Below, piece by piece: positions 1 to 64,000 of a DNA stretch of 64,000 bases. The stretch is from an uncultured Candidatus Saccharibacteria bacterium (GTDB lineage Bacteria > Patescibacteriota > Minisyncoccia > Phycocordibacterales > Phycocordibacteraceae): positions 3,509 to 67,508 of the forward strand of contig CAZJZB010000001.1 of the NCBI GenBank assembly GCA_964550425.1. Direction: 5' to 3'. Every line of letters starts with the position of its first letter. Positions within the stretch are counted from its first letter, which is position 1. A model generated the notes under the pieces. It made no database searches, was not told the origin of the DNA, and saw only the letters and a list, made by a program, of their open reading frames with translations. A program made the translations under genes and the position numbers.

Positions 1-910
1 AAAAGCAGAAACGATACGAACCTTGCCAGTTCCTCTGATGACTTTTCCGATAACGGCAATATTGGGGGAATGAGAGAGAATTTTTTGGACCTCTTTTTTA
101 GGAACAGAGAGGATAAATCCTATGCCGCAATTGAAGGTTGAATACATGGTTTTGTTTGAAAGTCCTTTTGCATACATATCTCGAAAAATCTTTTGCGGTT
201 GCAGTGTCTTAGGTTGAGAAATGACGGCATCATTCTTTCCTAATATATCTTTAAGCTTCGTGAATGCCCCGCCGGTGATATGCATCATTCCATGTACTTT
301 GTGTGTAGCGAGTATCGAAAGAATGTCATCGAGATATATCTTCGTTGGTTCTGTGAACTCTCTCCTATAGGTATTCCCGAACACTTCTCTGACTTTTGTA
401 AATCCGTTTGAGTGGATGCCGCTACTCCTAAGTCCCAAAAGGACATCTCCATTCTTGCATTGGTTATTGAATTTTTTAGGAAGAAAACCCGATACGGTAA
501 TACTTATATCCATTCCCTTTGTATCGGAATGAATAGATGTCTCTCCTCCCGTCATAGCTATTTTTCTTTTCCTGCACTCTACGGCCAAGGACTTCACTAT
601 CTCCAATATCGCTTTGTGATCGTCCTTGGGCAAAACGATGTGATTTTGAAGTGCATACGGAATGGCTCCAACCACCGCCAAATCATTGAGATTCATGGCA
701 AGAGCGTCTACCACCGCATTATTGAAGGCCCGTTTCTCCCAATGATAAAAACCCTTGGTTCCAATTCCGTCTGTATGCTGGACTTCCCACAAAGAGAAAT
801 TCTTTTTGAAAACTGGATATAGTCCCTTTTCAACTTTTACATACGGCGTCTTCCAGGTGCTTCTAATGAGTTTGAGAATCCTATACTTATATGGTTTCGT
901 CGGGTTATAC
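1..910 (-). CDS. purM: phosphoribosylformylglycinamidine cyclo-ligase (AIR synthase), 5' part; the gene runs off the window start
   Basis: Reverse-strand translation gives the PurM signature ...GDVLLGLRSSGIHSNGFTKVREV... and ...HITGGAFTKL...; ATG at ~910. The + strand ORF 412..822 is its shadow. Confidence 0.75.
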
Positions 911-946
911 ATGAAAGATATACTTCCATTGTACTACTCCTAACAT

Positions 947-974
947 GCTGGCCGTCTGGGACGATGTTGGAACC
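947..974. repeat. 28-nt repeat GCTGGCCGTCTGG(G/T)ACG..GTTGGA.C, copy 1
   Basis: Near-identical copy at 1502..1529 and a shorter GCTGGCCGTC at 1547..1560; the copies flank the deaminase gene. Confidence 0.6.
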
Positions 975-978
975 AGAA

Positions 979-1467
979 TCACAAAAATGCACGATCTCCT
1001 TTTTGCTTGATATACTCGGCATCTAGTATTGTGTCATTAAAAATCTTCCGTGATTTTTCTGTAAGCGCAGCATCACCGACTTGATTGGCGGTAATTCCCG
1101 CCGCTGCAAACCTATTGTCTACTTTTCTAGAGTAGTGGGCATCAGGCATGGCATAAATCACGCGTTTGATTGGGGAGTTTATTATTTTTGCGGCACAGTC
1201 TCCAAATGTCTCTCCACCACCCCCTGGAGTTCTCTCCCCACAGGGCTGAATTGTGGAATAGAGAATATCCTCGTCCTGGATAGTTATTCTTTTTTGCTGG
1301 ATCTCTTCGAGTAGAAGGTCTTCTGCGTGCCGATTTGGATTATCTATGCTCGCCTTGGTCGCAAGAATAGTGCCATTACGCACCAGACAGGCGGCAACAG
1401 CGCCACGGTTAGAATTCGCCGCGTGCGCTGTCCTAAATAAGGATTCAAATATTTCAGATTCGGTCAT
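979..1467 (-). CDS. CMP/dCMP-type (cytidine/deoxycytidylate) deaminase family protein
   Basis: HAE zinc-binding motif (HAEDLLLEE) and PC...C ligand pair (QPCGERTPGGGGETFGDCAAKI), with an unusual Gly-rich insert between the two Cys. Confidence 0.6.
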   Translation of the reverse strand: MTESEIFESLFRTAHAANSNRGAVAACLVRNGTILATKASIDNPNRHAEDLLLEEIQQKRITIQDEDILYSTIQPCGERTPGGGGETFGDCAAKIINSPIKRVIYAMPDAHYSRKVDNRFAAAGITANQVGDAALTEKSRKIFNDTILDAEYIKQKGDRAFL

Positions 1468-1501
1468 TGCGAAAGTATATAATAACTCATAAATTTGACG
1501 A

Positions 1502-1529
1502 GCTGGCCGTCTGGTACGGAGTTGGACTC
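1502..1529. repeat. 28-nt repeat copy 2, with a partial third copy at 1547..1560
   Basis: GCTGGCCGTCTGGTACGGAGTTGGACTC compared with GCTGGCCGTCTGGGACGATGTTGGAACC at 947. Confidence 0.6.
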
Positions 1530-1604
1530 TTTTTCACTCCGAAACCGCTGGCCGTCGACTGTTCGATATAGAAAGCATATAAGGAGTCGTGTATATTTAC
1601 CTAT

Positions 1605-1943
1605 ATGTCAGAAAAAATACCCCTCTCTAATAAAGAGAAACTCGTAGAAATGACCGAGTTAGGGGCTGCAGAAATACTTCAAACTGATTATCAACTCTCT
1701 GCGGAAGAACAAGATCGGCTCGTGTCGATGGTGGCAGATCCAAATCTTTCTATGTATGTACTTGGCTTCGACGACACACACGGAGAAAAACTAACTCGGC
1801 TTCAAGCAGAAAAATTATTGGATCAGATACTAGCTAATCCTGAAGCGGCCGAAATTCTCTATACCACGCTAACCGAATCAGGAGTTGAATTGAATGCGAA
1901 TGAGAGATGGTGGATGGAACGACTACGCAAAGTGATGGAATAA
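1605..1943 (+). CDS. hypothetical protein (acidic, 112 aa)
   Basis: Clean ORF in an intergenic-size gap; no motif recognised. Confidence 0.45.
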   Translation: MSEKIPLSNKEKLVEMTELGAAEILQTDYQLSAEEQDRLVSMVADPNLSMYVLGFDDTHGEKLTRLQAEKLLDQILANPEAAEILYTTLTESGVELNANERWWMERLRKVME

Positions 1944-1998
1944 GTCGAGTGTATATCTATTTTGAGCGACGGACGAGTTTACTGGGGGATCTAGAATT

Positions 1999-2418
1999 CT
2001 ACACTCCACGGTCCATTGCGGCGTTGGCGAGCGCGTCCGCGTCGCTGTTTTCTTCGCGCGGGACGTGAGTGAAGGAGACGGTGCCGAAGGCCGCAGCGAC
2101 CTGCGCGAGGCGCGCTTGTTGTTCTTTCAGGACCGGATGCTTCACTTTATAAAGGCCTTTCATCTGCTTCACTATAAGTTCGCTGTCGAGTTTCACAACA
2201 ACTTCTGTCGTATCGCGTTCTACCATTGGTACCAGTTTGGACAATGCTTCAAAAGCAAGAATAACCGCTTCGTATTCCGCGAAATTGTTTGTCTGGTGAC
2301 CGAGAAATTTTGAAACGCTCGCGACCGAGTTCCCGAATTCGTCGCGAATCATCGCGCCCGCCCCAGCGGGCCCCGGGTTCCCGCGCGCCCCGCCGTCGGC
2401 ATGAATGGTGAAATGCAT
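1999..2418 (-). CDS. rnhA: ribonuclease HI
   Basis: HADGGARGNPGPAGAG ... NNFAEYEAV ... HVPREENSDADALAN matches the RNase H fold and catalytic motifs. Confidence 0.8.
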   Translation of the reverse strand: MHFTIHADGGARGNPGPAGAGAMIRDEFGNSVASVSKFLGHQTNNFAEYEAVILAFEALSKLVPMVERDTTEVVVKLDSELIVKQMKGLYKVKHPVLKEQQARLAQVAAAFGTVSFTHVPREENSDADALANAAMDRGV

Positions 2419-2554
2419 ATCGCTTACTATACATTAACTCACTCAAGAGAAATGTTTTTGAGAGCGTTTCGCTCAAACCTGCCGCACCTGAAGGTGCGGC
2501 AGGATGTCGCTGCACTTGGCATACTCTCAAAGACATTTCTCCGCTCGCTCATAG

Positions 2555-4285
2555 TTACACAACTCTGATATCGAGAAGCCGCAGACGAACCGGATTCCCG
2601 CGCGAGAACGTATCACGCTCAAGATGCGCAAGCACGTTCACGCGACTACTCGCCGCGAGTTTCTGTACCGTGCGTGCGAGAGAACCTTTTACAAAAAAAG
2701 TAACCGCATCAATACTCGCCCCCCGCCCATCAATCGAGCCCATCTTCAATTTCAAATGCTCCTCTCCTTTTCCGAAGCGTGAAATCTCTCGCACGAAAAC
2801 CTCTCGCAATAGAAACACGGGTTTGTCATTATGCATGCCGAATGGTGCGAGCTTCTCAATCTTGGTAAGGAATGCGCTCGTCGCTTCTTCCGGAAGTACG
2901 TGAGCATCGGCGCGCATCGCGAGCTCATCAACGATGGTCGCTCCACCCAGTATTTTTTCGTGTGCTTCGACAAGCCGGTCTTCGAGAAAAAATACCTCGG
3001 TATCTTGCACGGTGAAACCGCCTGCGCCCGCATGCCCGCCGAATTCAACAAATACTTTTTCCGCGGCCCGCATGAGTTCCAATATGTGTGTCGCTCCGCC
3101 GCTCCGTACCGATCCTTTGAGACGCATATTTCCCTCTCTTCCCCACAGGAATACCGGCCGTTCATATTCCTCCGCAATGGTATTTGCGACGAGACCAAGA
3201 AGGGAAGGCCGCCATTCCGGATCCCCGAGCGCGATGATGGTTCGTACCGCTCCTCTCTCTTTCAGGCGCGTATGCACCGCGCGCGTGATGGCGCCCGCCT
3301 CGGCTTTCCGTTGCCGATTCGCTTTTTCCATTTTTTTGGAAAGCGCATCGGCCTCGCTTTCATCGGCAGTCGTGAAGAGACGGAATGCGTCGCGCGCATC
3401 GCCCATACGGCTTGCGGCATTCACGCGAGGCGCAATCATAAAACCGACATCATCTTCGGTAAGCGCACGCTGCTCCACGCGCATTCCGCGACACAGTTTT
3501 TGCAGCCCAAGTCGCGGCGATTTGCGCATAACGAGGAGTCCATAGGTAGCAAGTACGCGATTCTCATCTACAAGCGGAACCATGTCAGCGATGGTTGCGA
3601 GCCCCACCATATCAAGAAGCCATTTCTCCCATCCAACAGGTACTTTCTCGCGGAGTACCGGCGCTATCGCGAGTGTCGCGCACACGAGTTTCCATGCGAC
3701 TCCCGAACCGCAGAGCCCGCGGAAAGGGTATGTCTCATCTGCGCGTGCATTTGGATTGAGGACTGCAAATGCGTCCGGCAGCATTTCGCCCGGAAGATGA
3801 TGGTCGGTAACAATGACATCCATGCCGAGCCCCCTTGCCCGAGCGACGGATTCAATGTCAGTGATACCGGAGTCCACAGTCACGACGAGTTTCACTCCGC
3901 TCTCTGCAAGCTTCTCGATACCGTTCACATTCATACCGTAGCCCTCTTCGTGCCGATGCGGAATATAATTCTCAAAATTCGCGCCCACCTTTTGGAGAAA
4001 ATCGTGCATCAGTACGCCGCCGGGAATACCGTCGCAATCATAGTCGCTCCAGACGGCAATTCTTTCTCCTGAAAGAATTGCCGCCCCGAGCCGCTCCGCG
4101 GCAAGCGGCATGTCGCACATGAGGAAGGGATCATGCAGATGCGAGTCGTATGAGGGATTAAGAAATTTCTCCGCGGCATCTTTCGTCAGAATGCCGCGCC
4201 GCGCGAGCAGCGCGGCAGTGAGATCGTCATAGGCGATAAGTTCCGCACGCAATGTCTCATCGAGTGGATCATGGAGCGGGAACAT
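2555..4285 (-). CDS. recJ: single-stranded-DNA-specific exonuclease RecJ
   Basis: DHH motif (DVIVTDHHLP) and DHHA1 region; length 576 aa. The 413-aa + strand ORF 2831..4072 is an antisense shadow. Confidence 0.85.
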   Translation of the reverse strand: MFPLHDPLDETLRAELIAYDDLTAALLARRGILTKDAAEKFLNPSYDSHLHDPFLMCDMPLAAERLGAAILSGERIAVWSDYDCDGIPGGVLMHDFLQKVGANFENYIPHRHEEGYGMNVNGIEKLAESGVKLVVTVDSGITDIESVARARGLGMDVIVTDHHLPGEMLPDAFAVLNPNARADETYPFRGLCGSGVAWKLVCATLAIAPVLREKVPVGWEKWLLDMVGLATIADMVPLVDENRVLATYGLLVMRKSPRLGLQKLCRGMRVEQRALTEDDVGFMIAPRVNAASRMGDARDAFRLFTTADESEADALSKKMEKANRQRKAEAGAITRAVHTRLKERGAVRTIIALGDPEWRPSLLGLVANTIAEEYERPVFLWGREGNMRLKGSVRSGGATHILELMRAAEKVFVEFGGHAGAGGFTVQDTEVFFLEDRLVEAHEKILGGATIVDELAMRADAHVLPEEATSAFLTKIEKLAPFGMHNDKPVFLLREVFVREISRFGKGEEHLKLKMGSIDGRGASIDAVTFFVKGSLARTVQKLAASSRVNVLAHLERDTFSRGNPVRLRLLDIRVV

Positions 4286-4309
4286 GTGGCACTATTGTAT
4301 ACTTACTCA

Positions 4310-4642
4310 ATGGAAAGTTGTATTTTTTGCAAGATTGCCATTGGCGAGATTCCCTCGCGCAAGGTACATCATGAAGACAAAATCGTCGTTTCTTTCCTTG
4401 ATATGAATCAAGATATACCGGGTCATACGCTCGTCATTCCCGTTGAGCACCACTCCTGGTTTTATGAGTTGCCTGATGACATTGCAAACAAATTATTCAG
4501 GGCGGCACGGCACGTAGCGCAAGAATTAAAAGAAAAAATGAAAGCTGATTATATCCAACTTTCGATTATCGGCACCGATATTCCGCACGTACACCTACAT
4601 CTACTCCCGCGTTTTTTAAAAGACAAGCCGCCCAAAATCTAA
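4310..4642 (+). CDS. HIT-family (histidine triad) hydrolase
   Basis: CIFCKI N-terminus and HVHLHLLPR histidine triad. Start moved to the internal ATG to avoid overlap with recJ. Confidence 0.8.
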   Translation: MESCIFCKIAIGEIPSRKVHHEDKIVVSFLDMNQDIPGHTLVIPVEHHSWFYELPDDIANKLFRAARHVAQELKEKMKADYIQLSIIGTDIPHVHLHLLPRFLKDKPPKI

Positions 4643-4675
4643 AACGCCGGCCCTATATAGGTACCGGCGTTTACT
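4643..4675. terminator. bidirectional hairpin between the convergent HIT and membrane-protein genes
   Basis: AAACGCCGG-N13-CCGGCGTTT with a flanking A/T run. Confidence 0.5.
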
Positions 4676-4686
4676 CGCTCGCGTCA

Positions 4687-5148
4687 TCAGCCAGCGCCTT
4701 CTTTTGTGCGCAAAGCGCCGACAATATCGATGATGAGATCCCTGACGACCATCATCACCGGTATGAGTCCGAGGACGAGCAAGAAACTAAAGCTCGTCAT
4801 CCAGAATGCAGCGCCGTCCTGGATCTTTGTCGGAGCGGAAATCGCTCCGAAAACGAATCCAAAACAGATTGCGTTGAGCGTCATGAAGAATACATTTCCG
4901 CCTTCATTGAGGCGTTTGCCATTCAACATGTGCTCGATGAACTGGACAAAAATTACCACTCCAATGAAGAGCGCAATGAGAAACACTCCCAACAAAAGGA
5001 TTGACCCCTTGCCCCCGGACACGCCCCGCGCGAGCGCCGCCCATGGGTTGTATGTCACAGATATCTCGTTCGCACCCCATACGGCGCTTAGCGAGATCAA
5101 AATACCTGCAGGAATCATGATCATCCTATTTCCGATGCTCATCTGCAC
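4687..5148 (-). CDS. hypothetical polytopic membrane protein
   Basis: Four predicted hydrophobic helices; no known motif. Confidence 0.5.
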   Translation of the reverse strand: MQMSIGNRMIMIPAGILISLSAVWGANEISVTYNPWAALARGVSGGKGSILLLGVFLIALFIGVVIFVQFIEHMLNGKRLNEGGNVFFMTLNAICFGFVFGAISAPTKIQDGAAFWMTSFSFLLVLGLIPVMMVVRDLIIDIVGALRTKEGAG

Positions 5149-5210
5149 ACCTCCATTTTGATTTTCAATCAGATTTATTACTGAGCAACCTCTATGTTAA
5201 AGTATAGCAC

Positions 5211-6371
5211 TCAAGTGCCATTCTTGTCAAGTGCGTCAATGCCGGGGAGGGTACCCGTGGCAAGGAAATCAAGCATCGCGCCGCCGCCGGTGGAGACGAA
5301 AGAAAAGCGTGGCAAGAGACCGAGTCCTTCAATTGAGGCAACCGTGTCGCCGCCGCCCACTACTGAATATGCGTTTGAAGAGGCAATGGCACGCGCAAAA
5401 GCATCGGTCGCATTGATAAATCCATTTTCGTAATTTCCCAAGGGGCCGTTCCAGAGGATGGTCTTCGCTTTCTGTGCGAGGTTCGACAGGAGCGCAACGG
5501 TGCCTGGACCATGATCAAGAATAATTTCATCAGATCGTACCTGCCCGGCTGGAGCGATACGCGCCTCTAATTGCACATTCGTAGTTCCCAATAATCTTGC
5601 GGGTATCACCAGCGAGTCCATCGGCAATACCAGTTTCGGATGAGCGAGGAGTTTCTTGATTGTGTTTTCGCTGGCGCTCGAAACAAGCGATTTTCCCACC
5701 CCCAATCCTAATGCTTTAAGAAAATCGTTTGCAAGCGCTCCGCCAACAAACACATGATCATATGTTTTTAATAATGTCGTAAGCACCGCCTCTTTGGTAC
5801 TGAATTTCGCTCCACCAATGACCGCGAGCGCGGGATGTTGTGGTGCGAGTGCCCGTGACAGCTCCTTCATTTCTTCCTCAAGAAGAATTCCGGCATACGA
5901 GGGGAGAAGTTTTGGGACACCGATGATGGAGGCATGCGGCCGATGACAGGTGTCAAAAGAATCCTGCACGAAAATGTCGGCGAGAGAAGCGAGTTCTTGT
6001 GCGAAAGCGCGGTCATTCATCCGCTCGCCGTTGTCGCGCCGCAGATTCTCCAGGACAAGCACGCTGCCGGGTGCAAAGTCGCGGATCGCGGCGCGCGCTC
6101 CCTTTCCTATGGTCTCGGGGAAGAACGAAACATTTGGGAGAAGTTTTCCAAGCGCTTGAGCAACCGGTGCGAGGGTCTCGGTCCCCTGTTCACCCAAGTG
6201 GCTTATGAGCACGACCCTCGCGCTACGTTCGGTAAGGAAACGTATAGTTGGTAGCGCGCGCCGCAGGCGATAGTCGTTTACAACCTTCCCATTTATAACA
6301 GGAACATTGAGCGCCGCCCGCACCAGTATCGGAATATTCTCAAATAGTTGTATGTCGCGAACGCTTTTCAT
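5211..6371 (-). CDS. pgk: phosphoglycerate kinase
   Basis: VLENLRRDNGE, ISHLG, GGGDT, STGGGA motifs; 386 aa. Confidence 0.9.
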   Translation of the reverse strand: MKSVRDIQLFENIPILVRAALNVPVINGKVVNDYRLRRALPTIRFLTERSARVVLISHLGEQGTETLAPVAQALGKLLPNVSFFPETIGKGARAAIRDFAPGSVLVLENLRRDNGERMNDRAFAQELASLADIFVQDSFDTCHRPHASIIGVPKLLPSYAGILLEEEMKELSRALAPQHPALAVIGGAKFSTKEAVLTTLLKTYDHVFVGGALANDFLKALGLGVGKSLVSSASENTIKKLLAHPKLVLPMDSLVIPARLLGTTNVQLEARIAPAGQVRSDEIILDHGPGTVALLSNLAQKAKTILWNGPLGNYENGFINATDAFARAIASSNAYSVVGGGDTVASIEGLGLLPRFSFVSTGGGAMLDFLATGTLPGIDALDKNGT

Positions 6372-7117
6372 GCCCGCACCAGTTGCTTCATGAGTAGTGT
6401 AAAGGTATGAGCATCGACTGATGCGTGTCCGATGAGGAAGCCGTCGATCCGCGAGCTCGCCGCGAGCTCGCGGATGTTTTCCGGTTCAACCGAACCGCCG
6501 TAGAGGACAAGCGTGCGAGAAGCGTTTTTTCCGTGCAGGAGTTCCGCAAGCACTTTGCGGATGTATAACATCATCTCGGCAAGGTCGTTCGGCTGGATTG
6601 CAAGAGCGGCTGTCTTTCCGATTGCCCAGATGGGCTCGTAGGCAATAATGACCTTCACGCGTTCTTTTGGTGCGAGAGACCCAATCGCCTTTGTAAGTTC
6701 TTCACGTATGAAAGCAAGATAGCGGCCTTCATTATCGCGCTCATGTTCGCCGATGCACAGAATGGGTGTGAGTCCGTGAGCGAGAGAGTGGGAAAGTTTC
6801 TCGGCAATGATTACATCAGTATCGCCAGCCGCGCGTCGCTCAGAATGACCGATTATGGCGTAGGTGGCGCCCGCTGCCGCATATGCCTGCGCAGTCGCTT
6901 CGCCCGTCTTCGCGCCGCCGGTTGTGCGAGACACGTCTTGCGCCGCAAAAGCAACAGCCGATTTGTTTCTCGCCGTGAGCGCACTAAGAAGCGGCGAGGG
7001 CGGCGCGAGTACGATTTTACTCCCCGTTTTTTTCGCAAGTTTCTTGCTGAGCGCAAAGAGCTTCTTTGCTTTTTTTACATCTTCAACATACGCTTTCCAA
7101 TTCGCGATAATGAGCAT
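6368..7117 (-). CDS. tpiA: triosephosphate isomerase
   Basis: NWK, IGHSERR, AYEPIWAIGTG signatures; 4-nt overlap with pgk. Confidence 0.9.
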   Translation of the reverse strand: MLIIANWKAYVEDVKKAKKLFALSKKLAKKTGSKIVLAPPSPLLSALTARNKSAVAFAAQDVSRTTGGAKTGEATAQAYAAAGATYAIIGHSERRAAGDTDVIIAEKLSHSLAHGLTPILCIGEHERDNEGRYLAFIREELTKAIGSLAPKERVKVIIAYEPIWAIGKTAALAIQPNDLAEMMLYIRKVLAELLHGKNASRTLVLYGGSVEPENIRELAASSRIDGFLIGHASVDAHTFTLLMKQLVRA

Positions 7118-7124
7118 GACCTAC

Positions 7125-7168
7125 AGTATACCAGCCCGTCCATTAGTTAGAGGAAGGGCTGGTATACT
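7125..7168. promoter_or_regulatory. perfect 13-bp-stem inverted repeat in the divergent tpiA/pilin intergenic region
   Basis: AGTATACCAGCCC-N18-GGGCTGGTATACT. Confidence 0.4.
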
Positions 7169-7174
7169 TCTAAG

Positions 7175-7591
7175 GTGATTTTTGCAAACAAAAGACGCGG
7201 ATGTACCCAGCACTATTCTTATAGTGCTGGGTTCACCCTGATTGAAATGTTGGTCGCACTTTTCATCATAAGCGTGACGGTCGTTTTTGTGACTATTGTC
7301 ATCGGGACGATCAAAATTACTCGTGACGCAACGCACGAAAATGTCGCGTTTCGTATCGCGGAAAGCAAGATCGATGAACTTCGCGCGGGAGGATACGCCG
7401 CACTCCCGGCGAGCGGTTCGTTTTCCAATCCAGAACTCACGAAATTGCCGCAAGGAGTGGCGAGCACCAGTGTCACCGACTGGAATGCGCAGATAAAACA
7501 AGTGGCAGCGGGCGTCTCGTGGCAGGGCGCAGACGGCTTTATGCGATTTGTTTCGCTCACGACGCTTATCACCCAGTCGGGCGGTCTCTAA
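7175..7591 (+). CDS. prepilin-type N-terminal cleavage/methylation domain protein (pseudopilin)
   Basis: G|FTLIEMLVALFII class-III signal peptide motif. Confidence 0.7.
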   Translation: MIFANKRRGCTQHYSYSAGFTLIEMLVALFIISVTVVFVTIVIGTIKITRDATHENVAFRIAESKIDELRAGGYAALPASGSFSNPELTKLPQGVASTSVTDWNAQIKQVAAGVSWQGADGFMRFVSLTTLITQSGGL

Positions 7592-7593
7592 AT

Positions 7594-8226
7594 ATGCCCA
7601 GAGCTTTCACTACCAAGCGAGTGAGACAAAAGAAAAATTCTGATTTTTCTTTTGCGAACGAGCGCAGGGAGCAAACCCGGCTCCGCGGGTTTACACTCGT
7701 CGAGGTACTCGTCACCGTCGCCCTTTCCACGATCCTCATGCTCGCAATTTCACAGCTCTATGTCATATATGGGCGTATCATTATATTCCAACAATCGTCA
7801 ATCGCCGCCGCCTTGGATGGGAGCAATATTATGGACGCTGTTCGCACGGCAGGTCTGCAGGCAACACGGATTATTGCAACCCATACATTTTCCGGCACCA
7901 GTTATAATTCCGGAACAACGACCGCAATCTTTGAACTTCCCGCTATCGATGCTTCTGGCGCCATCATTCCTAATGGATACGATTATATCGGTATCTATGC
8001 TTCAAGCACGGACGCGTATCGCATTGTCGATGCTGCATCCGGCAGCGCTCGCGTCTCGGGGGAGAAGCGGCTGACGAACGTTCTGGGCGCACTCAGTTTT
8101 ACGTATGACAATTCGAACTTTCCTTCGGTAACAAGCGTTACGGTCAATGCGACAACAAGTGTCATATTAAGAGGAGAAGTGACGCAAACACATTTCCACG
8201 AGGATATCTATTTGCGAAATTTATGA
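7594..8226 (+). CDS. prepilin-type pseudopilin
   Basis: RGFTLVEVLVTVALS prepilin motif. Start taken at the first ATG after the upstream stop; ORF-track start 7519 overlaps the preceding gene. Confidence 0.65.
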   Translation: MPRAFTTKRVRQKKNSDFSFANERREQTRLRGFTLVEVLVTVALSTILMLAISQLYVIYGRIIIFQQSSIAAALDGSNIMDAVRTAGLQATRIIATHTFSGTSYNSGTTTAIFELPAIDASGAIIPNGYDYIGIYASSTDAYRIVDAASGSARVSGEKRLTNVLGALSFTYDNSNFPSVTSVTVNATTSVILRGEVTQTHFHEDIYLRNL

Positions 8227-9989
8227 AACGGCTCTCACAACCCTTCGCGCGCGGATCCATCCTCCTCCTTGCTCTTATCATGAGCTCCATCATCATGACC
8301 GTTACAGTTGGTTTTTTCAATTATTTTGGAAGCGCCGTGCGCGCCGAACGATACGCCTTCGCTTCGGCGCAGGCGCGCGCGCTTTCAGAAGCGGGTATCG
8401 ACAAAGCGGTCTACGAACTCAATCAAAACAGCAACTATTCGGGAGAAAGCGATATAGCCCTTGGCAATGGCACCTTTAGTATCTCGGTTGCAAGCATCGA
8501 CAGCAACTCGAAACGCATAACCGTTACCAGTTTTGTACCGAATAGTGTGCAGCCGACTGCGACAAAAGTCGTACAAACAACAGTCAGTATAGATTCATCC
8601 GTCGTATCGTTCCATTACGGGGTCCAAATAGGAGACGGCGGCGTTACGATGAGTAGCGGTTCTCAGATTATTGGCAATATATTTTCTAACGGTAATATTT
8701 CCGGAAGCGGCACTATAACCGGCGACGCGACGGTTGCGGTTGGTATCGATTCGGTCGCCGATCAGCAATGGACCGTACAGGACCGTTCTTTTAATGTAGG
8801 AGATGTGTCCGCAGATGCGGCAGTCGCGCAAGCCGTGAAGCCGTCGGTAAACGCTTCTCTTGCGGGAATAAAACTGAATATGAAAAAGGTTGGGAACCCT
8901 GGAGATCTCGTCGTCAAATTCGTGGCCGACAACAACGGGAAGCCGTCGACGACCGTGCTTGCCAGCGGTACGGTCCCGGCTTCGCTCGTCACCTCCTCCT
9001 ACGGTTTCGTCGATGTTACGCTCGATAGCACCCCTTCCCTTACGGCGAACCAGTCATACTGGATTATCGCGATCGCCCCCGTAAATGTGAGCAACTATTT
9101 CATCTGGGGATTGGATATCAATGAGGGGTACTCGCGCGGCGCCGCCAAACGCAGCAGCAACTGGAGTGCGCAGCCAGCATCATGGAGCAATATCACCGGA
9201 GATCTGAATTTCAAAATGTACATAAGCGGTATTTCAACCTCGCTCACCGGAGTGACGGTAAATGGAAATGCGTGGGCGTCTTCGCTTTCAGGATGTACCG
9301 TCGGCGGTAATGCGTCCTACCAGACCACTTCAAGTTGCACTGTTTCGGGTACGAGCACTTCCGGAGTAATTCCCGCCACGCCGGCGCCACTCCCCATTTC
9401 TGACGCGCAGATCGCGGAATGGGAGACGATTGCCGCAGCGGGAGGTACGATAGCGGGGCCGTATTCGATTTCCGGTACCCAGACATTAGGACCGAAAAAA
9501 ATCGATGGGGATCTCACTGTGACAAATGGAAACACCCTCATACTCTCGGGCCCCGTGTGGGTGAATGGGGATGTGGAGTTTTCAAATAACGCCACACTTC
9601 TCGTCTCGCCGAGTACCGGTACGGGCGGCGCGATAATTATTGCGGATGCGACGGGAAATACGGCAGTCAAAGGGGTCGTGAATATCTCGAACAACGTCAC
9701 CATCAACGGGAACGGAAGCACAAACAGTTTCCCAATGATCATAAGTACGAATACCGGATCGAATGCGATTGAATTATCCAATAATGCGTCCGGTGTCATC
9801 CTGTATGCGCCGTACGGCGGCGTAGAGGTCAGTAATGGCGCCAGTGCAAATCAAATAACGGCAAAACACCTGGAACTGGAAAATAATTCAAGCGTGACGT
9901 ATGTGAACGGACTGCAGAACGCCAGCTTCTCAAACGGTCCGGGCGGCTCGTGGACAGTAGTACCGGGCACCTACGCGATCACGAGATAA
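8223..9989 (+). CDS. large pilus-associated protein (PilX-like hydrophobic N-terminus, Gly/Asn/Thr/Ser-rich body)
   Basis: Translationally coupled to the pseudopilins (4-nt overlap). N-terminal hydrophobic segment, then repeated NGN/SGS-rich segments. Confidence 0.45.
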   Translation: MKRLSQPFARGSILLLALIMSSIIMTVTVGFFNYFGSAVRAERYAFASAQARALSEAGIDKAVYELNQNSNYSGESDIALGNGTFSISVASIDSNSKRITVTSFVPNSVQPTATKVVQTTVSIDSSVVSFHYGVQIGDGGVTMSSGSQIIGNIFSNGNISGSGTITGDATVAVGIDSVADQQWTVQDRSFNVGDVSADAAVAQAVKPSVNASLAGIKLNMKKVGNPGDLVVKFVADNNGKPSTTVLASGTVPASLVTSSYGFVDVTLDSTPSLTANQSYWIIAIAPVNVSNYFIWGLDINEGYSRGAAKRSSNWSAQPASWSNITGDLNFKMYISGISTSLTGVTVNGNAWASSLSGCTVGGNASYQTTSSCTVSGTSTSGVIPATPAPLPISDAQIAEWETIAAAGGTIAGPYSISGTQTLGPKKIDGDLTVTNGNTLILSGPVWVNGDVEFSNNATLLVSPSTGTGGAIIIADATGNTAVKGVVNISNNVTINGNGSTNSFPMIISTNTGSNAIELSNNASGVILYAPYGGVEVSNGASANQITAKHLELENNSSVTYVNGLQNASFSNGPGGSWTVVPGTYAITR

Positions 9990-10023
9990 TCGACACTCGC
10001 CTCGCTCGCTGAAGAGCTCGAAG

Positions 10024-11259
10024 CTAAATTGCCGATGAGAGCGAATAAATCGGCGCAATCATCGAGACCGCGAAGACACCGACGACCGTGCCGATGAGGA
10101 GCATAAGGACCGGTTCAATGATGGTCGAGAGATCTTTTGTCTTTGCCGCAACATCCGCTTCGTAAAACTCGGCGACTTGTTTCAACATCTCGGCGACTTT
10201 GCCGGTCTCTTCCCCCACCGCGACCATCTCACTCATTAAAATTGGATAGAGTTTCGTATGTTCAGCAAAGGATGTGGAAAGGAGTTCCCCTTTCTTTACA
10301 TGCATCTCGGCTTCTTCCACGACCCGTGCGAATGCATCCGCACGCACAACTTCTTTAGTTATAGAAAGTGCATCGAGCACCGGTACGCCAGTGGAAAGAA
10401 GCGATGAGAGAGTGCGGGATGCGCGCGCCGTATAGGTCTCGCGCACAAGTTCGCCGATAACCGGCAGATGAAGCGCTATCGCAAGCACTACCCTGCCTCC
10501 GAACCTTGAACGAATGAAAAGAACGCCGCCCACAAAGAACACGACAAGTCCCATAAGGACCAGAACGGCATGTGTCACCATAAAGTTCGATAGGGCGACG
10601 ATGGCGCGAGTCGCAAGCGGTATTTGTACCCCGAGTTGGATAAAGGTACTGGTCAATGTCGGTACCACGTAAATAAGCATCAATATACCGACAATGACGA
10701 CGGCGACAATAATGATTGCCGGATAGATCATCGCGCCTCTGATTTTACGCACCAATTCTTCCGCCCGCTCCATCTGAAGGGCGACGACAGTGAGCGCATC
10801 GGCAAGAGCGCCCGACTCCTCACCCGCTCTTACCATCGCGACAAATAACCCGGAGAATATCTTTGGATACTCAATTAACGCAGTATGGAACGACGATCCT
10901 TTTTTAATCGAGTCGGAAACCCCTAGCATAATCGCCTTCAAGCGCTTGTTGCTTGATTGCCGCTCGATGACCGAGAGTGCGCGTGAGAGCGAGAGACCGG
11001 CGGCAAGCATCGCAGAGAGATTCTTCGCCGTCCGAATAATCTCCGAGCGCTTCACGCCGGTGCCGATGCTGTACGAGAGCCACGCAGGAAGTTTAAGGAT
11101 TGTATCGCTTTCTTTAATTTCGACAACAACACTTCCCTCTTTCTGTATCTGGTCGTACACCGCGAAGCGCGAGGGCGCTTCGACAGTCCGTGTTTGATCA
11201 GGCACTCCCTCCTTCCGTACAGTGATGCGGAATTTCATACGCATAATCGTAGCATGCAA
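10024..11259 (-). CDS. pilC: type IV pilus assembly protein PilC / GspF family inner-membrane platform
   Basis: Two GspF-type repeats and three TM segments. Confidence 0.85.
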   Translation of the reverse strand: MHATIMRMKFRITVRKEGVPDQTRTVEAPSRFAVYDQIQKEGSVVVEIKESDTILKLPAWLSYSIGTGVKRSEIIRTAKNLSAMLAAGLSLSRALSVIERQSSNKRLKAIMLGVSDSIKKGSSFHTALIEYPKIFSGLFVAMVRAGEESGALADALTVVALQMERAEELVRKIRGAMIYPAIIIVAVVIVGILMLIYVVPTLTSTFIQLGVQIPLATRAIVALSNFMVTHAVLVLMGLVVFFVGGVLFIRSRFGGRVVLAIALHLPVIGELVRETYTARASRTLSSLLSTGVPVLDALSITKEVVRADAFARVVEEAEMHVKKGELLSTSFAEHTKLYPILMSEMVAVGEETGKVAEMLKQVAEFYEADVAAKTKDLSTIIEPVLMLLIGTVVGVFAVSMIAPIYSLSSAI

Positions 11260-11290
11260 ACAAACACAGAATCCATGTTACTATAAATCT

Positions 11291-11512
11291 ATGGCTACAT
11301 TTACCTCACACAATAAGCACAGCCCTCTGGCTTTTGAAGAAGCCCGAGAGAGTGTCGTCCGCCTTTCTACACTTAAGCCGTTTCTTACGTCCGCCGATGA
11401 AGAAACACTCTCAATTCTTATGGATAAAAAGCTTGTTGGTGATTTGCGGAAAAGCATCTCTGACGGCGGTATAGGGAAAGTGTCTTCTTTGCGCGGCATT
11501 CTATCGCGCTAG
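11291..11512 (+). CDS. putative Phd/YefM-like antitoxin
   Basis: C-terminal ETLSILMDKKLVGDLRKSI resembles the YefM tail; 14 bp upstream of a RelE/ParE toxin gene. Confidence 0.4.
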   Translation: MATFTSHNKHSPLAFEEARESVVRLSTLKPFLTSADEETLSILMDKKLVGDLRKSISDGGIGKVSSLRGILSR

Positions 11513-11525
11513 AAACACTTTTCTC

Positions 11526-11810
11526 ATGTATCGGCGGCTCGTTTCCAATTCAGCAAAACGCTCAATTAAAAAATTGCCACTCGCCGTCCGAAAAGCATTG
11601 TTTGAGGAGACCCAAGTTCTTGAACAAAATCCACATATCGGAGAAAAACTTTCCGGATCCCTCTCTTCTCTACACTCGTTTCATTTTTCAGTTAATGGCA
11701 TCACCTATCGCTCCGTCTACACGGTTGATGAAGAAAGACAAGAAATAACTTTCCATCTCGCCGGAGTTCGCGAAAACTTTTACGAGAAAGTGAAGCGGAT
11801 GTTCCGCTAA
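11526..11810 (+). CDS. type II toxin RelE/ParE family
   Basis: SAKRSIKKLP...NPHIGEKLSG...ITYRSVYTVDEERQEITFHLAGVREN fits the RelE/ParE fold pattern. Confidence 0.7.
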   Translation: MYRRLVSNSAKRSIKKLPLAVRKALFEETQVLEQNPHIGEKLSGSLSSLHSFHFSVNGITYRSVYTVDEERQEITFHLAGVRENFYEKVKRMFR

Positions 11811-12065
11811 TAAAAAACCGCACAATCCCCTCTCGGAAACTGCACGGCTGTTCGCGAAAATCTCCAGAGGGCTACGGATCAAAAGTTTTAAATGCAAATC
11901 AAGAAGCGGCGTTAGAGGAGAGAGATTTCCGCTTCTTTTCGCTTGCGCGGTCCGAAGCTCGCGCCGCTTCTGTTTTTGCTTTTGCAACTATGACCCATAG
12001 CCTTATAGAGACTTTCTATGAATATTGACCTTGTACACACCTTCAGGCAATGCAAAACACCTTGT

Positions 12066-12155
12066 AAATCTTCCACGCCTTGGTAGATTTACAATGATAA
12101 AGTCAGCAGATCCACACATTTGATACATTTTATGGTTTTACATACCATAAAACTA
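12066..12155. repeat. two short inverted repeats in an AT-rich non-coding stretch
   Basis: TGTAAATCT-N13-AGATTTACA and TTTTATGGT-ttta-cat-ACCATAAAA. Confidence 0.4.
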
Positions 12156-12183
12156 TGCAATTTACACACAAACAGTTTCCTTT

Positions 12184-12372
12184 TATTTCTGGCGAACGCA
12201 TACGGGCGCCGAGATAGATATCGTTCGCGAGTCCGGCGGCGCTATCGCTGCGATCGAATGCAAGTGGTCCAAGAGCGGTAAAGAGCCGGCCCTCTGGCGG
12301 CGGACCTACCCGGAGAGCACTTTCGCGACCATCAATCGCGACAATTATCTCCCCACACTTCTTGATCAGTGA
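12184..12372 (+). pseudogene. 3' remnant of an AAA-ATPase with a DUF4143-type C-terminal domain
   Basis: Frame gives ...TGAEIDIVRESGGAIAAIECKWSKSGKEPALWRRTYPESTFATINRDNY..., matching the conserved C-terminus of DUF4143 ATPases. No N-terminal ATPase body is present upstream. Confidence 0.45.
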
Positions 12373-12422
12373 TTCTTTGTTCCTTCAGGAACCGTTCAAT
12401 CGACATGTGGAAATAGCGATGG

Positions 12423-14171
12423 TTATTCGGTGACGGCGCGCATCACTTCCTCAATGCTGGTGATGCCGCGCGCGGCTTTGTAGAGACCGTCTTCAAACAT
12501 AGTGAGCATACCTTCCTTTTTTGCCTGCGCTTCTATAGCATCGCTTGTGCTCGAGCGAAGCATGATTTCTCTGATGGCGGGCGAGATAGCGAGAACTTCA
12601 TGAATACCAATGCGACTTTTGTAGCCATCTTCGCATTCGGCAGAGGGCAGTGGCCGATAGAATGGGATAGTGTCGATCGAGGAGTCCTTCTTCAGCAGTT
12701 TCTCGTCCCGAAGCGCCTTAAATGCGATGTCGAATTCCCCATCGCGCGCAATTTTTGCGCGCGTGGCTTTGTCTAGAGTGTACTCTTCTTTGCTCCCGCA
12801 AAGTTTTCGTACGAGCCGCTGTCCGATAATGACACGGATGGTCGAGACAAGAAGGAATGGTTCAACGCCCATATCAATAAGGCGCGGAATAGCGCCCGCG
12901 GCGCTGTTGGTGTGAATGGTTGAAAGTACCAGATGGCCGGTCAACGCAGCATTAATGGCGAGCGAGGCCGTTTCGCTGTCGCGGATTTCCCCGACCATGA
13001 TAATGTCCGGGTCCTGGCGCACAAGCGATCTCAGACCGTTGGCAAAAGTGAATCCTATTTGAGGATTCACTTGCGTTTGATTAACGCGCTTCATTTGATA
13101 TTCAATAGGGTCCTCAACTGTTGAAATGTTTACATCCGGCCGGTTTAAGATATCGAGCATGGTGTAGAGGGTCGTCGTTTTACCAGAGCCGGTCGGTCCC
13201 GATATGAGAATGATGCCAGTTGTCTGCTTGAGAGCATGGTGGATGCGCTCCATATTTTCGCCATGGAGACCGAGTGCCTCCATAGTGAAACCCTCGCCGG
13301 TTTCTCGCAGGAGGCGCATGACCGTCTTTTCGCCGAAAAAGGTTGGGAGGATCGACACGCGGAAGGACACCTTGTCGGCCTCGGTTTCCATCTTGAAACG
13401 GCCGTCCTGCGGAAGGCGTTTTTCGTCGAGTTTCAGATTGGAGAGTACTTTGATACGTGCGACGATGCCTGCCGCTGCCGCCCTCGGCAAGGTCATTGCG
13501 TCGTGGAGGATACCGTCAATGCGGTAACGGACCAGCACTTCGGTCTCCAAGGGTTCGATATGGATGTCCGAAGCGCCTTGCACGATGGCGTGTCGCAACA
13601 GTGTGTCGACGATGCGCACGATCGGCAAGTCCTCGGCCATTTTCTTCAGTTCACTGTCGGAAAGATCTCGGTTGTTCTCAGCGATGGCGCTGATTTTCCC
13701 CGCCTCGGTTGAAATAATGTCCCCGAACTCGTCCTTGAGCGACTTCTGATACTGCAGGAGTGCGGACTTGATACTCTCAGTGTCGGTCAATCGCGACAAT
13801 ATATTGAGCCCCGTCTTTTTGCGCACCGAATCGATTGATGCAAGGTCTTCGACATCGAGCATTCCCACTTCAAGCGAATCGCCCTCTTTCCGAAATGCAA
13901 TAATATTGTGCGTGCGTGCGATCGGTTCCGGAATGAGCGCGAGCACGTCGGGAGGGATGCGGCGCTCTTTCAAGTTCACGAAGGGGATGCCAAGCACATA
14001 GGCCTGAATGCGTCGCAGAGCATCCTCGGTCAGAAAGCCGCGCGAGACGAGGATATCGCCAAGTGGCTGCCCGCGTTTTGTCGCTTCGAGGGCGGCAGCA
14101 TCAATTTCCTTCTTGGCGACGATACCCGAATCGGTAATGAACTCTTTCATCTCGCTTTCCAACACGTGCAT
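12423..14171 (-). CDS. pilB: type IV pilus assembly ATPase PilB / GspE family
   Basis: GPTGSGKTTTLY Walker A, Asp/His boxes and an N-terminal GspE_N-like domain. Confidence 0.9.
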   Translation of the reverse strand: MHVLESEMKEFITDSGIVAKKEIDAAALEATKRGQPLGDILVSRGFLTEDALRRIQAYVLGIPFVNLKERRIPPDVLALIPEPIARTHNIIAFRKEGDSLEVGMLDVEDLASIDSVRKKTGLNILSRLTDTESIKSALLQYQKSLKDEFGDIISTEAGKISAIAENNRDLSDSELKKMAEDLPIVRIVDTLLRHAIVQGASDIHIEPLETEVLVRYRIDGILHDAMTLPRAAAAGIVARIKVLSNLKLDEKRLPQDGRFKMETEADKVSFRVSILPTFFGEKTVMRLLRETGEGFTMEALGLHGENMERIHHALKQTTGIILISGPTGSGKTTTLYTMLDILNRPDVNISTVEDPIEYQMKRVNQTQVNPQIGFTFANGLRSLVRQDPDIIMVGEIRDSETASLAINAALTGHLVLSTIHTNSAAGAIPRLIDMGVEPFLLVSTIRVIIGQRLVRKLCGSKEEYTLDKATRAKIARDGEFDIAFKALRDEKLLKKDSSIDTIPFYRPLPSAECEDGYKSRIGIHEVLAISPAIREIMLRSSTSDAIEAQAKKEGMLTMFEDGLYKAARGITSIEEVMRAVTE

Positions 14172-14247
14172 ATGCGATGAAGTATAGCGCGCTTCGCCCC
14201 TACAGGGTACGCAGTAGCACCTATTAACACTGTCATACCTACACTCA

Positions 14248-14264
14248 TTGACAATGAGTGAGTG
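14248..14264. promoter_or_regulatory. perfect palindrome ACTCATTG-A-CAATGAGT containing a TTGACA -35-like hexamer
   Basis: Lies in the divergent pilB / 14332 gene intergenic region. Confidence 0.3.
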
Positions 14265-14331
14265 GAGAATAAACTATAGAAGTTAATACAATTGCCAGAA
14301 ATTATTCATTATTTACAGTCGCACATAATGT

Positions 14332-15375
14332 ATGGGAAATAATCTTATAGTAAAAATCGTCGTCGGAGCAGCATCCTTCGGAGTGGTCATGCCAGTATTT
14401 GCACATGGCGAAGAAACCACACCCGTTCCTCCGCCTATCAAACCGACCATTTTCCAAGAAGTAAAAGATATTCAACAGGATGTTCGGGATACTCGTCAAG
14501 AAATGAAAAAGGAGATAAAAGACGTGCGACAGGATACGCGCAAGGAAATAAAAAATGTCCGCCAGGAAGCAAAGCAGGAATTCAAGGATGTGCGGCAAGG
14601 CGCCCGTGAAGAATTTAAGAACACCAAGCAGGAAATGAAGACCGACGTAAAGGAACTTCGCGATACTGCGCGTGGAGAAATGGAAAATATCAGAAAAACA
14701 GGCGATACGGCAGAAATTCAAGCAAAACGAGAAGAATTGAAAGCGGCTATGGAGCAAAAAAGAGAAGAGTTCAAGCAGAAATTGGATGACTCAAGGAGGG
14801 ATGCAAAGGCGCGTATGGATGTGAAAAAGCTAGAACTGAAAAATCGCCTTGTAAAAATAAAGGACGAAAAGAAAAAGGCAGTCGTTGAGAAAATTGACGG
14901 CCGACTTGACGAGCTGAACGCGAAGCGCCTCGAGCATTTTTCCGAAGTTCTCGTGAAAATCGGCGCGGTTATGGAAAAAATAAATATTCGGGTTGAAAAA
15001 GCGGCGGCTAGAGGGCTTGATGTTAGCGCGGTGCGAACGGCCTTGACTCTAGCCGATACGGCAATAGCAGCCAGCAAAACGGCCATTGTAAGCCAGACCG
15101 CAAAAACATACATTATCACGGTTACGGATGAAGCAACGCTTCGCCAGAACGTCGAGACAGCGCGGCAGGCCCTCCGGACAGATCTGAAGGCGGTTGAACA
15201 GACCGTAAAAGATGCGCGTGAGGCCGTACGAAAGGCAGCAACAACTCTTGCGGGCATTCGGGGCATTAATGACGCTGATACGCAATCAGCCACCGCACCA
15301 GTTACTGCAGAAACAGGAACGACGGAAACCCAATCCCAATCCCAAACCGGCACAACCGAAACCGTTACACAATAA
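14332..15375 (+). CDS. secreted coiled-coil protein with tandem ~11-residue charged repeats
   Basis: Signal peptide, then repeats (K/R)(E/Q)(E/M)(I/F)K(D/N)VRQ... Confidence 0.55.
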   Translation: MGNNLIVKIVVGAASFGVVMPVFAHGEETTPVPPPIKPTIFQEVKDIQQDVRDTRQEMKKEIKDVRQDTRKEIKNVRQEAKQEFKDVRQGAREEFKNTKQEMKTDVKELRDTARGEMENIRKTGDTAEIQAKREELKAAMEQKREEFKQKLDDSRRDAKARMDVKKLELKNRLVKIKDEKKKAVVEKIDGRLDELNAKRLEHFSEVLVKIGAVMEKINIRVEKAAARGLDVSAVRTALTLADTAIAASKTAIVSQTAKTYIITVTDEATLRQNVETARQALRTDLKAVEQTVKDAREAVRKAATTLAGIRGINDADTQSATAPVTAETGTTETQSQSQTGTTETVTQ

Positions 15376-15403
15376 AAGGTACTATCACTAACAACTCTCG
15401 TAT

Positions 15404-15631
15404 ATGAACAACAATGTTATCGTCCTCGCGGTCGTTATCGTTCTTATCGCTCTTGGCGTGTGGGCTTGGAATTCATCCTCGTATCAACCAAGCACGACGG
15501 AGACATATCCTGCAACGTCTCCGACAACGGAAGATACTACGACCGCCATTACCGATGATTTGTCAGGCATCCAGGTAGAAACGAGCGATGCGGACCTCAA
15601 CGCGTTGGACACGGATCTTCAAAATCTCTAA
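15404..15631 (+). CDS. small membrane-anchored protein (Thr/Ser/Asp-rich tail)
   Basis: One N-terminal TM helix; 75 aa. Confidence 0.4.
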   Translation: MNNNVIVLAVVIVLIALGVWAWNSSSYQPSTTETYPATSPTTEDTTTAITDDLSGIQVETSDADLNALDTDLQNL

Positions 15632-15651
15632 TCCCCGAACAGTAAAAAAGA

Positions 15652-15677
15652 AACCGGGCGCGCCGTTGGCGCGCCCG
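15652..15677. terminator. GC hairpin (rho-independent on the minus strand)
   Basis: GGGCGCGCC-gttg-GGCGCGCCC with an A-run on + (T-run on -). Confidence 0.6.
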
Positions 15678-15769
15678 TTCTCTTCATAATTTCAGTTCAT
15701 GTATAGAAAAGTGTAACGCGCCGAAAGCATGACCTCGGCGCGTTATGCGAAATTGCAGGGTGTGGGATA

Positions 15770-15967
15770 TCATCCGGCGTCGTACATACGAACGTATCCG
15801 CCGCACTTTGTGCAATGTACGTCGCCATCATGCCACGTCGAGTCGTAGTTCCGCACTTCCTGCTCGGCCGGAGGAGCTCCGCAACCCGGACAATTTGGTG
15901 AAGAAACTGCAAGTGCATGAAGGACTTCCACGTGAACAAACAACAGTGATTTTTTACTCCTTCTCAT
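15770..15967 (-). CDS. small zinc-ribbon protein (CxxC...CxxC)
   Basis: CPGCG ... CTKCGG; terminated by the 15652 hairpin. Confidence 0.35.
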   Translation of the reverse strand: MRRSKKSLLFVHVEVLHALAVSSPNCPGCGAPPAEQEVRNYDSTWHDGDVHCTKCGGYVRMYDAG

Positions 15968-16014
15968 AGCGAATCCCTCCTTTTTTCTCCTCGCACCCTA
16001 CTCCTCAACTTCGA

Positions 16015-16043
16015 TTGACGCAACTTTCTCTTTTTGCTATCAT
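16015..16043 (+). promoter_or_regulatory. sigma70-like promoter upstream of nusA
   Basis: TTGACG - 17 nt - TATCAT. Confidence 0.45.
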
Positions 16044-16105
16044 GCGCCTACTTGAATGCCCCATAGGGGCTTTCTTATTAAAAAAGTGCGACATACATAT
16101 TCCAT

Positions 16106-17470
16106 ATGATTGATTTAAAAACCATCAATGCAGTGCTCGGAGAGTTTGAAGATCGCGGTATTACCCGCGAAACGATGATTGATGCCATCGAGGTCGCCAT
16201 GGCGACCGCCTACAAGCGCGAATACGGCAAGCGCGGCCAGGTCGTACGCGCGAAACTCGACCTCTCGACCGGCACTATTTCTTTTGAACAGGTGAAGACC
16301 GTGGTGGACGATACCACCGTGCGCTTCCCTACCCCCGATGAAGAAGCAGTGAAGGAACATGCGCACCCCCACGGATTTCATGCCGAGGAAGAGCATCTTG
16401 CGGACGGCGAATTGCCACGTTTCGATCCAGAAAAACATATTCTTCTTGACGACGCAAAACGCATGAGACGCGGGGTTGGAGTGAGCGAAGAGATAATCTT
16501 CCCGCTCGAACCGCAGGACGACTTCGGCCGCATTGCGGCGCAGACCGCCAAGCAGGTGGTCATCCAGAAAGTGCGCGAGGCCGAAAAACTCTCCATGATG
16601 GAGGAGTTTGGCGAGAAGAAGGGTCAAATAGTCGGTGGCATTGTGCAGCGCATGGAGCGCGGTGCGATCTTCGTTGATCTTGGCCGCACGACCGGCATCA
16701 TTCCCTACGAGGAACAGATTCCGGGCGAGCGGTATCGTATGGGCGAGCGCATCCGCGCCTATCTGTACGCAGTGGATGAGGGATTCCGCGGCGTATATCT
16801 TCGGCTTTCTCGAGCACATCCCCAGTTTGTGGTGAAGCTTTTTGAAATGGAGGCGCCGGAACTCGCAGCCGGCTCTATTGAGGTCAAAGCGCTTGCGCGC
16901 GAGCCGGGCAGTCGCACCAAAATTGCCCTCGCCTCGCTTGATGCGCATGTCGACCCTGTCGGCTCCCTTGTCGGCCAGCGCGGCGTGCGCGTCTCGACGG
17001 TCATGAGCGAGCTCGGCGGTGAGCGTATCGACATTATCGAATGGAACGCTGACGCGAAGGAATTCGTGAAGGAGGCACTCTCCCCAGCTACTCCAATTGA
17101 CGTGGTATTGAATGAAGATGATCATCGCGCGACTGTAACGGTCTCCGAGGATGAACAGTCGCTCGCTATCGGCCGCGGCGGACAGAATGTCCGCCTCGCG
17201 GCGAAACTTACCGGCTGGAACATAGATATTGTCTCCGCGGGAGGTAACGAGGTGGCGGAATCCAACGGAGAATCAGTCGCCATTACGGCCAATGAAGAGG
17301 ATCCAGCCGAAGCGGCGGGGCTCATGCCGACCGAGAGTGTTGAGATCGTTACCGACGAAGCCCCTCAGATCACTCGACTCCCCGCCGAGGAAGAATTAAC
17401 CGCACTTCCGGCTTCTGATGAGACCGCGGCCGATGCGGAAGAGGATCGCGACAAAGCGAAAGACGAATAA
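16106..17470 (+). CDS. nusA: transcription termination/antitermination factor NusA
   Basis: NusA N-domain, S1 domain (GQIVGGIVQRMERGAIFVDLG) and two KH domains. Confidence 0.9.
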   Translation: MIDLKTINAVLGEFEDRGITRETMIDAIEVAMATAYKREYGKRGQVVRAKLDLSTGTISFEQVKTVVDDTTVRFPTPDEEAVKEHAHPHGFHAEEEHLADGELPRFDPEKHILLDDAKRMRRGVGVSEEIIFPLEPQDDFGRIAAQTAKQVVIQKVREAEKLSMMEEFGEKKGQIVGGIVQRMERGAIFVDLGRTTGIIPYEEQIPGERYRMGERIRAYLYAVDEGFRGVYLRLSRAHPQFVVKLFEMEAPELAAGSIEVKALAREPGSRTKIALASLDAHVDPVGSLVGQRGVRVSTVMSELGGERIDIIEWNADAKEFVKEALSPATPIDVVLNEDDHRATVTVSEDEQSLAIGRGGQNVRLAAKLTGWNIDIVSAGGNEVAESNGESVAITANEEDPAEAAGLMPTESVEIVTDEAPQITRLPAEEELTALPASDETAADAEEDRDKAKDE

Positions 17471-17473
17471 CGA

Positions 17474-17521
17474 GGCGCTAGGCACTAGCAGGTATTTAAC
17501 TAAATCCTAGCGCCTAGCGCC
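17474..17521 (+). terminator. hairpin after nusA built from TAGGCAC / TAGCGCC heptamer units
   Basis: GGCGCTAGG ... CCTAGCGCC. Confidence 0.4.
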
Positions 17522-17542
17522 TACTCCTGCTATCTTTTATCT

Positions 17543-18061
17543 ATGAACTTATTACACGATATTGATTCGGGCACGAAGGAAGAAATGAACGTCATTATCG
17601 AGATCCCGAAGGGCTCCCACAATAAATACGAGATAGATAAGAAGACGGGAGTCATCAAACTTGACCGCGTTCTCCATAGCGCGCAGGACTACCCATTTGA
17701 CTACGGGTTCGTGCCGCAAACACTCTGGGATGATGGCGATGCGCTCGACGTCGTCCTGCTCACCACACATTCGCTTGCGCCCGGCATTCTTGTCCCCGCA
17801 AGGATGATCGGTATTCTGCACATGACCGACGGCGGCGAAGCGGATGAGAAAATTATCGCGGTTGCCTCGGGCGATCCGCGCTACGCTTCCGTGAAGGATA
17901 TAGGGGATGCTAATCAGCATGTGTTGAAGGAGATAGCGCATTTCTTCGCGACCTATAAACAAATTCAGAAGAAAGAGGTCGTTGTCGGTGAGTTCGAGGG
18001 TCGTCTTGCGGCCGAGACCGCATATGAACGCGCACGAAAGATGTATGATGGTTCAAAATAG
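17543..18061 (+). CDS. ppa: inorganic pyrophosphatase
   Basis: EIPKGSHNKYE, DRVL, DYGFVPQTLWDDGDALDVV. Confidence 0.9.
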   Translation: MNLLHDIDSGTKEEMNVIIEIPKGSHNKYEIDKKTGVIKLDRVLHSAQDYPFDYGFVPQTLWDDGDALDVVLLTTHSLAPGILVPARMIGILHMTDGGEADEKIIAVASGDPRYASVKDIGDANQHVLKEIAHFFATYKQIQKKEVVVGEFEGRLAAETAYERARKMYDGSK

Positions 18062-18062
18062 T

Positions 18063-18290
18063 ATGAACAACGAGCCGCTACTTCCTTCTGGCGACACAAC
18101 TCTACAGACCAACATGCCTGCAACGCCTAGTACCGTACCGTTCGGGACACCCTCTCCAAAGGCGCAATCCTGGGGTGCCCTCATCTCCATCATCATCATC
18201 GTGCTCATGATCATCATCGGCGCGTTCTATTCCTGGGGCAAAAGGATCGCCGAGGTGAATGTTCCCATAGAGCCCTCGATCGTACAGTAA
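18063..18290 (+). CDS. small membrane protein (one TM helix)
   Basis: ALISIIIIVLMIIIGAFYSW. Start placed after the ppa stop; ORF-track start 17982 overlaps ppa. Confidence 0.35.
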   Translation: MNNEPLLPSGDTTLQTNMPATPSTVPFGTPSPKAQSWGALISIIIIVLMIIIGAFYSWGKRIAEVNVPIEPSIVQ

Positions 18291-18312
18291 AACATAAAAT
18301 CTATTTATACTT

Positions 18313-18915
18313 ATGAAAATGAACACTCAACCACGCGCTTCAATGCTTATCCCAATGGTTATCGAGAAAAGTCAGTTTGGCGAGCGCGCCTATGACATTT
18401 ACTCGCGTCTTCTCAAGGAGCGTATCGTTTTTCTCGGCGGGCCTATTGATGACGACGTCGCGAATCTCGTCATCGCTCAGCTACTCTTCCTCGAAGCAGA
18501 AGATCCGAAGAAGGACATTTCGCTCTATATCAATTCCCCGGGTGGTTCGGTCACAGCAACGCTTGCGATGGTTGACACGATGAACCATGTGAAGCCCGCT
18601 GTCTCGACCGTCTGTGTCGGCATGGCGGCTTCCGGCGCGGCTATTCTCCTCTCCGCAGGAGAAAAAGGCAAGCGTTTTGCGCTCCCAAATGCCGAAGTGA
18701 TGATCCATCAGCCGCATGGCGGCGCCGAAGGTCAGGCGACCGATATCGAGATCACCGCAAAGCAGATCTTGAAGCTTCGAGCCGTACTGAACAAAATCCT
18801 TTCGAAAAACACCAGCCAGCCGCTCGCGAAGATAGAAAAAGACGTCGAACGTGACTTCTTCATGACTGCTGATGAAGCGAAGAAATACGGTCTTGTTGAT
18901 AAGGTGTATTCATAG
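18313..18915 (+). CDS. clpP: ATP-dependent Clp protease proteolytic subunit
   Basis: [10 protein letters not shown] (Ser), MIHQP (His), and a YGLVDKV tail. Confidence 0.9.
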
Positions 18916-18927
18916 AATAGTTATTCT

Positions 18928-19425
18928 ATGAAAGAATTTCTTCAGACAGGATGGTTCAAGGTTGTTTTTGTTGTTGCAGTTCTACTATTGATGTGGGTTC
19001 TTACAACTAAAATTGCTGCTCATTTGGTTATTATAGTGAGTATTTATGTACTCGCCAGACTGCTAATAAAGATTGGCTCAACCACCGACGATATAGTTAG
19101 TAGGGCTAGTTGGGCAACAGGACTTTCTTTTATCATTGCTGTATTTGTTATACGTTTTCTAGAGGATGTGACAAATGTTGTCTTAAGCAGCGCAGAATCC
19201 TTTGATCTAGTCGTTCTAATAGTGCTTATTACACCAGCGTTTCTAATTATAAACGTATTGTTTAGAGGTCTCATCGGCTTTATCCAAAGATTTGTTCAAC
19301 TTCCTATTTCGATAAGTAACTTAGCATTCCAACCTCAACAAAATGTCACTAAAGAAATGGAAGCTTTTCTTATGAGTTTTTTGCTAGGGTTATTCCTATC
19401 CCTCATGATTGGAATATCAGCATAG
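18928..19425 (+). CDS. hypothetical membrane protein (AT-rich gene)
   Basis: Four or five hydrophobic helices; clearly lower GC than its neighbours. Confidence 0.5.
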   Translation: MKEFLQTGWFKVVFVVAVLLLMWVLTTKIAAHLVIIVSIYVLARLLIKIGSTTDDIVSRASWATGLSFIIAVFVIRFLEDVTNVVLSSAESFDLVVLIVLITPAFLIINVLFRGLIGFIQRFVQLPISISNLAFQPQQNVTKEMEAFLMSFLLGLFLSLMIGISA

Positions 19426-19519
19426 AAAACATACTAAAATAGTCAGGCGATGGTGATGTAATTGCAGACACGAGACATACGAGACAGCGCCTTGACAGCA
19501 CTATACCAAAGTATATACC

Positions 19520-19750
19520 TTGGTAATGACTGCGAATACCAAGACATTGCTTATGGTAAAGATTGATAAAAAGCTTAAGGAACGTGCCGCACTGGTCGCC
19601 AAGAGGCTAGGTATGCCCCTCGGTACCATGATTGTCGCGCTTATTAAACAGCTCGTTGAGCAGTGTTATATTCTGCTTCGTTTGGACAAAAAAGCCTTCC
19701 CGATCGAAGAGTATGATCGCAAGTTGCGAGAACGGCATAGCGCACGTTAA
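19520..19750 (+). CDS. RelB/DinJ-like ribbon-helix-helix antitoxin (orphan?)
   Basis: LLMVKIDKKLKERAALVAKRLGMPLGTMIVALIKQLV fits the DinJ pattern. Confidence 0.5.
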   Translation: MVMTANTKTLLMVKIDKKLKERAALVAKRLGMPLGTMIVALIKQLVEQCYILLRLDKKAFPIEEYDRKLRERHSAR

Positions 19751-19790
19751 TTGACCCGCTATATGACAGATGATACACTTTTGGAACAGT

Positions 19791-20015
19791 ATGATTACCA
19801 AAATAAAAAAACGAATAAATATCAGCGTCTCAAAGGAGGTTGACGTGGCGGTATCGTTACTTGCAAGACGTGATCGCGTTCCGCATGCGACAAAAGTCGC
19901 CCATCTTCTCTCGCTCGCTCTTGAGATTGAAGAGGATCAAGCGCTTGATGCTCTTGCGGCGAGGCGGGATACGCCGCGAGCAAAATTTGTATCGCACGCG
20001 CTGGCATGGCGATAG
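19791..20015 (+). CDS. ribbon-helix-helix antitoxin
   Basis: KRINISVSKEVDVAVSLLARR; overlaps the downstream toxin gene by 10 nt. Confidence 0.5.
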   Translation: MITKIKKRINISVSKEVDVAVSLLARRDRVPHATKVAHLLSLALEIEEDQALDALAARRDTPRAKFVSHALAWR

Positions 20016-20296
20016 GATTTACGATTCTGTATCAATCGACAATAACGCAAGAGGATATTCCGCGCATTGCAGAAACTTGGCGAGAGAAGGTTGCGTCAGC
20101 TATTGCCGACAAACTCACCACATATCCAGATGTGTACGGCAAGCCACTGCGCAGATCGCTTCGCGGGTATCGTAAATTGCGAGTTGGCGATTATCGAGTA
20201 ATCTTTCGTATTGATGCGGCAGTAGTAAAGATATTTGCAATTGCGCACCGATCCGTAGTGTATAAAATCATGGAACATCGTTCCAGAAGTGTATAA
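20006..20296 (+). CDS. type II toxin RelE/ParE family
   Basis: GYRKLRVGDYRVIFRIDAAVVKIFAIAHR. Confidence 0.7.
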   Translation: MAIGFTILYQSTITQEDIPRIAETWREKVASAIADKLTTYPDVYGKPLRRSLRGYRKLRVGDYRVIFRIDAAVVKIFAIAHRSVVYKIMEHRSRSV

Positions 20297-20424
20297 ATAG
20301 CCGAGTAGTGTTAGAGTCCACTCATACTGCTCCACTGAACAACTGACTTGACTGCTCTACCGCACCCCCTCTCTAGAATCTTATCCTGTTCATGAGCATA
20401 GAACAGGCCTAACAAAACGAGCGT

Positions 20425-21954
20425 ATGTCACTCAAAATCATATTAATAATGCTTGCGCTTTCCGGCGTCGGCGGCATCGTGCTCGGCTACGTGCTACGCG
20501 TTCTTATTGGTCTCGCGCAGCGCGGTTCGGTAGAGCTCGATATCAAACATAAACTGCTCACTGCCAAGGAACAGGCGGCGAAAATTATTGCCGATGCCGA
20601 GTTTCGCGGAGAGGTTATCGAGACGGAGCGTCTTGCACCTATCGAAGAACGCGAAGGAAAACTGGTTTCAAGAGAGGAGCGCCTCGCTTCACGAGAAGAG
20701 TTTCTTGATTCCCGCCAGCGTGATCTTGATGAAAAAGAGGCAAAGGTGCGAATCCGCGAACAGGAGGCGCAACGCGCAGAAGGTATCGCGGAGAATCTTT
20801 CCAAAGAACGTTCAAAGGAACTCGCAAAAGTCGCGCATCTCTCGGAAGCATCGGCGCGCGAGGAACTATTTTCTGAAATTGAACGCACTCATGAGGACGC
20901 GATACTCCTGCGGTTGCAGAAGCTTGCTGCAAACGGGCGCGAGCGTCTTGAGGACAAAGCACGTTCTATTCTCACCAGCGCCATCCACCGTCTCGGGAAC
21001 GCTGTAAATGCCGAGACGATGTCGCTCTCGGTCATGATCCCATCGGAGGATATAAAGGGAAAGATTATCGGGAAGGAAGGCCGTAATATCAAGGCCTTTG
21101 AACGCGCAACAGGCGTTGATGTCATCATCGATGATGCGCCGGACCGAATAACCCTTTCCTCTTTTGATCCGCTGCGCCGCGCTATTGCGAAGGTTGCGCT
21201 TGAAAAACTTATTGCCGATGGCCGCATCCAGCCGGCAAAGATAGATGAAACCGTTGAGAAAACGCGTGCAGAAGTTGCCGATATTGTGAAGCAGAAAGGT
21301 GAAGCCGCGGCGTATGATGTTGGCGTTATCGGGCTTGACCCAAAGCTGACGGCACTTCTTGGGCGTTTGCACTTCCGCACGAGTTACGGGCAGAACGTAC
21401 TCACTCATTCTATCGAGATGGCGCATATCGCCGGCATGCTTGCTGCGGAGCTCGGCGCTGATGTCGCTGTGGCACGTATGGGCGCGCTTCTGCATGATAT
21501 CGGAAAAGCGGTTGATCATGAGGTGCAGGGTACCCATGTCGAGATCGGGCACCGGATTCTCGAGAAATTCGGTGTTGATAAACGCGTCATTCTCGCGATG
21601 CAGTCGCATCACGAAGAATATCCGTACGAAACACCCGAAGCGATCATCGTGCAAGTGGCGGATGCTATTTCAGGCGGCCGACCGGGCGCTCGTCGCGACA
21701 CGGTCGACCGGTATCTCGAACGCCTCGGCGATCTTGAACGCCTCGCAGGCACCTTTGAGGGTGTCGAGAAGGTATATGCCATAGCAGCCGGTCGTGAAAT
21801 TCGCGTTTTTGTGAATCCCGGTAAAATCTCAGATGTCGCGATGCATAAGCTCGCGCGCGATATAGCGAAACGCATACAAGATGAATTGAGATACCCGGGC
21901 GAAATCAAAGTAAATATCATCCGCGAGAATCGTGTCGTTGAGTTCGCGCGATAA
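20425..21954 (+). CDS. rny: ribonuclease Y
   Basis: N-terminal TM helix, coiled coil, KH domain (GKIIGKEGRNIKAFERATGVDVIIDD), HD domain (LLHDIGKA). Confidence 0.9.
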   Translation: MSLKIILIMLALSGVGGIVLGYVLRVLIGLAQRGSVELDIKHKLLTAKEQAAKIIADAEFRGEVIETERLAPIEEREGKLVSREERLASREEFLDSRQRDLDEKEAKVRIREQEAQRAEGIAENLSKERSKELAKVAHLSEASAREELFSEIERTHEDAILLRLQKLAANGRERLEDKARSILTSAIHRLGNAVNAETMSLSVMIPSEDIKGKIIGKEGRNIKAFERATGVDVIIDDAPDRITLSSFDPLRRAIAKVALEKLIADGRIQPAKIDETVEKTRAEVADIVKQKGEAAAYDVGVIGLDPKLTALLGRLHFRTSYGQNVLTHSIEMAHIAGMLAAELGADVAVARMGALLHDIGKAVDHEVQGTHVEIGHRILEKFGVDKRVILAMQSHHEEYPYETPEAIIVQVADAISGGRPGARRDTVDRYLERLGDLERLAGTFEGVEKVYAIAAGREIRVFVNPGKISDVAMHKLARDIAKRIQDELRYPGEIKVNIIRENRVVEFAR

Positions 21955-22158
21955 GCCAAGATTGCTCCCACAGCTCGTATCGATTACGTCATGCAGCCCC
22001 AGTTCAATTTTCTCATCAAGGGATTCTTGTGTTTATCATTGATTTCGCACTATCCACGCAATCTTGGCAACCCCCATTGCGTAATATGGCGCATTTCCTA
22101 TACTTCTTCTCATACCCACTCCGAGATAGGTCGTGGGATTAGCAATTAGCAGATATTC

Positions 22159-22431
22159 ATGAATAAAGCAGACATTGTTGATAAGGTACACGGCGTTCTC
22201 GGTTCAACGAAGGCCGACGCCGAACGTGTCGTCGAGACGGTTATCGACTCAATCGTTTCCGGTCTCAAATCAGGGGACGAGGTGTCCATCGCCGGTCTCG
22301 GAATCTTTGCGACGAAAGCACGTCCTGCCCGCCAAGGCCGCAATCCCCGCACTGGCGAGACGATTCGCATCGCCGCAAGCCGCACAGCGAAGTTCCGCGC
22401 CGCAAAGGCGTTGAAAGACGCAGTGAAGTAA
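22159..22431 (+). CDS. hup: DNA-binding protein HU
   Basis: MNKADIVDKV..., RNPRTGETIRIAAS arm motif; 90 aa. Confidence 0.9.
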   Translation: MNKADIVDKVHGVLGSTKADAERVVETVIDSIVSGLKSGDEVSIAGLGIFATKARPARQGRNPRTGETIRIAASRTAKFRAAKALKDAVK

Positions 22432-22442
22432 CTAACTCAAAA

Positions 22443-22490
22443 AACAACGTGGCGCCCTCCGGGCGCCACGTTGTTTTTTTGCAAACCAGA
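22443..22490. terminator. bidirectional rho-independent terminator (hup on +, tRNA-Gly on -)
   Basis: AACAACGTGGCGCCC-tccg-GGGCGCCACGTTGTT, then TTTTTTT, with an A-run on the other side. Confidence 0.8.
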
Positions 22491-22500
22491 AACAATTTTG

Positions 22501-22572
22501 TGCGGGCGGCGGGAGTCGAACCCGCGCTGACTGCTTGGAAGGCAGCCGTCATAGCCGTTAGACCACGCCCGC
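22501..22572 (-). tRNA. tRNA-Gly (anticodon TCC); CCA not encoded
   Basis: Hand-folded cloverleaf: acceptor GCGGGCG/CGCCCGC, anticodon stem GCTGC/GCAGT, loop CTTCCAA, T-arm GCGGG-TTCGACT-CCCGC. Confidence 0.75.
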
Positions 22573-22686
22573 GCTTGCCCTTCGTAGCTCAAAGAGCGTA
22601 GTAGGGTTAGTGCGAGAATACCAGGAAACGAGTGTCCGTGCGAAGTATTTTGCACACTGTCTTTCAAAACGATTGTGCGCTAGCGT

Positions 22687-23835
22687 ATGGGGATGAACCA
22701 CCTTGCGCCCTATCTCGGCATCGTAACTGCCCTTTTTATTGGTATTTTTATCGCCGCTTTTTATAGCACTCACACCACTTCGCCCGTTTCAACAACCACA
22801 GTTCCTACATCCTCTCCAACGCTTTCTGTAGCACCACATCCCCCTCCGCTCCCGCCTCCATCGCAAGAGAATATCGCGACAAGTACCACATCATCCACGA
22901 TTCCCGTTCAAAAGAAAAAAGTTATTGCGCCTTCGGATCCAATCGTATCTACATCATCTGCTTCACAACCGGTCTCTATTTCAACAACGCTCACCCAATC
23001 TGAAAGTGCAGCACTCGATGCTGCCGCATCGGCGCTGCGTAGCGCACTCGTGAATATCATCTGCAATGTTTCTGCCGGAGGCGGCTTGCGCTCCATTAGC
23101 GGCAGCGGCGTTTTCATCGATCCTAAAGGCATCATCCTCACCAACGCGCATATTGCACAACATTTTCTCCTAGCCGACCGTAACGTTTCCTGCGTCATTC
23201 GCTCGGGAAGTCCTGCTACGGAGAGGTATGCTGCCGCACTTATATATATTTCACCTGATTGGCTTAAAGTGAATGCGGGAACACTTACCGAGGCGCTGCC
23301 AAGCGGGACCGGCGAATACGACTTCGCGCTCCTCGCGGTCTCTAAAAGCGCTACGACCGCGGTACTTCCCGCCGTATTCCCTTTCGTACCGCTCGCCACC
23401 ATACCGTCCTCTTCCAAAACACCAGTCGTCATTGCTTCCTACGGCGCGCAATTTCTCGAATCGAATCAGGTGCGGTTCTCTCTCTTCCCAACGATCGTTT
23501 TCGGTTCCGTGAAAGATGTATTTACTTTTGCTGTGAATAGTATCGATGTATTGGCGCTGGGCGGATCGGCTGCCGCGCAGGAGGGCTCTTCAGGCGGGGG
23601 CGTGGTCGATGCGGCCGGCGCTCTCATCGGCACTATCACTACCAGTACGGTTAAGGGCGCGACCAATACGCGTTCTTTAAACGCCATTACGGCATCTTAT
23701 ATTCGTGCCGAGTATGCAAGTGAGACAGGGGACGCTCTCGATCTTCTTCTTTCTAAACCGACCACCACTTCCATCAATGATTTCGCGCCGCAGATACCGG
23801 CTCTTGAATCAATCCTCACCGCTCATTTGCCTTAA
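22687..23835 (+). CDS. membrane-anchored trypsin-like (S1/chymotrypsin-fold) serine protease
   Basis: TM anchor, Pro/Ser/Thr linker, GSGVFIDPKGIILTNAHI (His) ... GSSGGGVVD (Ser). Confidence 0.6.
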   Translation: MGMNHLAPYLGIVTALFIGIFIAAFYSTHTTSPVSTTTVPTSSPTLSVAPHPPPLPPPSQENIATSTTSSTIPVQKKKVIAPSDPIVSTSSASQPVSISTTLTQSESAALDAAASALRSALVNIICNVSAGGGLRSISGSGVFIDPKGIILTNAHIAQHFLLADRNVSCVIRSGSPATERYAAALIYISPDWLKVNAGTLTEALPSGTGEYDFALLAVSKSATTAVLPAVFPFVPLATIPSSSKTPVVIASYGAQFLESNQVRFSLFPTIVFGSVKDVFTFAVNSIDVLALGGSAAAQEGSSGGGVVDAAGALIGTITTSTVKGATNTRSLNAITASYIRAEYASETGDALDLLLSKPTTTSINDFAPQIPALESILTAHLP

Positions 23836-23929
23836 CTATCGGGCCGCCGAGAATTGGACTCGGTCTACCTGCTCCCAAAGCAGGCGTACTACCGGCATAC
23901 TCCGGCCCGTTGCTCCGCACTGTAACACC

Positions 23930-24328
23930 CTATACGATTTGTGGTAGGTAGGTGATGCGCGCTGCACCGTCCCGACGTCGCAGCCAGACGAGACAACCGT
24001 CTATCTGCCACTCCCCTTCCCAATTTTTCTCAGAGACATACCACTCTCCCGTCCGCGCGACCTTCCGAATTTTTGCCGCATGAAGATTAAGAGATGGGTC
24101 ATACGCATCTTCCCCTTTACATTCCGCCAGAGGGAATTCGTCGGCAAGTACCGTCTTCACTTCAACAAAGTGCAGCGTACTTTCTTTCTCTGCGATTATG
24201 TCGAGCTCACCGGTCTTGCGCGCAAAATTTCGATCTCTGATAAAGAAACCGTGCCGTCGTAAGTACTCGGCAGCTACATTCTCGCCAAAGGTACCCACTT
24301 CCTTACGAGTTTTAGAAGATAGATCCAC
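23930..24328 (-). CDS. yraN: YraN-family (UPF0102) endonuclease-like protein
   Basis: GELDIIAEKESTLHFVEVK core. Confidence 0.7.
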   Translation of the reverse strand: MDLSSKTRKEVGTFGENVAAEYLRRHGFFIRDRNFARKTGELDIIAEKESTLHFVEVKTVLADEFPLAECKGEDAYDPSLNLHAAKIRKVARTGEWYVSEKNWEGEWQIDGCLVWLRRRDGAARITYLPQIV

Positions 24329-24460
24329 GGCCTTTAGAAATATGGCTCATTCGTTGAGTATACTCTAGGACCACTCTTAGAAATAGTTATTAGACGCATG
24401 TCCTTTATCCCCAGTATCCCCAATGTTATCCACTTACGACACGGAACCAAAAGACACACA

Positions 24461-24486
24461 AAAATGGCTCAATCGAGCCATTTTTG
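24461..24486 (-). terminator. hairpin terminator downstream of tRNA-Gly(GCC) and its trailer
   Basis: AAAATGGCTC-aatc-GAGCCATTTT, followed by a T-run on the minus strand. Confidence 0.5.
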
Positions 24487-24639
24487 CGTTTAAGAAACTT
24501 TAAGTCAAATCTATCTTTCGGTGCGGGGGAGAACCGTGATTACACTTTCGGCCACGGATAATTTTCTCGCCGCCGCTCGAAAATTTCCTCGGCCCCGCCT
24601 CGCGGTTTTGCCTGTTGGCAAAACATCGCTCCGGCATTC

Positions 24640-24657
24640 GATTCTCCCTACTCGTCC
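24640..24657 (+). repeat. 18-nt inverted copy of the tRNA-Gly(GCC) 3' end (T-loop to acceptor)
   Basis: TTCGATTCTCCCTACTCG is identical to tRNA positions on the opposite strand, 20 nt beyond the tRNA 3' end. Confidence 0.7.
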
Positions 24658-24676
24658 CATCCTCGCTATGCTCGTC

Positions 24677-24750
24677 TGGTGCGAGTAGGGAGAATCGAAC
24701 TCCCATCATCTGATTGGCAACCAGATGTTCTACCATTGAACCATACCCGC
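24677..24750 (-). tRNA. tRNA-Gly (anticodon GCC); CCA encoded
   Basis: Acceptor GCGGGTA/TACTCGC, D-arm GTTC/GAAC, anticodon loop TTGCCAA, T-arm GGGAG-TTCGATT-CTCCC, then ACCA. Confidence 0.8.
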
Positions 24751-24970
24751 GCTAGGCGACATGATACCATGTCGCCAGTTTTTATTTCCAGTGCAGTATT
24801 CTTGAATTAGTCCGAACGCATTTCGCCGCCTGCGGCGGTAAAGAAGTCCCCCCGCGAAAATTCGGAAAGGCGGCGGGCCGCGCCGCTGATTCAGCAGAAT
24901 CACCTACTGGGTGACAATTTCAAGTTTTTCTTTGGCGGCATTCAATTATGAATTTACAAAATAAATACAA

Positions 24971-25853
24971 CTACGCCTTAGGAGTTTCAATATTTCCTCC
25001 CTCAATCGGGTTTACTTCCGGCTTTATTTCACCTGGCGGAATTTCACCCTCCGGAACTTCTAACTTTTCCTCTGGCTTAGGTTCTTCGGGCTTCTCCTCT
25101 TCCAGCTTCTGTTTTTCTTCTTCCAATTTTTTGTCCACGCGCTCGGTTGCTTCTTTGGTTAAGTCCTCATCAAATTTTTTCAAAAGGTCTGGTAATGCTT
25201 CAAGAATTTTTGGCAGTAGTTTAATTCCTTCTTTGAAAGCTTTCGCCAAAGATTGCGCCATTTCCGGATTGAGAGAACCCATTGACTTGCTTTCAACATT
25301 TCGTCCCTCAGGAGTTTTCCCGCTCTTAAAAATGCTTTCAAAGTCACGGGGATTAAGTCCCTCAAATTCCTTGAACACTTCGTCAAGTTTTTCTTGTAGA
25401 ATTTTTTCTTTTTCTTCGCGGATAAGCCGTTCTTTTTCCTGTTGGCTGATAAGTTCCTCTTTTTGTTTTTCTAATCCTTCTTGTTCGGCTTTGAGTTTTT
25501 CCAATTTATCTTTTTCTGAAAACACACTTGGCGGGTCTTCTTCTGTTGGCGGAAGTCCAAGTTTTTCTCTCGCGGCGTTTAGGGCAGATTTTGTTCCTTC
25601 AACAGATTCTGATAAACGAGTTATTTCTTCTTGCTTGGCCTTGGCTTCGCCCTCTAAATTTTTAAGCTGTTCTTCCGGCGATAATTCAGGTTCTTCTGCT
25701 ACTTGTTCTTGCCCTTCTTCTGCTTTTAATTTTTCCAATTCTTCCGGTGTAAGTTCGCCCTCCAGTTTTTTCCCAGCATTAACATCAGCACCAACCTCGT
25801 TGGGATTTAGTTCTGCATTATTCGTATTTGGAGCACCTTCAAATTTTGGCATA
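24971..25853 (-). CDS. Glu/Lys-rich coiled-coil protein (hypothetical)
   Basis: EK-rich heptads. The Ser-rich + strand ORF 24948..26213 is its codon-complement shadow. Start chosen at MPKFEG. Confidence 0.45.
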
Positions 25854-25986
25854 GTTTTTGTTGAATGTATTAAAAAATTTTCTTCCCCCAAAATTAAAAT
25901 ATGGTTCGAGCCGATGTTTTTCTCCGGGTTCTTTTGCGGTTTTGAGCGGTATTGTTCGCACTTCCATTTTAGCATAATTCCTTTCT

Positions 25987-26003
25987 GGTGCGCCCGCCAG
26001 GAC
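25987..26003. repeat. direct partial copy of the tRNA-Arg 3' end, including a CCA
   Basis: TGGTGCGCCCGCCAGGA compared with the tRNA 3' end TGTGCGCCCGCCAGGA at 26141..26156; ~135 bp apart. Confidence 0.55.
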
Positions 26004-26142
26004 CGCGATTACGCTTATCGAAACTTACAGTTTCAGTACACCTTGCGGATTTTCTGTTCGCTTCGCTTCATAAAATGCTCGCAAGGTCTTCGATTCCTGT
26101 TCGCACGCCTCCCAGGCGTGCTTCGGGGCACATTCTCGCTTT

Positions 26143-26215
26143 GCTCGTATGTGCGCCCGCCAGGAATCGAACCCGGAACCTCTTCGTCCGAAGCGAAGCG
26201 CTCTATCCGTTGAGC
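26143..26215 (-). tRNA. tRNA-Arg (anticodon TCG); CCA not encoded
   Basis: Acceptor GCGCCCG/CGGGCGC, D-arm GCTC/GAGC, anticodon stem CTTCG/CGAAG with loop CTTCGGA, T-arm CCGGG-TTCGATT-CCTGG. Confidence 0.75.
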
Positions 26216-26231
26216 TACGGGCGCGTAGCGA

Positions 26232-26261
26232 GGATGAGAGAATGTGAGTACTCCAACATTC
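26232..26261. promoter_or_regulatory. 10-bp-stem inverted repeat between the divergent tRNA-Arg and cca
   Basis: GAGAGAATGT-N10-ACATTCTCTC. Confidence 0.35.
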
Positions 26262-26313
26262 TCTCGCCCCGAGCGCACAACCCCATACTACGACACTGTG
26301 CTACGATTCGGAA

Positions 26314-27777
26314 ATGCACTATCGTATTCCGAATGAAGTTGCAAAGGTGGGTGATGGCCTGCGCGGCGCTGGATTTGAGTCATATCTTGTCGGCGGATGC
26401 GTTCGCGACCTTGTTATCGGGCGAGAACCCAAGGATTGGGACATTACCACTAATGCAACACCGGAGCAGATTCAGGCCGTATTTCCCGACTCTTTTTACG
26501 AAAATGATTACGGCACAGTCGGAGTGAAGACGGGCTCAGATGATTCTCGCCTTTCCATCATTGAGGTAACTCCCTATCGCACCGAATCCGCCTATTCCGA
26601 TAAGCGCCGGCCGGACAAAGTAGAATTCGGCACTTCCCTTCCAGAAGACCTCGCGCGCCGCGACTTCACCATAAATGCCATTGCACTAGACGATTCTAAA
26701 GGACACATAATTGATCCCTACGAAGGTCAAAAGGACATAAAGGACAAAATGGTACGAGCAGTCGGTAACGCCTCCGAGCGACTCAATGAAGACGCTCTAC
26801 GCATGCTGCGTGCGGTCCGTTTAGTCGCTGAGCTTGAATTCGGTATAGAAAGTAATACCGCAGCCGCCATAAGCGAAAATAGCAAGCATTTAAGACATGT
26901 TTCACGTGAAAGGATTCGTGATGAGTTCATTAGGATATTGAATTCAAGCCAGCCGATGAATGCTCTTGTTCTCGCACAGCAACTTGGCATCCTGGAATTC
27001 ATTGTCCCTGACATTATTCGCGGCATTGGCGTTGAGCAGAACCAGGCCCATTCATATGACGTTTTCGGACATAATCTCCGGACTATGCAGCATGCGGCTG
27101 ACAAAGAGTGGGGATTTGATATCCGTCTTGCTGGTCTCTATCACGACATTTCAAAACCGGAGACCCGTCGTTGGTCTGAAGAGAAAAAGGACTGGACATT
27201 CCATGGTCATGAAGTTGTTGGTTCACGTGTAACAAAGAAAGCCCTTGAAGATCTACATTTTTCACGCGAAACAATAGATAAAGTCGTTAAATTAGTACGA
27301 TGGCACATGTTTTTCTCTGATCCAGAGCAAATTACACTCTCCGCTGTGCGCCGCATGATAAAGAACGTTGGCGAAGAAAATATATGGGACTTACTCAATC
27401 TCCGTATCTGCGACCGTGTCGGGACTGGTCGGCCAAAGGAACAGCCATTTCGGTTCCGCAAGTATAAAGCGATGGTTGACCAAGCGCTTCGCGATCCAAT
27501 ATCTGTATCTATGCTTAAGACAGACGGTAGGCATATTATGGATAAGTTTCATATGAAACCAGGACCTAAAATAGGATGGACACTCAATGCTCTTCTTGAG
27601 GAAATACTTGATGATTCTGATAAAAATACAGAGGAATATCTCGATAAAAGGACAGAAAACCTACTTAAAATGCCTGAAGATGAGCTAAAGAAGCTCGGAG
27701 AGGCGGGGAAGTTGCGTCGTGAAGCAGCTGAAGATGAGGAAATAAAGCATATAATGGAGAAATATCACGTCTGTTAG
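26314..27777 (+). CDS. cca: CCA-adding tRNA nucleotidyltransferase with HD domain
   Basis: GGCVRD, RRDFTINA polymerase-beta-like head; HD (HDISK); 487 aa. Confidence 0.85.
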   Translation: MHYRIPNEVAKVGDGLRGAGFESYLVGGCVRDLVIGREPKDWDITTNATPEQIQAVFPDSFYENDYGTVGVKTGSDDSRLSIIEVTPYRTESAYSDKRRPDKVEFGTSLPEDLARRDFTINAIALDDSKGHIIDPYEGQKDIKDKMVRAVGNASERLNEDALRMLRAVRLVAELEFGIESNTAAAISENSKHLRHVSRERIRDEFIRILNSSQPMNALVLAQQLGILEFIVPDIIRGIGVEQNQAHSYDVFGHNLRTMQHAADKEWGFDIRLAGLYHDISKPETRRWSEEKKDWTFHGHEVVGSRVTKKALEDLHFSRETIDKVVKLVRWHMFFSDPEQITLSAVRRMIKNVGEENIWDLLNLRICDRVGTGRPKEQPFRFRKYKAMVDQALRDPISVSMLKTDGRHIMDKFHMKPGPKIGWTLNALLEEILDDSDKNTEEYLDKRTENLLKMPEDELKKLGEAGKLRREAAEDEEIKHIMEKYHVC

Positions 27778-27839
27778 CGTTTTTTAACATCAAAATGGTT
27801 CACGTGTAACACACAACCAAAGTTCTTAAAGATAAAAAC

Positions 27840-27930
27840 AACAAAGCCACCCGTTGGTGGCAAGAGACGAAAAGGAGCAATGGGCGTAAGTTGGTGTCTC
27901 TAGCCCGAGAAATTGGGGTGGCTTGTTTAT
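27840..27930 (+). ncRNA. nested stem-loop element downstream of cca (terminator or small structured RNA)
   Basis: Outer stem AAACAAAGCCACCC/GGGTGGCTTGTTT enclosing inner stem AGAGAC/GTCTCT. Confidence 0.3.
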
Positions 27931-28199
27931 ATACTTCTGGCGCTTTTCTACTTCAAGATACCGTGCCGGATGGCTTGTATCGCGGATCGCCGCGGCGCAG
28001 GCAGGCACTCGTGTGATAGCGCTCTGATTTCGACAGATATAAAGATCAAGAAGGTACATCCGGTCCCTCATTGATAGTATTCTAGTAAAGGACAAAGTAA
28101 AGGACGCCCTGTGGATAAAGGACATAAGTCCTTAATGACAAACATCCAACAATAAACTTACAACGAATGCATTTAAATTCCGTTGTTTGTTGGAAGCTG

Positions 28200-28262
28200 T
28201 TAGTTGGTGGTTATGCTAATCGGGCAGTGGTCGGAGCCGTAGACGTCAGGGTAGATAACAGC
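28200..28262 (-). pseudogene. 3'-terminal fragment of a second exodeoxyribonuclease III gene
   Basis: Encodes ...VIYPDVYGSDHCPISITTN*, cf. the xth C-terminus ...ICSDIYGSDHCPVSITIG* at 28797. DNA GGGCAGTGGTCGGAGCCGTAGA is repeated at 28223 and 28820. No upstream xth body. Confidence 0.5.
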
Positions 28263-28313
28263 TTGACTTTGAAGAGGGGAGGTAATAAAGTAAGAAAGTA
28301 AGGAATTTAATAT

Positions 28314-28589
28314 ATGCAAACAATAGAAAAAATACAAAAGATAACAAGCAAGGGGCAGATTACTCTGCCAGTGGCATGGCGACGTCACACTGGAGCACAT
28401 ACCATTTCTGTAACAACAAGAGGGAATCGAATAGAGATAGCTCCTGCGAGGCTCCAAAAAGTTTCCGAGCACACGGTTTTTAATGCCGTCCGAGATAATA
28501 ATGGGAAGGGAATAAAAATTGATAAACTCATAAGAATCTTGGAGAAATTAGTAAAAGAAGATGAACGACATAGAAAAATTACTGCGTAA
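28314..28589 (+). CDS. AbrB/MazE/SpoVT-type antitoxin
   Basis: SKGQITLPVAWRR swapped-hairpin motif. Confidence 0.6.
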   Translation: MQTIEKIQKITSKGQITLPVAWRRHTGAHTISVTTRGNRIEIAPARLQKVSEHTVFNAVRDNNGKGIKIDKLIRILEKLVKEDERHRKITA

Positions 28590-28800
28590 GGTTCATCCTC
28601 GCGATAAAGTCGTTCTGCTAGAGACCTTGCGTGCGCTCAGGCATGGGGAGTTGGACAGGTTCCGCGTGGAGAAAGTAACCGGTAGTGATTTTTATAAAGT
28701 ACGAAAAGGAAATTTCAGATTCGTTTTTCATCATGAAAACAGCGCGATTGTCGTTGACACGGTAAAGCTCCGCAATGAGAAAACATATCGCGGTTTTTAG
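28561..28800 (+). CDS. RelE/ParE-like toxin
   Basis: GSDFYKVRKGNFRFVFHHENSAIVVDTVKLRNEKTY; overlaps the antitoxin by 29 nt. Confidence 0.6.
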   Translation: MNDIEKLLRKVHPRDKVVLLETLRALRHGELDRFRVEKVTGSDFYKVRKGNFRFVFHHENSAIVVDTVKLRNEKTYRGF

Positions 28801-29564
28801 CCGATGGTTATAGAAACAGGGCAGTGGTCGGAGCCGTAGATATCACTGCATATCTCGGCTTTCTTAATATGTTTTATGAATTCGTTCGCAACGAAGAAAT
28901 AATCGATCCGCCAGCCGACATTTCTATCGCGGGCGCGCGTCTTCATATCCCAATATGTATAGGCATTCGCGGTATGAGGGTGAAAATGCCGAAATGAGTC
29001 AACGTAACCGGCGCCGACAATTTCATCTATCCATGCACGTTCTTTCGGTAGAAATCCAGTATTTTCTTCATTCTCTTTAGGCCTTGCGAGGTCTATTTCC
29101 TCATGCGCAGTGTTCACGTCGCCGCAGAATATGACCGGTTTTTGCTTGTGTAATTTCTCTGTGAATGCGAGAAAGGCGTCGTAGAAACGCATTTTATAAT
29201 CAAGACGTTCCGGACCTTGTCCGCCATTTGGGAAGTAGACATTCAAGAGCCAGAAGTCCTCATATTCGGCTCCGATAAGGCGTCCTTCCTGATCGAATTC
29301 CTTTATTCCCATACCGTAGATGACCGACAACGGCTCGATCTTTGAATAGAGGGCGACGCCGCTGTAGCCCTTTCTCACCTGCGAGGATGAAAAGAAAGAG
29401 GAGAAGCCGGCAGGGGAGAGCATTTCCTGCGAAACTTGCTCCGGATTCGCTTTGGTCTCTTGGAGGCAGAAGATATCGGGCTTGGTGCCCTTCAAAAACG
29501 ATTCCCAATAGCCATTTTTTGCGAGGGATCGCAACCCATTTACGTTCCACGAGACGATTTTCAT
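28797..29564 (-). CDS. xth: exodeoxyribonuclease III
   Basis: WNVNGLR, CLQETK, GDFN-like, SDHCPV motifs. Confidence 0.9.
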   Translation of the reverse strand: MKIVSWNVNGLRSLAKNGYWESFLKGTKPDIFCLQETKANPEQVSQEMLSPAGFSSFFSSSQVRKGYSGVALYSKIEPLSVIYGMGIKEFDQEGRLIGAEYEDFWLLNVYFPNGGQGPERLDYKMRFYDAFLAFTEKLHKQKPVIFCGDVNTAHEEIDLARPKENEENTGFLPKERAWIDEIVGAGYVDSFRHFHPHTANAYTYWDMKTRARDRNVGWRIDYFFVANEFIKHIKKAEICSDIYGSDHCPVSITIG

Positions 29565-29632
29565 GCATCCATTCTATATCATCAATCGCTTCGCCGTCAG
29601 ACCAAAAATAATTAATTAAGAGGGAAAGTACC

Positions 29633-29673
29633 TATCCACTAAATACTGCTATAACAGGAATATAGTGGATACT
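29633..29673. repeat. nested-palindrome dispersed repeat, copy 1
   Basis: TATCCACTAAATACTGCTATAACAGGAATATAGTGGATA. Confidence 0.7.
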
Positions 29674-29707
29674 AGGCAGTGAAGAACATCCTTCTAGGAT
29701 TATGTAG

Positions 29708-30949
29708 ATGATATACTCAAAGCCGATGGACTTTTTGACAAACCAAAGAGGGTTTATTCAGATACCGCTTCTTATTGTAATCACTATAGGTTTTTTGATT
29801 TTAAGTGGTGAGGGATATGTAAGGTTTGAACAATACCAAGACCGTAAAGACAACGACGGCCTCTTCGTCAGTGAGGAATTCACGAAGAATCTTAACACTG
29901 AGTTTGCGACCGAGAATAATCAAAGCACCAGCACCCCAAAACTTTCGGAGGTTGAAAAGTTAAAAAATGAAGTGGCTGAGTTGAAATCAAAAAAAGAAGT
30001 AAATACAAAAACAAGCGAAGAACCCATCAAGAAAGCCTATGAAAAGCCCATTCTATCAAAGAAAGAGAAAACAGAAATAAATAAAGAAAAAATTATACAA
30101 ACGCCTCCCCCACAGAAGCCGGAACTATATTTGGGGAAAGACCAATTCATTTTTATACCAGTGAATTGGAATCGGGCCAAAGGGGACTTTGATATTTCTG
30201 TCAGCGCAGCAATGAAAGAATTTAAAAAGCAATATCTTGAGCTCCAGAAGCGCGCATTTCCCTTGCTGGATAGTGACGAGGCGTACTTCAATAGCAGATT
30301 TGAGGCAATCAACCTTACTAATTGCATAGATATCTGCCGTCTAGAAAGGTTGCCAACAAGCGGTTTTGATTTAGAAAACTTATGTTCAAACCAATGCCTT
30401 GATAAGAAACGACTCTATGACCCCTATCCAACCTTTATTGGTATAAGCAACGATGAAAAATTTTTTGGCAAAAACTTTCAAGAATACCTCACTATTTTAG
30501 TAGATCTGCGTAACTTGAGAAATGTATCGACCGTTGTACATGAAATCGGACATCTTTTTTGGTCTCTCTGTGACGAGTATAAGTATAGTTTGTGGCAGCA
30601 ACAAGATAAGTACTGGCCCGAATTTAAAGGAGTCAAAGGATGTCCTAATCCTTATCCGCTTACTTGTGCTGACCACCCGCAATGGATTAATAACGAAGAG
30701 AACTACCTTACATACGTGCACGGGCTTGGTCTCACCTGGGGAGGGTACAAACAGACCACTACTGACGAAAAAATTGAAAAAGAAACAGGTATCGCCTTCT
30801 GTCCTGGCGCAGTATGTACTCCGCAAGCAGGATACGATCAATGCAGAAGCACGATGGGACCCACTTTTACTCCGGACGATATACTATATTTTTTTGGAGG
30901 AAAACTAGAGACCAGAATTCCCATCGAGGCAATACTACCCCCTTGGTAA
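29708..30949 (+). CDS. secreted/membrane-anchored HExxH protein (putative zinc metalloprotease); AT-rich gene
   Basis: N-terminal TM helix, Lys/Glu-rich linker, Cys-rich C-terminal domain with HEIGHLF. Confidence 0.45.
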   Translation: MIYSKPMDFLTNQRGFIQIPLLIVITIGFLILSGEGYVRFEQYQDRKDNDGLFVSEEFTKNLNTEFATENNQSTSTPKLSEVEKLKNEVAELKSKKEVNTKTSEEPIKKAYEKPILSKKEKTEINKEKIIQTPPPQKPELYLGKDQFIFIPVNWNRAKGDFDISVSAAMKEFKKQYLELQKRAFPLLDSDEAYFNSRFEAINLTNCIDICRLERLPTSGFDLENLCSNQCLDKKRLYDPYPTFIGISNDEKFFGKNFQEYLTILVDLRNLRNVSTVVHEIGHLFWSLCDEYKYSLWQQQDKYWPEFKGVKGCPNPYPLTCADHPQWINNEENYLTYVHGLGLTWGGYKQTTTDEKIEKETGIAFCPGAVCTPQAGYDQCRSTMGPTFTPDDILYFFGGKLETRIPIEAILPPW

Positions 30950-30986
30950 CTGGGCAGTTTACTTTTCCGGAGGGTATCTCAGACGT

Positions 30987-31015
30987 AACCTGTAGACACC
31001 CAGTGTCTACAGGTT
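30987..31015. terminator. perfect 13-bp-arm palindrome between the convergent HExxH gene and xer gene
   Basis: AACCTGTAGACAC-cca-GTGTCTACAGGTT. Confidence 0.5.
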
Positions 31016-31066
31016 TGTATACCTTAAATAAAGGGGGTTCTGATCGGTATCTTATTTTCAATCGGC

Positions 31067-32047
31067 TCAGTTGCGGCCTTTCCCGTGATATTTTTTGTGA
31101 ATTTCGCGGAGGTGGGAGTCGGTAATATGCGTATAAATTTGGGTCGTATTGATGGAAGCGTGGCCAAGGAGCTGTTGAACTGAGCGGATATCGGCGCCGT
31201 TACTGAGCAAATCAGTGGCAAATGCGTGGCGGAGCGTGTGTGGTGTGACGACATTTGTGATGCCGGCACGCGCGACGTACGACTTCAGGTGCCGTTGGAT
31301 ATCGCGCGGAATGATGCGATGCAATTTGTTCGGCCGGCCGTCGACAAAGAGCGCTTCCTCCATATCTTTTCTCGCTTTGAGATAGTCACGCACGGCCTCT
31401 TTGGCAGAAGGGGAGAGGAAAACGACACGGACTTTCTCACCTTTGCCGCGCACCGATAATTCATCGCGTGTTAAATCGATATCGGCGTTTAGTGCGCAGA
31501 GTTCGGACACGCGCAGGCCGGTCGAGAAGAGGAGTTCTAAGATTGCGCGGTCTCGCAGATACTGGATTTTCTTGTTCTCGTCGGTTTCTTTCGCCAATGC
31601 CTCCCCGGGCGCTCGCATGAGCCGCTCCAGTTCGGCGGAAGTAATGAGATCAAGTTGGCGCTCGGGAAGTTTCGCTAACTCTATCTTTTCCGGAGAAATG
31701 GCGACAATGTCGCGCTTGCGAAGGAACTTGAGAAATGCGCGCAGAGCGATCATGTAGTAATTCTGGGTCCGGCGCTTCATGGAATCGGCAGCCGTACCCG
31801 GCTGCCGATTGAGCCAAAGGCGGAATTCGCGGATATTTTGCTCGGTGATATCGCCGACGTCTTTTATCTCCATCTGTGCGAAGTAGCGGGTGAGATAATG
31901 GTCATAATTCTCGACGGTCTTCACTGCGCGCCCGCGCTCTATCTCTATATATTCCAGAAATTGCCGTTTCGCTGTTTCAACCCCCATTGATGAGTAGTAT
32001 AGCGCGATATTTGCATATTTCTGCAAGACGTGGTAAGGTAGAAACAT
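31067..32047 (-). CDS. tyrosine recombinase XerC/XerD family
   Basis: R...HTLRHAFATDLL...LLGHASINTTQIYTHI catalytic motifs (R-H-R-Y). Confidence 0.85.
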   Translation of the reverse strand: MFLPYHVLQKYANIALYYSSMGVETAKRQFLEYIEIERGRAVKTVENYDHYLTRYFAQMEIKDVGDITEQNIREFRLWLNRQPGTAADSMKRRTQNYYMIALRAFLKFLRKRDIVAISPEKIELAKLPERQLDLITSAELERLMRAPGEALAKETDENKKIQYLRDRAILELLFSTGLRVSELCALNADIDLTRDELSVRGKGEKVRVVFLSPSAKEAVRDYLKARKDMEEALFVDGRPNKLHRIIPRDIQRHLKSYVARAGITNVVTPHTLRHAFATDLLSNGADIRSVQQLLGHASINTTQIYTHITDSHLREIHKKYHGKGRN

Positions 32048-32049
32048 CT

Positions 32050-32316
32050 ATGCTTACAACTAAGAAAAAGGCGGCGGTTATAAAGAATACCGCCCAACAT
32101 TCTGCGGACACCGGCTCGCCGGACGTACAGGTCGCGCTTCTTTCGAAGCAGATAGACGAGCTTGCGAAGCATCTCAAAAAGAATCCTAAGGATTTTCATT
32201 CTCGCCGCGGTCTTCTCCAGATGGTCGCTGATCGCCGTACGCATCTGCGCTACCTCGAGACGAACAACAAGCATCGCTACAGCGCGCTTATCAAGAAACT
32301 CGGATTGAAGAAGTAG
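32050..32316 (+). CDS. rpsO: 30S ribosomal protein S15
   Basis: GSPDVQVALLSKQIDELAKHLKKNPKDFHSRRGLLQMVADRR. Confidence 0.9.
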   Translation: MLTTKKKAAVIKNTAQHSADTGSPDVQVALLSKQIDELAKHLKKNPKDFHSRRGLLQMVADRRTHLRYLETNNKHRYSALIKKLGLKK

Positions 32317-32347
32317 GCACTAGGCACTGGGCTTTAGGCATTAGCGA
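32313..32347 (+). repeat. tandem heptamer TAGGCAC repeat immediately after rpsO
   Basis: TAGGCAC TAGGCAC TGGGCTT TAGGCAT TAGCG; the related unit appears after nusA at 17474. Confidence 0.5.
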
Positions 32348-32442
32348 AGAAGTGATATAATAAAAAGAGCGGCACAGTCCGCATTTACATAACCTGCGCG
32401 AAGCTTTCTTACTAAAGCCCAACGCTTAACCAACTAGTTTAT

Positions 32443-32958
32443 ATGGCAGTTATCAAACATCCAGCACAGCGTATCGGCGTATTCATCGATACGCAGAATC
32501 TCTATCACAGTGCGAAACATCTCTACAAAGCTCGCGTCAACTTCGGCAAGATCCTTGAAGAAGCCGTCGGCGGCCGCATCCTTGTGCGCGCCATCGCATA
32601 TGTTATTTCAACGGAGAGCGGCGAAGAAAAAAACTTCTTCGAAGCGCTCACCAAGATGGGCATCGAGACGAAAGTGAAAGATCTACAGATCTTCGCCGAC
32701 GGTGCGAAAAAGGCCGACTGGGATGTCGGTTTGGCGATCGATGCGGTCAAACTCGCGCCGAAACTCGATACGGTGGTTCTCGTCACGGGCGACGGCGACT
32801 TCGTGCCACTTATTCAGTATCTCGACATGAACGAGGGATGCCAGGTAGAAGTCATTTCTTTCGGCAAATCCTCATCAAGCAAACTCAAGGAGGCGGCGCA
32901 CGCGTTCACCGACATGTGCGACGATCCGCGCACATTCACGATTGCTTCGCGCAGTTAA
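32443..32958 (+). CDS. NYN-domain (LabA-like/DUF88) protein
   Basis: IGVFIDTQNLYHS ... VVLVTGDGDFVPL. Confidence 0.7.
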   Translation: MAVIKHPAQRIGVFIDTQNLYHSAKHLYKARVNFGKILEEAVGGRILVRAIAYVISTESGEEKNFFEALTKMGIETKVKDLQIFADGAKKADWDVGLAIDAVKLAPKLDTVVLVTGDGDFVPLIQYLDMNEGCQVEVISFGKSSSSKLKEAAHAFTDMCDDPRTFTIASRS

Positions 32959-33050
32959 AACATTCCGCAGCGCGGCATTCGCTCAACCGACGCTCTATTG
33001 CAGTGATAACTCGCTTCACTTCGCGCTAAATACGCTACTATGGGTAGTGA

Positions 33051-34211
33051 ATGAATACGAACGACAAAAATCCCGATATTGTTTTTGGCTCAGAACTTTC
33101 GGAAAAATACATCCGCACGTTTGCGGGCGATATGGAGACCCTTCAAAAGGGAGGAATACCCGATCTTGTGCCGCTCGTGTCGCCATCAACGACTCAAACT
33201 CCAACTCCTACCCCAACTCAAATTTCGGAACCACCGCTTGTTTCCGTATTAGAACCTCAGTTGTCAGCTGGCGTTGTCTCGCGGCGAGACGTTCCGCCGC
33301 TCCCTGATGCAGGGCCCATAAAAACGTATGCAGATGATTTTTCGGAAAGGATGAAAGAAAAGGATGCTTCAACCGCGACCGTACTTGCTGCAGAACAGGA
33401 TGCCGTTCCCCGCGTCCCATACAAAGTCCCAGAAACAACCTCGCGTTGGAATACCCGCATCATTGCAGGCACCACACTGCTCATTGTGGGAGGGTTGGGT
33501 ATATATATCGCGTATACGCGTTACGTAACGAATCTTTCACCAATCTTCATTGCGCCAACGGTCTCGGCGCCGATATTTGTTGATGATCGCGAACAAATAT
33601 CGGGCACCGGACCTGCTCTCTTACAAGCAATTGAGCAGTCGGTCACACGATCGCTTCCCACCGGCGCCGCCCGACTCCTCTATATGGCGAGCACGACAAA
33701 TACCGACAGCGTTTTTTCCGCGCTTCGCGTGCCGGCTCCCGATATTCTGCTGCGCAATGTGAATGCCGTCGGCAGTATGGCAGGCATCGTGAATACGGGT
33801 CCCGCGAGCTCTGTCAGAATAGGGGACGCCCAAAGTCCATTCTTCATACTCTCTGTTCTTTCGTACAGCAATACCTTTTCCGGCATGCTTTCATGGGAAC
33901 GTCAGATGCCGCGCGATCTTCAAACCATTTTTCCTCCCTACCCGGCGGAATCGACGGAATCTTCCGTAGCGACCTCAACATTCGCGACCACCCCATCCAA
34001 TAGCACGGTGAAAACGACTTCAAAAAAGCCAACCGTTCCCGCCTTTATGGATGAAGTTGTCGCTAACCACGATGTGCGCATCTTTCGCGATGCTGCGGGC
34101 CGGAGCATTCTTCTCTATGGATATTGGAATCAGACGACGCTCATCATCGCTCGCGATGCGGCGGCATTTACCGAGATAGTGCAACGGCTTGCAACCTCCC
34201 GAGCGCAGTGA
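33051..34211 (+). CDS. hypothetical protein with a central TM helix and Pro/Thr-rich linker
   Basis: ORF only; no recognised motif. Confidence 0.45.
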   Translation: MNTNDKNPDIVFGSELSEKYIRTFAGDMETLQKGGIPDLVPLVSPSTTQTPTPTPTQISEPPLVSVLEPQLSAGVVSRRDVPPLPDAGPIKTYADDFSERMKEKDASTATVLAAEQDAVPRVPYKVPETTSRWNTRIIAGTTLLIVGGLGIYIAYTRYVTNLSPIFIAPTVSAPIFVDDREQISGTGPALLQAIEQSVTRSLPTGAARLLYMASTTNTDSVFSALRVPAPDILLRNVNAVGSMAGIVNTGPASSVRIGDAQSPFFILSVLSYSNTFSGMLSWERQMPRDLQTIFPPYPAESTESSVATSTFATTPSNSTVKTTSKKPTVPAFMDEVVANHDVRIFRDAAGRSILLYGYWNQTTLIIARDAAAFTEIVQRLATSRAQ

Positions 34212-34228
34212 TCTGCTATTATCTCTCC

Positions 34229-34579
34229 ATGAAAACAGAACAATGTAGAAAGAAACTTGAAGAAGAAAAAAATAAGCTTGAATTGGAGATGCGGAATATC
34301 GGTCATAAAAATCCTACGGTTTCCAATGATTGGGAGCCCACCTCGCCCGAGACGGAGGGTATAGAACCGGATCTTATCGATCAGGCAAATATTATTGTGG
34401 ATCGCGAAAATAATGCAGCAATCTTTACCGATCTTGAAGCGCGCTACGATACTATTCTCACCGCGCTTTCCAGAATTGAAAACAAAATGTACGGGAAATG
34501 CGAAGTGTGCGGCGGCGCTATAGAAGAAGCGCGACTCCTCGCCGACCCAGCCGCAATGACCTGCACTATTCATTTATAA
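34229..34579 (+). CDS. DksA/TraR-family C4-type zinc-finger protein
   Basis: Coiled-coil N-terminus, then [22 protein letters not shown]. Confidence 0.7.
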
Positions 34580-34584
34580 TACTA

Positions 34585-36165
34585 ATGTCCGTACCAAGAT
34601 CTAAATCCGCACCGCTTCCTGCGCGCACTCCTGCAGTGCGCGCATTGCCGAAGCATGGATATGCCAAAACACTTGCCGCGCAGCCGATCGGTTCGTCCGC
34701 ACAACTCGTTACTGTTGAGGCGGATCTCACGCGCGGACTGCACAACTTCTCGGTCGTCGGTCTTGCCGACAAGGCGGTTGGGGAGGCGCGCGACAGGGTC
34801 AGCGCCGCGATACGCCATTCCGGCTACAAACCGCCCAAGCAGCAGAATAAGCGCATCGTTCTTTCATTGTCGCCTGCGGATTTAAAAAAAGAGGGCTCAC
34901 ACTACGACCTCGCGCTCGCACTCGCATATCTCATCGCCGCCGGTGATCTCGCGCCGCTTGCTGAAGAGGCGTTGTGTGCCGGCGAACTTGCACTTGACGG
35001 AACATTGCGTGCTGTACGCGGCGTTCTCCCGCAAGTGCTTGCCGCAAAACGAAACGGTATTAAGACGATATATGTGCCGCCAGGGAATTCCCATGAAGCG
35101 TTGCTTGCCGAAGGTGTTGCCGTGTATGCGCCGAAATCGCTCGCGGAGCTCCTGCAACATTTTAAAAAAGAAAAGCAGTTGCCGCGTCTGGTGCGCGATC
35201 GGCGCGCGCCGCCGCCGCTACCCGCACTTGACCTATTGGATGTGAAGGGTCAGGAGAGCGCGAAGCGTGCGCTTGAGATTGCTGCTGCCGGCCGCCACAA
35301 TATCGTTTTCTACGGTCCGCCCGGCACTGGTAAGACCATGCTTGCTCGGGCGCTCGCAGGTATTCTGCCTCCCCTTACGGACGACGACATGCTTGAAGTG
35401 ACCGCGATACATTCGACCGCAGGACTTCTTCAAGAGGGCGAAGCGGTGTATTGGCCGCCATTTCGTTCCCCGCATCATTCGATTTCGCATGTGGCTATCG
35501 TGGGCGGCGGCGCGTTCCCTAAAGCGGGCGAGGTAACACTCGCGCATAAAGGCGTTCTTTTTCTCGACGAATTTCCCGAGTTCGATTCTCGGACGCTTGA
35601 AGCGCTGCGGCAGCCGCTTGAAGACCGCACTGTTACCGTCTCGCGAGCGCGCGCCAGCGTCACCTTTCCGGCTGATTGCATGATTGTCGCGGCAATGAAC
35701 CCGGCAGACACGCTCTCCGACGATTCGCGCGTGATGATGCGCGCGGCGGCAAAGCAGGCGCGCCGCATCTCGCGGCCTATCGTCGATCGTCTCGATCTCT
35801 GGATCGAAGTGCCGCTCGTCCCGCATGATACGCTTGCGAAACTTTCAAACGGCGAACCGTCAAGAAAAGTGCGCGAACGCGTCATAGCGGCGCGAGGGCG
35901 AGCGCACATGCGTACGGGCAAGCGGGGTGCGACAAACGCCGCTCTTACGGGCCGCGAGCTCGACGAGAAAAGCGACTTTACTGCCGCGGCGAAAGAGACC
36001 CTTACACTCTCCGCTGCACGCCTCCATCTCTCGCCGAGGAGCTACCATCGCACCATGCGCGTCGCACGGACCATTGCCGACCTCGCCGGCGCCGACGCTG
36101 TCACGCCCGCCTTCGTGCACGAAGCGCTTCAATACCGCCCGCGCGGCCTTTTTGGATTTGAATGA
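34585..36165 (+). CDS. comM: YifB/ComM-family Mg-chelatase-like AAA+ ATPase
   Basis: N-terminal Lon-like domain ([16 protein letters not shown] ... [19 protein letters not shown]), Walker A GPPGTGKT, sensor motifs. Confidence 0.85.
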
Positions 36166-36175
36166 GATAAAAAAT

Positions 36176-36209
36176 GAAAAACGCGGCGCCTTTGGCGCCG
36201 CGTTTTTCT
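36176..36209. terminator. bidirectional rho-independent terminator
   Basis: AAAAACGCGGCGCC-tttg-GGCGCCGCGTTTTT. Confidence 0.8.
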
Positions 36210-36219
36210 CTGTAGCAAC

Positions 36220-37344
36220 TTATTGCGTGGAACAAACGGAACCGACAAAACAATTGCGAAGCGGATTTGCCGCACCGCGTACTTCAAAATGGAGATGCGG
36301 GCCTGTCGCCTGACCTGTCGCGCCGACGTAGCCGATAATTTGTCCGGACAAGACCGATTGGCCGGAGGATATGATAACGCTCCTCATGTGCGAGTAGAGC
36401 GTCTGTGTGCCGTTCTCGTGTGTGATGACGACGTAATTGCCGTAGCCGCCGTTCCAGCCACTGCCACGTGCCACGATAACTGTGCCGTTTGCCGATGCAT
36501 GAACCGGCGCGCCGCGCGCCGCGCCAATATCAACACCATTCCGTCCGTGCAGACCTTGCGTGATGATGCCGCCCGGCAAGGGGTTGCTGTAGTATCCTGT
36601 CGTCGCGGAACCGCCACCTCCGAGATATGATTCGCGAATAGATGAAGGGCTCGATGAGCGCACGCTTGGCGCAGGCGCGGCGATTTCTCCTCCGGGGATA
36701 ATGATGGTCGAGCCAACCACGAGTTTCTCCGCCGGATCAAGGCCGTTATATTGCGCAATTTCCTCCGCATCCGCTCCGTATTTCTTCGCGATTGATTTAA
36801 GCGTATCGCCTTTGATGATGGTGCGCTCGACGCCTGAGACAGGCAGAATGACGAGCGTATCACCCGGGTGGACATCTCGTACACTGCGGAGATTGTTTGC
36901 CCAAATAATGGTATTCACCGAGACACTAAACATGTCTGCAATCTCCGAGAGCGTATCACCCGGACGTACCACATAGACCGAAATACGGTCAGGTGGCGCG
37001 ATGTTCGTGCCATTGTCAATTACATCGGAAGGGCCCCTATAGGAAATGAGCGCAGAGTTTCCCGAAGTGGTGAGCGCTATGGGCGTACCTATGTTTGGAT
37101 TGCTGTTGATACTTGCTACAAGTACCGGCGTTGAAGCACTCGGGATAAATGTGTTCGCCGCCGCACCCGCATGGGTAGAGAAGGGCAAAAACGCGCGCGC
37201 GTAATTAGGTAGGATGATTGTGGCGAACGAGAGACCCACGAATCCTGTTATGAAAAATTGTTGGTTGAATTTTATAGGTAAACAAGGAAATGTGGCGTGT
37301 CTGAAAATACAAGAATGGCTTACATACTCTCGTATATAAGCCAT
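36220..37344 (-). CDS. LysM-domain M23 family peptidoglycan metalloendopeptidase
   Basis: Two LysM motifs (VRPGDTLSEIA; IKGDTLKSIAKKYG) and M23 HxH (GPHLHFEVR). Confidence 0.8.
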   Translation of the reverse strand: MAYIREYVSHSCIFRHATFPCLPIKFNQQFFITGFVGLSFATIILPNYARAFLPFSTHAGAAANTFIPSASTPVLVASINSNPNIGTPIALTTSGNSALISYRGPSDVIDNGTNIAPPDRISVYVVRPGDTLSEIADMFSVSVNTIIWANNLRSVRDVHPGDTLVILPVSGVERTIIKGDTLKSIAKKYGADAEEIAQYNGLDPAEKLVVGSTIIIPGGEIAAPAPSVRSSSPSSIRESYLGGGGSATTGYYSNPLPGGIITQGLHGRNGVDIGAARGAPVHASANGTVIVARGSGWNGGYGNYVVITHENGTQTLYSHMRSVIISSGQSVLSGQIIGYVGATGQATGPHLHFEVRGAANPLRNCFVGSVCSTQ

Positions 37345-37437
37345 CCCTTGAATGCTTCCGTATCAGTCGATACAGAGAGTATAGCCGAGGCGGGCCGATA
37401 GTCAACCGCTTTCATCATCACCTGTGGAGAGCGGTTT

Positions 37438-40400
37438 GTGCGCTATATTCTGGTAGTGAAGCATCTCGAAGGATTGAATGAAGCACAAAAGCGCGCCGTG
37501 CTCGCAAAAGACGGTCCCATTTCGGTCCTCGCCGGTGCCGGAAGCGGGAAGACACGCGTGCTCGCAACGCGTATCTATCATCTTATCCGGGAGGGTGTCC
37601 TTGCGGACCAGATTCTTGCCGTCACTTTTACCAATAAAGCCGCCCGCGAGATGCGAAATCGGGTCCGCACCATGCTCGAACCCGATGACCATGCTGTTTC
37701 CGAGCCCTTCATAGCCACGTTCCACGGCCTTGGTCGAGAACTTCTCCAAAGCTATGGGAAAAGTATCGGCGTCCCTCGTTTCTTCAGCGTGTACGATCGT
37801 GATGATTCTGAGAAAGCAATAGCCGCAGCACTCAAAGCGCTTGACGTTTCAGCGAAGGAGCTCTCGCCGCGAGCGGTTTTGAGTCGCATCTCGCGCGCGA
37901 AAGGGGAGGGAATGAGAGCACACGAGTTTTATGAGAAACACGGTCGTGGGAGTTTTGGCGTGCGCATAGCCGCGGAAGCATGGCTTCGCTACGAGAAGAT
38001 TCTTGCTGCAGAAAAAGCGCTCGATTTCGATGATCTCATCGCGCTCCCTCTAAGAATGCTTGAAGAGCATGCCGATGTTCGCGAACTCGCGCAGAATCGT
38101 TGGCGTTATATCCATATTGATGAATATCAGGATACGAATGCGCTTCAGGGACGGCTCGCGAATATGCTCGCGGCGAAACACCGGAATCTTTTTGTCGTCG
38201 GTGATATTGATCAGTGCCTTATTGCCGGGACTAAAATCGCTCTGCCTGACGGATTGAAGCGACCGATAGAAACAATTAAGAAAGGCGATTTTGTTCTTTC
38301 GAACTACGGAAGCGGAGATATGCGCCCGGCACGCGTAACACGCGTTTTTTCAAAAAAAGTATCCGGCAAGCTCACACGCATAACAACCCAGAATGGCCGA
38401 GTGCTCACGAGCACGGCAGAACATCTGCATTTCGCCGGATATCGTCCCGGTCTTACTCCCCAAATGTTTTTTACCTATCTCATGTACAAACAAGGGAAGG
38501 GGTGGAGGATCGGAGTGTCGCAGACGTATACAAAAGGGCAATACAGGCCAACGATTGGATTTCAGCAACGATGTAACCAAGAGCATGGAGATGCTGTCTG
38601 GATAATTGGAACTCACGACAACTCTCAGGAAGCGCGCGTTCTTGAGTACACGCTCTCGCTTCGTTATTCTATTCCGACTTTGCCGTTTCTTGCCCGGAAA
38701 GGAAGCGTAGGCGGATACGTGCACGATCAAAAAGTTCTGGATGACATATTTACATCGTTTGATACTGAACGTAGCGCAAAAAAGTTGCTAAAGGATAGCG
38801 GTCTTTTGAAAGAATATCCGCACCATCGTGCCCAGGCGACTCGGAGCAATCGTCGTAATATCGTTGTTGCGTTTTGCGGAGAACGTCGCGGCAAGACACC
38901 CATGCATCGAATTTCAATTGTTGGAAGCGATGACGAAGGAAAGCGGTTACTGCAGAATACAGGATTTTCAGTTCGTAGAGCTAAACTTGGTTCGAAAAGC
39001 TGGCGATTTGAAACGGCCTATAAAAACTACGGAGCTCTTTTGAACGTCATTCATCATCTGCAGAGTATTTTTCCAACAGCTTATCTCGTGCGAACGGCTC
39101 GTTTGGGTGGCAAGAAAGCACGACCCAAAGATGGGAATTCACTCCCATTCCTTCCAGCGGCAAGCGTGCGTCCCGGCATGGTGCTTTTCGATGAAGGTAG
39201 TGAGTATGATGTGGTACAGGCAGTTACTCAAATATCAGCGAAATATGTTCGTGTCTACGATCTTGATATTGAACACACTCACAACTTTATTGCGAACGGC
39301 ATTGTGACGCACAATTGTATCTATACGTGGCGGGGGGCTTCTGTGGAAAATTTGCTCGAATTCGACAAAGAATACCCCGAGGCGCAGACGATCATTCTCG
39401 AACGCAATTATCGTTCCACGAAGAATCTCGTTGACGCCGCGAATGCGGTCATAGAAAAGAATAAAAATCGCAAGGAAAAATATTCGACAACTGAACGCAG
39501 CGCGGGCGAACCCATCATTGTTCATATGGCGCGCTCCGCCGAGGATGAGGCGAGTTGGATAGCCGTGAAAATACGGGAGCTGATGGCTCGCGGTATTCCT
39601 CCCGAAGATATAGCGATACTTTTCCGTACGAATTTCCAATCACGGGCGCTTGAGGAAGGGCTGCTGCGCGCCGGTGTGCCCTATAAACTCTTAGGTACGC
39701 ACTTTTTCGCGCGCAGGGAAGTGAAAGATGTTCTCGCATGGATACGCCTTTCTATAGACCCTTCGCGCGAGGTTGATAAGATGCGCGCTGCCGCGAGCCC
39801 GCCGCGCGGCATCGGCAAAGTAACGCTTGGGAAGCTCGCGGCGGGACAGCGTTCCACGCTTCGTGCGGGCGAACAGGCAAAAGTCGAGCAGTTTGAGCGC
39901 GTCATCGGCGAGCTTGCGCGCGCAGCACTCTCGCTTACTCCTTCCGAATTCGTAAAACTCGTCATTGAGAAGAGCGGCATGCGCCGCGCGCTTGTGGATG
40001 AAGGAAGCGCCGAAGACCGCGAACGCTTTGAAAACGTAGAAGAGCTTGCTTCGGTTGCGGCGCGCCATGATTCCGTACCCGGCATGGAAGGCATCGCTGC
40101 GTTCCTTGCCGAAGCCGCGCTTGCAAGCGATCAGGATGAGTTGGATCATCCCTCGAGGCACTCGGGACAGGGGGGTGAGAAGGTGGGTGTTACACTCATG
40201 ACCGTCCATGCTGCGAAGGGTCTTGAGTTCGGCACTGTCTTTGTAAGCGGTATGGAGGAGGGACTATTCCCGCATCAGGGCATGGGCGGGAATCCGCCAG
40301 CTGGCGGAGATCGCGATGAAGAAGAGGAGCGGCGGCTCTTCTATGTCGCGATGACCCGCGCAAAAGAACGTCTTTTTCTCACGCTCGCTCGCGTACGCAA

Positions 40401-40509
40401 GATCTACGGAACCGATTACGCCGCCGAACCCTCATCATTTCTTGCCGATATCGATTCCTCACTCATGCTCTATGATGAAAGCCATGGAGAAACGATTATC
40501 GAGGCGTAG
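37438..40509 (+). CDS. uvrD: UvrD/PcrA-type ATP-dependent DNA helicase, interrupted in frame by an intein
   Basis: Walker A AGAGSGKTRVL. Motif III is split: VVGDIDQ | intein | CIYTWRGA. C-terminal UvrD domains are present. Confidence 0.9.
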   Translation: MRYILVVKHLEGLNEAQKRAVLAKDGPISVLAGAGSGKTRVLATRIYHLIREGVLADQILAVTFTNKAAREMRNRVRTMLEPDDHAVSEPFIATFHGLGRELLQSYGKSIGVPRFFSVYDRDDSEKAIAAALKALDVSAKELSPRAVLSRISRAKGEGMRAHEFYEKHGRGSFGVRIAAEAWLRYEKILAAEKALDFDDLIALPLRMLEEHADVRELAQNRWRYIHIDEYQDTNALQGRLANMLAAKHRNLFVVGDIDQCLIAGTKIALPDGLKRPIETIKKGDFVLSNYGSGDMRPARVTRVFSKKVSGKLTRITTQNGRVLTSTAEHLHFAGYRPGLTPQMFFTYLMYKQGKGWRIGVSQTYTKGQYRPTIGFQQRCNQEHGDAVWIIGTHDNSQEARVLEYTLSLRYSIPTLPFLARKGSVGGYVHDQKVLDDIFTSFDTERSAKKLLKDSGLLKEYPHHRAQATRSNRRNIVVAFCGERRGKTPMHRISIVGSDDEGKRLLQNTGFSVRRAKLGSKSWRFETAYKNYGALLNVIHHLQSIFPTAYLVRTARLGGKKARPKDGNSLPFLPAASVRPGMVLFDEGSEYDVVQAVTQISAKYVRVYDLDIEHTHNFIANGIVTHNCIYTWRGASVENLLEFDKEYPEAQTIILERNYRSTKNLVDAANAVIEKNKNRKEKYSTTERSAGEPIIVHMARSAEDEASWIAVKIRELMARGIPPEDIAILFRTNFQSRALEEGLLRAGVPYKLLGTHFFARREVKDVLAWIRLSIDPSREVDKMRAAASPPRGIGKVTLGKLAAGQRSTLRAGEQAKVEQFERVIGELARAALSLTPSEFVKLVIEKSGMRRALVDEGSAEDRERFENVEELASVAARHDSVPGMEGIAAFLAEAALASDQDELDHPSRHSGQGGEKVGVTLMTVHAAKGLEFGTVFVSGMEEGLFPHQGMGGNPPAGGDRDEEEERRLFYVAMTRAKERLFLTLARVRKIYGTDYAAEPSSFLADIDSSLMLYDESHGETIIEA
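38215..39315 (+). other. intein (Hint domain, 367 aa) inserted in helicase motif III
   Basis: Starts with Cys (CLIAGTKIAL), block B TSTAEHLHF, C-terminal block VYDLDIEHTHNFIANGIVTHN followed by a +1 Cys. The central ~200 aa is a possible degenerate endonuclease region. Confidence 0.8.
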
Positions 40510-40513
40510 ATAA

Positions 40514-42820
40514 ATGAGCTATACTCATTATATGAAAAAGGTTTTGGTTTCCATATCGATAATCGCAATAGTTGTTATTGGTGTAGTGCTCACGTCTTTA
40601 TTTTTTACTAAACCGGAAAGTATTACAACAAAAGATATTTCGTTGCCGCAAAAGACAAATAATACTTCTTGCGCTGTGATTTCATCTGCAAACAAGGTCT
40701 ATTGTTTTGGTGGACGCGATGGCAATATCGACTATGATTCCATTATCGAATACGACTTAACGAAAAAGGTTTTAGAAACAAAATCTACTAAATTACCAGC
40801 GCCAACTTTTGGTCATTCATGTGTGGAAGATTCTGGCTCAAATAAGATTTACTGTTTTGGTGGATACAGTCCATCATTCTCTTCCGCAATATTTGAATAC
40901 AACCCTCAAGATGGTGATCTAAGAACAAAGTCGGCGTATTTACCAAAAGGAACTGGCGGAATCTCCTGCGCAGAATTTCCTGAAAATCACAAAATTTATT
41001 GCTTCGGTGGATTCACAGGAGAAAGTATACCCGGACCATTAACCGAAGGTTCTTATGGAGAAGGAATCTATCGGAACGCGTTTGTGATGTCTAGTCAGAT
41101 TACGGAATACGACCCGAGTACAGACGCTATTGCAGTAAAGAAATCTGTTTTCCCTGATGGCAGAGATGACACTTCTTGTGTTTATAGTGTGAAAACTCAA
41201 AAAATTTATTGTTTTGGTGGAGGCAATGCGGACAGTGCCTTTGATCAAATTCTTGAATATGATCCATCCGTTGATAAATTGGCTATCAAGGAAGCAAAGT
41301 TACCAGCAAAAATGGAAATCCTATCGTGTGCCGAGAATTCCAATAACAAAATTTATTGCTTCGGCGGCAAAACCATCAGAGCTGATCAAAGCAGTATTCT
41401 GTATAATAAAATTTCAGAATATGATCCTGTTGCAGACCGGTTAGTTACAAGACCAATAACGTTGCCAGTCGCAATTGGCGGTCTTCAATGCGTTAAAGAT
41501 TCATCAACTCCTAACAATATACTTTGTTTTGGCGGTTGGGCAGAGAAATCATCGGATTTAATTTTCGAATATTACCGAGGAAATAAGATTTATCAGATAA
41601 TAGAATTTATTAAGAAATTTAAGCCCGTCCTACCTACTTGGCTAGAAAAAGCTTTTCAATTTGGCAGTGGTTCCTCAGATACCGTATATGACATGTATTG
41701 CGTTTCCCCGATAAAAATTCCTTTAGAGCAATCCGTTAATGCAGTTTCTGAAAGTGCTTCCCAATTATTTATTGACAAATTATATGAGAGTAGTTTGGAG
41801 GATTTAACATCTAATCTTAAAAATAAAATATATATTAATTCAGAAATACCAACCGCTCTTGCTCACATGGGAGTCAAATTGATACAAGCCGATCAATTTG
41901 ATGACGCCCTTGCTTTTCTTCAATGCGATGCTGAAAAATATTATCACTCGAGATCAATGTACATGCTTGCTCAGGTATATAAACATGGGAGCGCCGATTA
42001 TTTTCCTGGCTCGGTTATGAAAACAAAAATCGAACCAGATTTGAAGCAATCATATTTTTGGATTGCGGCCTTAATGCATATAGAATCTATAGAGAACAAT
42101 GGTCTTTTGGATATGTCGGATTCCGGCTGGAGTATTATTGGACTACTCGATTCTTTGCAGAATGATTCGTCTTTGAGTGACAATGCTCTTTTAACCAAAG
42201 AGCAGGAAGCCATCTCATTTGTGGGGAAAAGATACCCGGAAGTTCTTAATGGAGAAGCGTCTGTTTATGCCCACTCAATGCGCGCAATGATTCCTGCATT
42301 GGAAAATCCAGGAACCATTAAAAAAGAATCTAACAAACCTCCTACAGAACCAATTACTCCCAATATTGTCGTCGGTGCATATGTTAATAAAACGCACGGA
42401 TTAAGTATGCGTGTACCCACAGGATGGGCTTTTGATGAGAGCAACGCATACACGGTGTCTGGTGGACTTGTAGGAAGTATTGGAACTTTCTACGACCCAA
42501 AAATTGGTAGGGGTAGTGATAATGCATCTGCTCCGGATATATGGATACACTTTGGTTCTGCTAACGGGGCAGATTTGGATACCATTACGACGGATTTCCC
42601 AATAGAGAGTAAAAAAGTAATGATCTTAAAAAACGGTCTGCAGGCAGAAATTATCGTTTGGACATATACCGACCAAAAAAGGGGGCCTCGAAAACTTTTA
42701 AAACTAAACGTTATAAAAAACGATATCCTCTATTCTGTTGTGGGAGAATCGCTTGAATCAGACTGGGTGAAATATGGGAAATTAATTGAATCATCTGTAT
42801 TAACGTTCGATTTCATTTAA
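40514..42820 (+). CDS. membrane-anchored Kelch-type beta-propeller repeat protein with a C-terminal helical domain; AT-rich gene
   Basis: Six repeats of N/HK(I/V)YCFGG spaced ~50 aa apart; N-terminal TM helix. Confidence 0.6.
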   Translation: MSYTHYMKKVLVSISIIAIVVIGVVLTSLFFTKPESITTKDISLPQKTNNTSCAVISSANKVYCFGGRDGNIDYDSIIEYDLTKKVLETKSTKLPAPTFGHSCVEDSGSNKIYCFGGYSPSFSSAIFEYNPQDGDLRTKSAYLPKGTGGISCAEFPENHKIYCFGGFTGESIPGPLTEGSYGEGIYRNAFVMSSQITEYDPSTDAIAVKKSVFPDGRDDTSCVYSVKTQKIYCFGGGNADSAFDQILEYDPSVDKLAIKEAKLPAKMEILSCAENSNNKIYCFGGKTIRADQSSILYNKISEYDPVADRLVTRPITLPVAIGGLQCVKDSSTPNNILCFGGWAEKSSDLIFEYYRGNKIYQIIEFIKKFKPVLPTWLEKAFQFGSGSSDTVYDMYCVSPIKIPLEQSVNAVSESASQLFIDKLYESSLEDLTSNLKNKIYINSEIPTALAHMGVKLIQADQFDDALAFLQCDAEKYYHSRSMYMLAQVYKHGSADYFPGSVMKTKIEPDLKQSYFWIAALMHIESIENNGLLDMSDSGWSIIGLLDSLQNDSSLSDNALLTKEQEAISFVGKRYPEVLNGEASVYAHSMRAMIPALENPGTIKKESNKPPTEPITPNIVVGAYVNKTHGLSMRVPTGWAFDESNAYTVSGGLVGSIGTFYDPKIGRGSDNASAPDIWIHFGSANGADLDTITTDFPIESKKVMILKNGLQAEIIVWTYTDQKRGPRKLLKLNVIKNDILYSVVGESLESDWVKYGKLIESSVLTFDFI

Positions 42821-42892
42821 TACAGAGCCAAGATACTTTGTCCCCAACATGATGATTATCTTAACTTGCGCATCGTGTGATACACTCATCTC

Positions 42893-43237
42893 ATGGATGC
42901 CATTCTCTTTATCGTAGGTATAGTAATGCTGATAAAAGGTAATATACAAGCTACCTCACACAGTGAGATTTCTAAGACAGCCGGAAGAGTGCTCGGTATT
43001 TTGTTACTATTGCCGGGTCTCAATGCTTTTCTGTACGGATTTCTCTCAAAACAACAAGGAGTCACTTTTTGGAATACATTAAATCAACCGTGGGTAGAAT
43101 CAGAAATCTTTCCGCTAGGGGTAGATCTTCAATCGGCTTTACTGGTTTTAGCGTTTGTAGCGATTTTGATCACAATTTTATTTTTTCGTAAACCAATCGG
43201 CATAGTTCCATCGCCGACACCTTCGACTCTTCTTTAA
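42893..43237 (+). CDS. small hypothetical membrane protein (AT-rich)
   Basis: Three hydrophobic helices. Confidence 0.4.
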   Translation: MDAILFIVGIVMLIKGNIQATSHSEISKTAGRVLGILLLLPGLNAFLYGFLSKQQGVTFWNTLNQPWVESEIFPLGVDLQSALLVLAFVAILITILFFRKPIGIVPSPTPSTLL

Positions 43238-43294
43238 AAACATTTGAATTTAATTAAATTGCATCCAGAATCACAGGTGATACACTTTTGATAT

Positions 43295-43537
43295 ATGGCT
43301 ACAACCAAAGAACGGATTCTGGTAACGCTGACGTCTGAAATGGCGAGGGCCGTGCGTGGTTACGCAAAACGAGACCGTGTATCGCAGGCATCTGTCTTTA
43401 CGCGCGCTATGCGTGCACTGATTGAAGATGAAGAGGACAAATATTTATCGGCAATAGGAGACAAAATTGCCGAGAATCCCGGGAAATTTATTTCTTCACG
43501 TGAATTCTGGAAACGGGTAAACAAGCGTCGCGCATGA
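43295..43537 (+). CDS. ribbon-helix-helix (CopG/ParD-like) antitoxin
   Basis: ERILVTLTSEMARAVRGYAKRDRVSQASVFTRAMRALIE. Confidence 0.6.
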   Translation: MATTKERILVTLTSEMARAVRGYAKRDRVSQASVFTRAMRALIEDEEDKYLSAIGDKIAENPGKFISSREFWKRVNKRRA

Positions 43538-43800
43538 GTCGTTATTCCATTAGTTTTACTAAACGAGCTGAAGATGATGCCGTTCGTCTCGATGCTTTTA
43601 TATTGGAACGCGCCAAATTGGCGATAGGAACAAAACTTGTGGTTGACCCATTCCGTTTCGGTAAATCGCTTGGATATTCTTTGCGCCATGTACGAGCGCT
43701 TCGAGTCGGCGACTGGCGTGTACTGTATCAAATTTCTGGCGCTGCAGTCATAATCCTCACAATTCGACATCGCAAGCAGGGTTATAGTGACCTCGCATAA
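43534..43800 (+). CDS. type II toxin RelE/ParE family
   Basis: LRVGDWRVLYQISGAAVIILTIRHRKQGY; 4-nt overlap with the antitoxin. Confidence 0.7.
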   Translation: MSRYSISFTKRAEDDAVRLDAFILERAKLAIGTKLVVDPFRFGKSLGYSLRHVRALRVGDWRVLYQISGAAVIILTIRHRKQGYSDLA

Positions 43801-44600
43801 TGCGCGCTAAAAAGAGTTTGGGCCAACACTTCCTGATGCACGCGCGCATCGCGGAGAGGATCGCGATGGTCGCGAATCTCGCGCACGATGACACCGTACT
43901 GGAAATAGGTCCGGGGACAGGGATGCTCACCCGCGCGCTGTTGCAGCGCGCGGGGAAGGTGGTGGCGATTGAAGCGGATTACGAACTTTTTTTGAAGTTG
44001 CACATTGAGTTTGCAAGTGAGATCGCGGATGGTCGCCTCAAACTCATACACGGCGACATCCGCAAATATCCACTAAATACTGCTATAGCAGAAAATAGTG
44101 GATACCATGTAGTGGCGAACATCCCCTACTATCTCACTGGCGAAATATTTCGAATGTTTCTTGAATCATCGAATCAACCAAGTGCGATAACGCTTCTTGT
44201 GCAGAAGGAAGTTGCCGAGCGTATCGCTCGCACAAAAAAGCCCCTCGACTTCGCTCGGGGTAAAGAAAGCATCCTCTCGCTCTCGGTGAAGGCGTACGGA
44301 ACAGCGAAGTATGAATTTACTGTACCGCGTGGGGCCTTTAAGCCCGCACCGAACGTTGACTCTGCAGTACTCACCATTCGTGATATTTCACGGAAAAACT
44401 TTTCAACGCTTGAGGAAGAACGGCGGTTCTTCGCTCTTATTCATGCGGGGTTCGCGCATAAGCGCAAATTCGTGCGGAATAATCTCGTTGATGCTGGTCT
44501 CCCTACCGGGGACATTCCCCTGAAAGCCCGCGCCGAAGACCTGTCGCTCTCTGTATGGATTTCCCTGAGCAAAATCGAAGGGCTTGGTATAAGTAGATAA
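43800..44600 (+). CDS. rsmA: 16S rRNA (adenine1518/1519-N6)-dimethyltransferase
   Basis: SLGQHFL, EIGPGTGMLT, NIPYY motifs. Contains a copy of the nested-palindrome repeat in frame. Confidence 0.85.
   Translation: MRAKKSLGQHFLMHARIAERIAMVANLAHDDTVLEIGPGTGMLTRALLQRAGKVVAIEADYELFLKLHIEFASEIADGRLKLIHGDIRKYPLNTAIAENSGYHVVANIPYYLTGEIFRMFLESSNQPSAITLLVQKEVAERIARTKKPLDFARGKESILSLSVKAYGTAKYEFTVPRGAFKPAPNVDSAVLTIRDISRKNFSTLEEERRFFALIHAGFAHKRKFVRNNLVDAGLPTGDIPLKARAEDLSLSVWISLSKIEGLGISR
44065..44108. repeat. nested-palindrome dispersed repeat, copy 2 (inside the rsmA coding sequence)
   Basis: AATATCCACTAAATACTGCTATAGCAGAAAATAGTGGATACC. Confidence 0.7.
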
Positions 44601-44696
44601 TCCCGGCCTTCCGAGGTGTTCCTTTCTAACACACCTTATATACAGATACAACCACTCCTCTTTCCGGCCTTGACTGCTATACTTTAGAGCGAAGCT

Positions 44697-45713
44697 ATGA
44701 GGGAAAATATTCTAGAACATTGGCGTATTCTTACCGCAACACTCTTCTCGGTAGTGCTTATTGGCGGCGTGTATGTGCTTGGGCGCGGTATTGAATCGCC
44801 TTCACGCGCGCAGGCCTCCGCCGAGACAGCGCTTTTGCAGGCGATCGCGACAAAGGACGCTGACGGCGACGGCCTCCCTGATTGGGAAGAGGTTCTCTAC
44901 GGTACCTCTCCGAGCACTACCGATACGTTTCATCTCGGCATGACCGATGGGGAGGCGGTCGCTCGAGGTCTTATTGTGCCGAAGGCGATTGCCGATATTC
45001 CCGTCGCCGGTTCGGAGACATCGCCCTCGGGAGCACCCTCGGAGGGAACTATTACCGCCGCTTTCGCAAAAACATTTTTCACGCTCTATCTCGCCGCGAA
45101 GCAGGCGAGCGGCGGAGCGGATCTTTCCGAAAGCGACATGAGCAATGTCGCCAATCAAGCGTTGCAGTCGCTTTCAACATCTCTCGCCGCCGCGCCTGAT
45201 TTTAAATCCGCAAAAGACCTCACTGTGCAGGGTGCGGGCGCAGAGGCGCTTAAAGAATTTGCTGTGCGGGCCGAAGCGGTGCTCTTGAGGAAATCGAGCA
45301 ATGCGACGAAGAGTGAAATTCTATATCTGCAAGACGCGGTTGAGAAGAACGATACCGAGGCACTTTTATACATATCCTCCATAGCGAAGGCGTATCGGGA
45401 ATCCGCCGTTGGGCTTGCGGTACTCCCCGTGCCTGCGGAGCTCGTGGGAGACGACCTCGCGCTCGTAAATGCGCTCATGCGTATAAGCCAGATAGCCGAC
45501 GACTTCACTAAAGTGAATGATGACCCATTGGCGACCATACTTGCATTGCAGCAATATCCGCAAGCAGTGCTCGCTCTCGGCAACGCGTTCATACACGTCG
45601 GTACGATATATAAAACAGCCAATATTTCCCTCCCTGCGGGCGCGCCCGGCGCTACCTTCGTGAATCTCATGCAGAATATCGCCGCAAGCCAGCAAGCCGC
45701 CAAGAAGCCATGA
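44697..45713 (+). CDS. membrane-anchored hypothetical protein with a DxDxDGxxDxxE calcium-binding-like motif
   Basis: N-terminal TM helix; DADGDGLPDWEE; first gene of a three-gene overlapping set. Confidence 0.5.
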   Translation: MRENILEHWRILTATLFSVVLIGGVYVLGRGIESPSRAQASAETALLQAIATKDADGDGLPDWEEVLYGTSPSTTDTFHLGMTDGEAVARGLIVPKAIADIPVAGSETSPSGAPSEGTITAAFAKTFFTLYLAAKQASGGADLSESDMSNVANQALQSLSTSLAAAPDFKSAKDLTVQGAGAEALKEFAVRAEAVLLRKSSNATKSEILYLQDAVEKNDTEALLYISSIAKAYRESAVGLAVLPVPAELVGDDLALVNALMRISQIADDFTKVNDDPLATILALQQYPQAVLALGNAFIHVGTIYKTANISLPAGAPGATFVNLMQNIAASQQAAKKP

Positions 45714-47836
45714 AGCCATCTTTTTTTTATAAAACGCTTGCCATACTCCTTGCTGTCGTACTCATTACGCCTTCTGCGTTTTTCATCGCTCCTCAGAAAG
45801 TGCACGCACAACTTCAGGGACCCACCTTCGAGGGTCCTACACTGGACGTCGCCTCTGGTGCTGGTGTTTTGCAGGGACCAACCCAGAGTGGAGCTACCTT
45901 AGATGTTGCACCCGCTGGCTGCTTATCAACTATTGCGGCGGCAACTGCCGCTGTAGCAACGGAGTTCGGTCTTTCTACCGGAGTTAAACCCCATGGTGCT
46001 AGTCCAGGCAACCTTTTACTTGGAGCTGGTCAATGCGTCACGAGTGCCATCTCTCTCATCCAGGAGAGCATCACCGCCGCCTCGCAAGTTACGGGTACCG
46101 CCGCGCTTGTCGCCATGCAGATCGACGCGTATGTCCTCCAACCGCTCGCTTTTGTCCTATCGGGGAAACTGCTGAAGGCGATAACCGAGGGTGTCATAGC
46201 GTTTGTCATCGGCAAGGCCAACGGCACTGGCATTCCGCAGTTCGTGGCGGACATACAAGTATCTCTGCAGACGGTGTCAGACGTACACACGCTTGCATAT
46301 CTCGACCAGTACATGCGGAGTTCACAATCGCCTTATTCCGGTTCAATCGTATCTGCGCTTCGCAAAGAATATTTTAATAAAACATCCCTCGCCGGATTCT
46401 GGGCTAGAAATATGGATACATTGCGCGCGACATCGCCCAATCCCTACGGCTACCTCAACGGCAACTGGGCGCTCGGCGGCGTGGAAGCGTGGTTCGCGCT
46501 CACGACTCAAATTCAAAACAATCCCTACGCGCTGTATCCAAGTGTTCGCGACCAGCTCGCGAGCGTTATCGGGCCGGGTGTCGGCGGCGCCACCGGCGCG
46601 CGTCTTGCTGATCTAGCTCATGGCGGCGGCTTCGTGTCGTGGTGCGGCGAGAGCGACGGCATGCTCGGCGCAATCTCGACGACTGACACTGCCGGCGTGA
46701 ACGCAGCCGCCGTCGACGAATCCGCTAACGCCGCCTATGACGCCGCCTACGCCGCCGCAAAAAGTTCCGGCAAATCTGAACGCGAGGCCGAGGCCGCCGC
46801 CGGTGCCGCTCAGAAAGCTGAAAAAGCCGCCGCTCTTGCTCGCGCAAAAGCGGCGAATACCAGCAATAAATTGATTGGTACAGGTATCGCTCCCGGGGAC
46901 CCATGCACCAATGCAGACGGCACAACGGGTACCATTAAGACACCTGCCTCGGTTATCACAGCATCTCTCAATAAAGTGCTTGGCGGCCAGCAGGACTCGA
47001 TTGTCCGGATGGGTAACGTAGGCCCTGAAATCAATAATATCTTAGGCAATATCGCGACTGTCTTGAAGACCGTGGACTTCGCGGTAAAAATCTTAGGCGG
47101 CCCCGGTTCCGGCGGCCTTTTCGGAGTCAATAAACCATCTGGCTCAAATGCAACTTCGCAACTTCGGCAATATACGAATTCGCCGGGCAATCTGGGCGTT
47201 ACCAATTCCAATGTGTTCGCAACTGCCGCAACGCTTACAACATCCGGCTCCGATATGTTGGATCGTGCGGCGCAGTATGAGTCGGCCGTGAATACTATTC
47301 GGAGTGCGGCAAATACCGCGTCAACGAACATTACGTCCCTCGTTGACTTCTGTATCGCCCAACAAGCAGTTGCATCAAGCACTTTAGCAAGTACCGGCAA
47401 TGCGACAGACCTGACAAATCTTGCTAACTTTACAAATACCAGCACGGCTCAAATAAGCGTCGCGCAGACCGCGCTCGCGACAGAAATCGCGCCGATACTC
47501 GCTCAAACGGCTGCCGCTTCTACAACCATCGCGGCGGCGCGCGCGATGGTGCAGAAGGTACAGAATGCGAACGCTACAGGAGCCGGCAACACCGCCGATA
47601 TACTGACGCTCCAAAATATGCCGCCAACGCCCGCCGACCTGGCAAATGCGCAACAGGCAACTCTAAAAACCGGCGCGCAAATGGCGACAGCGAGCCCCAC
47701 CGGCTCACTCACTGTTTCCGGCCCCATTCTCATTGACCGGCTGGAGCTCATCGGTATAAATGCGACGGCACTTAAGGGCTCTGCTTGCACCGCGCCGACA
47801 CCAACGCCTCTGGTCCCGCTTACGCCTCCCATTTAA
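45710..47836 (+). CDS. large secreted Ala/Thr/Gly-rich protein (708 aa), hypothetical
   Basis: Signal peptide, duplicated GPTxxGxTLDVA segment; 4-nt overlap with the previous gene. Confidence 0.5.
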   Translation: MKPSFFYKTLAILLAVVLITPSAFFIAPQKVHAQLQGPTFEGPTLDVASGAGVLQGPTQSGATLDVAPAGCLSTIAAATAAVATEFGLSTGVKPHGASPGNLLLGAGQCVTSAISLIQESITAASQVTGTAALVAMQIDAYVLQPLAFVLSGKLLKAITEGVIAFVIGKANGTGIPQFVADIQVSLQTVSDVHTLAYLDQYMRSSQSPYSGSIVSALRKEYFNKTSLAGFWARNMDTLRATSPNPYGYLNGNWALGGVEAWFALTTQIQNNPYALYPSVRDQLASVIGPGVGGATGARLADLAHGGGFVSWCGESDGMLGAISTTDTAGVNAAAVDESANAAYDAAYAAAKSSGKSEREAEAAAGAAQKAEKAAALARAKAANTSNKLIGTGIAPGDPCTNADGTTGTIKTPASVITASLNKVLGGQQDSIVRMGNVGPEINNILGNIATVLKTVDFAVKILGGPGSGGLFGVNKPSGSNATSQLRQYTNSPGNLGVTNSNVFATAATLTTSGSDMLDRAAQYESAVNTIRSAANTASTNITSLVDFCIAQQAVASSTLASTGNATDLTNLANFTNTSTAQISVAQTALATEIAPILAQTAAASTTIAAARAMVQKVQNANATGAGNTADILTLQNMPPTPADLANAQQATLKTGAQMATASPTGSLTVSGPILIDRLELIGINATALKGSACTAPTPTPLVPLTPPI

Positions 47837-47838
47837 CT

Positions 47839-49998
47839 ATGCGCCGCTTTACCATTCCACTCATTGTTCTCGCACTCGTCATAAGCGCGGCGGGCGTTGC
47901 GCCCGCCGCGCTTGCACAAACGTGTGAAGCGGGGTGTAAACTCGGCTCTCTTGAGGGTATAGAGCAATGCGTTTCTATCAACAATCCTTTAAAGTCCTGC
48001 GACGCAACGAAAGCTGCCGCCACCAAAGTCGCTGCAGAAAAGAACGCCAACGACCCCGCCAACGACCCTTCCTCCCAAATACCCCTCCCTTTTGGGGGTG
48101 GCGGCATCTTCGCCTCTGTCATGACGTTCCTTATGAGCATTTTCGCGTGGCTCTTGGGCGTGGCGATGGTGATGCTTGATTACTCGGTGCTCTACACTGT
48201 TATCAAGATGGGAAGTTATGTGAAAGCACTCCCCGCTATCGGTGTCGCCTGGAGCATCTTGCGCGACATTGGCAACATCACGCTCATATTCGGCTTTCTT
48301 GCCATCGGCATCTCGATCATTCTTAATACCGAGAAACTCGGCTACGGCAAAAAGATGCTCCCGATGCTTCTTGTCGCCGCCGTTTTTCTCAATTTCTCAC
48401 TGTTCATATCCGAAGCGGTCATTGACACGGGCAATCTCTTCGCGACCCAGTTCTACACGCAGATCAATGGCGGCATTCCGGCAGGGAATAAGTCAACTTC
48501 AAACGAAACCATCTCGGGCAAGATTATGTCCCAACTAGGGCTCCAGACCCTGTACGGTGCCGCGCTCAGTGAAGAACGAATTAAGAAAGAGATATTTAAA
48601 GAAGACAATATCGGGTTCATAAGCATTATGGGTATTTTGCTTTTCATCGTCGCGGCGTTCGTGATGTTCTCGCTCGCATTCATACTCATCGCGCGTTTCG
48701 TCGCGCTCATCTTCCTCATCATCCTTGCGCCTATCGGCTTTGCGGGGCTCGCGATACCACAGCTTGCTCCATCGGCGAAGAAGTGGTGGGACACGCTTTT
48801 TGAACAGACCATCACCGCGCCGATCCTATTGCTTCTTCTCTATATAGCTCTCCTTGTCATCACAAACGACAATTTCATATTTGATCCCATTGCCGGTAGC
48901 AAGCCGGATTATTTGGGATTTATTCAGGCCACAAACGGAACATTTAATTTACCCGGCCTAGCAAGCATCTTGCTTTCCTTCCTTGTCGCGATGGGGCTCC
49001 TACTCGCGGTTACTATTTTTTCAAAAAAGTTGGGCGCCTTCGGCGCCGACTGGGCGACGAAGACCGCTGGCAAACTCACCTTCGGTGCGACTGGTTTGGT
49101 CTTGCGCTCGACGGTCGGATTAGGGTCATATGCTGCTTCAAGGGCAATACGCTTAAGTAAAAATAAATATTACGGTAATAAAACAAAAGTCGGGCGCGTG
49201 CTTGCGGGAACATTCGATCGTGGGGCGAAAGCAAGTTTCGATGTACGCGGTGCTACAACGCTTGGCGGTCTAAAAGCGGCTGGCATTGAAGCCGGAGAGG
49301 CACAAAAAGGTGGATATCGCGAACGACAAGAAAAAGCTATTGAGTCGCACAAAAAGTACATCCAATCTGTTACTGCAGCTATTGATGAGCGCGGAGCAAC
49401 AAAAGAAGAGGAAGCAAAAATCGCAGCAGCGGAAGCAGCACAAAAGAGTGCACAAACGGCATATGAAACCGCGGAGGAAAAATACAAAACAGCGAAAGAG
49501 CAACTCGATCCACAAATTGCACAACAGAAGGCAGAAATCGAACGTCTTGAGAAAGAAAAGGATCGGAATGATAAATTCTTACCGCCAAATCCAGAAATTG
49601 AGCAAAAACTTAAGGATGCTCGACAGAATCTCTTGACAAGCACGATGAGTTTTGCAACCGAGAACGAGAAATTTAAAAAAGCGACCGGAGATTTTGAGAC
49701 CGCAAAAAAAGCAGTGATAGACGCAAACAGAGTTCCAAGCAAAAGGATTTCAGACGAGAAGAGAGATGCCCAACTAGGGCATGCTGAGAATATTAAGGGT
49801 TCATTGCCGGGCTTGGTAATGTTTGGTCCCGGCGGATCGCTAGCAGCTAAAAAGATCATTAAAGATGCGAAAAAGGATCAAGTAGCAATGGATCGTGACC
49901 GAATGAGAAAATTATTCGAAACAATGGATAAAGAACTAGGTGAGGAAAAGAAAGAGGAGAAGCATGAAGAGGAAGCATCCCAATCAAAGCATCTATGA
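47839..49998 (+). CDS. polytopic membrane protein with an N-terminal Cys-rich periplasmic segment and C-terminal charged coiled-coil tail (TrbL/VirB6-like topology)
   Basis: Signal peptide, four Cys in the first 60 aa, six or more TM helices, ~300-aa Lys/Glu-rich tail. Starts 3 nt after the previous stop. Confidence 0.45.
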   Translation: MRRFTIPLIVLALVISAAGVAPAALAQTCEAGCKLGSLEGIEQCVSINNPLKSCDATKAAATKVAAEKNANDPANDPSSQIPLPFGGGGIFASVMTFLMSIFAWLLGVAMVMLDYSVLYTVIKMGSYVKALPAIGVAWSILRDIGNITLIFGFLAIGISIILNTEKLGYGKKMLPMLLVAAVFLNFSLFISEAVIDTGNLFATQFYTQINGGIPAGNKSTSNETISGKIMSQLGLQTLYGAALSEERIKKEIFKEDNIGFISIMGILLFIVAAFVMFSLAFILIARFVALIFLIILAPIGFAGLAIPQLAPSAKKWWDTLFEQTITAPILLLLLYIALLVITNDNFIFDPIAGSKPDYLGFIQATNGTFNLPGLASILLSFLVAMGLLLAVTIFSKKLGAFGADWATKTAGKLTFGATGLVLRSTVGLGSYAASRAIRLSKNKYYGNKTKVGRVLAGTFDRGAKASFDVRGATTLGGLKAAGIEAGEAQKGGYRERQEKAIESHKKYIQSVTAAIDERGATKEEEAKIAAAEAAQKSAQTAYETAEEKYKTAKEQLDPQIAQQKAEIERLEKEKDRNDKFLPPNPEIEQKLKDARQNLLTSTMSFATENEKFKKATGDFETAKKAVIDANRVPSKRISDEKRDAQLGHAENIKGSLPGLVMFGPGGSLAAKKIIKDAKKDQVAMDRDRMRKLFETMDKELGEEKKEEKHEEEASQSKHL

Positions 49999-50693
49999 AC
50001 CAAGACCAACCAGAACTTACTTTTGATGAAAGCGTGAAGCAGGTAATGCAAAACCTGCCGCCGGTCATACGCGCTTATCTCGCGCAAGGGAAGTACACCA
50101 CGGTCGCAAAAAATCTTATGACTAAATACGGTCTTCGTGTTGACCAAGCGGGCGTTCTCGAGCGGGAGACCATGTTGCTTTTGATGGGTATAGAGAACCC
50201 GGACGAGTTCATGCAAACGCTCATTGAGGAAGCAAAACTGGATAAAAAAATCGTTGACGGCATCGTGCAGGATGTGAATATGCAGATTTTCATTCCCTTG
50301 CGGCAGGAAGAAATGAAAGGCGAGCGAATCCATTTGGAGAACAAAATTTCTCTTCATCCGGCGCTGGCGGCACCGCAAGCCGCTCCACATTCGCTCAAAG
50401 CTATTGGTGGCGCAGCGCATCTTGTCGCGATTGCGTCTCCAAAAGCACTAAACAACAAGATGCTTGAAGACCATGAAGAGCCGCACATTGAATTCACCAA
50501 CATGGCGCCGCCGCTACGAGCGCGAACCGCGCCCCCGCCGCCGAATCTCCCCGGCGCGATGCCGAGTGTAACAACAGCCAACAGCCAACCGTTACCTCCC
50601 AACAAAATTTCACAACCCCCTGTGCCGCCCCCTCGTCCACCAGTGAAGCCATATTCAATCGACCCTTATCGGGAGCCAATTGACGAGAAATAA
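49995..50693 (+). CDS. hypothetical protein with a Pro-rich C-terminus
   Basis: 4-nt overlap with the previous gene. Confidence 0.45.
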   Translation: MNQDQPELTFDESVKQVMQNLPPVIRAYLAQGKYTTVAKNLMTKYGLRVDQAGVLERETMLLLMGIENPDEFMQTLIEEAKLDKKIVDGIVQDVNMQIFIPLRQEEMKGERIHLENKISLHPALAAPQAAPHSLKAIGGAAHLVAIASPKALNNKMLEDHEEPHIEFTNMAPPLRARTAPPPPNLPGAMPSVTTANSQPLPPNKISQPPVPPPRPPVKPYSIDPYREPIDEK

Positions 50694-50740
50694 AAGAGAA
50701 ATGTGGATAACTGGCGGACGCAGATGTTATACTTGCGGTC

Positions 50741-51073
50741 ATGTTGACTCCTTCCGATAAAAAATTCCTGACAGAAAACTTCGCGACGAAGAAAGAGCTT
50801 AAAGAAGTGCGCGATAGTGTCGATCTCGTCCGACAAAAGCTTACGACATTGAGTATCGAGAGATTCGATTTCAACTCGCGGCTCGCCTCGATAGAGGCAT
50901 CTTCTTTTCGAACTGAAGAAAAGATTGATAAGTTGATAACTATTGGTGAAGGTAATGCTGGAAATATTGCTGACCTGCAACAGGAAAATAAGATGGGCGC
51001 CATCACGCTTCGCCGATATGGAATCCAAATCGGGGAGTTGGCAAAAGCGGCGAAAACGAAAATCTCCCGTTAG
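50741..51073 (+). CDS. hypothetical small coiled-coil protein
   Basis: ORF only. Confidence 0.4.
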   Translation: MLTPSDKKFLTENFATKKELKEVRDSVDLVRQKLTTLSIERFDFNSRLASIEASSFRTEEKIDKLITIGEGNAGNIADLQQENKMGAITLRRYGIQIGELAKAAKTKISR

Positions 51074-51110
51074 TTGCGTTCTCTCACGCCTTTCTATATA
51101 GTATCCATAT

Positions 51111-51130
51111 CCCGCGTTCGCGGGTTTTCT
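51111..51130 (+). terminator. short GC hairpin plus T-run immediately before rpsL
   Basis: CCCGCG-ttc-GCGGG-TTTTCT. Confidence 0.4.
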
Positions 51131-51132
51131 AA

Positions 51133-51546
51133 ATGGCAACAATCAATCAACTCTCCAAAAGAGGCCGAAAGGACCGGTCGCGCAAAACAAGCGTGCCCGC
51201 TCTTGCGCGCGGTTTTAATGCGCTCAAGAATCGCCCGACGTATTACGCTTCGCCTTTCAAGCGCGGCGTCTGCACGAAAGTGACTACAAAGACCCCAAGG
51301 AAGCCAAACTCCGCTATCCGTAAAATCGCCCGTGTGCGTCTCACTAACGGCATGGAAGTAACCGCTTATATCCCGGGCGAGGGACACAACCTGCAAGAAC
51401 ACTCGGTCGTATTGCTTCGCGGCGGGCGTGTGAAGGACGTCGGCGTTCAGTACACCGTCGTGCGCGGCAAACTCGATACCGCAGGTCTCGAGAAGCGCCG
51501 TCGCTCGCGCTCGCGCTACGGTGCCAAGCGCCCTGTGGCGAAATAA
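51133..51546 (+). CDS. rpsL: 30S ribosomal protein S12
   Basis: MATINQL... PKKPNSALRK. Confidence 0.95.
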
Positions 51547-51619
51547 TCCCTCTAATGTATGAACATTATTCGGGATCTACGTGCGTGTAACATTCGAGGA
51601 CTCACTAACACTTACTAAG

Positions 51620-52084
51620 ATGCGACGCCCTCTTAAAAAGAAGCGCACATGGCGTCCGGACCTCAAGTACGGTTCGGAGACGCTCACTCGTTTTATCAAT
51701 GCCGTCATGTGGGACGGCAAAAAAGATACCGCGCGCGCAGTTGTGTATGGCGCGCTCGCCGAGATAGAAAAGGGTGGCGCCAACCCTTTGGAGACATTTG
51801 AATCAGCACTCCGGAACGTCTCGCCCTTGATGGAAGTCCGTTCGCGCCGCGTCGGCGGAGCGAACTATCAGGTTCCGCGCGAAGTTCCGCAGAATCGTCG
51901 TCTCGCACTCTCATTTCGTTGGCTTATTAACGCCGCCCGCGCCAAGAAAGGAAAGCCGATGGCAGAAAAACTCGCTACAGAACTTCTCCTCGCTGCAAAA
52001 AATGAAGGCGATGCGATAAAAAAGAAAGACGAGATGCACCGCATGGCCGAAGCCAACAAGGCGTTTGCCCATTTCGCGTGGTGA
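51620..52084 (+). CDS. rpsG: 30S ribosomal protein S7
   Basis: MRRP...PDLKYGSETLTRFINAVM...EVRSRRVGGANYQVP. Confidence 0.9.
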   Translation: MRRPLKKKRTWRPDLKYGSETLTRFINAVMWDGKKDTARAVVYGALAEIEKGGANPLETFESALRNVSPLMEVRSRRVGGANYQVPREVPQNRRLALSFRWLINAARAKKGKPMAEKLATELLLAAKNEGDAIKKKDEMHRMAEANKAFAHFAW

Positions 52085-52133
52085 TTTTGTAATCAAAATC
52101 ATCCTGAGGTTGTCGAAGGATTACTTTTAAATT

Positions 52134-54281
52134 ATGAATCGCGATTATCCGCTTGAGAAAGTTCGCAATTTCGGCATCATCGCGCACATTGATGCGGGGA
52201 AGACGACGACATCCGAGCGCGTCCTTTTCTATACGGGCAGCCAGCACAAGATCGGCGAAGTGCATGAGGGCGAGACGACGACCGACTGGATGGAGCAGGA
52301 GCGCGAACGCGGCATTACCATCACGGCCGCAGCCATTACGTGTTTCTGGGTGAAAACGGACGAGAAGGATAAAGTTGATACTTCTAAGAAATATCGTTTT
52401 AACGTCATTGATACGCCCGGACACATTGATTTCACCGCCGAAGTGAAGCGCTCTATGCGCGTGCTCGATGGTGCGATTGTCGTCTTTGACGGCGTTGCCG
52501 GCGTTGAGCCGCAGTCAGAGACCAACTGGCGGTATGCGGATGAGGCCGCAGTGCCGCGCGTCTGTTTCATTAACAAACTTGATCGTACGGGCGCATCTTT
52601 TGAAAATTCCTACGCGAGCATTCTCGATCGGCTTTCACCAAAAGCAATTCGCATGCAGATCCCAATCGGTGAGGAGGCGGCGCACGAGGGAGTCGTGGAC
52701 TTACTTACGATGAAGGCCTATACCTTCTCGGGAAATATGGGCGAAGAAGTTATTTGTGGCGAAGTTCCAGAGACGCTTCTTGAAGACGCGAAGAAATATC
52801 GCGCAGCACTCATTGAGCGCATCGTTGAGCAGGACGATACGATGATGGGTGCGTATCTCGAGGGTACAGAGCCAAGCGTCGAAGAATTGAAGGCGATTCT
52901 GCGCAAGGCGGTCACTCATAACGACATATTTCCGGTCTACTGCGGGAGCGCGCTCAAGAATAAAGGCGTGCAACTTGTGCTCGATGCTGTCGTTGATTAC
53001 TTACCATCACCGCTCGACCTCAAGCCCGCTACCGGCATAAATCCGAAGACGGGCGATCCGATTGAGCGTCATGCATCGGACGACGAGCCGTTCTGCGCGC
53101 TCGCTTTCAAGCTTCAGACCGATCCGTTCGTTGGCGCACTGACTTTCTTCCGTGTTTATTCAGGCACGATTGCTTCCGGCTCTTACATTTACAACTCAAC
53201 GACCGGTTCCAAGGAGCGTGTCGGCCGTATCGTGCGCTTGCAGGCGAACAAGCGCGAAGAAGTCGAGAAAGTGTTTACGGGCGAGATTGCCGCCGCTGTC
53301 GGTCTGAAGGATACGAAAACATCGCATACGCTCTGCGACGAGGCAAACCCAATCGTGCTTGAAGAAATAAAATTTCCAGAACCGGTGGTGTCTTTGCGCA
53401 TCGAACCGAAGACAAAAGCGGATCAGGAGAAAATGGGCGTTGCGCTCCGCAAACTCTCGGACGAAGATCCGACCTTCCGCATCAAGACCGACGAAGAAAC
53501 GAATGAGACAATCATTTCCGGCATGGGCGAGCTCCACCTTGAGATTCTCGTGGACCGTATGAAACGCGAATTCAATGTCGTCGCGGACGTGGGTAAGCCG
53601 CAGGTGGCGTATCGCGAGACGATTCTCGGTTCCTCCGAGGCCGAAGGCAAATACATCAAGCAGACCGGCGGTCGCGGCCAGTATGGTCATGTGAAGATCA
53701 AGATGAAGAAGATAGAGCCGGTAGATCCGGAGAAGAAGATATCGAAGAACGTTACGCGCGAAGATCATTTTGAATTCATCAACAACATTAAAGGCGGCGT
53801 CGTCCCGCAGGAATACATTCCGGCAGTTGAAAAGGGCGTGCGCGAGGCGATGGCGCGCGGATTTCTCGCCGGCTTTCCGATGGTTGATATTTCCATCGAG
53901 CTCTACGACGGCTCATACCACGATGTGGATTCTTCGGAAATCGCTTTCAAAATAGCTGCGTCTATGGCATTTAAAGAGGCCGCGCAAAAAGCCAAGCCCG
54001 TTATCCTCGAGCCGATCATGCGCATTGAGGTCATCGTGCCGGAGCAGTTCATGGGCGACATCACCGGAAATCTCTCCGGCAAGCGCGGCCAGATAGAGGG
54101 CATGGAAGAGCGTGGCATGAACAAAGTAGTGAAAGCGAAAGTGCCGCTCTCCGAAATGTTCGGCTACACCACGACACTCCGCTCCATGACCGAAGGCCGC
54201 GGGAGCATGACTATGGAGTTCGACCACTACGACACCGTGCCGAACAATGTCGCAGCCGATATTATTGCGTCCCGAAAGTAG
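52134..54281 (+). CDS. fusA: elongation factor G
   Basis: [21 protein letters not shown]; 715 aa. Confidence 0.95.
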
Positions 54282-54292
54282 CACAGAGCTTG

Positions 54293-54329
54293 CCCCGTTA
54301 GAAGCGAGTCCTCGAGCTTTCTAACGGGG
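54293..54329 (+). terminator. hairpin after fusA
   Basis: CCCCGTTAGAA-N15-TTCTAACGGGG. Confidence 0.6.
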
Positions 54330-54382
54330 ACATCATCGCGAGCCGGAAGTAATTTAACCGACACTTCGTGTCCATCAACTAG

Positions 54383-54420
54383 TATCCACAAAATACTGCT
54401 ATAGCAGGAAGTTATGGATA
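54383..54420. repeat. nested-palindrome dispersed repeat, copy 3
   Basis: TATCCACAAAATACTGCTATAGCAGGAAGTTATGGATA. Confidence 0.7.
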
Positions 54421-54489
54421 ACGGTTAATGTTCCTTAACATCGCCTCATATCTTCAGTATAGCGTGTGTATGTGTGGTATAATCCGCGC

Positions 54490-54783
54490 ATGAACCCGAC
54501 GCTTGAAGAGATATCGGAGAAAGCACGACCCGTATTTGAAAAATATGGTGTGAAGCGTGCGCGCATCTTCGGCTCCTATGCGCGTGGCGAGGCTCGTCTT
54601 GATAGCGACATTGACCTTCTCCTCGATTTTGAAAAACCACTCGGTTTTGAGTTTTATACTGTCCATGAAGAACTTGCGGAAAAGCTCGGTCGCGAGGTGG
54701 ATGTAGTGACCGAAGGAAATATGAATAAATTTCTCCGTCCGTACATCATGCCTGATGTACGTCCACTGTATGAAAAGCGATAG
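54490..54783 (+). CDS. MNT-type nucleotidyltransferase antitoxin (type VII TA)
   Basis: RIFGSYARGEARLDSDIDLL. Confidence 0.65.
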   Translation: MNPTLEEISEKARPVFEKYGVKRARIFGSYARGEARLDSDIDLLLDFEKPLGFEFYTVHEELAEKLGREVDVVTEGNMNKFLRPYIMPDVRPLYEKR

Positions 54784-55123
54784 TCCCTACATTGCACAGA
54801 TGCTCGAATGTGCTGCGAAGATAGGGCGATATGTCGGCGAGATGAGTTACGAAGAGTTTCTCAAAGATGAAAAAACACAGAGTGCAGTACTGATGCAATT
54901 GCAGCAGATGGGCGAAATGGCAAAGCGAGTTTCTGAGAAAACGAAAACCGAAGTCGATGTGCCATGGAAGAAAATTGCTGGTTTCCGAGATGTAGTCGCA
55001 CATGACTATGTAGATGTTGATCTTGAGAACGCGTGGAAGATAATTTCTCTCGATCTAACTCAAACCGAGGCACCACTCGTTGCATATCTTAAGGAGCACC
55101 CTCTTCCAGAAATTAAAAACTAG
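54770..55123 (+). CDS. HepT-like (DUF86) RNase toxin
   Basis: Rx4HxY motif (FRDVVAHDY); overlaps the MNT gene by 14 nt. Confidence 0.65.
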   Translation: MKSDSPYIAQMLECAAKIGRYVGEMSYEEFLKDEKTQSAVLMQLQQMGEMAKRVSEKTKTEVDVPWKKIAGFRDVVAHDYVDVDLENAWKIISLDLTQTEAPLVAYLKEHPLPEIKN

Positions 55124-55192
55124 GACATCAGATGTCCTAAATTCACTTTACCTTATCATCCCACTATAGGTTACGTTAAGGTAAAGTTGCCG
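55124..55192 (+). promoter_or_regulatory. two strong hairpins in the long tuf leader
   Basis: TAGGACATC-a-GATGTCCTA and ACTTTACCTTA-N21-TAAGGTAAAGT; a TCCGACTCGAGTCGGA palindrome lies at 55321. Confidence 0.4.
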
Positions 55193-55387
55193 GCCTTCCT
55201 AAATTACATCAAATATGTTGGTAGGGTAGTTGCATTTATAAGTGTGTTTGCGTATAGTAACCCCAACGCATCTTGGCGTCGCTCTTTGGCTTCCTGCTGT
55301 TATTAGTGGCGAGCCGGAGTGTATTTCCGACTCGAGTCGGATTATTAATTCGTGATTTCAAATTATTAGTTAGATTAACCGATCACT

Positions 55388-56587
<1,200 letters not shown>

Positions 56588-56606
56588 GTTACGGGCAGCT
56601 AACAAC

Positions 56607-57047
56607 ATGGCAACAGCGACGACAGCAAAGCCAAAAATATCAGCCAAAAAAGCACCAGCCAAGAGTGCAGAGGTGGCGCACGTTTCTACTCCCGTAGCCA
56701 AGCGGCCGAAGAAAAGTGCTGCACCTGTTGCTCCGGCCATAGAGCACAAGCTCCGTATCCGTGTCCGCGCCTACGAACACAAAATCCTGGACCTCTCAGT
56801 GAAGCAGATCATGGATACTGCGCTGCGCTTTGACGCGGTTGTCGTCGGCCCCGTGCCGTTGCCGACCGAAACCAAGCGTTGGACGGTGAATCGCTCCACG
56901 TTCGTCCACAAAGACGCGCGGGAGCAGTTCGAAATGCGCATCCATAAGCGTCTCATAGATATTCTGAACCCTTCGCCGAAGGTTATTGAGGCCCTCACGA
57001 ACCTCAATTTACCCTCCGGCGTCACTATCGACGTAAAGATGGTTTAG
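56607..57047 (+). CDS. rpsJ: 30S ribosomal protein S10 with a ~45-aa Lys/Ala-rich N-terminal extension
   Basis: S10 core LRIRVRAYEHKILD...HKDAREQFEMRIHKRLIDI. Confidence 0.9.
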   Translation: MATATTAKPKISAKKAPAKSAEVAHVSTPVAKRPKKSAAPVAPAIEHKLRIRVRAYEHKILDLSVKQIMDTALRFDAVVVGPVPLPTETKRWTVNRSTFVHKDAREQFEMRIHKRLIDILNPSPKVIEALTNLNLPSGVTIDVKMV

Positions 57048-57195
57048 CAGCGCTTCCAAAAACACAGCATCTACGTCGTTGCAGTTCCGAAAATTTCTTC
57101 CGTCGTACATTTGAGTACGCCTCCAGAAATTTTCGTCCCGCGCCTCGTATCTGCAGTATTTTTGAAACCGCTAAAATCCAAAAGATAGCCAAGAA

Positions 57196-57230
57196 AACAC
57201 ATAACCGCCCGCAGGGGCGGTTGTGTGTTT
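57196..57230 (+). terminator. rho-independent terminator after rpsJ
   Basis: AACACATAACCGCCC-gcag-GGGCGGTTGTGTGTTT. Confidence 0.7.
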
Positions 57231-57275
57231 CAGTAAAATCGCCTACTGTGCACAAGCAACACAGCCCATCCAATA

Positions 57276-59282
57276 TTGTGTTGTATGATAACGGACATGC
57301 GGCATTCGATTCTTTTCATACTCGGGATACTTCTTTTAATCCCTTCGGTTTCTGGCGCGGTTTCTTGTATCGATCTCGATCGCACCCTCTCCCTCAATAT
57401 GAAAGGAGATGATGTTGCCAAGTTGCAGGAATTCCTCCGCGACAATGCAGCATATACGGGGAAAATCGGTGGGAACTTCGGGCGCCTAACCGAAGCGGCG
57501 GTGAAAAGATGGCAGCAAGGAAAAGGCATTACTGCGACCGGTGCCGTCGGACCTCTCACCAGAAATGCAATGAGATGTTCCGCGCAGAAACAAACGTCAA
57601 ATTCTTCGCAGAAGGCGGGAATCGCAACAAAGAACTCCTCTCCCGGCACTCTTTCTCGTGGTGCTAAAGGACCTGATGTTTCCGAACTTCAGCGTTTCCT
57701 AATACAACAAGGATATCTCGCTGCGGGGAACGATTCCGGTTTTTTCGACGCGGCGACCGAAATGGCTGTACAGAAGTGGCAATCAAGTCACGGGCTCGTC
57801 TCACAGGGCTCTCCGGAGACGACCGGTTATGGCGCTGTCGGGCCCCGCACTAAGGCGGCAATTGCCGCCGCGCGCGCCAAGGGCAACACATCTTCTTCCA
57901 GCCCTAGTTTGTCTGGTTCGTCGCAACCATATACCCAATCCGAAGCCATCGCGCTTATTCGGAAGAGGATTATGCCATCAGTGGTCCAGATCCGATGCAC
58001 CGATCGTGATGGTGGGGAGGAATCAGCCATTGGTTCTGGAGTGTACACTTTTGATCCCGCCGCTAATAAGCCGATAGTTTTTACGAATGCCCATGTTGTA
58101 TTAGGGAGTGACGGTAAATTCCACGGATGCAATGTTTATTTTCCTATTGCATCTAACGGATCATTTTCCTTTTACGATTCTGTATATAGTGCAATGGAGG
58201 CAACACTCTATCATAATGTCGAGTCCCGTATTGACGGCGAAATTGTAAATGGAATCGATTCTGCGGTGTTGACACTAACCGCTCCGGGAGTCGATGCGCA
58301 GGGTCTCCAGTTCCCGTTCCCCCCAAAGCAGGAAGACGCAATCAAAGCGATAATTGAGCTCTGTCGTAAAACCGATCCCATCAATATCGGGGACGCTATC
58401 TACAATATTGGATATCCGGGGGTAGGAGGGTCGTCTCTTACGCTTTCGCAAGGAGTGGTTAGCGGTTTCCTGGGACGATTCAATGAAAAAATAAAAGTTT
58501 CAGCAGGTACTTTTTCGGGTAATTCCGGCGGTATCGCTATAGGGCAGGACAACATTTGCGAGTATGGCATTCCAACGTCAGGAATAACCGATGCACGGGT
58601 TGGCGGGAATATTGGATTTTTGCTCAGCTCTGCTTTCATCAATACCTTCACAGAAAATATGACGGGCAACTTGACATACTCCCCTCCCGATATTGCGTCA
58701 GATCCGAACACCTACCTCACCCGCACCTATGCATTTCCTGGTTTCAGCATGAGCTATCCGGAACTCTGGACGATATCGCAGGTAGCGCCCGATGCGGATG
58801 GTGATTGGGCGGTACGCTTCTCGCCGCCTTCCGAGGGCGTTTTGGATGCTTTCACTGAGTCAATAAACGTTACTATATTACCCAACTCAACCCAAGATGA
58901 TCTAGCGAAGGAAATTGCATATTTCAAGAACCTTGCCGTTACGCAAGACCCAACGGCCATAGAGGGAACCGTAATTCTCGGCGGAAGGGTTCAGGCGGAC
59001 AATATTTTCTACAGTGACACGACTTCTGGAAGGGAAGTTCTCACAAGGTTTACGATATTCCTAGAAAATGGGCATATATATACGATTAGCGTTCGTATTA
59101 GTCCAGACAGTCCCAATTACATGAAATATGGTCGGGTATCAAATAACATGCTCAAGTTGATCAAGTTTAATATCTTAGCGCAAATCAGACAGATTCTGCA
59201 GACCGCGAACGCACTTACCGCATTCGAAAGTTTCTTCAAAGCCCTGCAAAATGGTCTCAAGACAAAGTTGGTTGAGTATTAG
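57276..59282 (+). CDS. secreted protein with two peptidoglycan-binding (PGBD) domains and a trypsin-like serine protease domain
   Basis: Signal peptide; PGBD repeats (...DVAKLQEFL...GPLTRNAM; ...DVSELQRFL...GPRTKAAI); protease TNAHVV ... GNSGGIA. Confidence 0.7.
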   Translation: MCCMITDMRHSILFILGILLLIPSVSGAVSCIDLDRTLSLNMKGDDVAKLQEFLRDNAAYTGKIGGNFGRLTEAAVKRWQQGKGITATGAVGPLTRNAMRCSAQKQTSNSSQKAGIATKNSSPGTLSRGAKGPDVSELQRFLIQQGYLAAGNDSGFFDAATEMAVQKWQSSHGLVSQGSPETTGYGAVGPRTKAAIAAARAKGNTSSSSPSLSGSSQPYTQSEAIALIRKRIMPSVVQIRCTDRDGGEESAIGSGVYTFDPAANKPIVFTNAHVVLGSDGKFHGCNVYFPIASNGSFSFYDSVYSAMEATLYHNVESRIDGEIVNGIDSAVLTLTAPGVDAQGLQFPFPPKQEDAIKAIIELCRKTDPINIGDAIYNIGYPGVGGSSLTLSQGVVSGFLGRFNEKIKVSAGTFSGNSGGIAIGQDNICEYGIPTSGITDARVGGNIGFLLSSAFINTFTENMTGNLTYSPPDIASDPNTYLTRTYAFPGFSMSYPELWTISQVAPDADGDWAVRFSPPSEGVLDAFTESINVTILPNSTQDDLAKEIAYFKNLAVTQDPTAIEGTVILGGRVQADNIFYSDTTSGREVLTRFTIFLENGHIYTISVRISPDSPNYMKYGRVSNNMLKLIKFNILAQIRQILQTANALTAFESFFKALQNGLKTKLVEY

Positions 59283-59385
59283 ATTACACGTTAGACAACA
59301 TACCTGCGGGACCTCCTATTTTCTTGCATTTTTAGACAGCTCGTGTAGAGTAGTCGAATCGCTATGTCCCCTTGGGACCTCCAGC

Positions 59386-59419
59386 AAATCGCACGACAGC
59401 GATTGCTGTCGTGCGATTT
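59386..59419 (+). promoter_or_regulatory. 15-bp-stem hairpin immediately upstream of rplC
   Basis: AAATCGCACGACAGC-gatt-GCTGTCGTGCGATTT, ending 9 nt before the rplC ATG. Confidence 0.5.
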
Positions 59420-59428
59420 GCATACAAA

Positions 59429-60043
59429 ATGAAATTCATCCTCGCAAAAAAAGAAGGCATGACGCGTATTTTCGCGGAGGATGGCCGCGCATATGCGGGG
59501 ACCATTCTCACTGCAGATCCGGTCGTAGTAACTCAGGTCAAGACAAAAGACGGAAAGGACGGCTACGCAGCTGTTCAAGTCGGCACCGGTACTCGCAGGA
59601 CGAAGAACATCAGCAAGGCGGTTCTCGGACACACAAAAGGGAAGGGTTACACTGACATTCGCGAATTCCGAACCGATGATGCGGCAGAAGTCGGCAGCAC
59701 CATCGACGCATCGGTATTTACCGTCGGAGACACTGTGCAGGTTTCTGGACTCTCCAAAGGTAAGGGCTTCGCTGGCGTCGTGAAGCGTCACGGTTTCCAT
59801 GGCGGCCCGCGCTCGCACGGCCAGAAGCACACCGAACGCAGTCCCGGTTCCATCGGCGGATCGGGCGGCCGCGCAGGAGGCCGTGTCGCCAAAGGTATGC
59901 GCATGGCCGGCCGCATGGGCACCGATCGCGTGACCGTGAAAAATCTCAAAGTGCTTGTGGTTGATGCGGCCGCGGGAAAGATTATTGTTTCCGGCGCGGT
60001 GCCGGGCCGCCGCGGCACCGTGCTTGAGGTCGTAGGCGCGTAA
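59429..60043 (+). CDS. rplC: 50S ribosomal protein L3
   Basis: MTRIF...GTRRTKN...KGKGFAGVVKRHGF. Confidence 0.9.
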   Translation: MKFILAKKEGMTRIFAEDGRAYAGTILTADPVVVTQVKTKDGKDGYAAVQVGTGTRRTKNISKAVLGHTKGKGYTDIREFRTDDAAEVGSTIDASVFTVGDTVQVSGLSKGKGFAGVVKRHGFHGGPRSHGQKHTERSPGSIGGSGGRAGGRVAKGMRMAGRMGTDRVTVKNLKVLVVDAAAGKIIVSGAVPGRRGTVLEVVGA

Positions 60044-60044
60044 T

Positions 60045-60830
60045 TTGAATACCATGACCCCTCACAAAAATACAAAGACAAAGAGTTCGGGATCTTCGAT
60101 ACTTCGGAAGACCTCAGTATCTTCGACTACAAAGAAAGTGACAAAGAAGGCATATGCGCCGATTGAAGCATCCATCTTCTCTATGGAAGGGAAGAAAGTC
60201 GGCAGCATCACTCTTCCGGAAAGCATCTTTGGCGCGCCATGGCGCAGCGATCTTGTGCATCAGGTGACGACTGCGATGCAGGCCAATGCACGCCAGAATC
60301 GCGCTCATACCAAAGACCGTGCCGAAGTATCGGGCGGCGGCAAGAAACCGTGGAAGCAGAAGGGTACCGGCCAAGCGCGCCATGGCTCCACGCGCTCGCC
60401 GATCTGGCGCCACGGCGGGGTTACCTTCGGTCCGCGTTCGGAGCGCAACTATAGCGAGAAAATTAATCGCAAAATGCGCATTGGCGCGCTCGTCTCGGTG
60501 CTCTCAAGAAAGGCGAAAGACGGCGAGATCATTCTTGTTGACCAATTCACGTTTTTCGCGCCAAAGACGGCGACTGCGAAGATAGTACTCGCCGCACTTG
60601 CGAAAGGGGCAGGTGCCGAGAAGCTCGCGACGAAGAAAAAGAATGCGGTTCTTCTCGCTCTCGCTGCATATAACACAAATGTTTCAAAGAGTTTCAACAA
60701 TTTTGGAAACGTAATGACTGAGGAAGTGCGCAATCTCAACCCGGTCGACGTGCTTGCGCACAAATACCTTGTCATTGAGAATCCGGAAGCAGCGTTCAAG
60801 GTACTGCTTGCACGCGCCAAGTCCGCATAA
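60045..60830 (+). CDS. rplD: 50S ribosomal protein L4 (possible N-terminal extension; start uncertain)
   Basis: GGGKKPWKQKGTGQARHGS. Confidence 0.85.
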   Translation: MNTMTPHKNTKTKSSGSSILRKTSVSSTTKKVTKKAYAPIEASIFSMEGKKVGSITLPESIFGAPWRSDLVHQVTTAMQANARQNRAHTKDRAEVSGGGKKPWKQKGTGQARHGSTRSPIWRHGGVTFGPRSERNYSEKINRKMRIGALVSVLSRKAKDGEIILVDQFTFFAPKTATAKIVLAALAKGAGAEKLATKKKNAVLLALAAYNTNVSKSFNNFGNVMTEEVRNLNPVDVLAHKYLVIENPEAAFKVLLARAKSA

Positions 60831-60840
60831 TTAAATCACC

Positions 60841-61206
60841 ATGACACTTTTTGGCACTAAAAAGAAAGGAGAAGAAAAGAAGGCGGTACGCACGCACCGC
60901 ACGCGTACCACAAAACTTCTTAATGCCGCTGCGCACGAAATTATTCGTGCGCCGTGGTTCTCTGAAAAGGCGCTCATCGCGACCGAGAAAGGCCTCTACA
61001 CATTTGAGGTTCCATCACGCGCGACGAAGGCCGAGATCGCGAGTGCTATCAATGAAATCTACAAAGTCGCTCCAAGGAAAATACGCATGGTGAATGTGCC
61101 GGGCAAGCGCAAGGCGATGCGCACTAAGCGCGGGACTGGGACACGTGCCGCCCGCCGCAAGGCATACGTGTACCTGAATGCTGGAGACACGATTCAATTT
61201 TCGTAA
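60841..61206 (+). CDS. rplW: 50S ribosomal protein L23
   Basis: IIRAPWFSEKA...YTFEV...KAEIASAINEIY. Confidence 0.9.
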   Translation: MTLFGTKKKGEEKKAVRTHRTRTTKLLNAAAHEIIRAPWFSEKALIATEKGLYTFEVPSRATKAEIASAINEIYKVAPRKIRMVNVPGKRKAMRTKRGTGTRAARRKAYVYLNAGDTIQFS

Positions 61207-61230
61207 ACAATCAACCGCACACTTACACCT

Positions 61231-62079
61231 ATGAAAACCTACAAACCGACATCAAAGAGCCGTCGCTCCATGACCACACTGCCGTATCGAGAACTCCTCT
61301 CGGGCGATGCGCCGCACAAGCCCCTCTTAAAGAAGAAGGGACGCCATGGGGGTAGAAACGCCTTCGGACGCATCACGACGCGCCATCAAGGCGGCGGACA
61401 CAAACGTCGTCTCCGCGATGTGGATTTCAAGTACGATAAGAAAAACATTCCCGCCAAGATTGAGACCGTTGAATACGACCCATTTCGCAGTGCTTTCATC
61501 GGACTCGCACTCTATCGAGATGGCGATCGTCGTTATGTCATTGTGCCGAAGGAAATGAAAGTCGGTGATTCTTTTATCGTCGCCACTGATGCACCGCTTA
61601 CGCCGGGCAATCGGCTTCCACTCGGTTCGATTCCCGTGGGTACGTTCATCTACAACATTGAACTTTCTCCGGGCGCGGGCGCAGCCCTTGTCCGTTCCGC
61701 AGGAAATTTCGCCGATGTTGTCGCGCACGACGCCGGCTACACGCAAGTGAAGCTTCCTTCAACCGAGATACGCAAGGTTTCCGATCTTGCGTGGGCTTCT
61801 GTCGGTACTGTTGGGAACGAGGAATACAATCTTGTCGTCATCGGCAAGGCAGGCCGCAGCCGCTGGATGGGCATCCGTCCGACGGTACGTGGCACGGCGA
61901 TGAATCCGGTGGATCATCCCCACGGCGGCGGCGAGGGCAAACAGGGTCGCGGATTGCGCCGCGCGAAGACCGCGTGGGGCAAGCCATCAGGTAAGGGTCA
62001 GAAGACAAGAACTCCCCAAAAATATTCAAACGTCTTCATTGTTTCCCGCCGCAAGGTCGGCAAGAAGCGCAAGGGTTAA
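61231..62079 (+). CDS. rplB: 50S ribosomal protein L2
   Basis: GRNAFGRIT...HQGGGHKR...GTAMNPVDHPHGGGEG. Confidence 0.95.
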   Translation: MKTYKPTSKSRRSMTTLPYRELLSGDAPHKPLLKKKGRHGGRNAFGRITTRHQGGGHKRRLRDVDFKYDKKNIPAKIETVEYDPFRSAFIGLALYRDGDRRYVIVPKEMKVGDSFIVATDAPLTPGNRLPLGSIPVGTFIYNIELSPGAGAALVRSAGNFADVVAHDAGYTQVKLPSTEIRKVSDLAWASVGTVGNEEYNLVVIGKAGRSRWMGIRPTVRGTAMNPVDHPHGGGEGKQGRGLRRAKTAWGKPSGKGQKTRTPQKYSNVFIVSRRKVGKKRKG

Positions 62080-62151
62080 GAGAGGTTTGACGATTCAGTA
62101 TCATTCCTGTATCTTTTAACTATCCCGCTGCGCGGGTTTTTCATTGCTTAC

Positions 62152-62505
62152 ATGTCACGCTCACTCAAGAAAGGACCCTTCGTGGATGTCAAACTCCTGA
62201 AGAAAGTCAAAAATGCAAAACCGGCCTCCGCCGGAGTGATAAACACATGGGCACGCCGAAGCCAGATAAGCCCGGAAATGATTGGTTTTACTCTCGGCGT
62301 CCATAACGGTAAACAGCACCTCCCCGTTCTCGTCTCCGAAGATATGGTGGGACATCGTCTCGGCGAATTCTCGCCGACCAAGAAATTTGTTCGTCACGGA
62401 GGCAAGATGCAGAAAGAGATGGAGCAGAAGAAGCAGGAAGCGGAAATTGCTTCCGCAAAGGCCGCGAAGGCCCCTGCCGCAGCCGCTCCTGCCGCTAAGA
62501 AATAA
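62152..62505 (+). CDS. rpsS: 30S ribosomal protein S19 (Ala/Lys-rich C-terminal extension)
   Basis: [12 protein letters not shown]...[10 protein letters not shown]. Confidence 0.95.
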
Positions 62506-62508
62506 CCC

Positions 62509-62877
62509 ATGTCCTACGCAACCCTCAAGAGCCATAATCAGACGCCGCGCAAAGTCCGCCTTGTGACGGATCTCGTGAAAGGCAAGAAGATACAGGATGC
62601 ACTCGCAGCACTCGAGTTCCTCCCGAAGCGCGCCGCAGAGCCCATTATGAAGCTCATCAAGAGCGCGGTAGCCAATGCGAAGGTGTCGGGTGAAGATGTG
62701 GATGCGCTCCGTGTGCAGTCGATTGTCGTCGAGAGCGCCGGCATACTGAAGAAATATATGCCTCGCGCATTCGGTCGCGCTTCGCTTATCCGCCGCCGGA
62801 AGAGCGCAGTGAAAGTGACGCTTTCCTCTGCTTCGGCTACTGCCTCAGCATCTCCGAGCTCTCGCTCTACGATATGA
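62509..62877 (+). CDS. rplV: 50S ribosomal protein L22
   Basis: PRKVRLVTDLVKGKKIQDALAALEF. Confidence 0.9.
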   Translation: MSYATLKSHNQTPRKVRLVTDLVKGKKIQDALAALEFLPKRAAEPIMKLIKSAVANAKVSGEDVDALRVQSIVVESAGILKKYMPRAFGRASLIRRRKSAVKVTLSSASATASASPSSRSTI

Positions 62878-63587
62878 CTCATACCGTACATCCTTACGCG
62901 CACCGTCTCGGCATCATCCGGGACTGGAAGAGCCGTTGGTTCGCCGCAGATCCGAAGAGTTACCGCGAAAATATCAAAGTCGATGAAATGATTCGCCGTT
63001 TCCTTACGAAGCATTTGCGCGGCTCGTTTACGAGCGGTATTGACATCGAGCGTTCGGCGAACGAGATACGCGTTATTCTCTCGACGGCCCGTCCCGGTCT
63101 CGTCATCGGCCGTTCCGGTGAGAATGCGGTCAAGCTACGCAAGAAGCTGACCGACGTGATACAGAAGGCATCCGGACACGCTTTGCCAGCTGGCAAACAA
63201 GTCAAATTCGACATTGTCGAGATACGACAGCCGGAGACAGACGCAGCAGTCGTCGCCTATATGATCGCAGAAGGTCTCGAAAAAAGAATGCCGTTCCGTC
63301 GCGTATTGAAGCAGACGATTGAGAAGGTCATCGCGGCGCGCGAGGTCGAGGGTGTGCGTATCGCGATTTCCGGACGACTCGGTGGCGCGGAGATGAGCCG
63401 AAAAGAGGAGGTTAAAAAAGGTCGCATCCCGCTTCAGACGTTTCGCGCTGACATTGACTTCGCACATGAACAGGCCTACTTGTCGTACGGTGTTATTGGT
63501 ATCAAAGTATGGATCTACCGCGGGAACGTGTATCAGGATAAGAAGACATCGGTGCGCATACCAGAGAGCACGCCCGTTCGCGGCTAA
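62874..63587 (+). CDS. rpsC: 30S ribosomal protein S3
   Basis: HPYAHRLGIIRDWKSRWFA, KH domain, GRLGGAEMSR. Confidence 0.95.
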   Translation: MTHTVHPYAHRLGIIRDWKSRWFAADPKSYRENIKVDEMIRRFLTKHLRGSFTSGIDIERSANEIRVILSTARPGLVIGRSGENAVKLRKKLTDVIQKASGHALPAGKQVKFDIVEIRQPETDAAVVAYMIAEGLEKRMPFRRVLKQTIEKVIAAREVEGVRIAISGRLGGAEMSRKEEVKKGRIPLQTFRADIDFAHEQAYLSYGVIGIKVWIYRGNVYQDKKTSVRIPESTPVRG

Positions 63588-63596
63588 TATTTTTGT

Positions 63597-64000
63597 ATGT
63601 TGTTCCCTAAAAAAGTGAAGCATCGTAAATGGCAGACGCAGCGCAAGAGTGCGAAGCGTCTCGCTCGTCCGGACACGCGCGGCACCACGGTCGCATTCGG
63701 TTCCTTCGCACTCAAAGCGCTTACAAGCGCACGCGTGACAAGCAATCAAATTGAATCCGCGCGCAAAGTGCTCGTCCGCGCCACCGCGAAAACGGGCAAG
63801 ATGTGGATCCGCATTTTTCCCGATAGACCGGTGACCGCCAAACCAGCGGAGGTTGGCATGGGCAGCGGCAAGGGCGATCCGAAGTTCTACGTCTTCGAGG
63901 TGCGTCCGGGCCGCGTACTGTTCGAGCTCGATGGCGTTCCCGAGGATATTGCGCGCGCGCATTTGCGGCAGGCGGGCATGAAACTGCCGGTTACCACTTC
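63597..64000 (+). CDS. rplP: 50S ribosomal protein L16 (5' part; runs off the window end)
   Basis: MLFPKKVKHRK...IESARKVLVRA...KMWIRIFPD. Confidence 0.9.
   Translation, partial: MLFPKKVKHRKWQTQRKSAKRLARPDTRGTTVAFGSFALKALTSARVTSNQIESARKVLVRATAKTGKMWIRIFPDRPVTAKPAEVGMGSGKGDPKFYVFEVRPGRVLFELDGVPEDIARAHLRQAGMKLPVTT

Follow-up and report, generated by a model that had tools for sequence, protein, structure and literature searches.

The junction between uvrD and rsmA in the DNA studied here raises the question whether an AT-rich gene for a Kelch-repeat protein and the toxin–antitoxin (TA) pair beside it were acquired together as one island, and what the encoded protein may do. The DNA is a stretch of 64,000 nucleotides (the window) from a metagenome-assembled genome. 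The genomes of CPR bacteria are tiny, and a life in attachment to other cells is assumed for them, but the determinants of their partner choice are barely known. The region is probably a small integrase-less islet, acquired horizontally at the variable uvrD–rsmA junction of a Kaiserbacteria/Paceibacteria (CPR) chromosome, that of an ultra-small bacterium of the groundwater type; it carries the gene of a Kelch protein with a probable binding role at the surface. The features are as follows:

37438..40509, +, uvrD/PcrA-type helicase gene, conserved left flank (UvrD-helicase 1e-71, UvrD_C 8e-65)
~38221-39312, +, intein in uvrD, aa ~262-625 (Intein_splicing 5e-12)
40481..43255, +, segment inserted relative to the relative L003, 2775 bp
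40514..42820, +, gene of the membrane-anchored Kelch/Sel1-like/PsbP-like protein, 768 aa (ORF list)
40535..40603, +, N-terminal signal-anchor TM helix, aa ~8-30
40619..41575, +, six-blade Kelch beta-propeller, aa 36-354 (Pfam, AF2, Foldseek PDB, motif positions, alignment with the homolog P0006)
41666..42313, +, predicted Sel1-like/TPR-like alpha-helical repeat domain, aa ~385-600
42371..42817, +, predicted PsbP/DcrB/LpqN-like alpha/beta domain, aa ~620-768
42820..42886, +, intergenic, TA-cassette left arm in two decayed copies
42893..43237, +, AT-rich ORF of 114 aa with three hydrophobic segments (hydropathy; ORFan)
43256..43294, +, RHH/ParE cassette, left arm (conserved) with promoter-like element
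43295..43537, +, putative RHH-type antitoxin gene, 80 aa
43534..43800, +, ParE/RelE-family toxin gene, 88 aa
43800..44600, +, rsmA/ksgA 16S rRNA dimethyltransferase gene, conserved right flank (RrnaAD 1e-40)

Extent and composition of the insert

The borders of the insert were determined by comparison with L003, the closest relative that carries the TA cassette. Two collinear blastn HSPs were obtained, the first of which stops at 40480 while the second picks up at 43256, and both borders are sharp relative to L003. The inserted segment contains the last 29 nt of uvrD (a native-type tail, ...SHGETIIEA and stop), the Kelch gene, remnants of a cassette arm and the 114-aa ORF.

The initial annotation had noticed a sharp drop in base composition across 40514-43237, and this was borne out quantitatively. 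The GC content of this region, 0.384, is the lowest of all 2.7-kb stretches in the window. Non-overlapping stretches of this length have a mean of 0.510 +/- 0.031 and the lowest value elsewhere is 0.421, which gives the Kelch region a z of -4.06; its dinucleotide delta* is 106 (56 +/- 20 otherwise). The GC3 values of the Kelch gene (0.317) and the 114-aa ORF (0.330) lie below those of typical genes (about 0.51-0.65), and within the Kelch gene the GC content is even across all three domains (0.38-0.40). GC and codon usage, the uniformity of which had been named beforehand as evidence against acquisition, are thus not uniform. In uvrD, the exteins have a GC content of 0.54-0.56 and the intein 0.474.

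The junction was then compared in 64 genomes with the gene order LysM/M23-uvrD-rsmA-orf338-orf708. The flanking genes are 53-89% identical in these relatives (rsmA orthologs 53-78% in 60+ Kaiserbacteria/Paceibacteria genomes), and the uvrD–rsmA junction is otherwise often just 1-20 nt long. Neither the Kelch gene nor the 114-aa ORF was present in any of them (0/64), which is not the pattern of vertical inheritance that had also been named as contrary evidence. At least seven different contents occur at the junction across the 64 relatives; the site is therefore variable, and the Kelch gene was gained. The region was thus rightly described as a horizontally acquired, compositionally foreign insert, and both the AT-rich composition and the presence/absence polymorphism expected of a genomic island were found.

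Within 40481-43800, no integrase or recombinase gene was detected (ORF list, Pfam), and the nearest tRNA is 14 kb away. No convincing flanking direct or att repeats were found either, the only match being a 28-nt, 79%-identical one inside the TM-coding sequence. Because the insert has no integrase, no tRNA/tmRNA target and no flanking direct repeats, it was not filed as a classical integrative island. Rfam (E <= 1) gave no structured RNA in the islet. The consensus promoter/terminator scan found fewer promoter-like sites than in shuffled sequences, which makes the promoter scan uninformative. The ATG of the Kelch gene lies 4 nt past the uvrD stop and is preceded by GAGG 9 nt upstream, and the gene is therefore probably read through from uvrD.

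Architecture and relatives of the Kelch protein

The proposed N-terminal membrane anchor was confirmed by a hydropathy of 2.8 over aa 4-35 (peak 2.82) and by an AF2 helix spanning aa 2-30. Lysines lie N-terminal of the TM helix, and an N-in/C-out topology is likely according to the positive-inside rule. The cargo of the islet is one real gene, which would encode a type-II (N-in) membrane-anchored extracytoplasmic protein.

The description of the following domain as a six-blade Kelch propeller proved correct. The Pfam Kelch models scored above their cut-offs (PF24681, 85 vs 50; PF01344, Kelch_1, 62.3 vs 20.1; PF24981, 62.2 vs 50; PF13964, 55.7 vs 25.3 bits), the AF2 pLDDT exceeds 90 for aa 1-360, and Foldseek matched the propeller to the six-blade Kelch domains of KEAP1, NS1-BP and SAKe6 (target TM 0.8-0.85, E ~1e-16). 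In the predicted structure, six four-stranded blades close into a Kelch propeller. The six repeats are marked by [YL]CFGG motifs at aa 63, 113, 162, 232, 281 and 337; their spacing, reported as even, is only roughly so (50, 49, 70, 49 and 56 aa) because blade 3 carries an insertion of ~20 aa.

The C-terminal part had been described as a helical domain of ~350 aa. This holds for ~215 aa, which are predicted to form antiparallel helix-pair repeats of the Sel1/TPR superhelix type, but the other ~150 aa are modelled as an alpha/beta sandwich of the PsbP fold; both models were obtained by AF2 with a domain-specific alignment, the full-length run giving a pLDDT < 50 there. No Pfam Sel1/TPR match to the Kelch protein was found at E <= 10, and the homolog P0156 has only a faint Sel1 match (0.008). 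The helical domain belongs to a family without a name that occurs in Kaiserbacteria and other CPR proteins. Similarly, the Pfam models PsbP, DcrB and LpqN did not match the Kelch protein, and its phmmer relatives matched PsbP (P0168, 3e-33; P0180, 4e-27; P0135, 2e-5) or LpqN (P0182, 6e-6). The domain differs from the extracytoplasmic PsbP/DcrB/LpqN/MTC28 proteins (PsbP-Mog1 fold) in scoring on none of their Pfam models and in forming the tail of a 768-aa multidomain protein, and the fold implies no lipid or protein ligand.

The full-length protein is a singleton among the 5.8 billion proteins searched. Its best relative, P0006 (49% identity), aligns over the Kelch half only and is the sole protein sharing the TM+Kelch module among the matches listed. 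It consists of a TM segment, a Kelch domain with the same insertion in blade 3 and a helical region, without the PsbP-like domain, and is encoded at a GC content of 0.362. A metagenome scan for closer full-length relatives yielded only 35-39% identical Kelch proteins with different architectures. Like other extracellular Kelch proteins of bacteria and archaea (PF24681, PF01344), the window protein has six ~50-aa repeats with xCFGG and EYDP motifs, and it shares the six-blade fold with KEAP1-type domains. In the extracellular homologs, this subtype is fused to cadherin-like/VCBS-type repeats, a parallel beta-helix, tail-fibre domains or a prepilin N-terminus, whereas the TM + Kelch + Sel1-like + PsbP-like combination was seen only in the window protein among the matches listed.

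The Kelch head resembles surface proteins from CPR and DPANN organisms with low GC content. Fusions of its subtype with other domains of the surface type were seen on contigs of low GC content (0.35) as well as on archaeal and CPR-like contigs. The Sel1-like and PsbP-like domains occur as a pair without Kelch in P0135, P0136, P0137 and P0141, and the Sel1-like domain occurs by itself in P0122 of a Kaiserbacteria genome, at a host-like GC content of 0.519. Native CPR envelope proteins have counterparts of the Sel1-PsbP module. The window protein also shows that surface proteins of these organisms arise from a few modules (Kelch, Sel1-like, PsbP-like) that are shuffled across CPR and DPANN lineages. 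The view that Kelch propellers are rare in bacteria found no support for this subtype, for which at least 163 matches were found, with the named minority among the 120 matches listed coming from CPR, DPANN, Planctomycetota, Nitrospirae and Acidobacteriota. We found no relevant publication about Kelch proteins of CPR or DPANN organisms.

A defence-system identity was rejected since PADLOC models of anti-phage defence matched none of the four islet and TA proteins. A viral origin was rejected as well: an IMG/VR scan with the Kelch protein found no relative, its PHROG matches were to generic Kelch, and there are no phage genes nearby.

The RHH/ParE cassette and the arm remnants

An AT-rich membrane-protein ORF followed by an RHH/RelE-type TA pair is present downstream of the Kelch gene, as had been described. 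The antitoxin gene precedes the toxin gene with a 4-nt overlap, and the toxin stop codon overlaps the rsmA start. The toxin is of the ParE/RelE family (Pfam ParE_toxin, PF05016, 40 bits vs a cut-off of 23, E = 5.9e-10); its TIGR02385 RelE_StbE score, 21.5, is under the cut-off of 27.9. It is 41% identical to a second ParE of the window (20006-20296). The antitoxin matches RelB NF046040 (17.8 vs 50; 0.003) and DUF6290 (17.3 vs 27; 0.006) weakly, below the cut-offs.

The assignment of this pair to the island was not upheld. Five Kelch-less relatives (L003, L005, L013, L029 and L034) carry an RHH/ParE cassette at the same junction, that of L003 with 89% (antitoxin) and 73% aa identity to the window's, and the insertion ends upstream of the putative TA promoter. 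The pair is therefore a separate, older cassette, independent of the Kelch insert. Its left arm has a promoter-like element, TTGCAT-N16-GTGATACACTTTTGATAT, with TTGCAT at 43259-43264, a 16-nt spacer, TG at 43278-43279, TACACT at 43281-43286 and the ATG 8 nt on; the sequence GTGATACACTTTTGATATATGG of this stretch is identical in all five relatives. The element, which the two RHH/ParE cassettes of the window have in common, may act as a promoter or operator, as judged from its sequence.

The sizes of the two genes, their overlap and the promoter-like element are those of type II RHH-ParE/RelE modules, and the patchy occurrence among close relatives is as expected of a mobile module. The cassette differs from such modules in that its left arm replaces the last ~11 uvrD codons in some relatives and that duplicated ends of uvrD lie on both sides of it in L005. 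In L003 and L005, the arm encodes the uvrD C-terminus (...YDETNLHTEPKVIHF and ...YDETDLHSEPQVIHF, respectively, each followed by a stop), and these substitute tails stand in for the native ...YDET.GE.IIEA and stop. In the window, 43262-43294 with the stop at 43295-43297 reads KLHPESQVIHF, which is what remains of the substitute tail found in these two relatives.

Alignment with L003 and L005 also revealed the two decayed arm copies between the Kelch gene and the 114-aa ORF. One is ATACAGAGCCAAG at 42820-42832, and the other (42848-42886; ...ATGATGA..ACTTGCGC..GTGATACACT) stops 6 nt short of the ATG of the ORF. The exact 10-mer GTGATACACT occurs just twice in the 64 kb, both times inside the islet; the 12-mer arm match directly after the Kelch stop is suggestive only, since its window-wide E is 0.25. 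The 114-aa ORF found no homolog but itself among the 5.8 billion proteins and no Pfam, NCBIfam, PHROG or PADLOC match; it may be a young or spurious ORF and perhaps not a gene. Its 3' end shows weak DNA collinearity with a uvrD 3' end; as z is 2.1 at best, this is only a hint that it arose by decay of a uvrD 3' copy.

Origin and function of the Kelch gene

The Kelch protein would be an assembly of three non-catalytic binding scaffolds, and there is no catalytic family among its profile matches. Judging from the models, its most likely role is the binding of a ligand, a partner cell or the envelope, i.e. adhesion or recognition at the surface of an ultra-small, episymbiotic cell. Docking to the envelope of this cell itself is probably the task of the Sel1-PsbP module, and the Kelch head would give specificity for an outside target. 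As a strain-specific, recently acquired, membrane-anchored protein, it is a reasonable candidate for a determinant of the attachment partner.

The gene probably arrived in one piece, from a donor of the CPR type with low GC content; the most likely route is uptake of DNA followed by recombination at the 3' end of uvrD. It came to lie upstream of the TA pair, an older and independent mobile cassette that has a promoter-like element of its own. Genomic islands and horizontal transfer, mostly intra-phylum, are reported to be common in Patescibacteria, for which pili and competence were proposed as the route (PMC12455944). The islet resembles these islands in being compositionally atypical and strain-specific in a streamlined CPR genome, with a probable donor within or near the radiation. 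It differs from them in its small size (2.8 kb, one real gene), in the absence of integrase, tRNA and repeats, and in lying exactly at a gene boundary of an operon-like array, beside an independent TA cassette.

Three other readings have little probability. A propeller that is an enzyme, e.g. a NanM-type sialic-acid mutarotase or galactose-oxidase-like, is very unlikely: Pfam NANM (PF24996) does reach 44.5 bits (E = 1.2e-11) and JGI labels several homologs "N-acetylneuraminic acid mutarotase", but this score is just under the curated cut-off of 45 and far under those of the generic Kelch models, the labels are generic COG transfers, and no NanM/YjhT chain is among the 33 PDB sequence matches at E <= 1e-3. 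Moreover, NanM is a soluble periplasmic single-domain protein, whereas the window protein has a membrane anchor and two additional scaffold domains. Still less probable is an ancestral Kelch gene lost from all sampled relatives, its AT-richness being due to local mutational bias or surface-gene selection. Related Kelch genes lie 4-7 GC points under their own hosts, which suggests that part of the AT bias could be intrinsic to the gene type, and relatives of the Sel1-like domain are native to Kaiserbacteria. However, the GC3 (0.317 against 0.55-0.6) argues against amino-acid composition alone as the source of the bias and is uniformly low over the whole gene, with sharp borders. Dozens of independent losses would be needed, or one loss older than all 64 relatives, among which are uvrD segments up to 89% and RsmA up to 78% identical to the window's, and no Kelch paralog or remnant was found in 1.1 Mb of the relatives' sequence. 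The metagenomic source, the abrupt GC change and the singleton protein might also point to an assembly or binning artefact, a contig of a low-GC organism joined chimerically into a Kaiserbacteria genome. This is extremely improbable since the separately assembled Logan contig L001 (SRR8863434, 4.1 kb), which runs from the uvrD 3' end through the entire insert and the TA pair into the 5' end of rsmA, crosses both junctions with identical sequence. A random chimera would neither place the Kelch ATG directly behind the uvrD stop nor interleave TA-arm remnants with AT-rich ORFs.

Site-directed arrival at the 3' ends of uvrD and other housekeeping genes, bringing a substitute gene end each time and pushing older cassettes downstream, has more in its favour, though we consider it rather unlikely. 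Three insertions, those of the Kelch gene, the 114-aa ORF and the TA pair, would then have followed one another at a single att-like point immediately past the ...YDE(T/S) codons, made by a recombinase acting in trans or by homology-facilitated illegitimate recombination after transformation. The uvrD C-terminus encoded by the cassette arm in L003 and L005 is consistent with this, as are the displaced native uvrD tail retained after ParE in L005, the window breakpoint 40480 at the same codons, the remnants before the RHH gene and the 114-aa ORF, a MazE-type TA pair between duplicated xth 3' ends and an XerC/D-type recombinase encoded at 31067-32047. On the other hand, the uvrD-tail duplicate was detected at the protein level in just L005 of the 33 relatives with sizeable gaps, other cargo types have no tail duplicates, the remnant right after the Kelch stop is only the 12-mer mentioned above, no recombinase is linked to the cassettes, and most of the junction diversity is explained by simple homologous replacement between relatives. 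A wider form of this proposal is doubtful: the uvrD stop region of Kaiserbacteria would be an att-like landing point where integrase-less cassettes (TA pairs, small ORFs, the Kelch gene) stack serially, each with a substitute uvrD 3' end, leaving remnants of earlier ends, and the Kelch protein would determine host attachment in a strain-specific way. The like signature at xth would suggest that such gene insertion at housekeeping 3' ends is lineage-wide and so far undescribed in CPR.

Taken as an integrase-less islet acquired horizontally, the region is a clear, ordinary case of gene transfer that leaves current views unchanged. The uvrD–rsmA junction is nevertheless a well-defined, densely sampled locus for the study of gene gain without obvious mobile-element machinery.

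The pattern of an AT-rich gene followed by a TA module had been noted at two further loci. It was found at 18928-20296, where a 165-aa membrane ORF (GC 0.361) is followed by an RHH/ParE pair (19770-20296). At 29708, it applies only loosely, since the TA pair (28314-28800) lies upstream of the AT-rich gene, with xth between. The common acquisition mechanism suggested for these loci found no support, as integrase, tRNA and flanking repeats are absent and the AT-rich membrane ORFs preceding the two RHH/ParE pairs are unrelated.

We know of no description of TA cassettes replacing or duplicating a uvrD 3' end, and cassettes bracketed by duplicated housekeeping 3' ends are a more unusual lead than the Kelch islet. 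The RHH/ParE cassette of L005 is flanked by a duplicated uvrD 3' end, with the displaced native tail after ParE (E = 1e-7), and the MazE-type pair at 28314-28800 lies between two copies of the xth 3' end (E = 2.5e-8).

The AT-rich islet between uvrD and rsmA

Three features lie between uvrD and rsmA in the window, the first two of which constitute the islet:

40514-42820, plus strand: Kelch gene, 768 aa
42893-43237: 114-aa ORF with three hydrophobic segments
43295-43800: RHH/ParE pair, probable type II toxin-antitoxin (TA) module

The Kelch region is very probably an acquired islet. The GC content in 400-nt sliding windows is 0.59-0.60 in the 3' part of uvrD, falls to 0.36-0.41 at about 40400-43400 and recovers to 0.51-0.53 in rsmA. 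The segment 40514-43237 (GC 0.384) is essentially the minimum among all 2.7-kb windows of the 64 kb, with z = -4.06 against the non-overlapping 2.7-kb windows (0.510 +/- 0.031). Its dinucleotide signature distance is 106, compared with 56 +/- 20 elsewhere in the window, and the third-position GC is 0.317 in the long ORF and 0.330 in the 114-aa ORF, most genes being at about 0.51-0.65. The AT-rich island described in the initial annotation was thus borne out by all of these measures. Since GC is evenly low (0.38-0.40) in each of the three domains of the Kelch gene, the gene seems to have been acquired as a single unit.

The host was placed by RsmA, encoded on the right flank, whose orthologs (53-78% identical) come from over 60 genomes with the labels Kaiserbacteria, Paceibacterota or Parcubacteria, and the gene order LysM/M23 peptidase - uvrD - rsmA - orf338 - orf708 is kept across these loci. 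The presence or absence of the islet among related genomes, which had been proposed as a check, could be read from the 64 syntenic loci spanning the uvrD-rsmA junction: neither the Kelch gene nor the 114-aa ORF was found in any of them, and tblastn with the whole 768-aa protein gave no match in any of the fetched relatives. The gap between uvrD and rsmA is at most 25 nt in about two dozen relatives, and the other contents are listed below. By these sequence comparisons the junction is variable in content, and the Kelch gene represents a gain. An assembly chimera is argued against by the independent Logan assembly contig L001, which covers both junctions with identical sequence.

Content of the uvrD-rsmA junction in the relatives
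Minus-strand gene of ~115-120 aa: 10 of 64 relatives
Large membrane proteins: 6 loci
RHH/ParE pairs: 5 loci
337-aa protein: 2 loci
Further singletons: individual loci

The minus-strand gene (MDNRKLTQRDFEHGPARE...) is conserved at 9615-9977 (-) of the related locus L002 and at the equivalent site in nine relatives, and is not present in the window.

The second AT-rich membrane-protein gene and the RHH/RelE-type TA pair that had been noticed beside the Kelch gene are both present (42893-43237 and 43295-43800). No homologs of the 114-aa ORF were found, and it may be young or spurious. The TA pair is probably a genuine type II module, with the ParE toxin scoring over the cut-off and a weak antitoxin match. 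A cassette with 89% and 73% protein identity occupies the same place in the related locus L003 without the Kelch gene, and the blastn alignment of L003 with the window stops at 40480 and restarts at 43256. Both observations place the RHH/ParE pair outside the islet. The initial observation is borne out, and the earlier interpretation is supported in part, for the horizontal gain but not for a link of the island with the TA pair. As a horizontal gain by a CPR bacterium, the Kelch islet is a clean but unexceptional case.

Architecture, relatives and predicted role of the Kelch protein

The protein consists, in this order, of a transmembrane anchor, a six-blade Kelch propeller, Sel1-like repeats and a PsbP-like domain. 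The proposed six-blade Kelch fold is supported by six [YL]CFGG motifs (residues 63, 113, 162, 232, 281 and 337), by Pfam Kelch models matching far over their cut-offs, by the AlphaFold2 model (an N-terminal helix at 2-30 and a propeller at 36-354 with pLDDT above 90) and by Foldseek, which gave target TM-scores of 0.8-0.85 to six-blade Kelch domains (KEAP1, NS1-BP and designed SAKe6 proteins). Lysines precede a strongly hydrophobic N-terminal segment, a putative signal-anchor that would leave the remainder of the protein extracellular.

The C-terminal half had no match in profile libraries or in the PDB sequence search. An exhaustive HMMER search recovered about 60 related cluster representatives for its helical part and about 30 for the terminal part of ~150 aa, whose relatives match Pfam PsbP, DcrB and LpqN, and AlphaFold2 with a domain-specific alignment modeled this half with pLDDT 86. 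Of the helical C-terminal domain of ~350 aa suggested initially, the helical part stands, but there are two domains (Sel1-like and PsbP-like) and not one. No catalytic families were matched by the 768-aa protein. NanM is an unlikely candidate, its model scoring slightly below the cut-off and NanM structures being absent from the PDB sequence matches.

Clustering of 5.8 billion proteins leaves the full-length protein as a singleton. Among the matches listed, only P0006 shares the module of transmembrane segment and Kelch domain (49% identical, with the same insertion in blade 3); its helical region is more diverged and it has no PsbP domain. P0006 comes from a 0.1-µm groundwater fraction and its gene has a GC of 0.362. 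On low-GC (0.35) contigs, this Kelch subtype is joined to different surface-type domains. One occurrence, at 45% identity (P0017), is on an archaeal contig that also bears genes for L15e, the proteasome and the exosome; another, at 42% identity (P0023), is on a bacterial contig of CPR-like character. Same-subtype Kelch genes in an archaeal and a CPR-like bacterial genome (L088 and L089) lie 4-7 GC points under the rest of the contig; such genes could either be mobile as a class or have an inherent AT bias. Relatives of the Sel1-like domain are 45-51% identical and include P0122 from a Kaiserbacteria genome, with host-like GC, and the Sel1-like and PsbP-like pair occurs without Kelch in P0135, P0136, P0137 and P0141. 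The simplest reading is that a modular surface protein of CPR/DPANN type was transferred from a putative low-GC donor in the same broad community. Islands and mostly intra-phylum transfer are reported to be common in Patescibacteria, and competence has been proposed as a route (PMC12455944). The domain combination of the protein is unique; each part, and horizontal gain itself, is already known.

The Kelch gene is intact, and its ATG lies 4 nt downstream of the uvrD stop codon with GAGG ahead of it. It is probably transcribed by read-through from uvrD, and the product would be anchored with its N-terminus inside, leaving about 730 residues exposed beyond the membrane. The Sel1-PsbP module, common to native CPR envelope proteins, could then engage the cell's own envelope, and the Kelch face could bind an external protein or glycan, which in an episymbiotic ultra-small bacterium would mean attachment or recognition. 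This predicted role in surface binding or adhesion we consider evenly balanced, and the overall explanation, an acquired islet with a surface role, likely.

TA cassettes and housekeeping-gene 3' ends

All six junction cassettes carry TTGCA(T/C), a 16-18-nt spacer and (G)TGATACACTTTTGATAT followed by ATG (as a search pattern, TTGCAT-N16-GTGATACACTTTTGATAT), a putative -35 box, extended -10 box and near-leaderless start. The second RHH/ParE pair of the window (19770-20296) has the same TGATACACTTTTG box, and the ParE proteins of the two are 41% identical. The listed ORF start at 19770 is probably inside the promoter-like box, ATG 19791 being the more likely true start. In both cassettes (19740-19800 and 43256-43297), TTGACC or TTGCAT is followed by a 16-17-nt spacer, TGATACACTTTTG and, soon after, the antitoxin ATG. 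Upstream of the Kelch homolog P0006 (L080, 1-172), a box resembling that of the TA cassettes, TTGCAT-N16-GTGATAT, lies between the arms of an exact 15-bp inverted repeat (GAAAGAAAAACACTC ... GAGTGTTTTTCTTTC).

In the relatives L003 and L005, the TA element doubles as the end of uvrD (...YDETNLHTEPKVIHF and stop), taking the place of the native ...YDET.GE.IIEA terminus. In this region of the relatives (L003 9400-9470, L005 740-1425), the left arm of the cassette codes for the substitute C-terminus ...LH(T/S)EP(K/Q)VIHF. Since the displaced native tail is retained 3' of ParE in L005, the cassette seems to have entered the 3' end of uvrD, duplicating its target. The uvrD of the window has a native-type tail, and its insertion breakpoint is at the same codons as the tail replacement in L003 and L005. 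A KLHPESQVIHF remnant with stop lies just ahead of the RHH gene, and a second, shortened arm copy ahead of the 114-aa ORF contains the sole other GTGATACACT in the 64 kb. A comparable duplication accompanies another TA pair:

28314-28800: MazE/AbrB-type antitoxin and RelE-like toxin pair, with a copy of the xth 3' end on each side

On the minus strand, the terminal part of xth (exonuclease III) occurs twice, at 28200-28300 and 28797-28870; the intact gene ends in ...DIYGSDHCPVSITIG and the remnant in ...DVYGSDHCPISITTN. The core is identical at 23/23 nucleotides (tblastn E = 2.5e-8). The observations in the relatives and in the window suggest that cassettes may insert repeatedly at housekeeping-gene 3' ends, swapping the gene end. 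A clear duplicate of the uvrD tail was seen in only one relative, one remnant in the window is a bare 12-mer, and no recombinase was linked to the cassettes. We regard the gene-end-replacing cassettes as the lead most worth pursuing, not as a result.

Other features of the window

An intein of ~364 aa (38221-39312; Pfam Intein_splicing 5e-12, weak Hint) interrupts uvrD (37438-40509), with boundaries CLIAGT...VTHN/C and a GC of 0.474, compared with 0.54-0.56 in the exteins. Among ~64 syntenic relatives, apparently only L027, L029, L037, L051 and L054 have an intein at this position. Between clpP and the second RHH/ParE pair, a 165-aa AT-rich multi-pass membrane ORF (18928-19425; GC 0.361, GC3 0.295) had no Pfam match. 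The clpP-rny junction is also variable, since the related Kaiserbacteria genome L081 has a GIY-YIG gene there instead.

A gene adjoining that of a XerC/D-type tyrosine recombinase (31067-32047) encodes a 413-aa AT-rich protein (29708-30949; GC 0.402) with a hydrophobic stretch at its N-terminus and an HExxH motif. The match of this protein to Peptidase_M64 (IgA peptidase) is weak, at 2e-4 and under the cut-off. Finally, a 421-aa ORF without a Pfam match (24948-26213; GC 0.428, GC1 very low at 0.34) lies between tRNA-Gly (24677-24750) and tRNA-Arg (26151-26224), overlapping the latter. The highest dinucleotide-signature deviation of the window is found around this ORF (delta* 125 at ~24001), and the region could likewise be of foreign origin, or else not coding.

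Follow-up and report, generated by a model that had tools for sequence, protein, structure and literature searches.

A gene block upstream of rpsL is very probably the VirB6-containing half of a split Patescibacteria chromosomal type IV secretion system

INTRODUCTION

Patescibacteria carry a chromosomal type IV secretion system (T4SS) that is MPF_FATA-like and has its VirB4 in a 'Patescibacteria clade' (Quinonero-Coronel et al. 2025, PMC12102498). Table S3 of that study lists VirB6, an unassigned gene, VirB3, TrsD and VirB4 in this order. Moreover, KsgA is abundant near virB4, VirB6 is very divergent, VirB8 is almost undetectable, and T4SS components located away from virB4 are known, for instance in Rickettsia (PMC12102498). 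The Patescibacteria T4SS is reported as the first to be essential for its own carrier (PMC12857230). The T4SS locus is essential in Southlakia epibionticum (Wang et al. 2023, cited in PMC12857230). In the literature on Saccharibacteria, systems of this type lack a relaxase and are essential for epibiotic growth. The term 'extended VirB6' refers to the Rickettsiales RvhB6 paralogues and to VirB6 homologues of 700-900 aa, TcpH among them, in MPF_FA systems (PMC12857230). In HMM surveys of Patescibacteria, VirB6 is reported as scarce and VirB8 and VirB5 as nearly absent.

Here, we analysed a 64-kb stretch of DNA (the window), in which an initial annotation had noticed an envelope operon centred on a VirB6/TrbL-like polytopic protein directly upstream of rpsL.

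RESULTS

Gene content of the locus

All predicted ORFs were confirmed at the coordinates first assigned to them (Table 1). The initial annotation had described a five-gene operon with three coupled genes. The conserved unit consists instead of four tightly packed genes, gA-gB-gC-gD (44697-50693): gA and gB share an ATGA overlap, gB and gC are spaced by 2 nt, and gD overlaps gC by 4 nt, which extends the coupling from three genes to four. The fifth gene, gE, is kept in just 6 of 80 closely related loci, has a weak DUF16 match and is flanked by a promoter-like site (50704-50733) and a terminator-like hairpin (51111-51124); this gene is variable filler at the rearrangement junction and lies outside the conserved module.

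Table 1. Coordinates of the block and of its neighbours in the 64-kb window
Gene	Position	Strand	Length	Description
ksgA/rsmA	43800..44600	+		16S rRNA dimethyltransferase; Pfam RrnaAD E 1e-40
gA	44697-45713	+	338 aa	TM helix and TSP3 loop
gB	45710-47836	+	708 aa	Secreted
gC	47839-49998	+	719 aa	VirB6/TrbL-like
gD	49995-50693	+	232 aa	Cytoplasmic
gE	50741-51073	+	110 aa	Coiled-coil
rpsL	51133-51546	+		Opens the str operon (rpsL-rpsG-fusA-tuf)

The tight junctions of the block were found across 63 genomes, with the 4-nt overlap kept in 56 of them, and all four ORFs are intact in ∼60 species-level genomes. The recurrence of the same order and junctions in these ∼60 genomes indicates that the block is not due to chance. 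Homologues of its genes come exclusively from Kaiserbacteria, Paceibacterota or Patescibacteria MAGs. Searches of gA to gE against Pfam, NCBIfam, PHROGs and PADLOC gave nothing informative save a weak TSP3 match (see later in the text), and a prophage or defence-system origin is unsupported, the PHROGs and PADLOC searches being uninformative.

Gene order in related genomes

We compared a close and a distant set of 80 loci each, the distant loci being retrieved via relatives of gA. The order uvrD-ksgA-gA-gB-gC-gD is conserved across both sets. The 5' edge of the locus is marked by ksgA, present upstream of gA in 68/80 close and 57/80 distant loci. Among the 59 close loci with enough downstream sequence, 56 continue from gD to rpsL, the gap between these two genes often being only 71-115 nt. 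By contrast, rpsL directly follows gD in none of 20 distant loci. In all these 20 loci, of Paceibacteria type, and in the other three of the 59 close ones (23 in total), gD is followed by PrgI/VirB3, a TrsD-like gene and VirB4. The place before rpsL, to which the block had been thought to belong, very probably stems from a rearrangement confined to one subclade.

T4SS-pilin genes also lie downstream of gD in the unsplit loci. In one of them, L144, Pfam identified PrgI (E 1.7e-10), P-loop_TraG/AAA_10/DUF87 (E 8e-27) and T4SS_pilin (E 1.4e-4). Orthologues of three genes of the window are found inside this bona fide T4SS cluster: gB corresponds to the gene in the same slot (E 4e-10), gC has its orthologue there (E 3e-28), and gD aligns with the gene between VirB6 and PrgI (hhalign probability 98%, E 8e-14); relatives of gA retrieved such loci. 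The opposition between the 56 close loci and the 23 unsplit ones points to the block as the 5' half of the T4SS locus already published for Patescibacteria, parted from its ATPase half. The ancestral layout, kept in related Paceibacteria, would be ksgA, gA, gB, gC (VirB6), gD, PrgI (VirB3), TrsD and VirB4, followed by a secreted protein and a VirB2-like pilin. A break between gD and prgI in the window's own Kaiserbacteria subclade would have placed the gA-gD half immediately before rpsL, with the ATPase half elsewhere in the genome.

As already noticed in the initial annotation, no ATPase partner accompanies the block. Pfam scans of the larger ORFs and tblastn with VirB4, PrgI and TrsD of related loci revealed no VirB4, VirB3, TrsD, VirD4, T4SS pilin or relaxase in the 64-kb window, and these negative searches lend no support to an ATPase hidden there. 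The PilB/PilC genes at 10-14 kb of the window belong to a type IV pilus. VirB4 is reported in three of four genomes with the split arrangement (L004, L005 and L062; PMC12102498 Table S1); the fourth, L073, is listed as negative and is a draft MAG.

Alternatively, the block could be a novel module for envelope or adhesion functions that works autonomously on a VirB6-like scaffold, without any T4SS ATPase, and is co-expressed with the str operon. This would fit the lack of an ATPase within 64 kb, the VirB4-negative split genome and a pre-rpsL position that is stable in the close genomes, often with a narrow gap. We consider it unlikely, since the same four orthologues are contiguous with PrgI-TrsD-VirB4-pilin in the 23 unsplit loci, VirB4 is reported in three of the four split genomes cited above, and the Rickettsia precedent shows that T4SS parts can lie away from virB4 (PMC12102498). 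The novel stand-alone module without ATPase that had been proposed is thus very likely the upstream half of a known MPF_FATA-like cluster.

The polytopic protein gC

The topology initially described for gC holds for the signal peptide, the four Cys (29/33/44/54), the TM helices and the charged tail; its length is 719 aa, not 720. From residue 87 to residue 401, the protein has ∼6-7 helices of hydrophobic character (hydropathy segments 87-119, 143-165, 172-196, 255-311, 319-349 and 367-401, with which the AF2 helices agree), and thus the at least five expected of VirB6/TrbL. Its 6-7-helix core (residues ∼87-440) is conserved: many of the residues are invariant, and the mean majority frequency is 0.74. 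It is followed by a charged coiled-coil tail of ∼280 aa, predicted to be cytoplasmic, in which 38% of the residues are charged. The Cys-rich head is the least conserved region, family members having 0, 2, 4 or 12 Cys, always an even number; lineage-specific and variable, it was rejected as a functional signature.

The top five PDB matches of gC in Foldseek are all TrwI/VirB6 (prob 0.75-0.99), so that the structural comparison suggested at the outset ranks this family first. Two fold-search methods both place VirB6 first among natural proteins, with DotA (T4SS) next, and the predicted model of gC has the fold of a solved VirB6 (TrwI, R388). Among 70 gC family members, 12 match Pfam TrbL (best 22.5 bits, cut-off 25.9) and two match TrbL_4 (26.6, cut-off 27), with a best E of 5e-6; none of the 70 reaches the curated threshold of TrbL (PF04610) or a related model. 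The gC of the window has no Pfam match, and neither phmmer nor the gC profile retrieved VirB6 among PDB sequences, the output being empty or limited to coiled-coil noise from the tail. In other loci than the window, the gC orthologues adjoin VirB3 and VirB4 genes. On the basis of fold, weak family matches in Pfam and gene neighbourhood, gC is a remote "extended" VirB6/TrbL homologue, which backs the call first made from topology; from its long coiled-coil tail we infer the 'extended VirB6' type.

It is very unlikely that gC is an unrelated polytopic helical protein with generic bundle similarity, in a block that merely neighbours T4SS genes in some lineages. This explanation has to face three independent lines, namely the TrbL/TrbL_4 matches in 14 family members, the first rank of VirB6 in both fold searches and the next rank of DotA, a second T4SS protein. 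In addition, gC holds, relative to VirB3, TrsD and VirB4, the VirB6 position published in Table S3 (PMC12102498).

Features of gA, gB and gD

The most conserved gene of the block is gA, with at least 690 homologues, the best 120 of which are 63-89% identical, and with 149 full-length clusters (50% identity) at a threshold of E≤1e-30. In line with the membrane-anchored protein with a calcium-loop-like motif initially described, it has a single N-terminal hydrophobic helix (TM helix or uncleaved signal) and the segment DADGDGLPDWEE at residues 54-65. This is one copy of a TSP3-type calcium-binding loop (DxDxDGLxDWEE), with the DxDxDGxxDxxE motif of the bacterial TSP3 repeat; gA also has a conserved Ala/Leu-rich extracytoplasmic domain. 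The match of gA to Pfam TSP3_bac (PF18884) is weak (E 0.0035, 17.6 bits, cut-off 25). The loop is invariant in alignments of the family; homologues score above the threshold and are named 'thrombospondin type 3 repeat-containing protein' by NCBI, and the L144 orthologue reaches 39.5 bits with two repeats. The gA profile had no match at E≤10 among PDB sequences, VirB8-like structures included, phmmer with gA was equally negative, and a full-text literature search for thrombospondin in CPR gave nothing relevant.

For gB, the length of 708 aa, the signal peptide, the richness in Ala, Thr and Gly (17, 10.5 and 9.5%) and the duplicated GPTxxGxTLDVA segment were all confirmed. The N-terminal core of the protein is conserved, its middle is of low complexity and rich in Ala, and its C-terminal part is a bundle of long helices. 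The GPT duplication sits in an insertion that is lineage-specific and absent from most homologues, and was discarded as a functional signature because of this variability. The AF2 model has a pLDDT of 67, with residues 330-385 and 510-700 above 90, and is confident over ∼40% of residues. No sequence match to the PDB was found with phmmer or with the profile, and this partly confident model retrieved generic helical bundles alone in Foldseek (E≥1). A VirB5-like gB is not supported, as neither the PDB profile search nor the fold of the same model gave a VirB5 match (TraC, TrwJ, CagL).

In gD, the helical N-domain (∼115 aa) is conserved, the Pro-rich linker is variable and carries the short motifs LLEDHEEPHIEF and PPNLPGAMPP, and the C-terminal peptide, YSxDPYREPI[DE], is invariant. 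The C-terminal DPYRE is present in 70/80 close loci, whose flanks contain no other copy, and is kept in the distant unsplit loci. A full-text literature search for the DPYREP motif gave nothing relevant.

The separation from the ATPase genes and the variable fillers at the junction, gE among others, could also mark a decaying remnant, in which the half-locus lost its function after the rearrangement and is drifting. Such decay is hardly credible for a block with four intact ORFs in ∼60 species-level genomes and a 4-nt overlap so widely kept, and it does not fit the identity among the best gA homologues, the constancy of the gC TM core or the invariant C-terminal motif of gD.

DISCUSSION

Taken together, these results make it very probable that gA-gD are the envelope-facing, VirB6-containing half of the Patescibacteria chromosomal T4SS, split off by rearrangement. 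Homology of all three large proteins to a characterised housekeeping system, named at the outset as the finding that would speak against a novel module, is absent, gA and gB matching nothing. The secretion or host-interaction role suggested initially is reasonable; since the T4SS of this type in Saccharibacteria has no relaxase and is needed for growth as an epibiont, the machine is probably for host interaction and not for conjugation.

By analogy with TrwI of R388, gC may oligomerise in the membrane as a platform or stalk base, and VirB2-like pilins and/or substrates might pass through it, energised by VirB4, TrsD and VirB3. gA, gB and gD, which match no known family, are candidate unrecognised T4SS components; we found no description of them as such in the literature consulted on Patescibacteria T4SS. 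Gene location and topology would suit gA as a bitopic membrane-anchored scaffold with a calcium loop, in the role of the otherwise undetectable VirB8, and gD as an adaptor in the cytoplasm that docks onto another component by way of its C-terminal DPYREP peptide. On the same grounds, gB could be an extracellular partner mounted on VirB6, as its gene occupies the VirB5/TrbJ slot of diderm operons.

A more far-reaching proposal, which we hold possible rather than probable, is that gA, gB and gD are core T4SS parts across Paceibacteria, with gB as the monoderm equivalent of VirB5 (stalk or tip), gA as the VirB8 replacement and gD as a tether. In such a machine gA would be calcium-dependent, and gD would use DPYREP to link the tail of the extended VirB6 with the VirB4/TrsD motor. 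If so, the envelope and motor halves need not share a locus for their expression, and one of the two loci would be in line with the str operon.

The locus shows that Paceibacteria do encode a very divergent extended VirB6, always with three further conserved proteins, and gA, gB and gD are concrete candidates for those envelope parts of this T4SS that are missing so far. Genes annotated as 'hypothetical' before rpsL in Kaiserbacteria can be linked to T4SS even without a nearby ATPase, and scans restricted to ±20 genes around virB4 miss the gA-gD half.

Compared with known components, gA resembles VirB8/PrgL/TcpC in being bitopic with an extracytoplasmic domain. However, it has no sequence similarity to VirB8-like PDB entries and carries a TSP3 calcium loop that is absent from VirB8. 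Like VirB5/TrbJ, gB is a secreted and largely helical protein whose gene lies immediately 5' of VirB6, but it is three times larger and shows neither sequence nor fold similarity to VirB5. TrwI/VirB6 of R388 (PDB 7O3V, 8RT9, 8RTD) has 8-18% identity with gC and ∼340 aa against 719. With respect to TrwI, TrbL and TrbL_4 (PF19597), gC adds a cleavable-looking signal peptide, the variable Cys-paired head and the ∼280-aa coiled-coil tail; unlike TrwI, it comes from a monoderm and lacks a recognisable VirB5 partner. It shares with the 'extended VirB6' proteins, by description, the at least five hydrophobic helices, a large C-proximal hydrophilic domain and a similar size; genes for such proteins can likewise lie away from virB4 in Rickettsia. 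However, its tail is a Lys/Glu coiled coil, unlike the domains described there, and its VirB4 lineage is MPF_FATA-like, not MPF_FA or MPF_T.

Finally, the locus shares with the Patescibacteria T4SS the phylum, the ksgA neighbour, the gene order in orthologous loci, the lack of a nearby relaxase and a chromosomal, single-copy state. It differs in that the sequence of gC itself falls below the HMM thresholds used for VirB6 calls, and in that, in the subclade of the window, the VirB6 half is parted from the VirB3/TrsD/VirB4/pilin half and abuts rpsL.

Organization of the gene block between ksgA and rpsL

Five consecutive ORFs, here named gA to gE, lie between ksgA and rpsL, and the ORF list reproduced the coordinates proposed for them in the initial annotation, which described a novel five-gene envelope operon with three translationally coupled genes. 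ATGA overlaps are present at both gA/gB and gC/gD, and only 2 nt separate gB from gC; the packed genes are therefore four and not three, although the tight packing itself stands. The ATG at 47839 was favoured as the gC start over an upstream TTG by the homologue alignment.

We scanned one genome per species and obtained a close set of 80 loci. With the window proteins as tblastn queries, the order uvrD-ksgA-gA-gB-gC-gD-rpsL-rpsG-fusA-tuf was found on a single strand in essentially every locus of sufficient length. The junctions were tight in 63 genomes, with a 4-nt overlap of gA and gB in 56 of them, mostly 1-7 nt gaps or short overlaps between gB and gC, and gaps of 3-31 nt between gC and gD. 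gE was detected in only 6 of the 80 loci and is not conserved. A promoter-like site bearing an extended -10 precedes gE, and a GC-rich hairpin followed by a T-run is located 9 nt 5' of the rpsL start codon; these elements suggest that gE is transcribed separately, as a small unit inserted at the rearrangement junction.

Features of the window discussed in the text
Feature	Position	Strand	Length	Remark
Prepilin with N_methyl motif	7519-8226			Type IV pilus cluster
588-aa ORF	8223-9989		588 aa	Type IV pilus cluster
PilC/T2SSF	10024-11259	-		Type IV pilus cluster
PilB/T2SSE	12423-14171	-		Type IV pilus cluster
LysM + Peptidase_M23 hydrolase	36220-37344	-		Just 5' of uvrD
UvrD/PcrA helicase with intein	37438-40509	+	1023 aa	
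Low-GC interval	40514-43800			Between uvrD and ksgA
gA	44697-45713		338 aa	ORF list
gB	45710-47836		708 aa	ORF list
gC	47839-49998		719 aa	ORF list
gD	49995-50693		232 aa	ORF list
Promoter-like site	50704-50733			Just 5' of gE
gE	50741-51073		110 aa	ORF list
Hairpin + T-run	51111-51124			5' of rpsL
rpsL	51133-51546			ORF list; 3' of gE, then rpsG, fusA, tuf
MNT-like/HepT-like pair	54466-55123	+		fusA-tuf gap
PG_binding_1-trypsin protein	57276-59282			

None of the five proteins passed the curated cut-offs of Pfam or NCBIfam or matched PHROGs, and PADLOC returned one marginal match, for gE only. Searches of PDB sequences gave no match for gA (also as a profile), gB or gC. Hundreds of homologues exist for each of gA, gB and gC, all of them in MAGs of Patescibacteria that bear the labels Kaiserbacteria, Paceibacterota or Parcubacteria. 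They are annotated as hypothetical, except that the gA homologues have the NCBI name 'thrombospondin type 3 repeat-containing protein'. gA is the best conserved of the three, with 63-89% identity among its best 120 matches.

gC is a remote VirB6/TrbL homologue

Hydropathy and composition confirmed the topology first assigned to gC: a signal peptide, a head with Cys at positions 29, 33, 44 and 54, ∼6-7 hydrophobic helices and a hydrophilic C-terminal tail of ∼280 aa (38% K/E/R/D). Precomputed TrbL-type Pfam marks are present on a few homologues, and 12 of 70 family members matched TrbL (PF04610) and 2 of 70 TrbL_4 (PF19597), all just under the curated cut-offs. Residues 1-492 were modelled with AlphaFold2 from 107 sequences; the pLDDT was 79.9 overall and above 90 in the transmembrane core. 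In a Foldseek search of the PDB, the top five matches of this model were TrwI/VirB6 chains of the R388 type IV secretion system (T4SS), at probabilities of 0.75-0.99 over ∼300 columns and with weak E-values; nothing else in the PDB exceeded a probability of 0.5. The family profile did not find VirB6 among PDB sequences. Three independent lines concur that gC is a VirB6/TrbL homologue, albeit a remote one, and the family call of the initial annotation was correct.

Conservation across the family is lowest in the extracellular head (residues 27-88). Its Cys count across homologues is 0, 2, 4 or 12 and never odd, which suggests that this exposed loop evolves fast and carries disulfide pairs.

The block is one half of a T4SS locus

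The interpretation of the block is settled by its synteny in distant relatives. A gA profile run against 1.84 billion cluster representatives retrieved 149 full-length relatives at E≤1e-30; the most distant, ∼25% identical to gA of the window, were aligned and used to scan metagenome contigs, which yielded 80 further loci. The order uvrD-ksgA-gA-gB-gC-gD is kept in these loci, and rpsL follows gD in none of them. Instead, downstream genes encode proteins of ∼140, ∼210 and ∼610 aa, a small membrane protein, a secreted ∼350-aa protein and a ∼360-aa protein. In L144, a distant reference locus, Pfam identified PrgI, which is VirB3-like (E 1.7e-10), VirB4 (P-loop_TraG, E 8e-27, plus AAA_10, DUF87 and TraC_F_IV) and T4SS_pilin (E 1.4e-4) among the downstream genes, and the 210-aa protein occupies the TrsD slot of the literature. 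By sequence and profile comparison, gC (E 3e-28), gB (E 4e-10) and gD (98% probability) of the window are orthologous to L144 genes.

Among loci in which gC was followed by 4.5 kb or more of sequence, PrgI-TrsD(-VirB4) lies downstream in 20 of 20 distant loci, whereas rpsL does so in 56 of 59 of the close set; the remaining three (L061, L065 and L076) carry PrgI-TrsD-VirB4. gA, gB and gC stay together, with gD, in close and distant loci, but not always before rpsL (0/20 distant). The proposals of a novel autonomous module and of a block intrinsic to the region before rpsL are not supported. The block is the VirB6 half of a known Patescibacteria T4SS locus, parted in one subclade from the VirB3/TrsD/VirB4/pilin half. 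No VirB4, VirD4 or relaxase gene was found within the 64-kb window, the sole part of this genome searched, in accordance with the earlier remark that no ATPase was visible.

Distantly related Paceibacteria loci share 71-73% identity in VirB4 (∼610 aa), while their gA-gD are only 20-36% identical to the window copies (L144 15537-16169 and equivalents in L061, L065, L076 and ∼24 distant loci). The envelope-facing half evolves far faster than the cytoplasmic motor.

The partner proteins gA, gB and gD

gA has a single N-terminal hydrophobic helix, and its DADGDGLPDWEE motif, noted initially as calcium-loop-like, is indeed a calcium loop of the TSP3 type (Pfam TSP3_bac, E 0.0035). Hydropathy also bore out the signal peptide of gB. 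Its N-terminal core is strongly conserved, with motifs including LQPLAFVLSG...GKANGTGxPQFVxD, GNWxxGG..WFALTTQ.QNNPY, SWCG and GDPCT..DGT.G.IKTPGSVI, and is followed by a variable middle; the duplicated GPT segment reported earlier is present, but it is confined to an insertion missing from most homologues. In the AlphaFold2 model of gB, high confidence is limited to a helical hairpin (330-385) and a long-helix bundle (510-700), and a fold search of the PDB gave nothing specific. A VirB5-like fold is not supported, as the model did not match VirB5. In 70 loci the C-terminus of gD is an invariant YSxDPYREPI[DE] peptide, a motif absent elsewhere in the flanks, and the DPYREP terminus is also kept in the distant unsplit loci, those in which gA-gD run on into PrgI/TrsD/VirB4. 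From topology and gene position, gA would be a VirB8-like scaffold, gB an extracellular partner of VirB6 and gD a cytoplasmic adaptor.

Neighbouring genes

In about one-third of related genomes, a secreted PG_binding_1 protein (∼325-385 aa; motif NLSLGSSGPQV.ALQ..LN.DP.TRIA) is encoded on the minus strand between ksgA and gA, divergent to gA (L006, L012, L013, L017, L022, L028, L030-L032, L039, L040, L042, L044, L053, L055, L057, L068 and L077). Its C-terminal Cys-containing domain (VPFGG...PC...LG.YTPG..AC) also occurs as a separate secreted neighbour of ∼118-170 aa. This protein could be a cell-wall-remodelling, VirB1-like T4SS accessory. The window has no such gene between ksgA and gA; a PG_binding_1-trypsin protein is encoded elsewhere in it. 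The LysM/Peptidase_M23 cell-wall hydrolase may be functionally linked to the T4SS, because VirB1-like proteins at Patescibacteria T4SS loci bear M23 and LysM domains (PMC12102498).

The rest of the window comprises housekeeping genes and the genes of a type IV pilus (PilB, PilC and a prepilin; 7519-14171), a system separate from the T4SS genes. In uvrD, Pfam placed Intein_splicing and Hint between the N- and C-terminal UvrD domains; uvrD ORFs of several distant loci are ∼650 aa. The uvrD-ksgA interval is low in GC (42-43% versus 50-56% in the adjoining sequence) and encodes a Kelch-repeat protein of 768 aa, a membrane protein of 114 aa and a ParE toxin, the last preceded by an antitoxin-like gene. 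It looks like an acquired island, since the uvrD-ksgA distance is much shorter in many related loci. The str operon is interrupted between fusA and tuf by a toxin-antitoxin pair made up of an MNT-like nucleotidyltransferase and a HepT-like RNase.

Comparison with known systems

A chromosomal, relaxase-poor, MPF_FATA-like T4SS is widespread in Patescibacteria, and KsgA is one of the families enriched around its virB4 gene (Quinonero-Coronel et al. 2025, PMC12102498). VirB6 detections were few ('extreme sequence divergence'), and VirB8 was almost undetectable (PMC12102498). Because Table S1 of that study lists VirB4 in three of four matched split-type genomes, those with gA-gD cut off before rpsL (L004, L005 and L062, not L073), the ATPase half is usually kept elsewhere in split genomes; VirB4 is also listed for unsplit L061. 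The split layout conceals the VirB6 half, with its three conserved, uncharacterized partners gA, gB and gD, from virB4-centred surveys. In Saccharibacteria, epibiotic growth requires their version of this T4SS (PMC12857230), and gC, with its ∼6-7 helices and ∼280-aa hydrophilic tail, fits the 'extended VirB6' described there. Finally, Table S3 of PMC12102498 shows, for individual genomes, the order VirB6, an unassigned gene, VirB3 (PrgI), TrsD and VirB4, the same as gC-gD-PrgI-TrsD-VirB4 of the unsplit loci.

Follow-up and report, generated by a model that had tools for sequence, protein, structure and literature searches.

A covarying hairpin within the rsmA coding sequence of Kaiserbacteria-like bacteria, and its intergenic relatives at cassette junctions, read as a REP-like palindrome spread by recombination

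The repeat described here is best read as a REP-like, recombination-prone DNA palindrome that has been spread by recombination. It is a hairpin of about 40 nt that forms a native part of the rsmA coding sequence in a Kaiserbacteria-like clade of CPR bacteria, where it sits in a tolerant loop of the enzyme, and its intergenic copies, judged by their sequences and flanks, appear to be secondary fragments derived from rsmA. Being apparently low-copy and born in coding sequence, polymorphic via homologous recombination, and richly covarying, it is set apart from each family against which it was tested.

Three copies occur in the window (the whole 64-kb stretch of DNA analyzed), all on the + strand and essentially where a sequence-only reading of this DNA had placed them. 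Copy A (29633-29671, TATCCACTAAATACTGCTATAACAGGAATATAGTGGATA) is intergenic, between the start of xth, encoded on the - strand, and the start of an AT-rich HExxH gene on the + strand; copy B (44067-44104, TATCCACTAAATACTGCTATAGCAGAAAATAGTGGATA) lies in frame within the rsmA open reading frame at 43800-44600 and encodes YPLNTAIAENSGY; and copy C (54383-54420, TATCCACAAAATACTGCTATAGCAGGAAGTTATGGATA) is intergenic, between fusA and an MNT/HepT module. The copies are solitary, 10-14 kb apart, and their similarity is far beyond chance: the family is the top-ranked direct repeat of the window in a direct-repeat search, a 13-nt core allowing up to 2 mismatches matches the three copy loci where 0.79 matches are expected in the window, and the number of matches expected there for the 39-mer is 0. 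All three copies fold into a two-tier hairpin, as had been proposed; relative to shuffles the z-scores are -3.0 to -5.5, at minimum free energies of -12.6 to -18.9 kcal/mol. In copy B an outer stem of 9 bp, an A-rich 4x4 internal loop, an inner stem of 4 bp, and a UAUA loop are formed, and 13 of 13 pairs are Watson-Crick. The inner palindrome CTGCTATAGCAG, previously described as perfect, is so in copies B and C and is broken by one mismatch (G>A) in the inner stem of copy A; the outer 7-bp inverted repeat has a C.A mismatch in copy C, whose right arm reads ATGGATA. A covariance model built from 14 family members and run unfiltered over the whole window returned copies A, B, and C only, at 51-62 bits, with the runner-up at 10.9 bits, and the dispersed, strongly structured family of about 40-nt repeats is real. 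A sequence-blind structural scan of the window for two-tier hairpins gave 3 sites, approximately the level of shuffled sequence, with copy B the only family member among them, and found no wider structural family in the window. The motif is also uncatalogued, as had been suggested, having no Rfam match: at the gathering score Rfam identifies four tRNAs only in the window, and with a permissive E-value the sub-threshold matches near the copies reach E of about 0.5 at best.

The gene hosting copy B (43800..44600, + strand, 266 aa) is rsmA/ksgA, scoring 189 bits against a cut-off of 171 for the NCBIfam ksgA equivalog, which confirms the in-frame location within rsmA. The hairpin occupies the variable loop between GDI, the SAM-binding motif, and ANIPYY, the catalytic motif, and the GDI-to-ANIPYY segment of the window RsmA comprises 20 residues, 4 fewer than in B. 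subtilis KsgA and presumably the same number as in E. coli KsgA. The product has many homologs of 70-80% identity named Kaiserbacteria, Parcubacteria, or Patescibacteria, and the gene order Xer-rpsO-NYN-...-UvrD-rsmA-...-rpsL-rpsG-fusA is common to the window and those homolog loci. There are at least three rsmA allele classes. Among 117 close homologs, about half of which are hairpin-coding, ∼50 carry a 13-aa 'YP(L/I)N....N.GY' segment (the hairpin class, 'YP..GY'), ∼12 a 'LNSRYSVK(D/E)G' segment (the hairpin variant, 'LNSRYSVKDG'), and ∼55 a 10-aa 'FDIxxLPKGY' segment (the hairpin-less class). In the DNA of 12 orthologs, the 'YP..GY' and 'LNSRYSVKDG' classes have the same 40-nt architecture with different stem sequences, and the hairpin is absent from the 'FDIxxLPKGY' class and from all distant CPR rsmA genes. 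An insert of 13-14 codons in rsmA, as the sequence-only reading supposed, is thus not what is found, given that the loop length is normal for KsgA and that the hairpin-less version is just 3 aa shorter and of different sequence. Since hairpin-less alleles thrive, whatever the hairpin does is dispensable.

The structure of the hairpin is conserved and its sequence is free to vary. Covariation was counted in the hairpin DNA of 11 of the 12 rsmA orthologs, in all of which the architecture 1-9-4-4-4-4-4-9-1 (40 nt) is maintained without indels. Paired cells amount to 86.7% in these 11 hairpins, compared with 29-48% in slid controls, changes on both sides are seen in 8 of the 13 pairs, and the observed covariation score was reached by none of 500 shuffles. 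The outer stem occurs as TATCCAC/GTGGATA, TATCCCT/AGGGATA, TGTACC/GGTACA, and GCACCTT/AAGGTGC, and the inner stem as CTGC/GCAG, CTAC/GTAG, and ACGC/GCGT. Across the 117 homologs the encoded peptide covaries with the stems, TAIA occurring with GCx..GCA and TTTV with ACx..GTA, so that paired stem changes yield different amino acids (TAIA, TTTV, SRYS, and others); because these paired changes alter the protein, the constraint acts on nucleic acid. An invariant AAA occupies the 3' internal loop of the rsmA hairpins. The two internal loops are each A-rich on one and the same strand and lack mutual complementarity. The earlier suggestion was that orthologs carrying the same peptide segment without palindromic DNA would argue for chance similarity; the rsmA orthologs instead keep the palindromic DNA through compensatory changes. 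The locus is a clear case of nucleic-acid structure being conserved within a coding sequence at the expense of the protein sequence.

The flanks of the intergenic copies reverse the polarity of the earlier proposal that an element had been inserted into rsmA, as 17-20 nt of rsmA coding sequence persist as relics in the 3' flanks of copies A and C. In the 3' flank of copy A (29672..29691, + strand), 15 of 20 nt agree with the HVVANI codons of rsmA, which have the same offset (P about 0.001), and in the direct-repeat search the similarity to rsmA extends to 82% over 34 nt. The relic AACATCGCCTCATATCT (54437..54453, + strand), 16 nt downstream of copy C, matches rsmA AACATCCCCTACTATCT, the NIPYYL codons located 13 nt downstream of copy B, with 14 of 20 nt identical in the best 20-nt window (P about 0.005) and 14 of 17 over the core by eye. 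As ANIPYY is the universal KsgA catalytic motif, copying appears to have run from rsmA into intergenic DNA. These flank statistics refer to two copies, A and C, no rsmA relics having been found in the flanks of the other nine intergenic copies; the 5' flanks exhibit no significant similarity, and copy boundaries are sharp on the 5' side only. Intergenic subfamilies moreover match specific rsmA alleles: the C-type subfamily (copy C, L001, L002, L003 twice, and L006) is identical in sequence to the rsmA allele YPLPTAIAGSYGY found in L133, and locus L013 contains an intergenic copy of the 'LNSRYSVKDG' variant (SRYS/RYS-type).

A search for further members, which the sequence-only reading had proposed, was productive. 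Scanning one genome per species with the strict pattern CCACNAAATACTGCTATARCAG, which misses CCAT variants, gave 1-2 matches per genome and added six copies, in MAGs that bear the label Kaiserbacteria or 'Saccharibacteria'. One 'Saccharibacteria' MAG with a copy has an rsmA 78% identical in the same synteny, so that this label is doubtful and the family is treated here as Kaiserbacteria-like. The related loci are all from one chromosomal neighborhood, and the copies number 3 in the 64-kb window and 4 in about 24 kb of MFMU01000014 (loci L003 and L010), where the four fall within about 13 kb. A 17-nt core scan of viral contigs returned 35 matches, all of them chance 17-mers without arms.

Homologous recombination has exchanged the allele classes of rsmA among lineages; the exchanged tracts measure ∼180 bp and have the hairpin at their center. 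In a neighbor-joining tree of rsmA from which the hairpin segment was masked, and which is poorly resolved, the three allele classes are intermixed, and nearest gene pairs belong to different classes, with identities computed outside the segment of 93.7% for P0034 (hairpin) and P0118 ('SRYS'), 89.5% for P0034 and P0052 (hairpin-less), 89.5% for P0003 (hairpin) and P0030 (hairpin-less), and 87.6% for P0002 (hairpin) and P0039 (hairpin-less). Simple vertical descent of the rsmA hairpin is rejected on these grounds; given the poor resolution of the tree, the claim of allele switching is based on the pairwise identities and on two DNA alignments. The alignment of P0034 with P0118 has 93-100% DNA identity per 30-nt window outside columns 181-360, with the exception of two windows at columns 481-540 (83% and 80%), whereas within columns 181-360 the flanks are 67-80% identical and the hairpin segment itself is unalignable. 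Diverged flank of about 70-90 bp per side has accordingly been exchanged together with the hairpin segment, a pattern that indicates an imported tract of ∼180 bp centred on the hairpin and not a precise insertion or excision. The window rsmA is in turn mosaic relative to L007. The allele classes swap faster than the gene diverges, and the locus displays frequent short-tract homologous recombination between diverged lineages.

The intergenic copies lie at junctions of acquired cassettes. Copy C is separated by the MNT/HepT toxin-antitoxin cassette (54490..55123, + strand) from a second, unrelated two-tier hairpin, hp2 (55146..55186, + strand; CTTTACCTTA..CTATAG..TAAGGTAAAG), which is present in L003 as well (848-891) and delimits the insertion on its far side: in L003 (MFMU01000014) the orthologous copy and hp2 are 7 nt apart, and in the window exactly MNT/HepT stands between them. 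A relic of a fusA 3' end (54323..54352, + strand; ..NGDIIASRK, stop) lies 42 nt after the true fusA stop and is closer to the L003 fusA end than to the window's own fusA; the fusA-tuf spacer of L129 is empty, at 285 bp. Copy A is located 37 nt upstream of the start codon of the AT-rich HExxH gene (29708..30949, + strand), which has a weak Peptidase_M64 match and lies between xth and xer, two genes that are adjacent and about 90 bp apart in L015 and L041 and 464 bp apart in L027. Two direct hairpin copies flank ORF111, a small ORF in L003 (MFMU01000014), the L013 copy follows a HicAB module inserted between rpsG and fusA, and in L028 a pair of related long palindromes stands on either side of a PaaX/Cas2-like gene. 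Duplicated 3' ends are found also for xth in the window and for rpsG, with five copies in L133, and the duplicated ends of fusA, xth, and rpsG indicate that cassettes enter by recombination carrying donor flanks. Cassette insertion at this locus is marked both by duplicated gene ends and by gene-derived hairpin fragments.

The explanation favored here, tentatively and as a plausible rather than a probable one, is that the palindrome is prone to recombination and serves as a short anchor of homology, and that fragments starting at the hairpin have been scattered during repair or the uptake of foreign DNA. The rsmA hairpin would be the source and the intergenic copies secondary fragments; the palindrome may fold or extrude, creating a hot spot for breakage or recombination in addition to a short anchor of homology; and when foreign DNA is taken in, recombination or repair would scatter copies that have no transposase of their own to move them. 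Such a fragile-site model does not account for the long-term maintenance of the two stems, for their precise spacing, or for the invariant AAA, all of which suggest that some function is under selection, possibly in RNA.

By analogy of size, shape, and location, the hairpin behaves like a low-copy REP element. REP/REPIN sequences of Proteobacteria are likewise imperfect palindromes of ∼35-40 nt, mostly intergenic and often just after stop codons, that do not code alone, and short imperfect intergenic palindromes of 38-40 nt are what is found in copies A and C, L001-L006, and the L003 copies. REPs are insertion targets of the IS110 family (PMC12288879), and one copy here, that of L006, lies beside an IS110-like gene. 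The differences are that the present family looks low in copy number, with 1-4 copies per 20-60 kb of one sampled neighborhood, whereas REPs number hundreds, that no RAYT was seen (no Y1 transposase is present among the window ORFs examined) and no inverted doublets, and that one copy belongs to the conserved coding sequence of a housekeeping gene and is the apparent source of the others.

A bolder extension, which we consider unlikely, is that the structure-selected hairpin, carried by rsmA as a balanced, recombination-shuffled polymorphism, serves as master copy for a chromosomal 'docking site', and that derivatives of the hairpin mark and promote the places at which CPR bacteria capture accessory cassettes such as toxin-antitoxin modules. 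If this were true, it would constitute a recombination system, att-like or REP-like and borne by a gene, of a hitherto undescribed kind. The genomes of CPR/Patescibacteria are tiny and contain few recognized (classical) mobile elements, and to our knowledge the way in which they gain and shuffle accessory genes is poorly understood; a hairpin that promotes recombination would offer a concrete, testable handle on genome plasticity in these uncultured episymbionts.

Alternatively, the hairpin may be a cis-acting RNA element, that is, a signal for mRNA processing, stability, or pausing or a site for an RNA-binding protein, with the rsmA mRNA as one place of action and, as another, the untranslated regions found at operon junctions (following fusA or rplE, or upstream of accessory genes). 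This is possible, if on the unlikely side, and it explains the upkeep of the structure better than the recombination reading does. It is consistent with the covariation of both stems, with A-rich internal loops on one strand only, with folding z-scores of -3 to -5.5, and with the positions of several copies: one in MFMU01000014, in which a T-A pair is compensated, starts directly after the fusA stop codon (L003), the L004 copy sits between rplE and rpsN, and by our reading 8 of the 11 intergenic copies with an assigned orientation run in the direction of flanking transcription. The remaining three (L010 18726, L005, and L013) face against local transcription, the rsmA of about half of close relatives does without the hairpin, and no Rfam family matches it. 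An excess of G.U pairs on the sense strand, a sign of RNA, was a first impression from 5 cases that disappeared in the full table, in which G.T and A.C number 4 and 4 in rsmA copies and 2 and 9 in intergenic copies. As to the level of action, the balance leans, if anything, to DNA or to concerted evolution of the two arms. An intrinsic terminator is rejected: no copy is reported by a terminator scan, no T-tract follows any copy, and the GC content of the copies is 0.28-0.45. Should the hairpin nevertheless be an RNA signal, it would represent a cis-regulatory motif that is new and for which a covariation data set already exists.

That a single Xer-type tyrosine recombinase or some other enzyme shuffles cassettes at a site recognized by its structure, attC-like or folded dif-like, is quite unlikely. 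The proposal accommodates the copies at cassette boundaries (ORF111 in L003, and MNT/HepT between copy C and hp2), the palindromes around the L028 gene, and the presence of an Xer-type recombinase gene 1.4 kb from copy A. The hairpin does resemble attC in its two-tier fold of outer stem, unpaired central spacer, inner stem, and loop, in the conservation of structure and not of sequence, and in its occurrence at the boundaries of cassettes that are often toxin-antitoxin modules. It differs in length, about 40 nt rather than at least 57 nt, and in lacking the RYYYAAC/GTTRRRY cores with their core triplets, its arms being TATCCAC/GTGGATA and variants; there is here no integron integrase, no attI, and no ORF-attC array, and the only tyrosine recombinase scores 128.6 against an integron-integrase cut-off of 265 and, from its conserved synteny, is a housekeeping Xer. 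A dif or pdif site is defined by two 11-bp arms and a 6-bp (4-10) spacer and has one chromosomal copy (PMC2958812), whereas the hairpin occurs in several copies with 9-bp arms 20 nt apart and so lacks the 11-6-11 layout. Modules flanked by Xer sites are known mobile units in Acinetobacter, where small accessory modules are bounded by short recombination-prone sites in conserved backbones (PMC12907356, PMC11705084); the likeness lies in such sites bounding accessory modules in otherwise conserved backbones, and the difference in that pdif is a 28-bp duplex XerC/XerD site with a 6-bp spacer and the widely spaced arms of the hairpin are variable. Both attC and dif are rejected in the absence of their defining cores and spacing. 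Also unfavorable to a recombinase site are other cassettes in the same genomes that are flanked by duplicated gene ends and not by the hairpin, the rsmA copy, which has no inserted cassette, and the variable length of the flank relics, which fits imprecise recombination better than a fixed crossover point.

Very unlikely is the earlier reading itself, according to which the repeat is a non-autonomous MITE-, REP-, or RPE-type mobile element, moved by a transposase in trans and inserted in frame into rsmA. Dispersal in unrelated contexts in several genomes and variable presence in the rsmA of close relatives are what such an element would produce, and the L006 copy has, at a distance of 414 nt, an IS110-family transposase gene whose leader is long and structured; IS110 elements insert into REP palindromes (PMC12288879, PMC11208160). 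The hallmarks of a transposon or MITE are nevertheless missing: terminal inverted repeats with a target-site duplication were not found, no such duplication being visible by eye in the flanks of 9 copies, and tblastn detected no relative of the L006 IS110-like gene in the window or at any other locus. The switching of rsmA alleles in ∼180-bp tracts with diverged flanks is homologous recombination, the rsmA flanks carried by intergenic copies imply the reverse polarity, the rsmA loop is of ordinary length, and the copy number looks low. The leader of the IS110-like gene in L006 is complementary to the hairpin arm over 8 nt (TTTGTGGA / TCCACAAA), a match at about chance level that was set aside. 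RPEs are about 100-150 bp in length and add extra peptide segments to many unrelated genes. They are palindromic repeats found in frame within protein-coding genes at surface-tolerant positions and also between genes (cited in PMC1779305), and the present repeat shares this occurrence both in frame within a gene and between genes. It differs from RPEs in being 38-40 nt long, in residing in one gene (rsmA), where the loop is replaced and not extended by an extra peptide, in being polymorphic via homologous recombination, and in its extensive compensatory change.

A duplex site for a dimeric DNA-binding protein, whether an operator, a parS-like site, or an inverted pair of DnaA boxes (the arms resemble TTATCCACA, and the L006 arm equals it exactly), is hardly credible in spite of the palindromic layout and of several copies lying 40-150 nt upstream of start codons, being largely refuted by covariation: the arms become TATCCCT, TGTACC, or GCACCTT and stay complementary, where a base-specific site would keep its sequence, and the A-rich same-strand loops with their invariant AAA also argue against a protein-binding palindrome, which the sequence-only reading had offered as another option. 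Operator and parS-like sites are rejected on the same covariation, and the DnaA box pair is rejected since TTATCCACA is not conserved and the arms vary with compensating partners.

Two further systems were compared. A Tas-associated TIGR array consists of tandem 36-nt units with edge and loop repeats or box C/D motifs beside a Tas gene (PMC12045711), and is rejected for the present copies, which are solitary, widely separated, and without tandem units. In mitochondrial genes of Nematomorpha, inverted repeats are embedded in coding genes with both arms coding (PMC6649704); those palindromes are mitochondrial, occur in large numbers, and are perfect repeats reaching 284 bp in length, whereas the present case consists of one short two-tier hairpin in one bacterial gene, together with its dispersed derivatives.

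Gene ends are duplicated at the borders of inserted cassettes, both in the window and in a related locus. The 3' end of xth is present twice in the window (28200-28264 and 28797-28861; 65 nt, 74% identical), and the two copies enclose a MazE-like toxin-antitoxin module at 28314-28800, an arrangement that looks like the trace of an incoming cassette that brought its donor's xth end along. The sequence at 54323-54352, 42 nt past the real fusA stop, is a remnant fusA 3' end (..NGDIIASRK, stop) that is more similar to the fusA end of the relative MFMU01000014 than to that of the window's own fusA. In L133, a related locus from another genome, the 3' end of rpsG (..HFAW, stop) occurs five times, at 7674, 8864, 8967, 9041, and 9619, and these copies mark the borders of successive small cassettes encoding membrane proteins, toxin-antitoxin, and PIN proteins. 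The rpsG-fusA region of L133 has accumulated cassettes in tandem, along with duplicated gene ends.

A gene of 195-197 aa is present as an inserted cassette in two other genomes, at a different site in each (locus L028, and locus L042 at 12102-12695). Its product matches a Pfam PaaX_M/Cas2-like domain, and a winged helix is recognizable by eye at the N-terminus. In L028 the gene lies between perfect palindromes of 56 nt (9203-9258) and 50 nt (9892-9945) with a common core, CAGCAAATTCTCGC(G/T)ATAGCGAGAATTTGCTG. In the 56-nt palindrome, the outer part (GTATCCCCTAAA) is similar to the arm of the main hairpin.

An IS110-family (Transposase_20) gene on the minus strand of a further related locus, L006 (6105-7400), lies 414 nt from the hairpin copy at 7814-7853. 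It is preceded by a leader of ∼390 nt (7401-7790) with a predicted strong fold (−141 kcal/mol), which is possibly a bridge RNA. The hairpin copies of L006 and of the related locus L005 have ∼30 nt of 5' flank in common.

The second two-tier hairpin, hp2 (CTTTACCTTA..CTATAG..TAAGGTAAAG), is common to the window (55146-55186) and L003, a locus of MFMU01000014 (848-891); it has the CTATAG center of the main family but is otherwise unrelated to it. Three genomes share a conserved stretch, AACGCATCTTGGCGTCGCTCTTTGGCTT, ∼100 nt upstream of tuf (window 55265-55292, L003, and L129); GCTCTTTGG resembles a boxA antitermination motif.

Immediately upstream of rsmA, the window carries a ParD-like/ParE toxin-antitoxin pair (43295-43800) whose stop overlaps the rsmA start. 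L010, also from MFMU01000014, has a diverged ParE module (∼44% identical) at the corresponding position, and L014 has another ParE-like match (36% identical) just upstream of rsmA; no ParE module precedes rsmA in L008 and L128. The UvrD-like helicase upstream of rsmA in L010/L011 (6384-9440) comprises 1018 aa and gives a weak Pfam intein-splicing match; relatives have ∼650 aa. Window ORF 40514-42820 has four or five internal repeats of ∼26-56 nt (40689-41383) containing AAATTTATTG(C/T)TT(C/T)GGTGGA and therefore encodes a repeated peptide motif.

Several related MAGs, namely those of L007 (CAZJKG010000003.1), L001/L002 (CAZVYA01), and L005 (CAYHMS01), were deposited as 'uncultured Candidatus Saccharibacteria'. 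This label looks wrong, judging by identity and synteny in one of them, CAZJKG01, whose rsmA, rpsL, fusA, and xer are 78-98% identical to those of the window and are syntenic as in named Kaiserbacteria.
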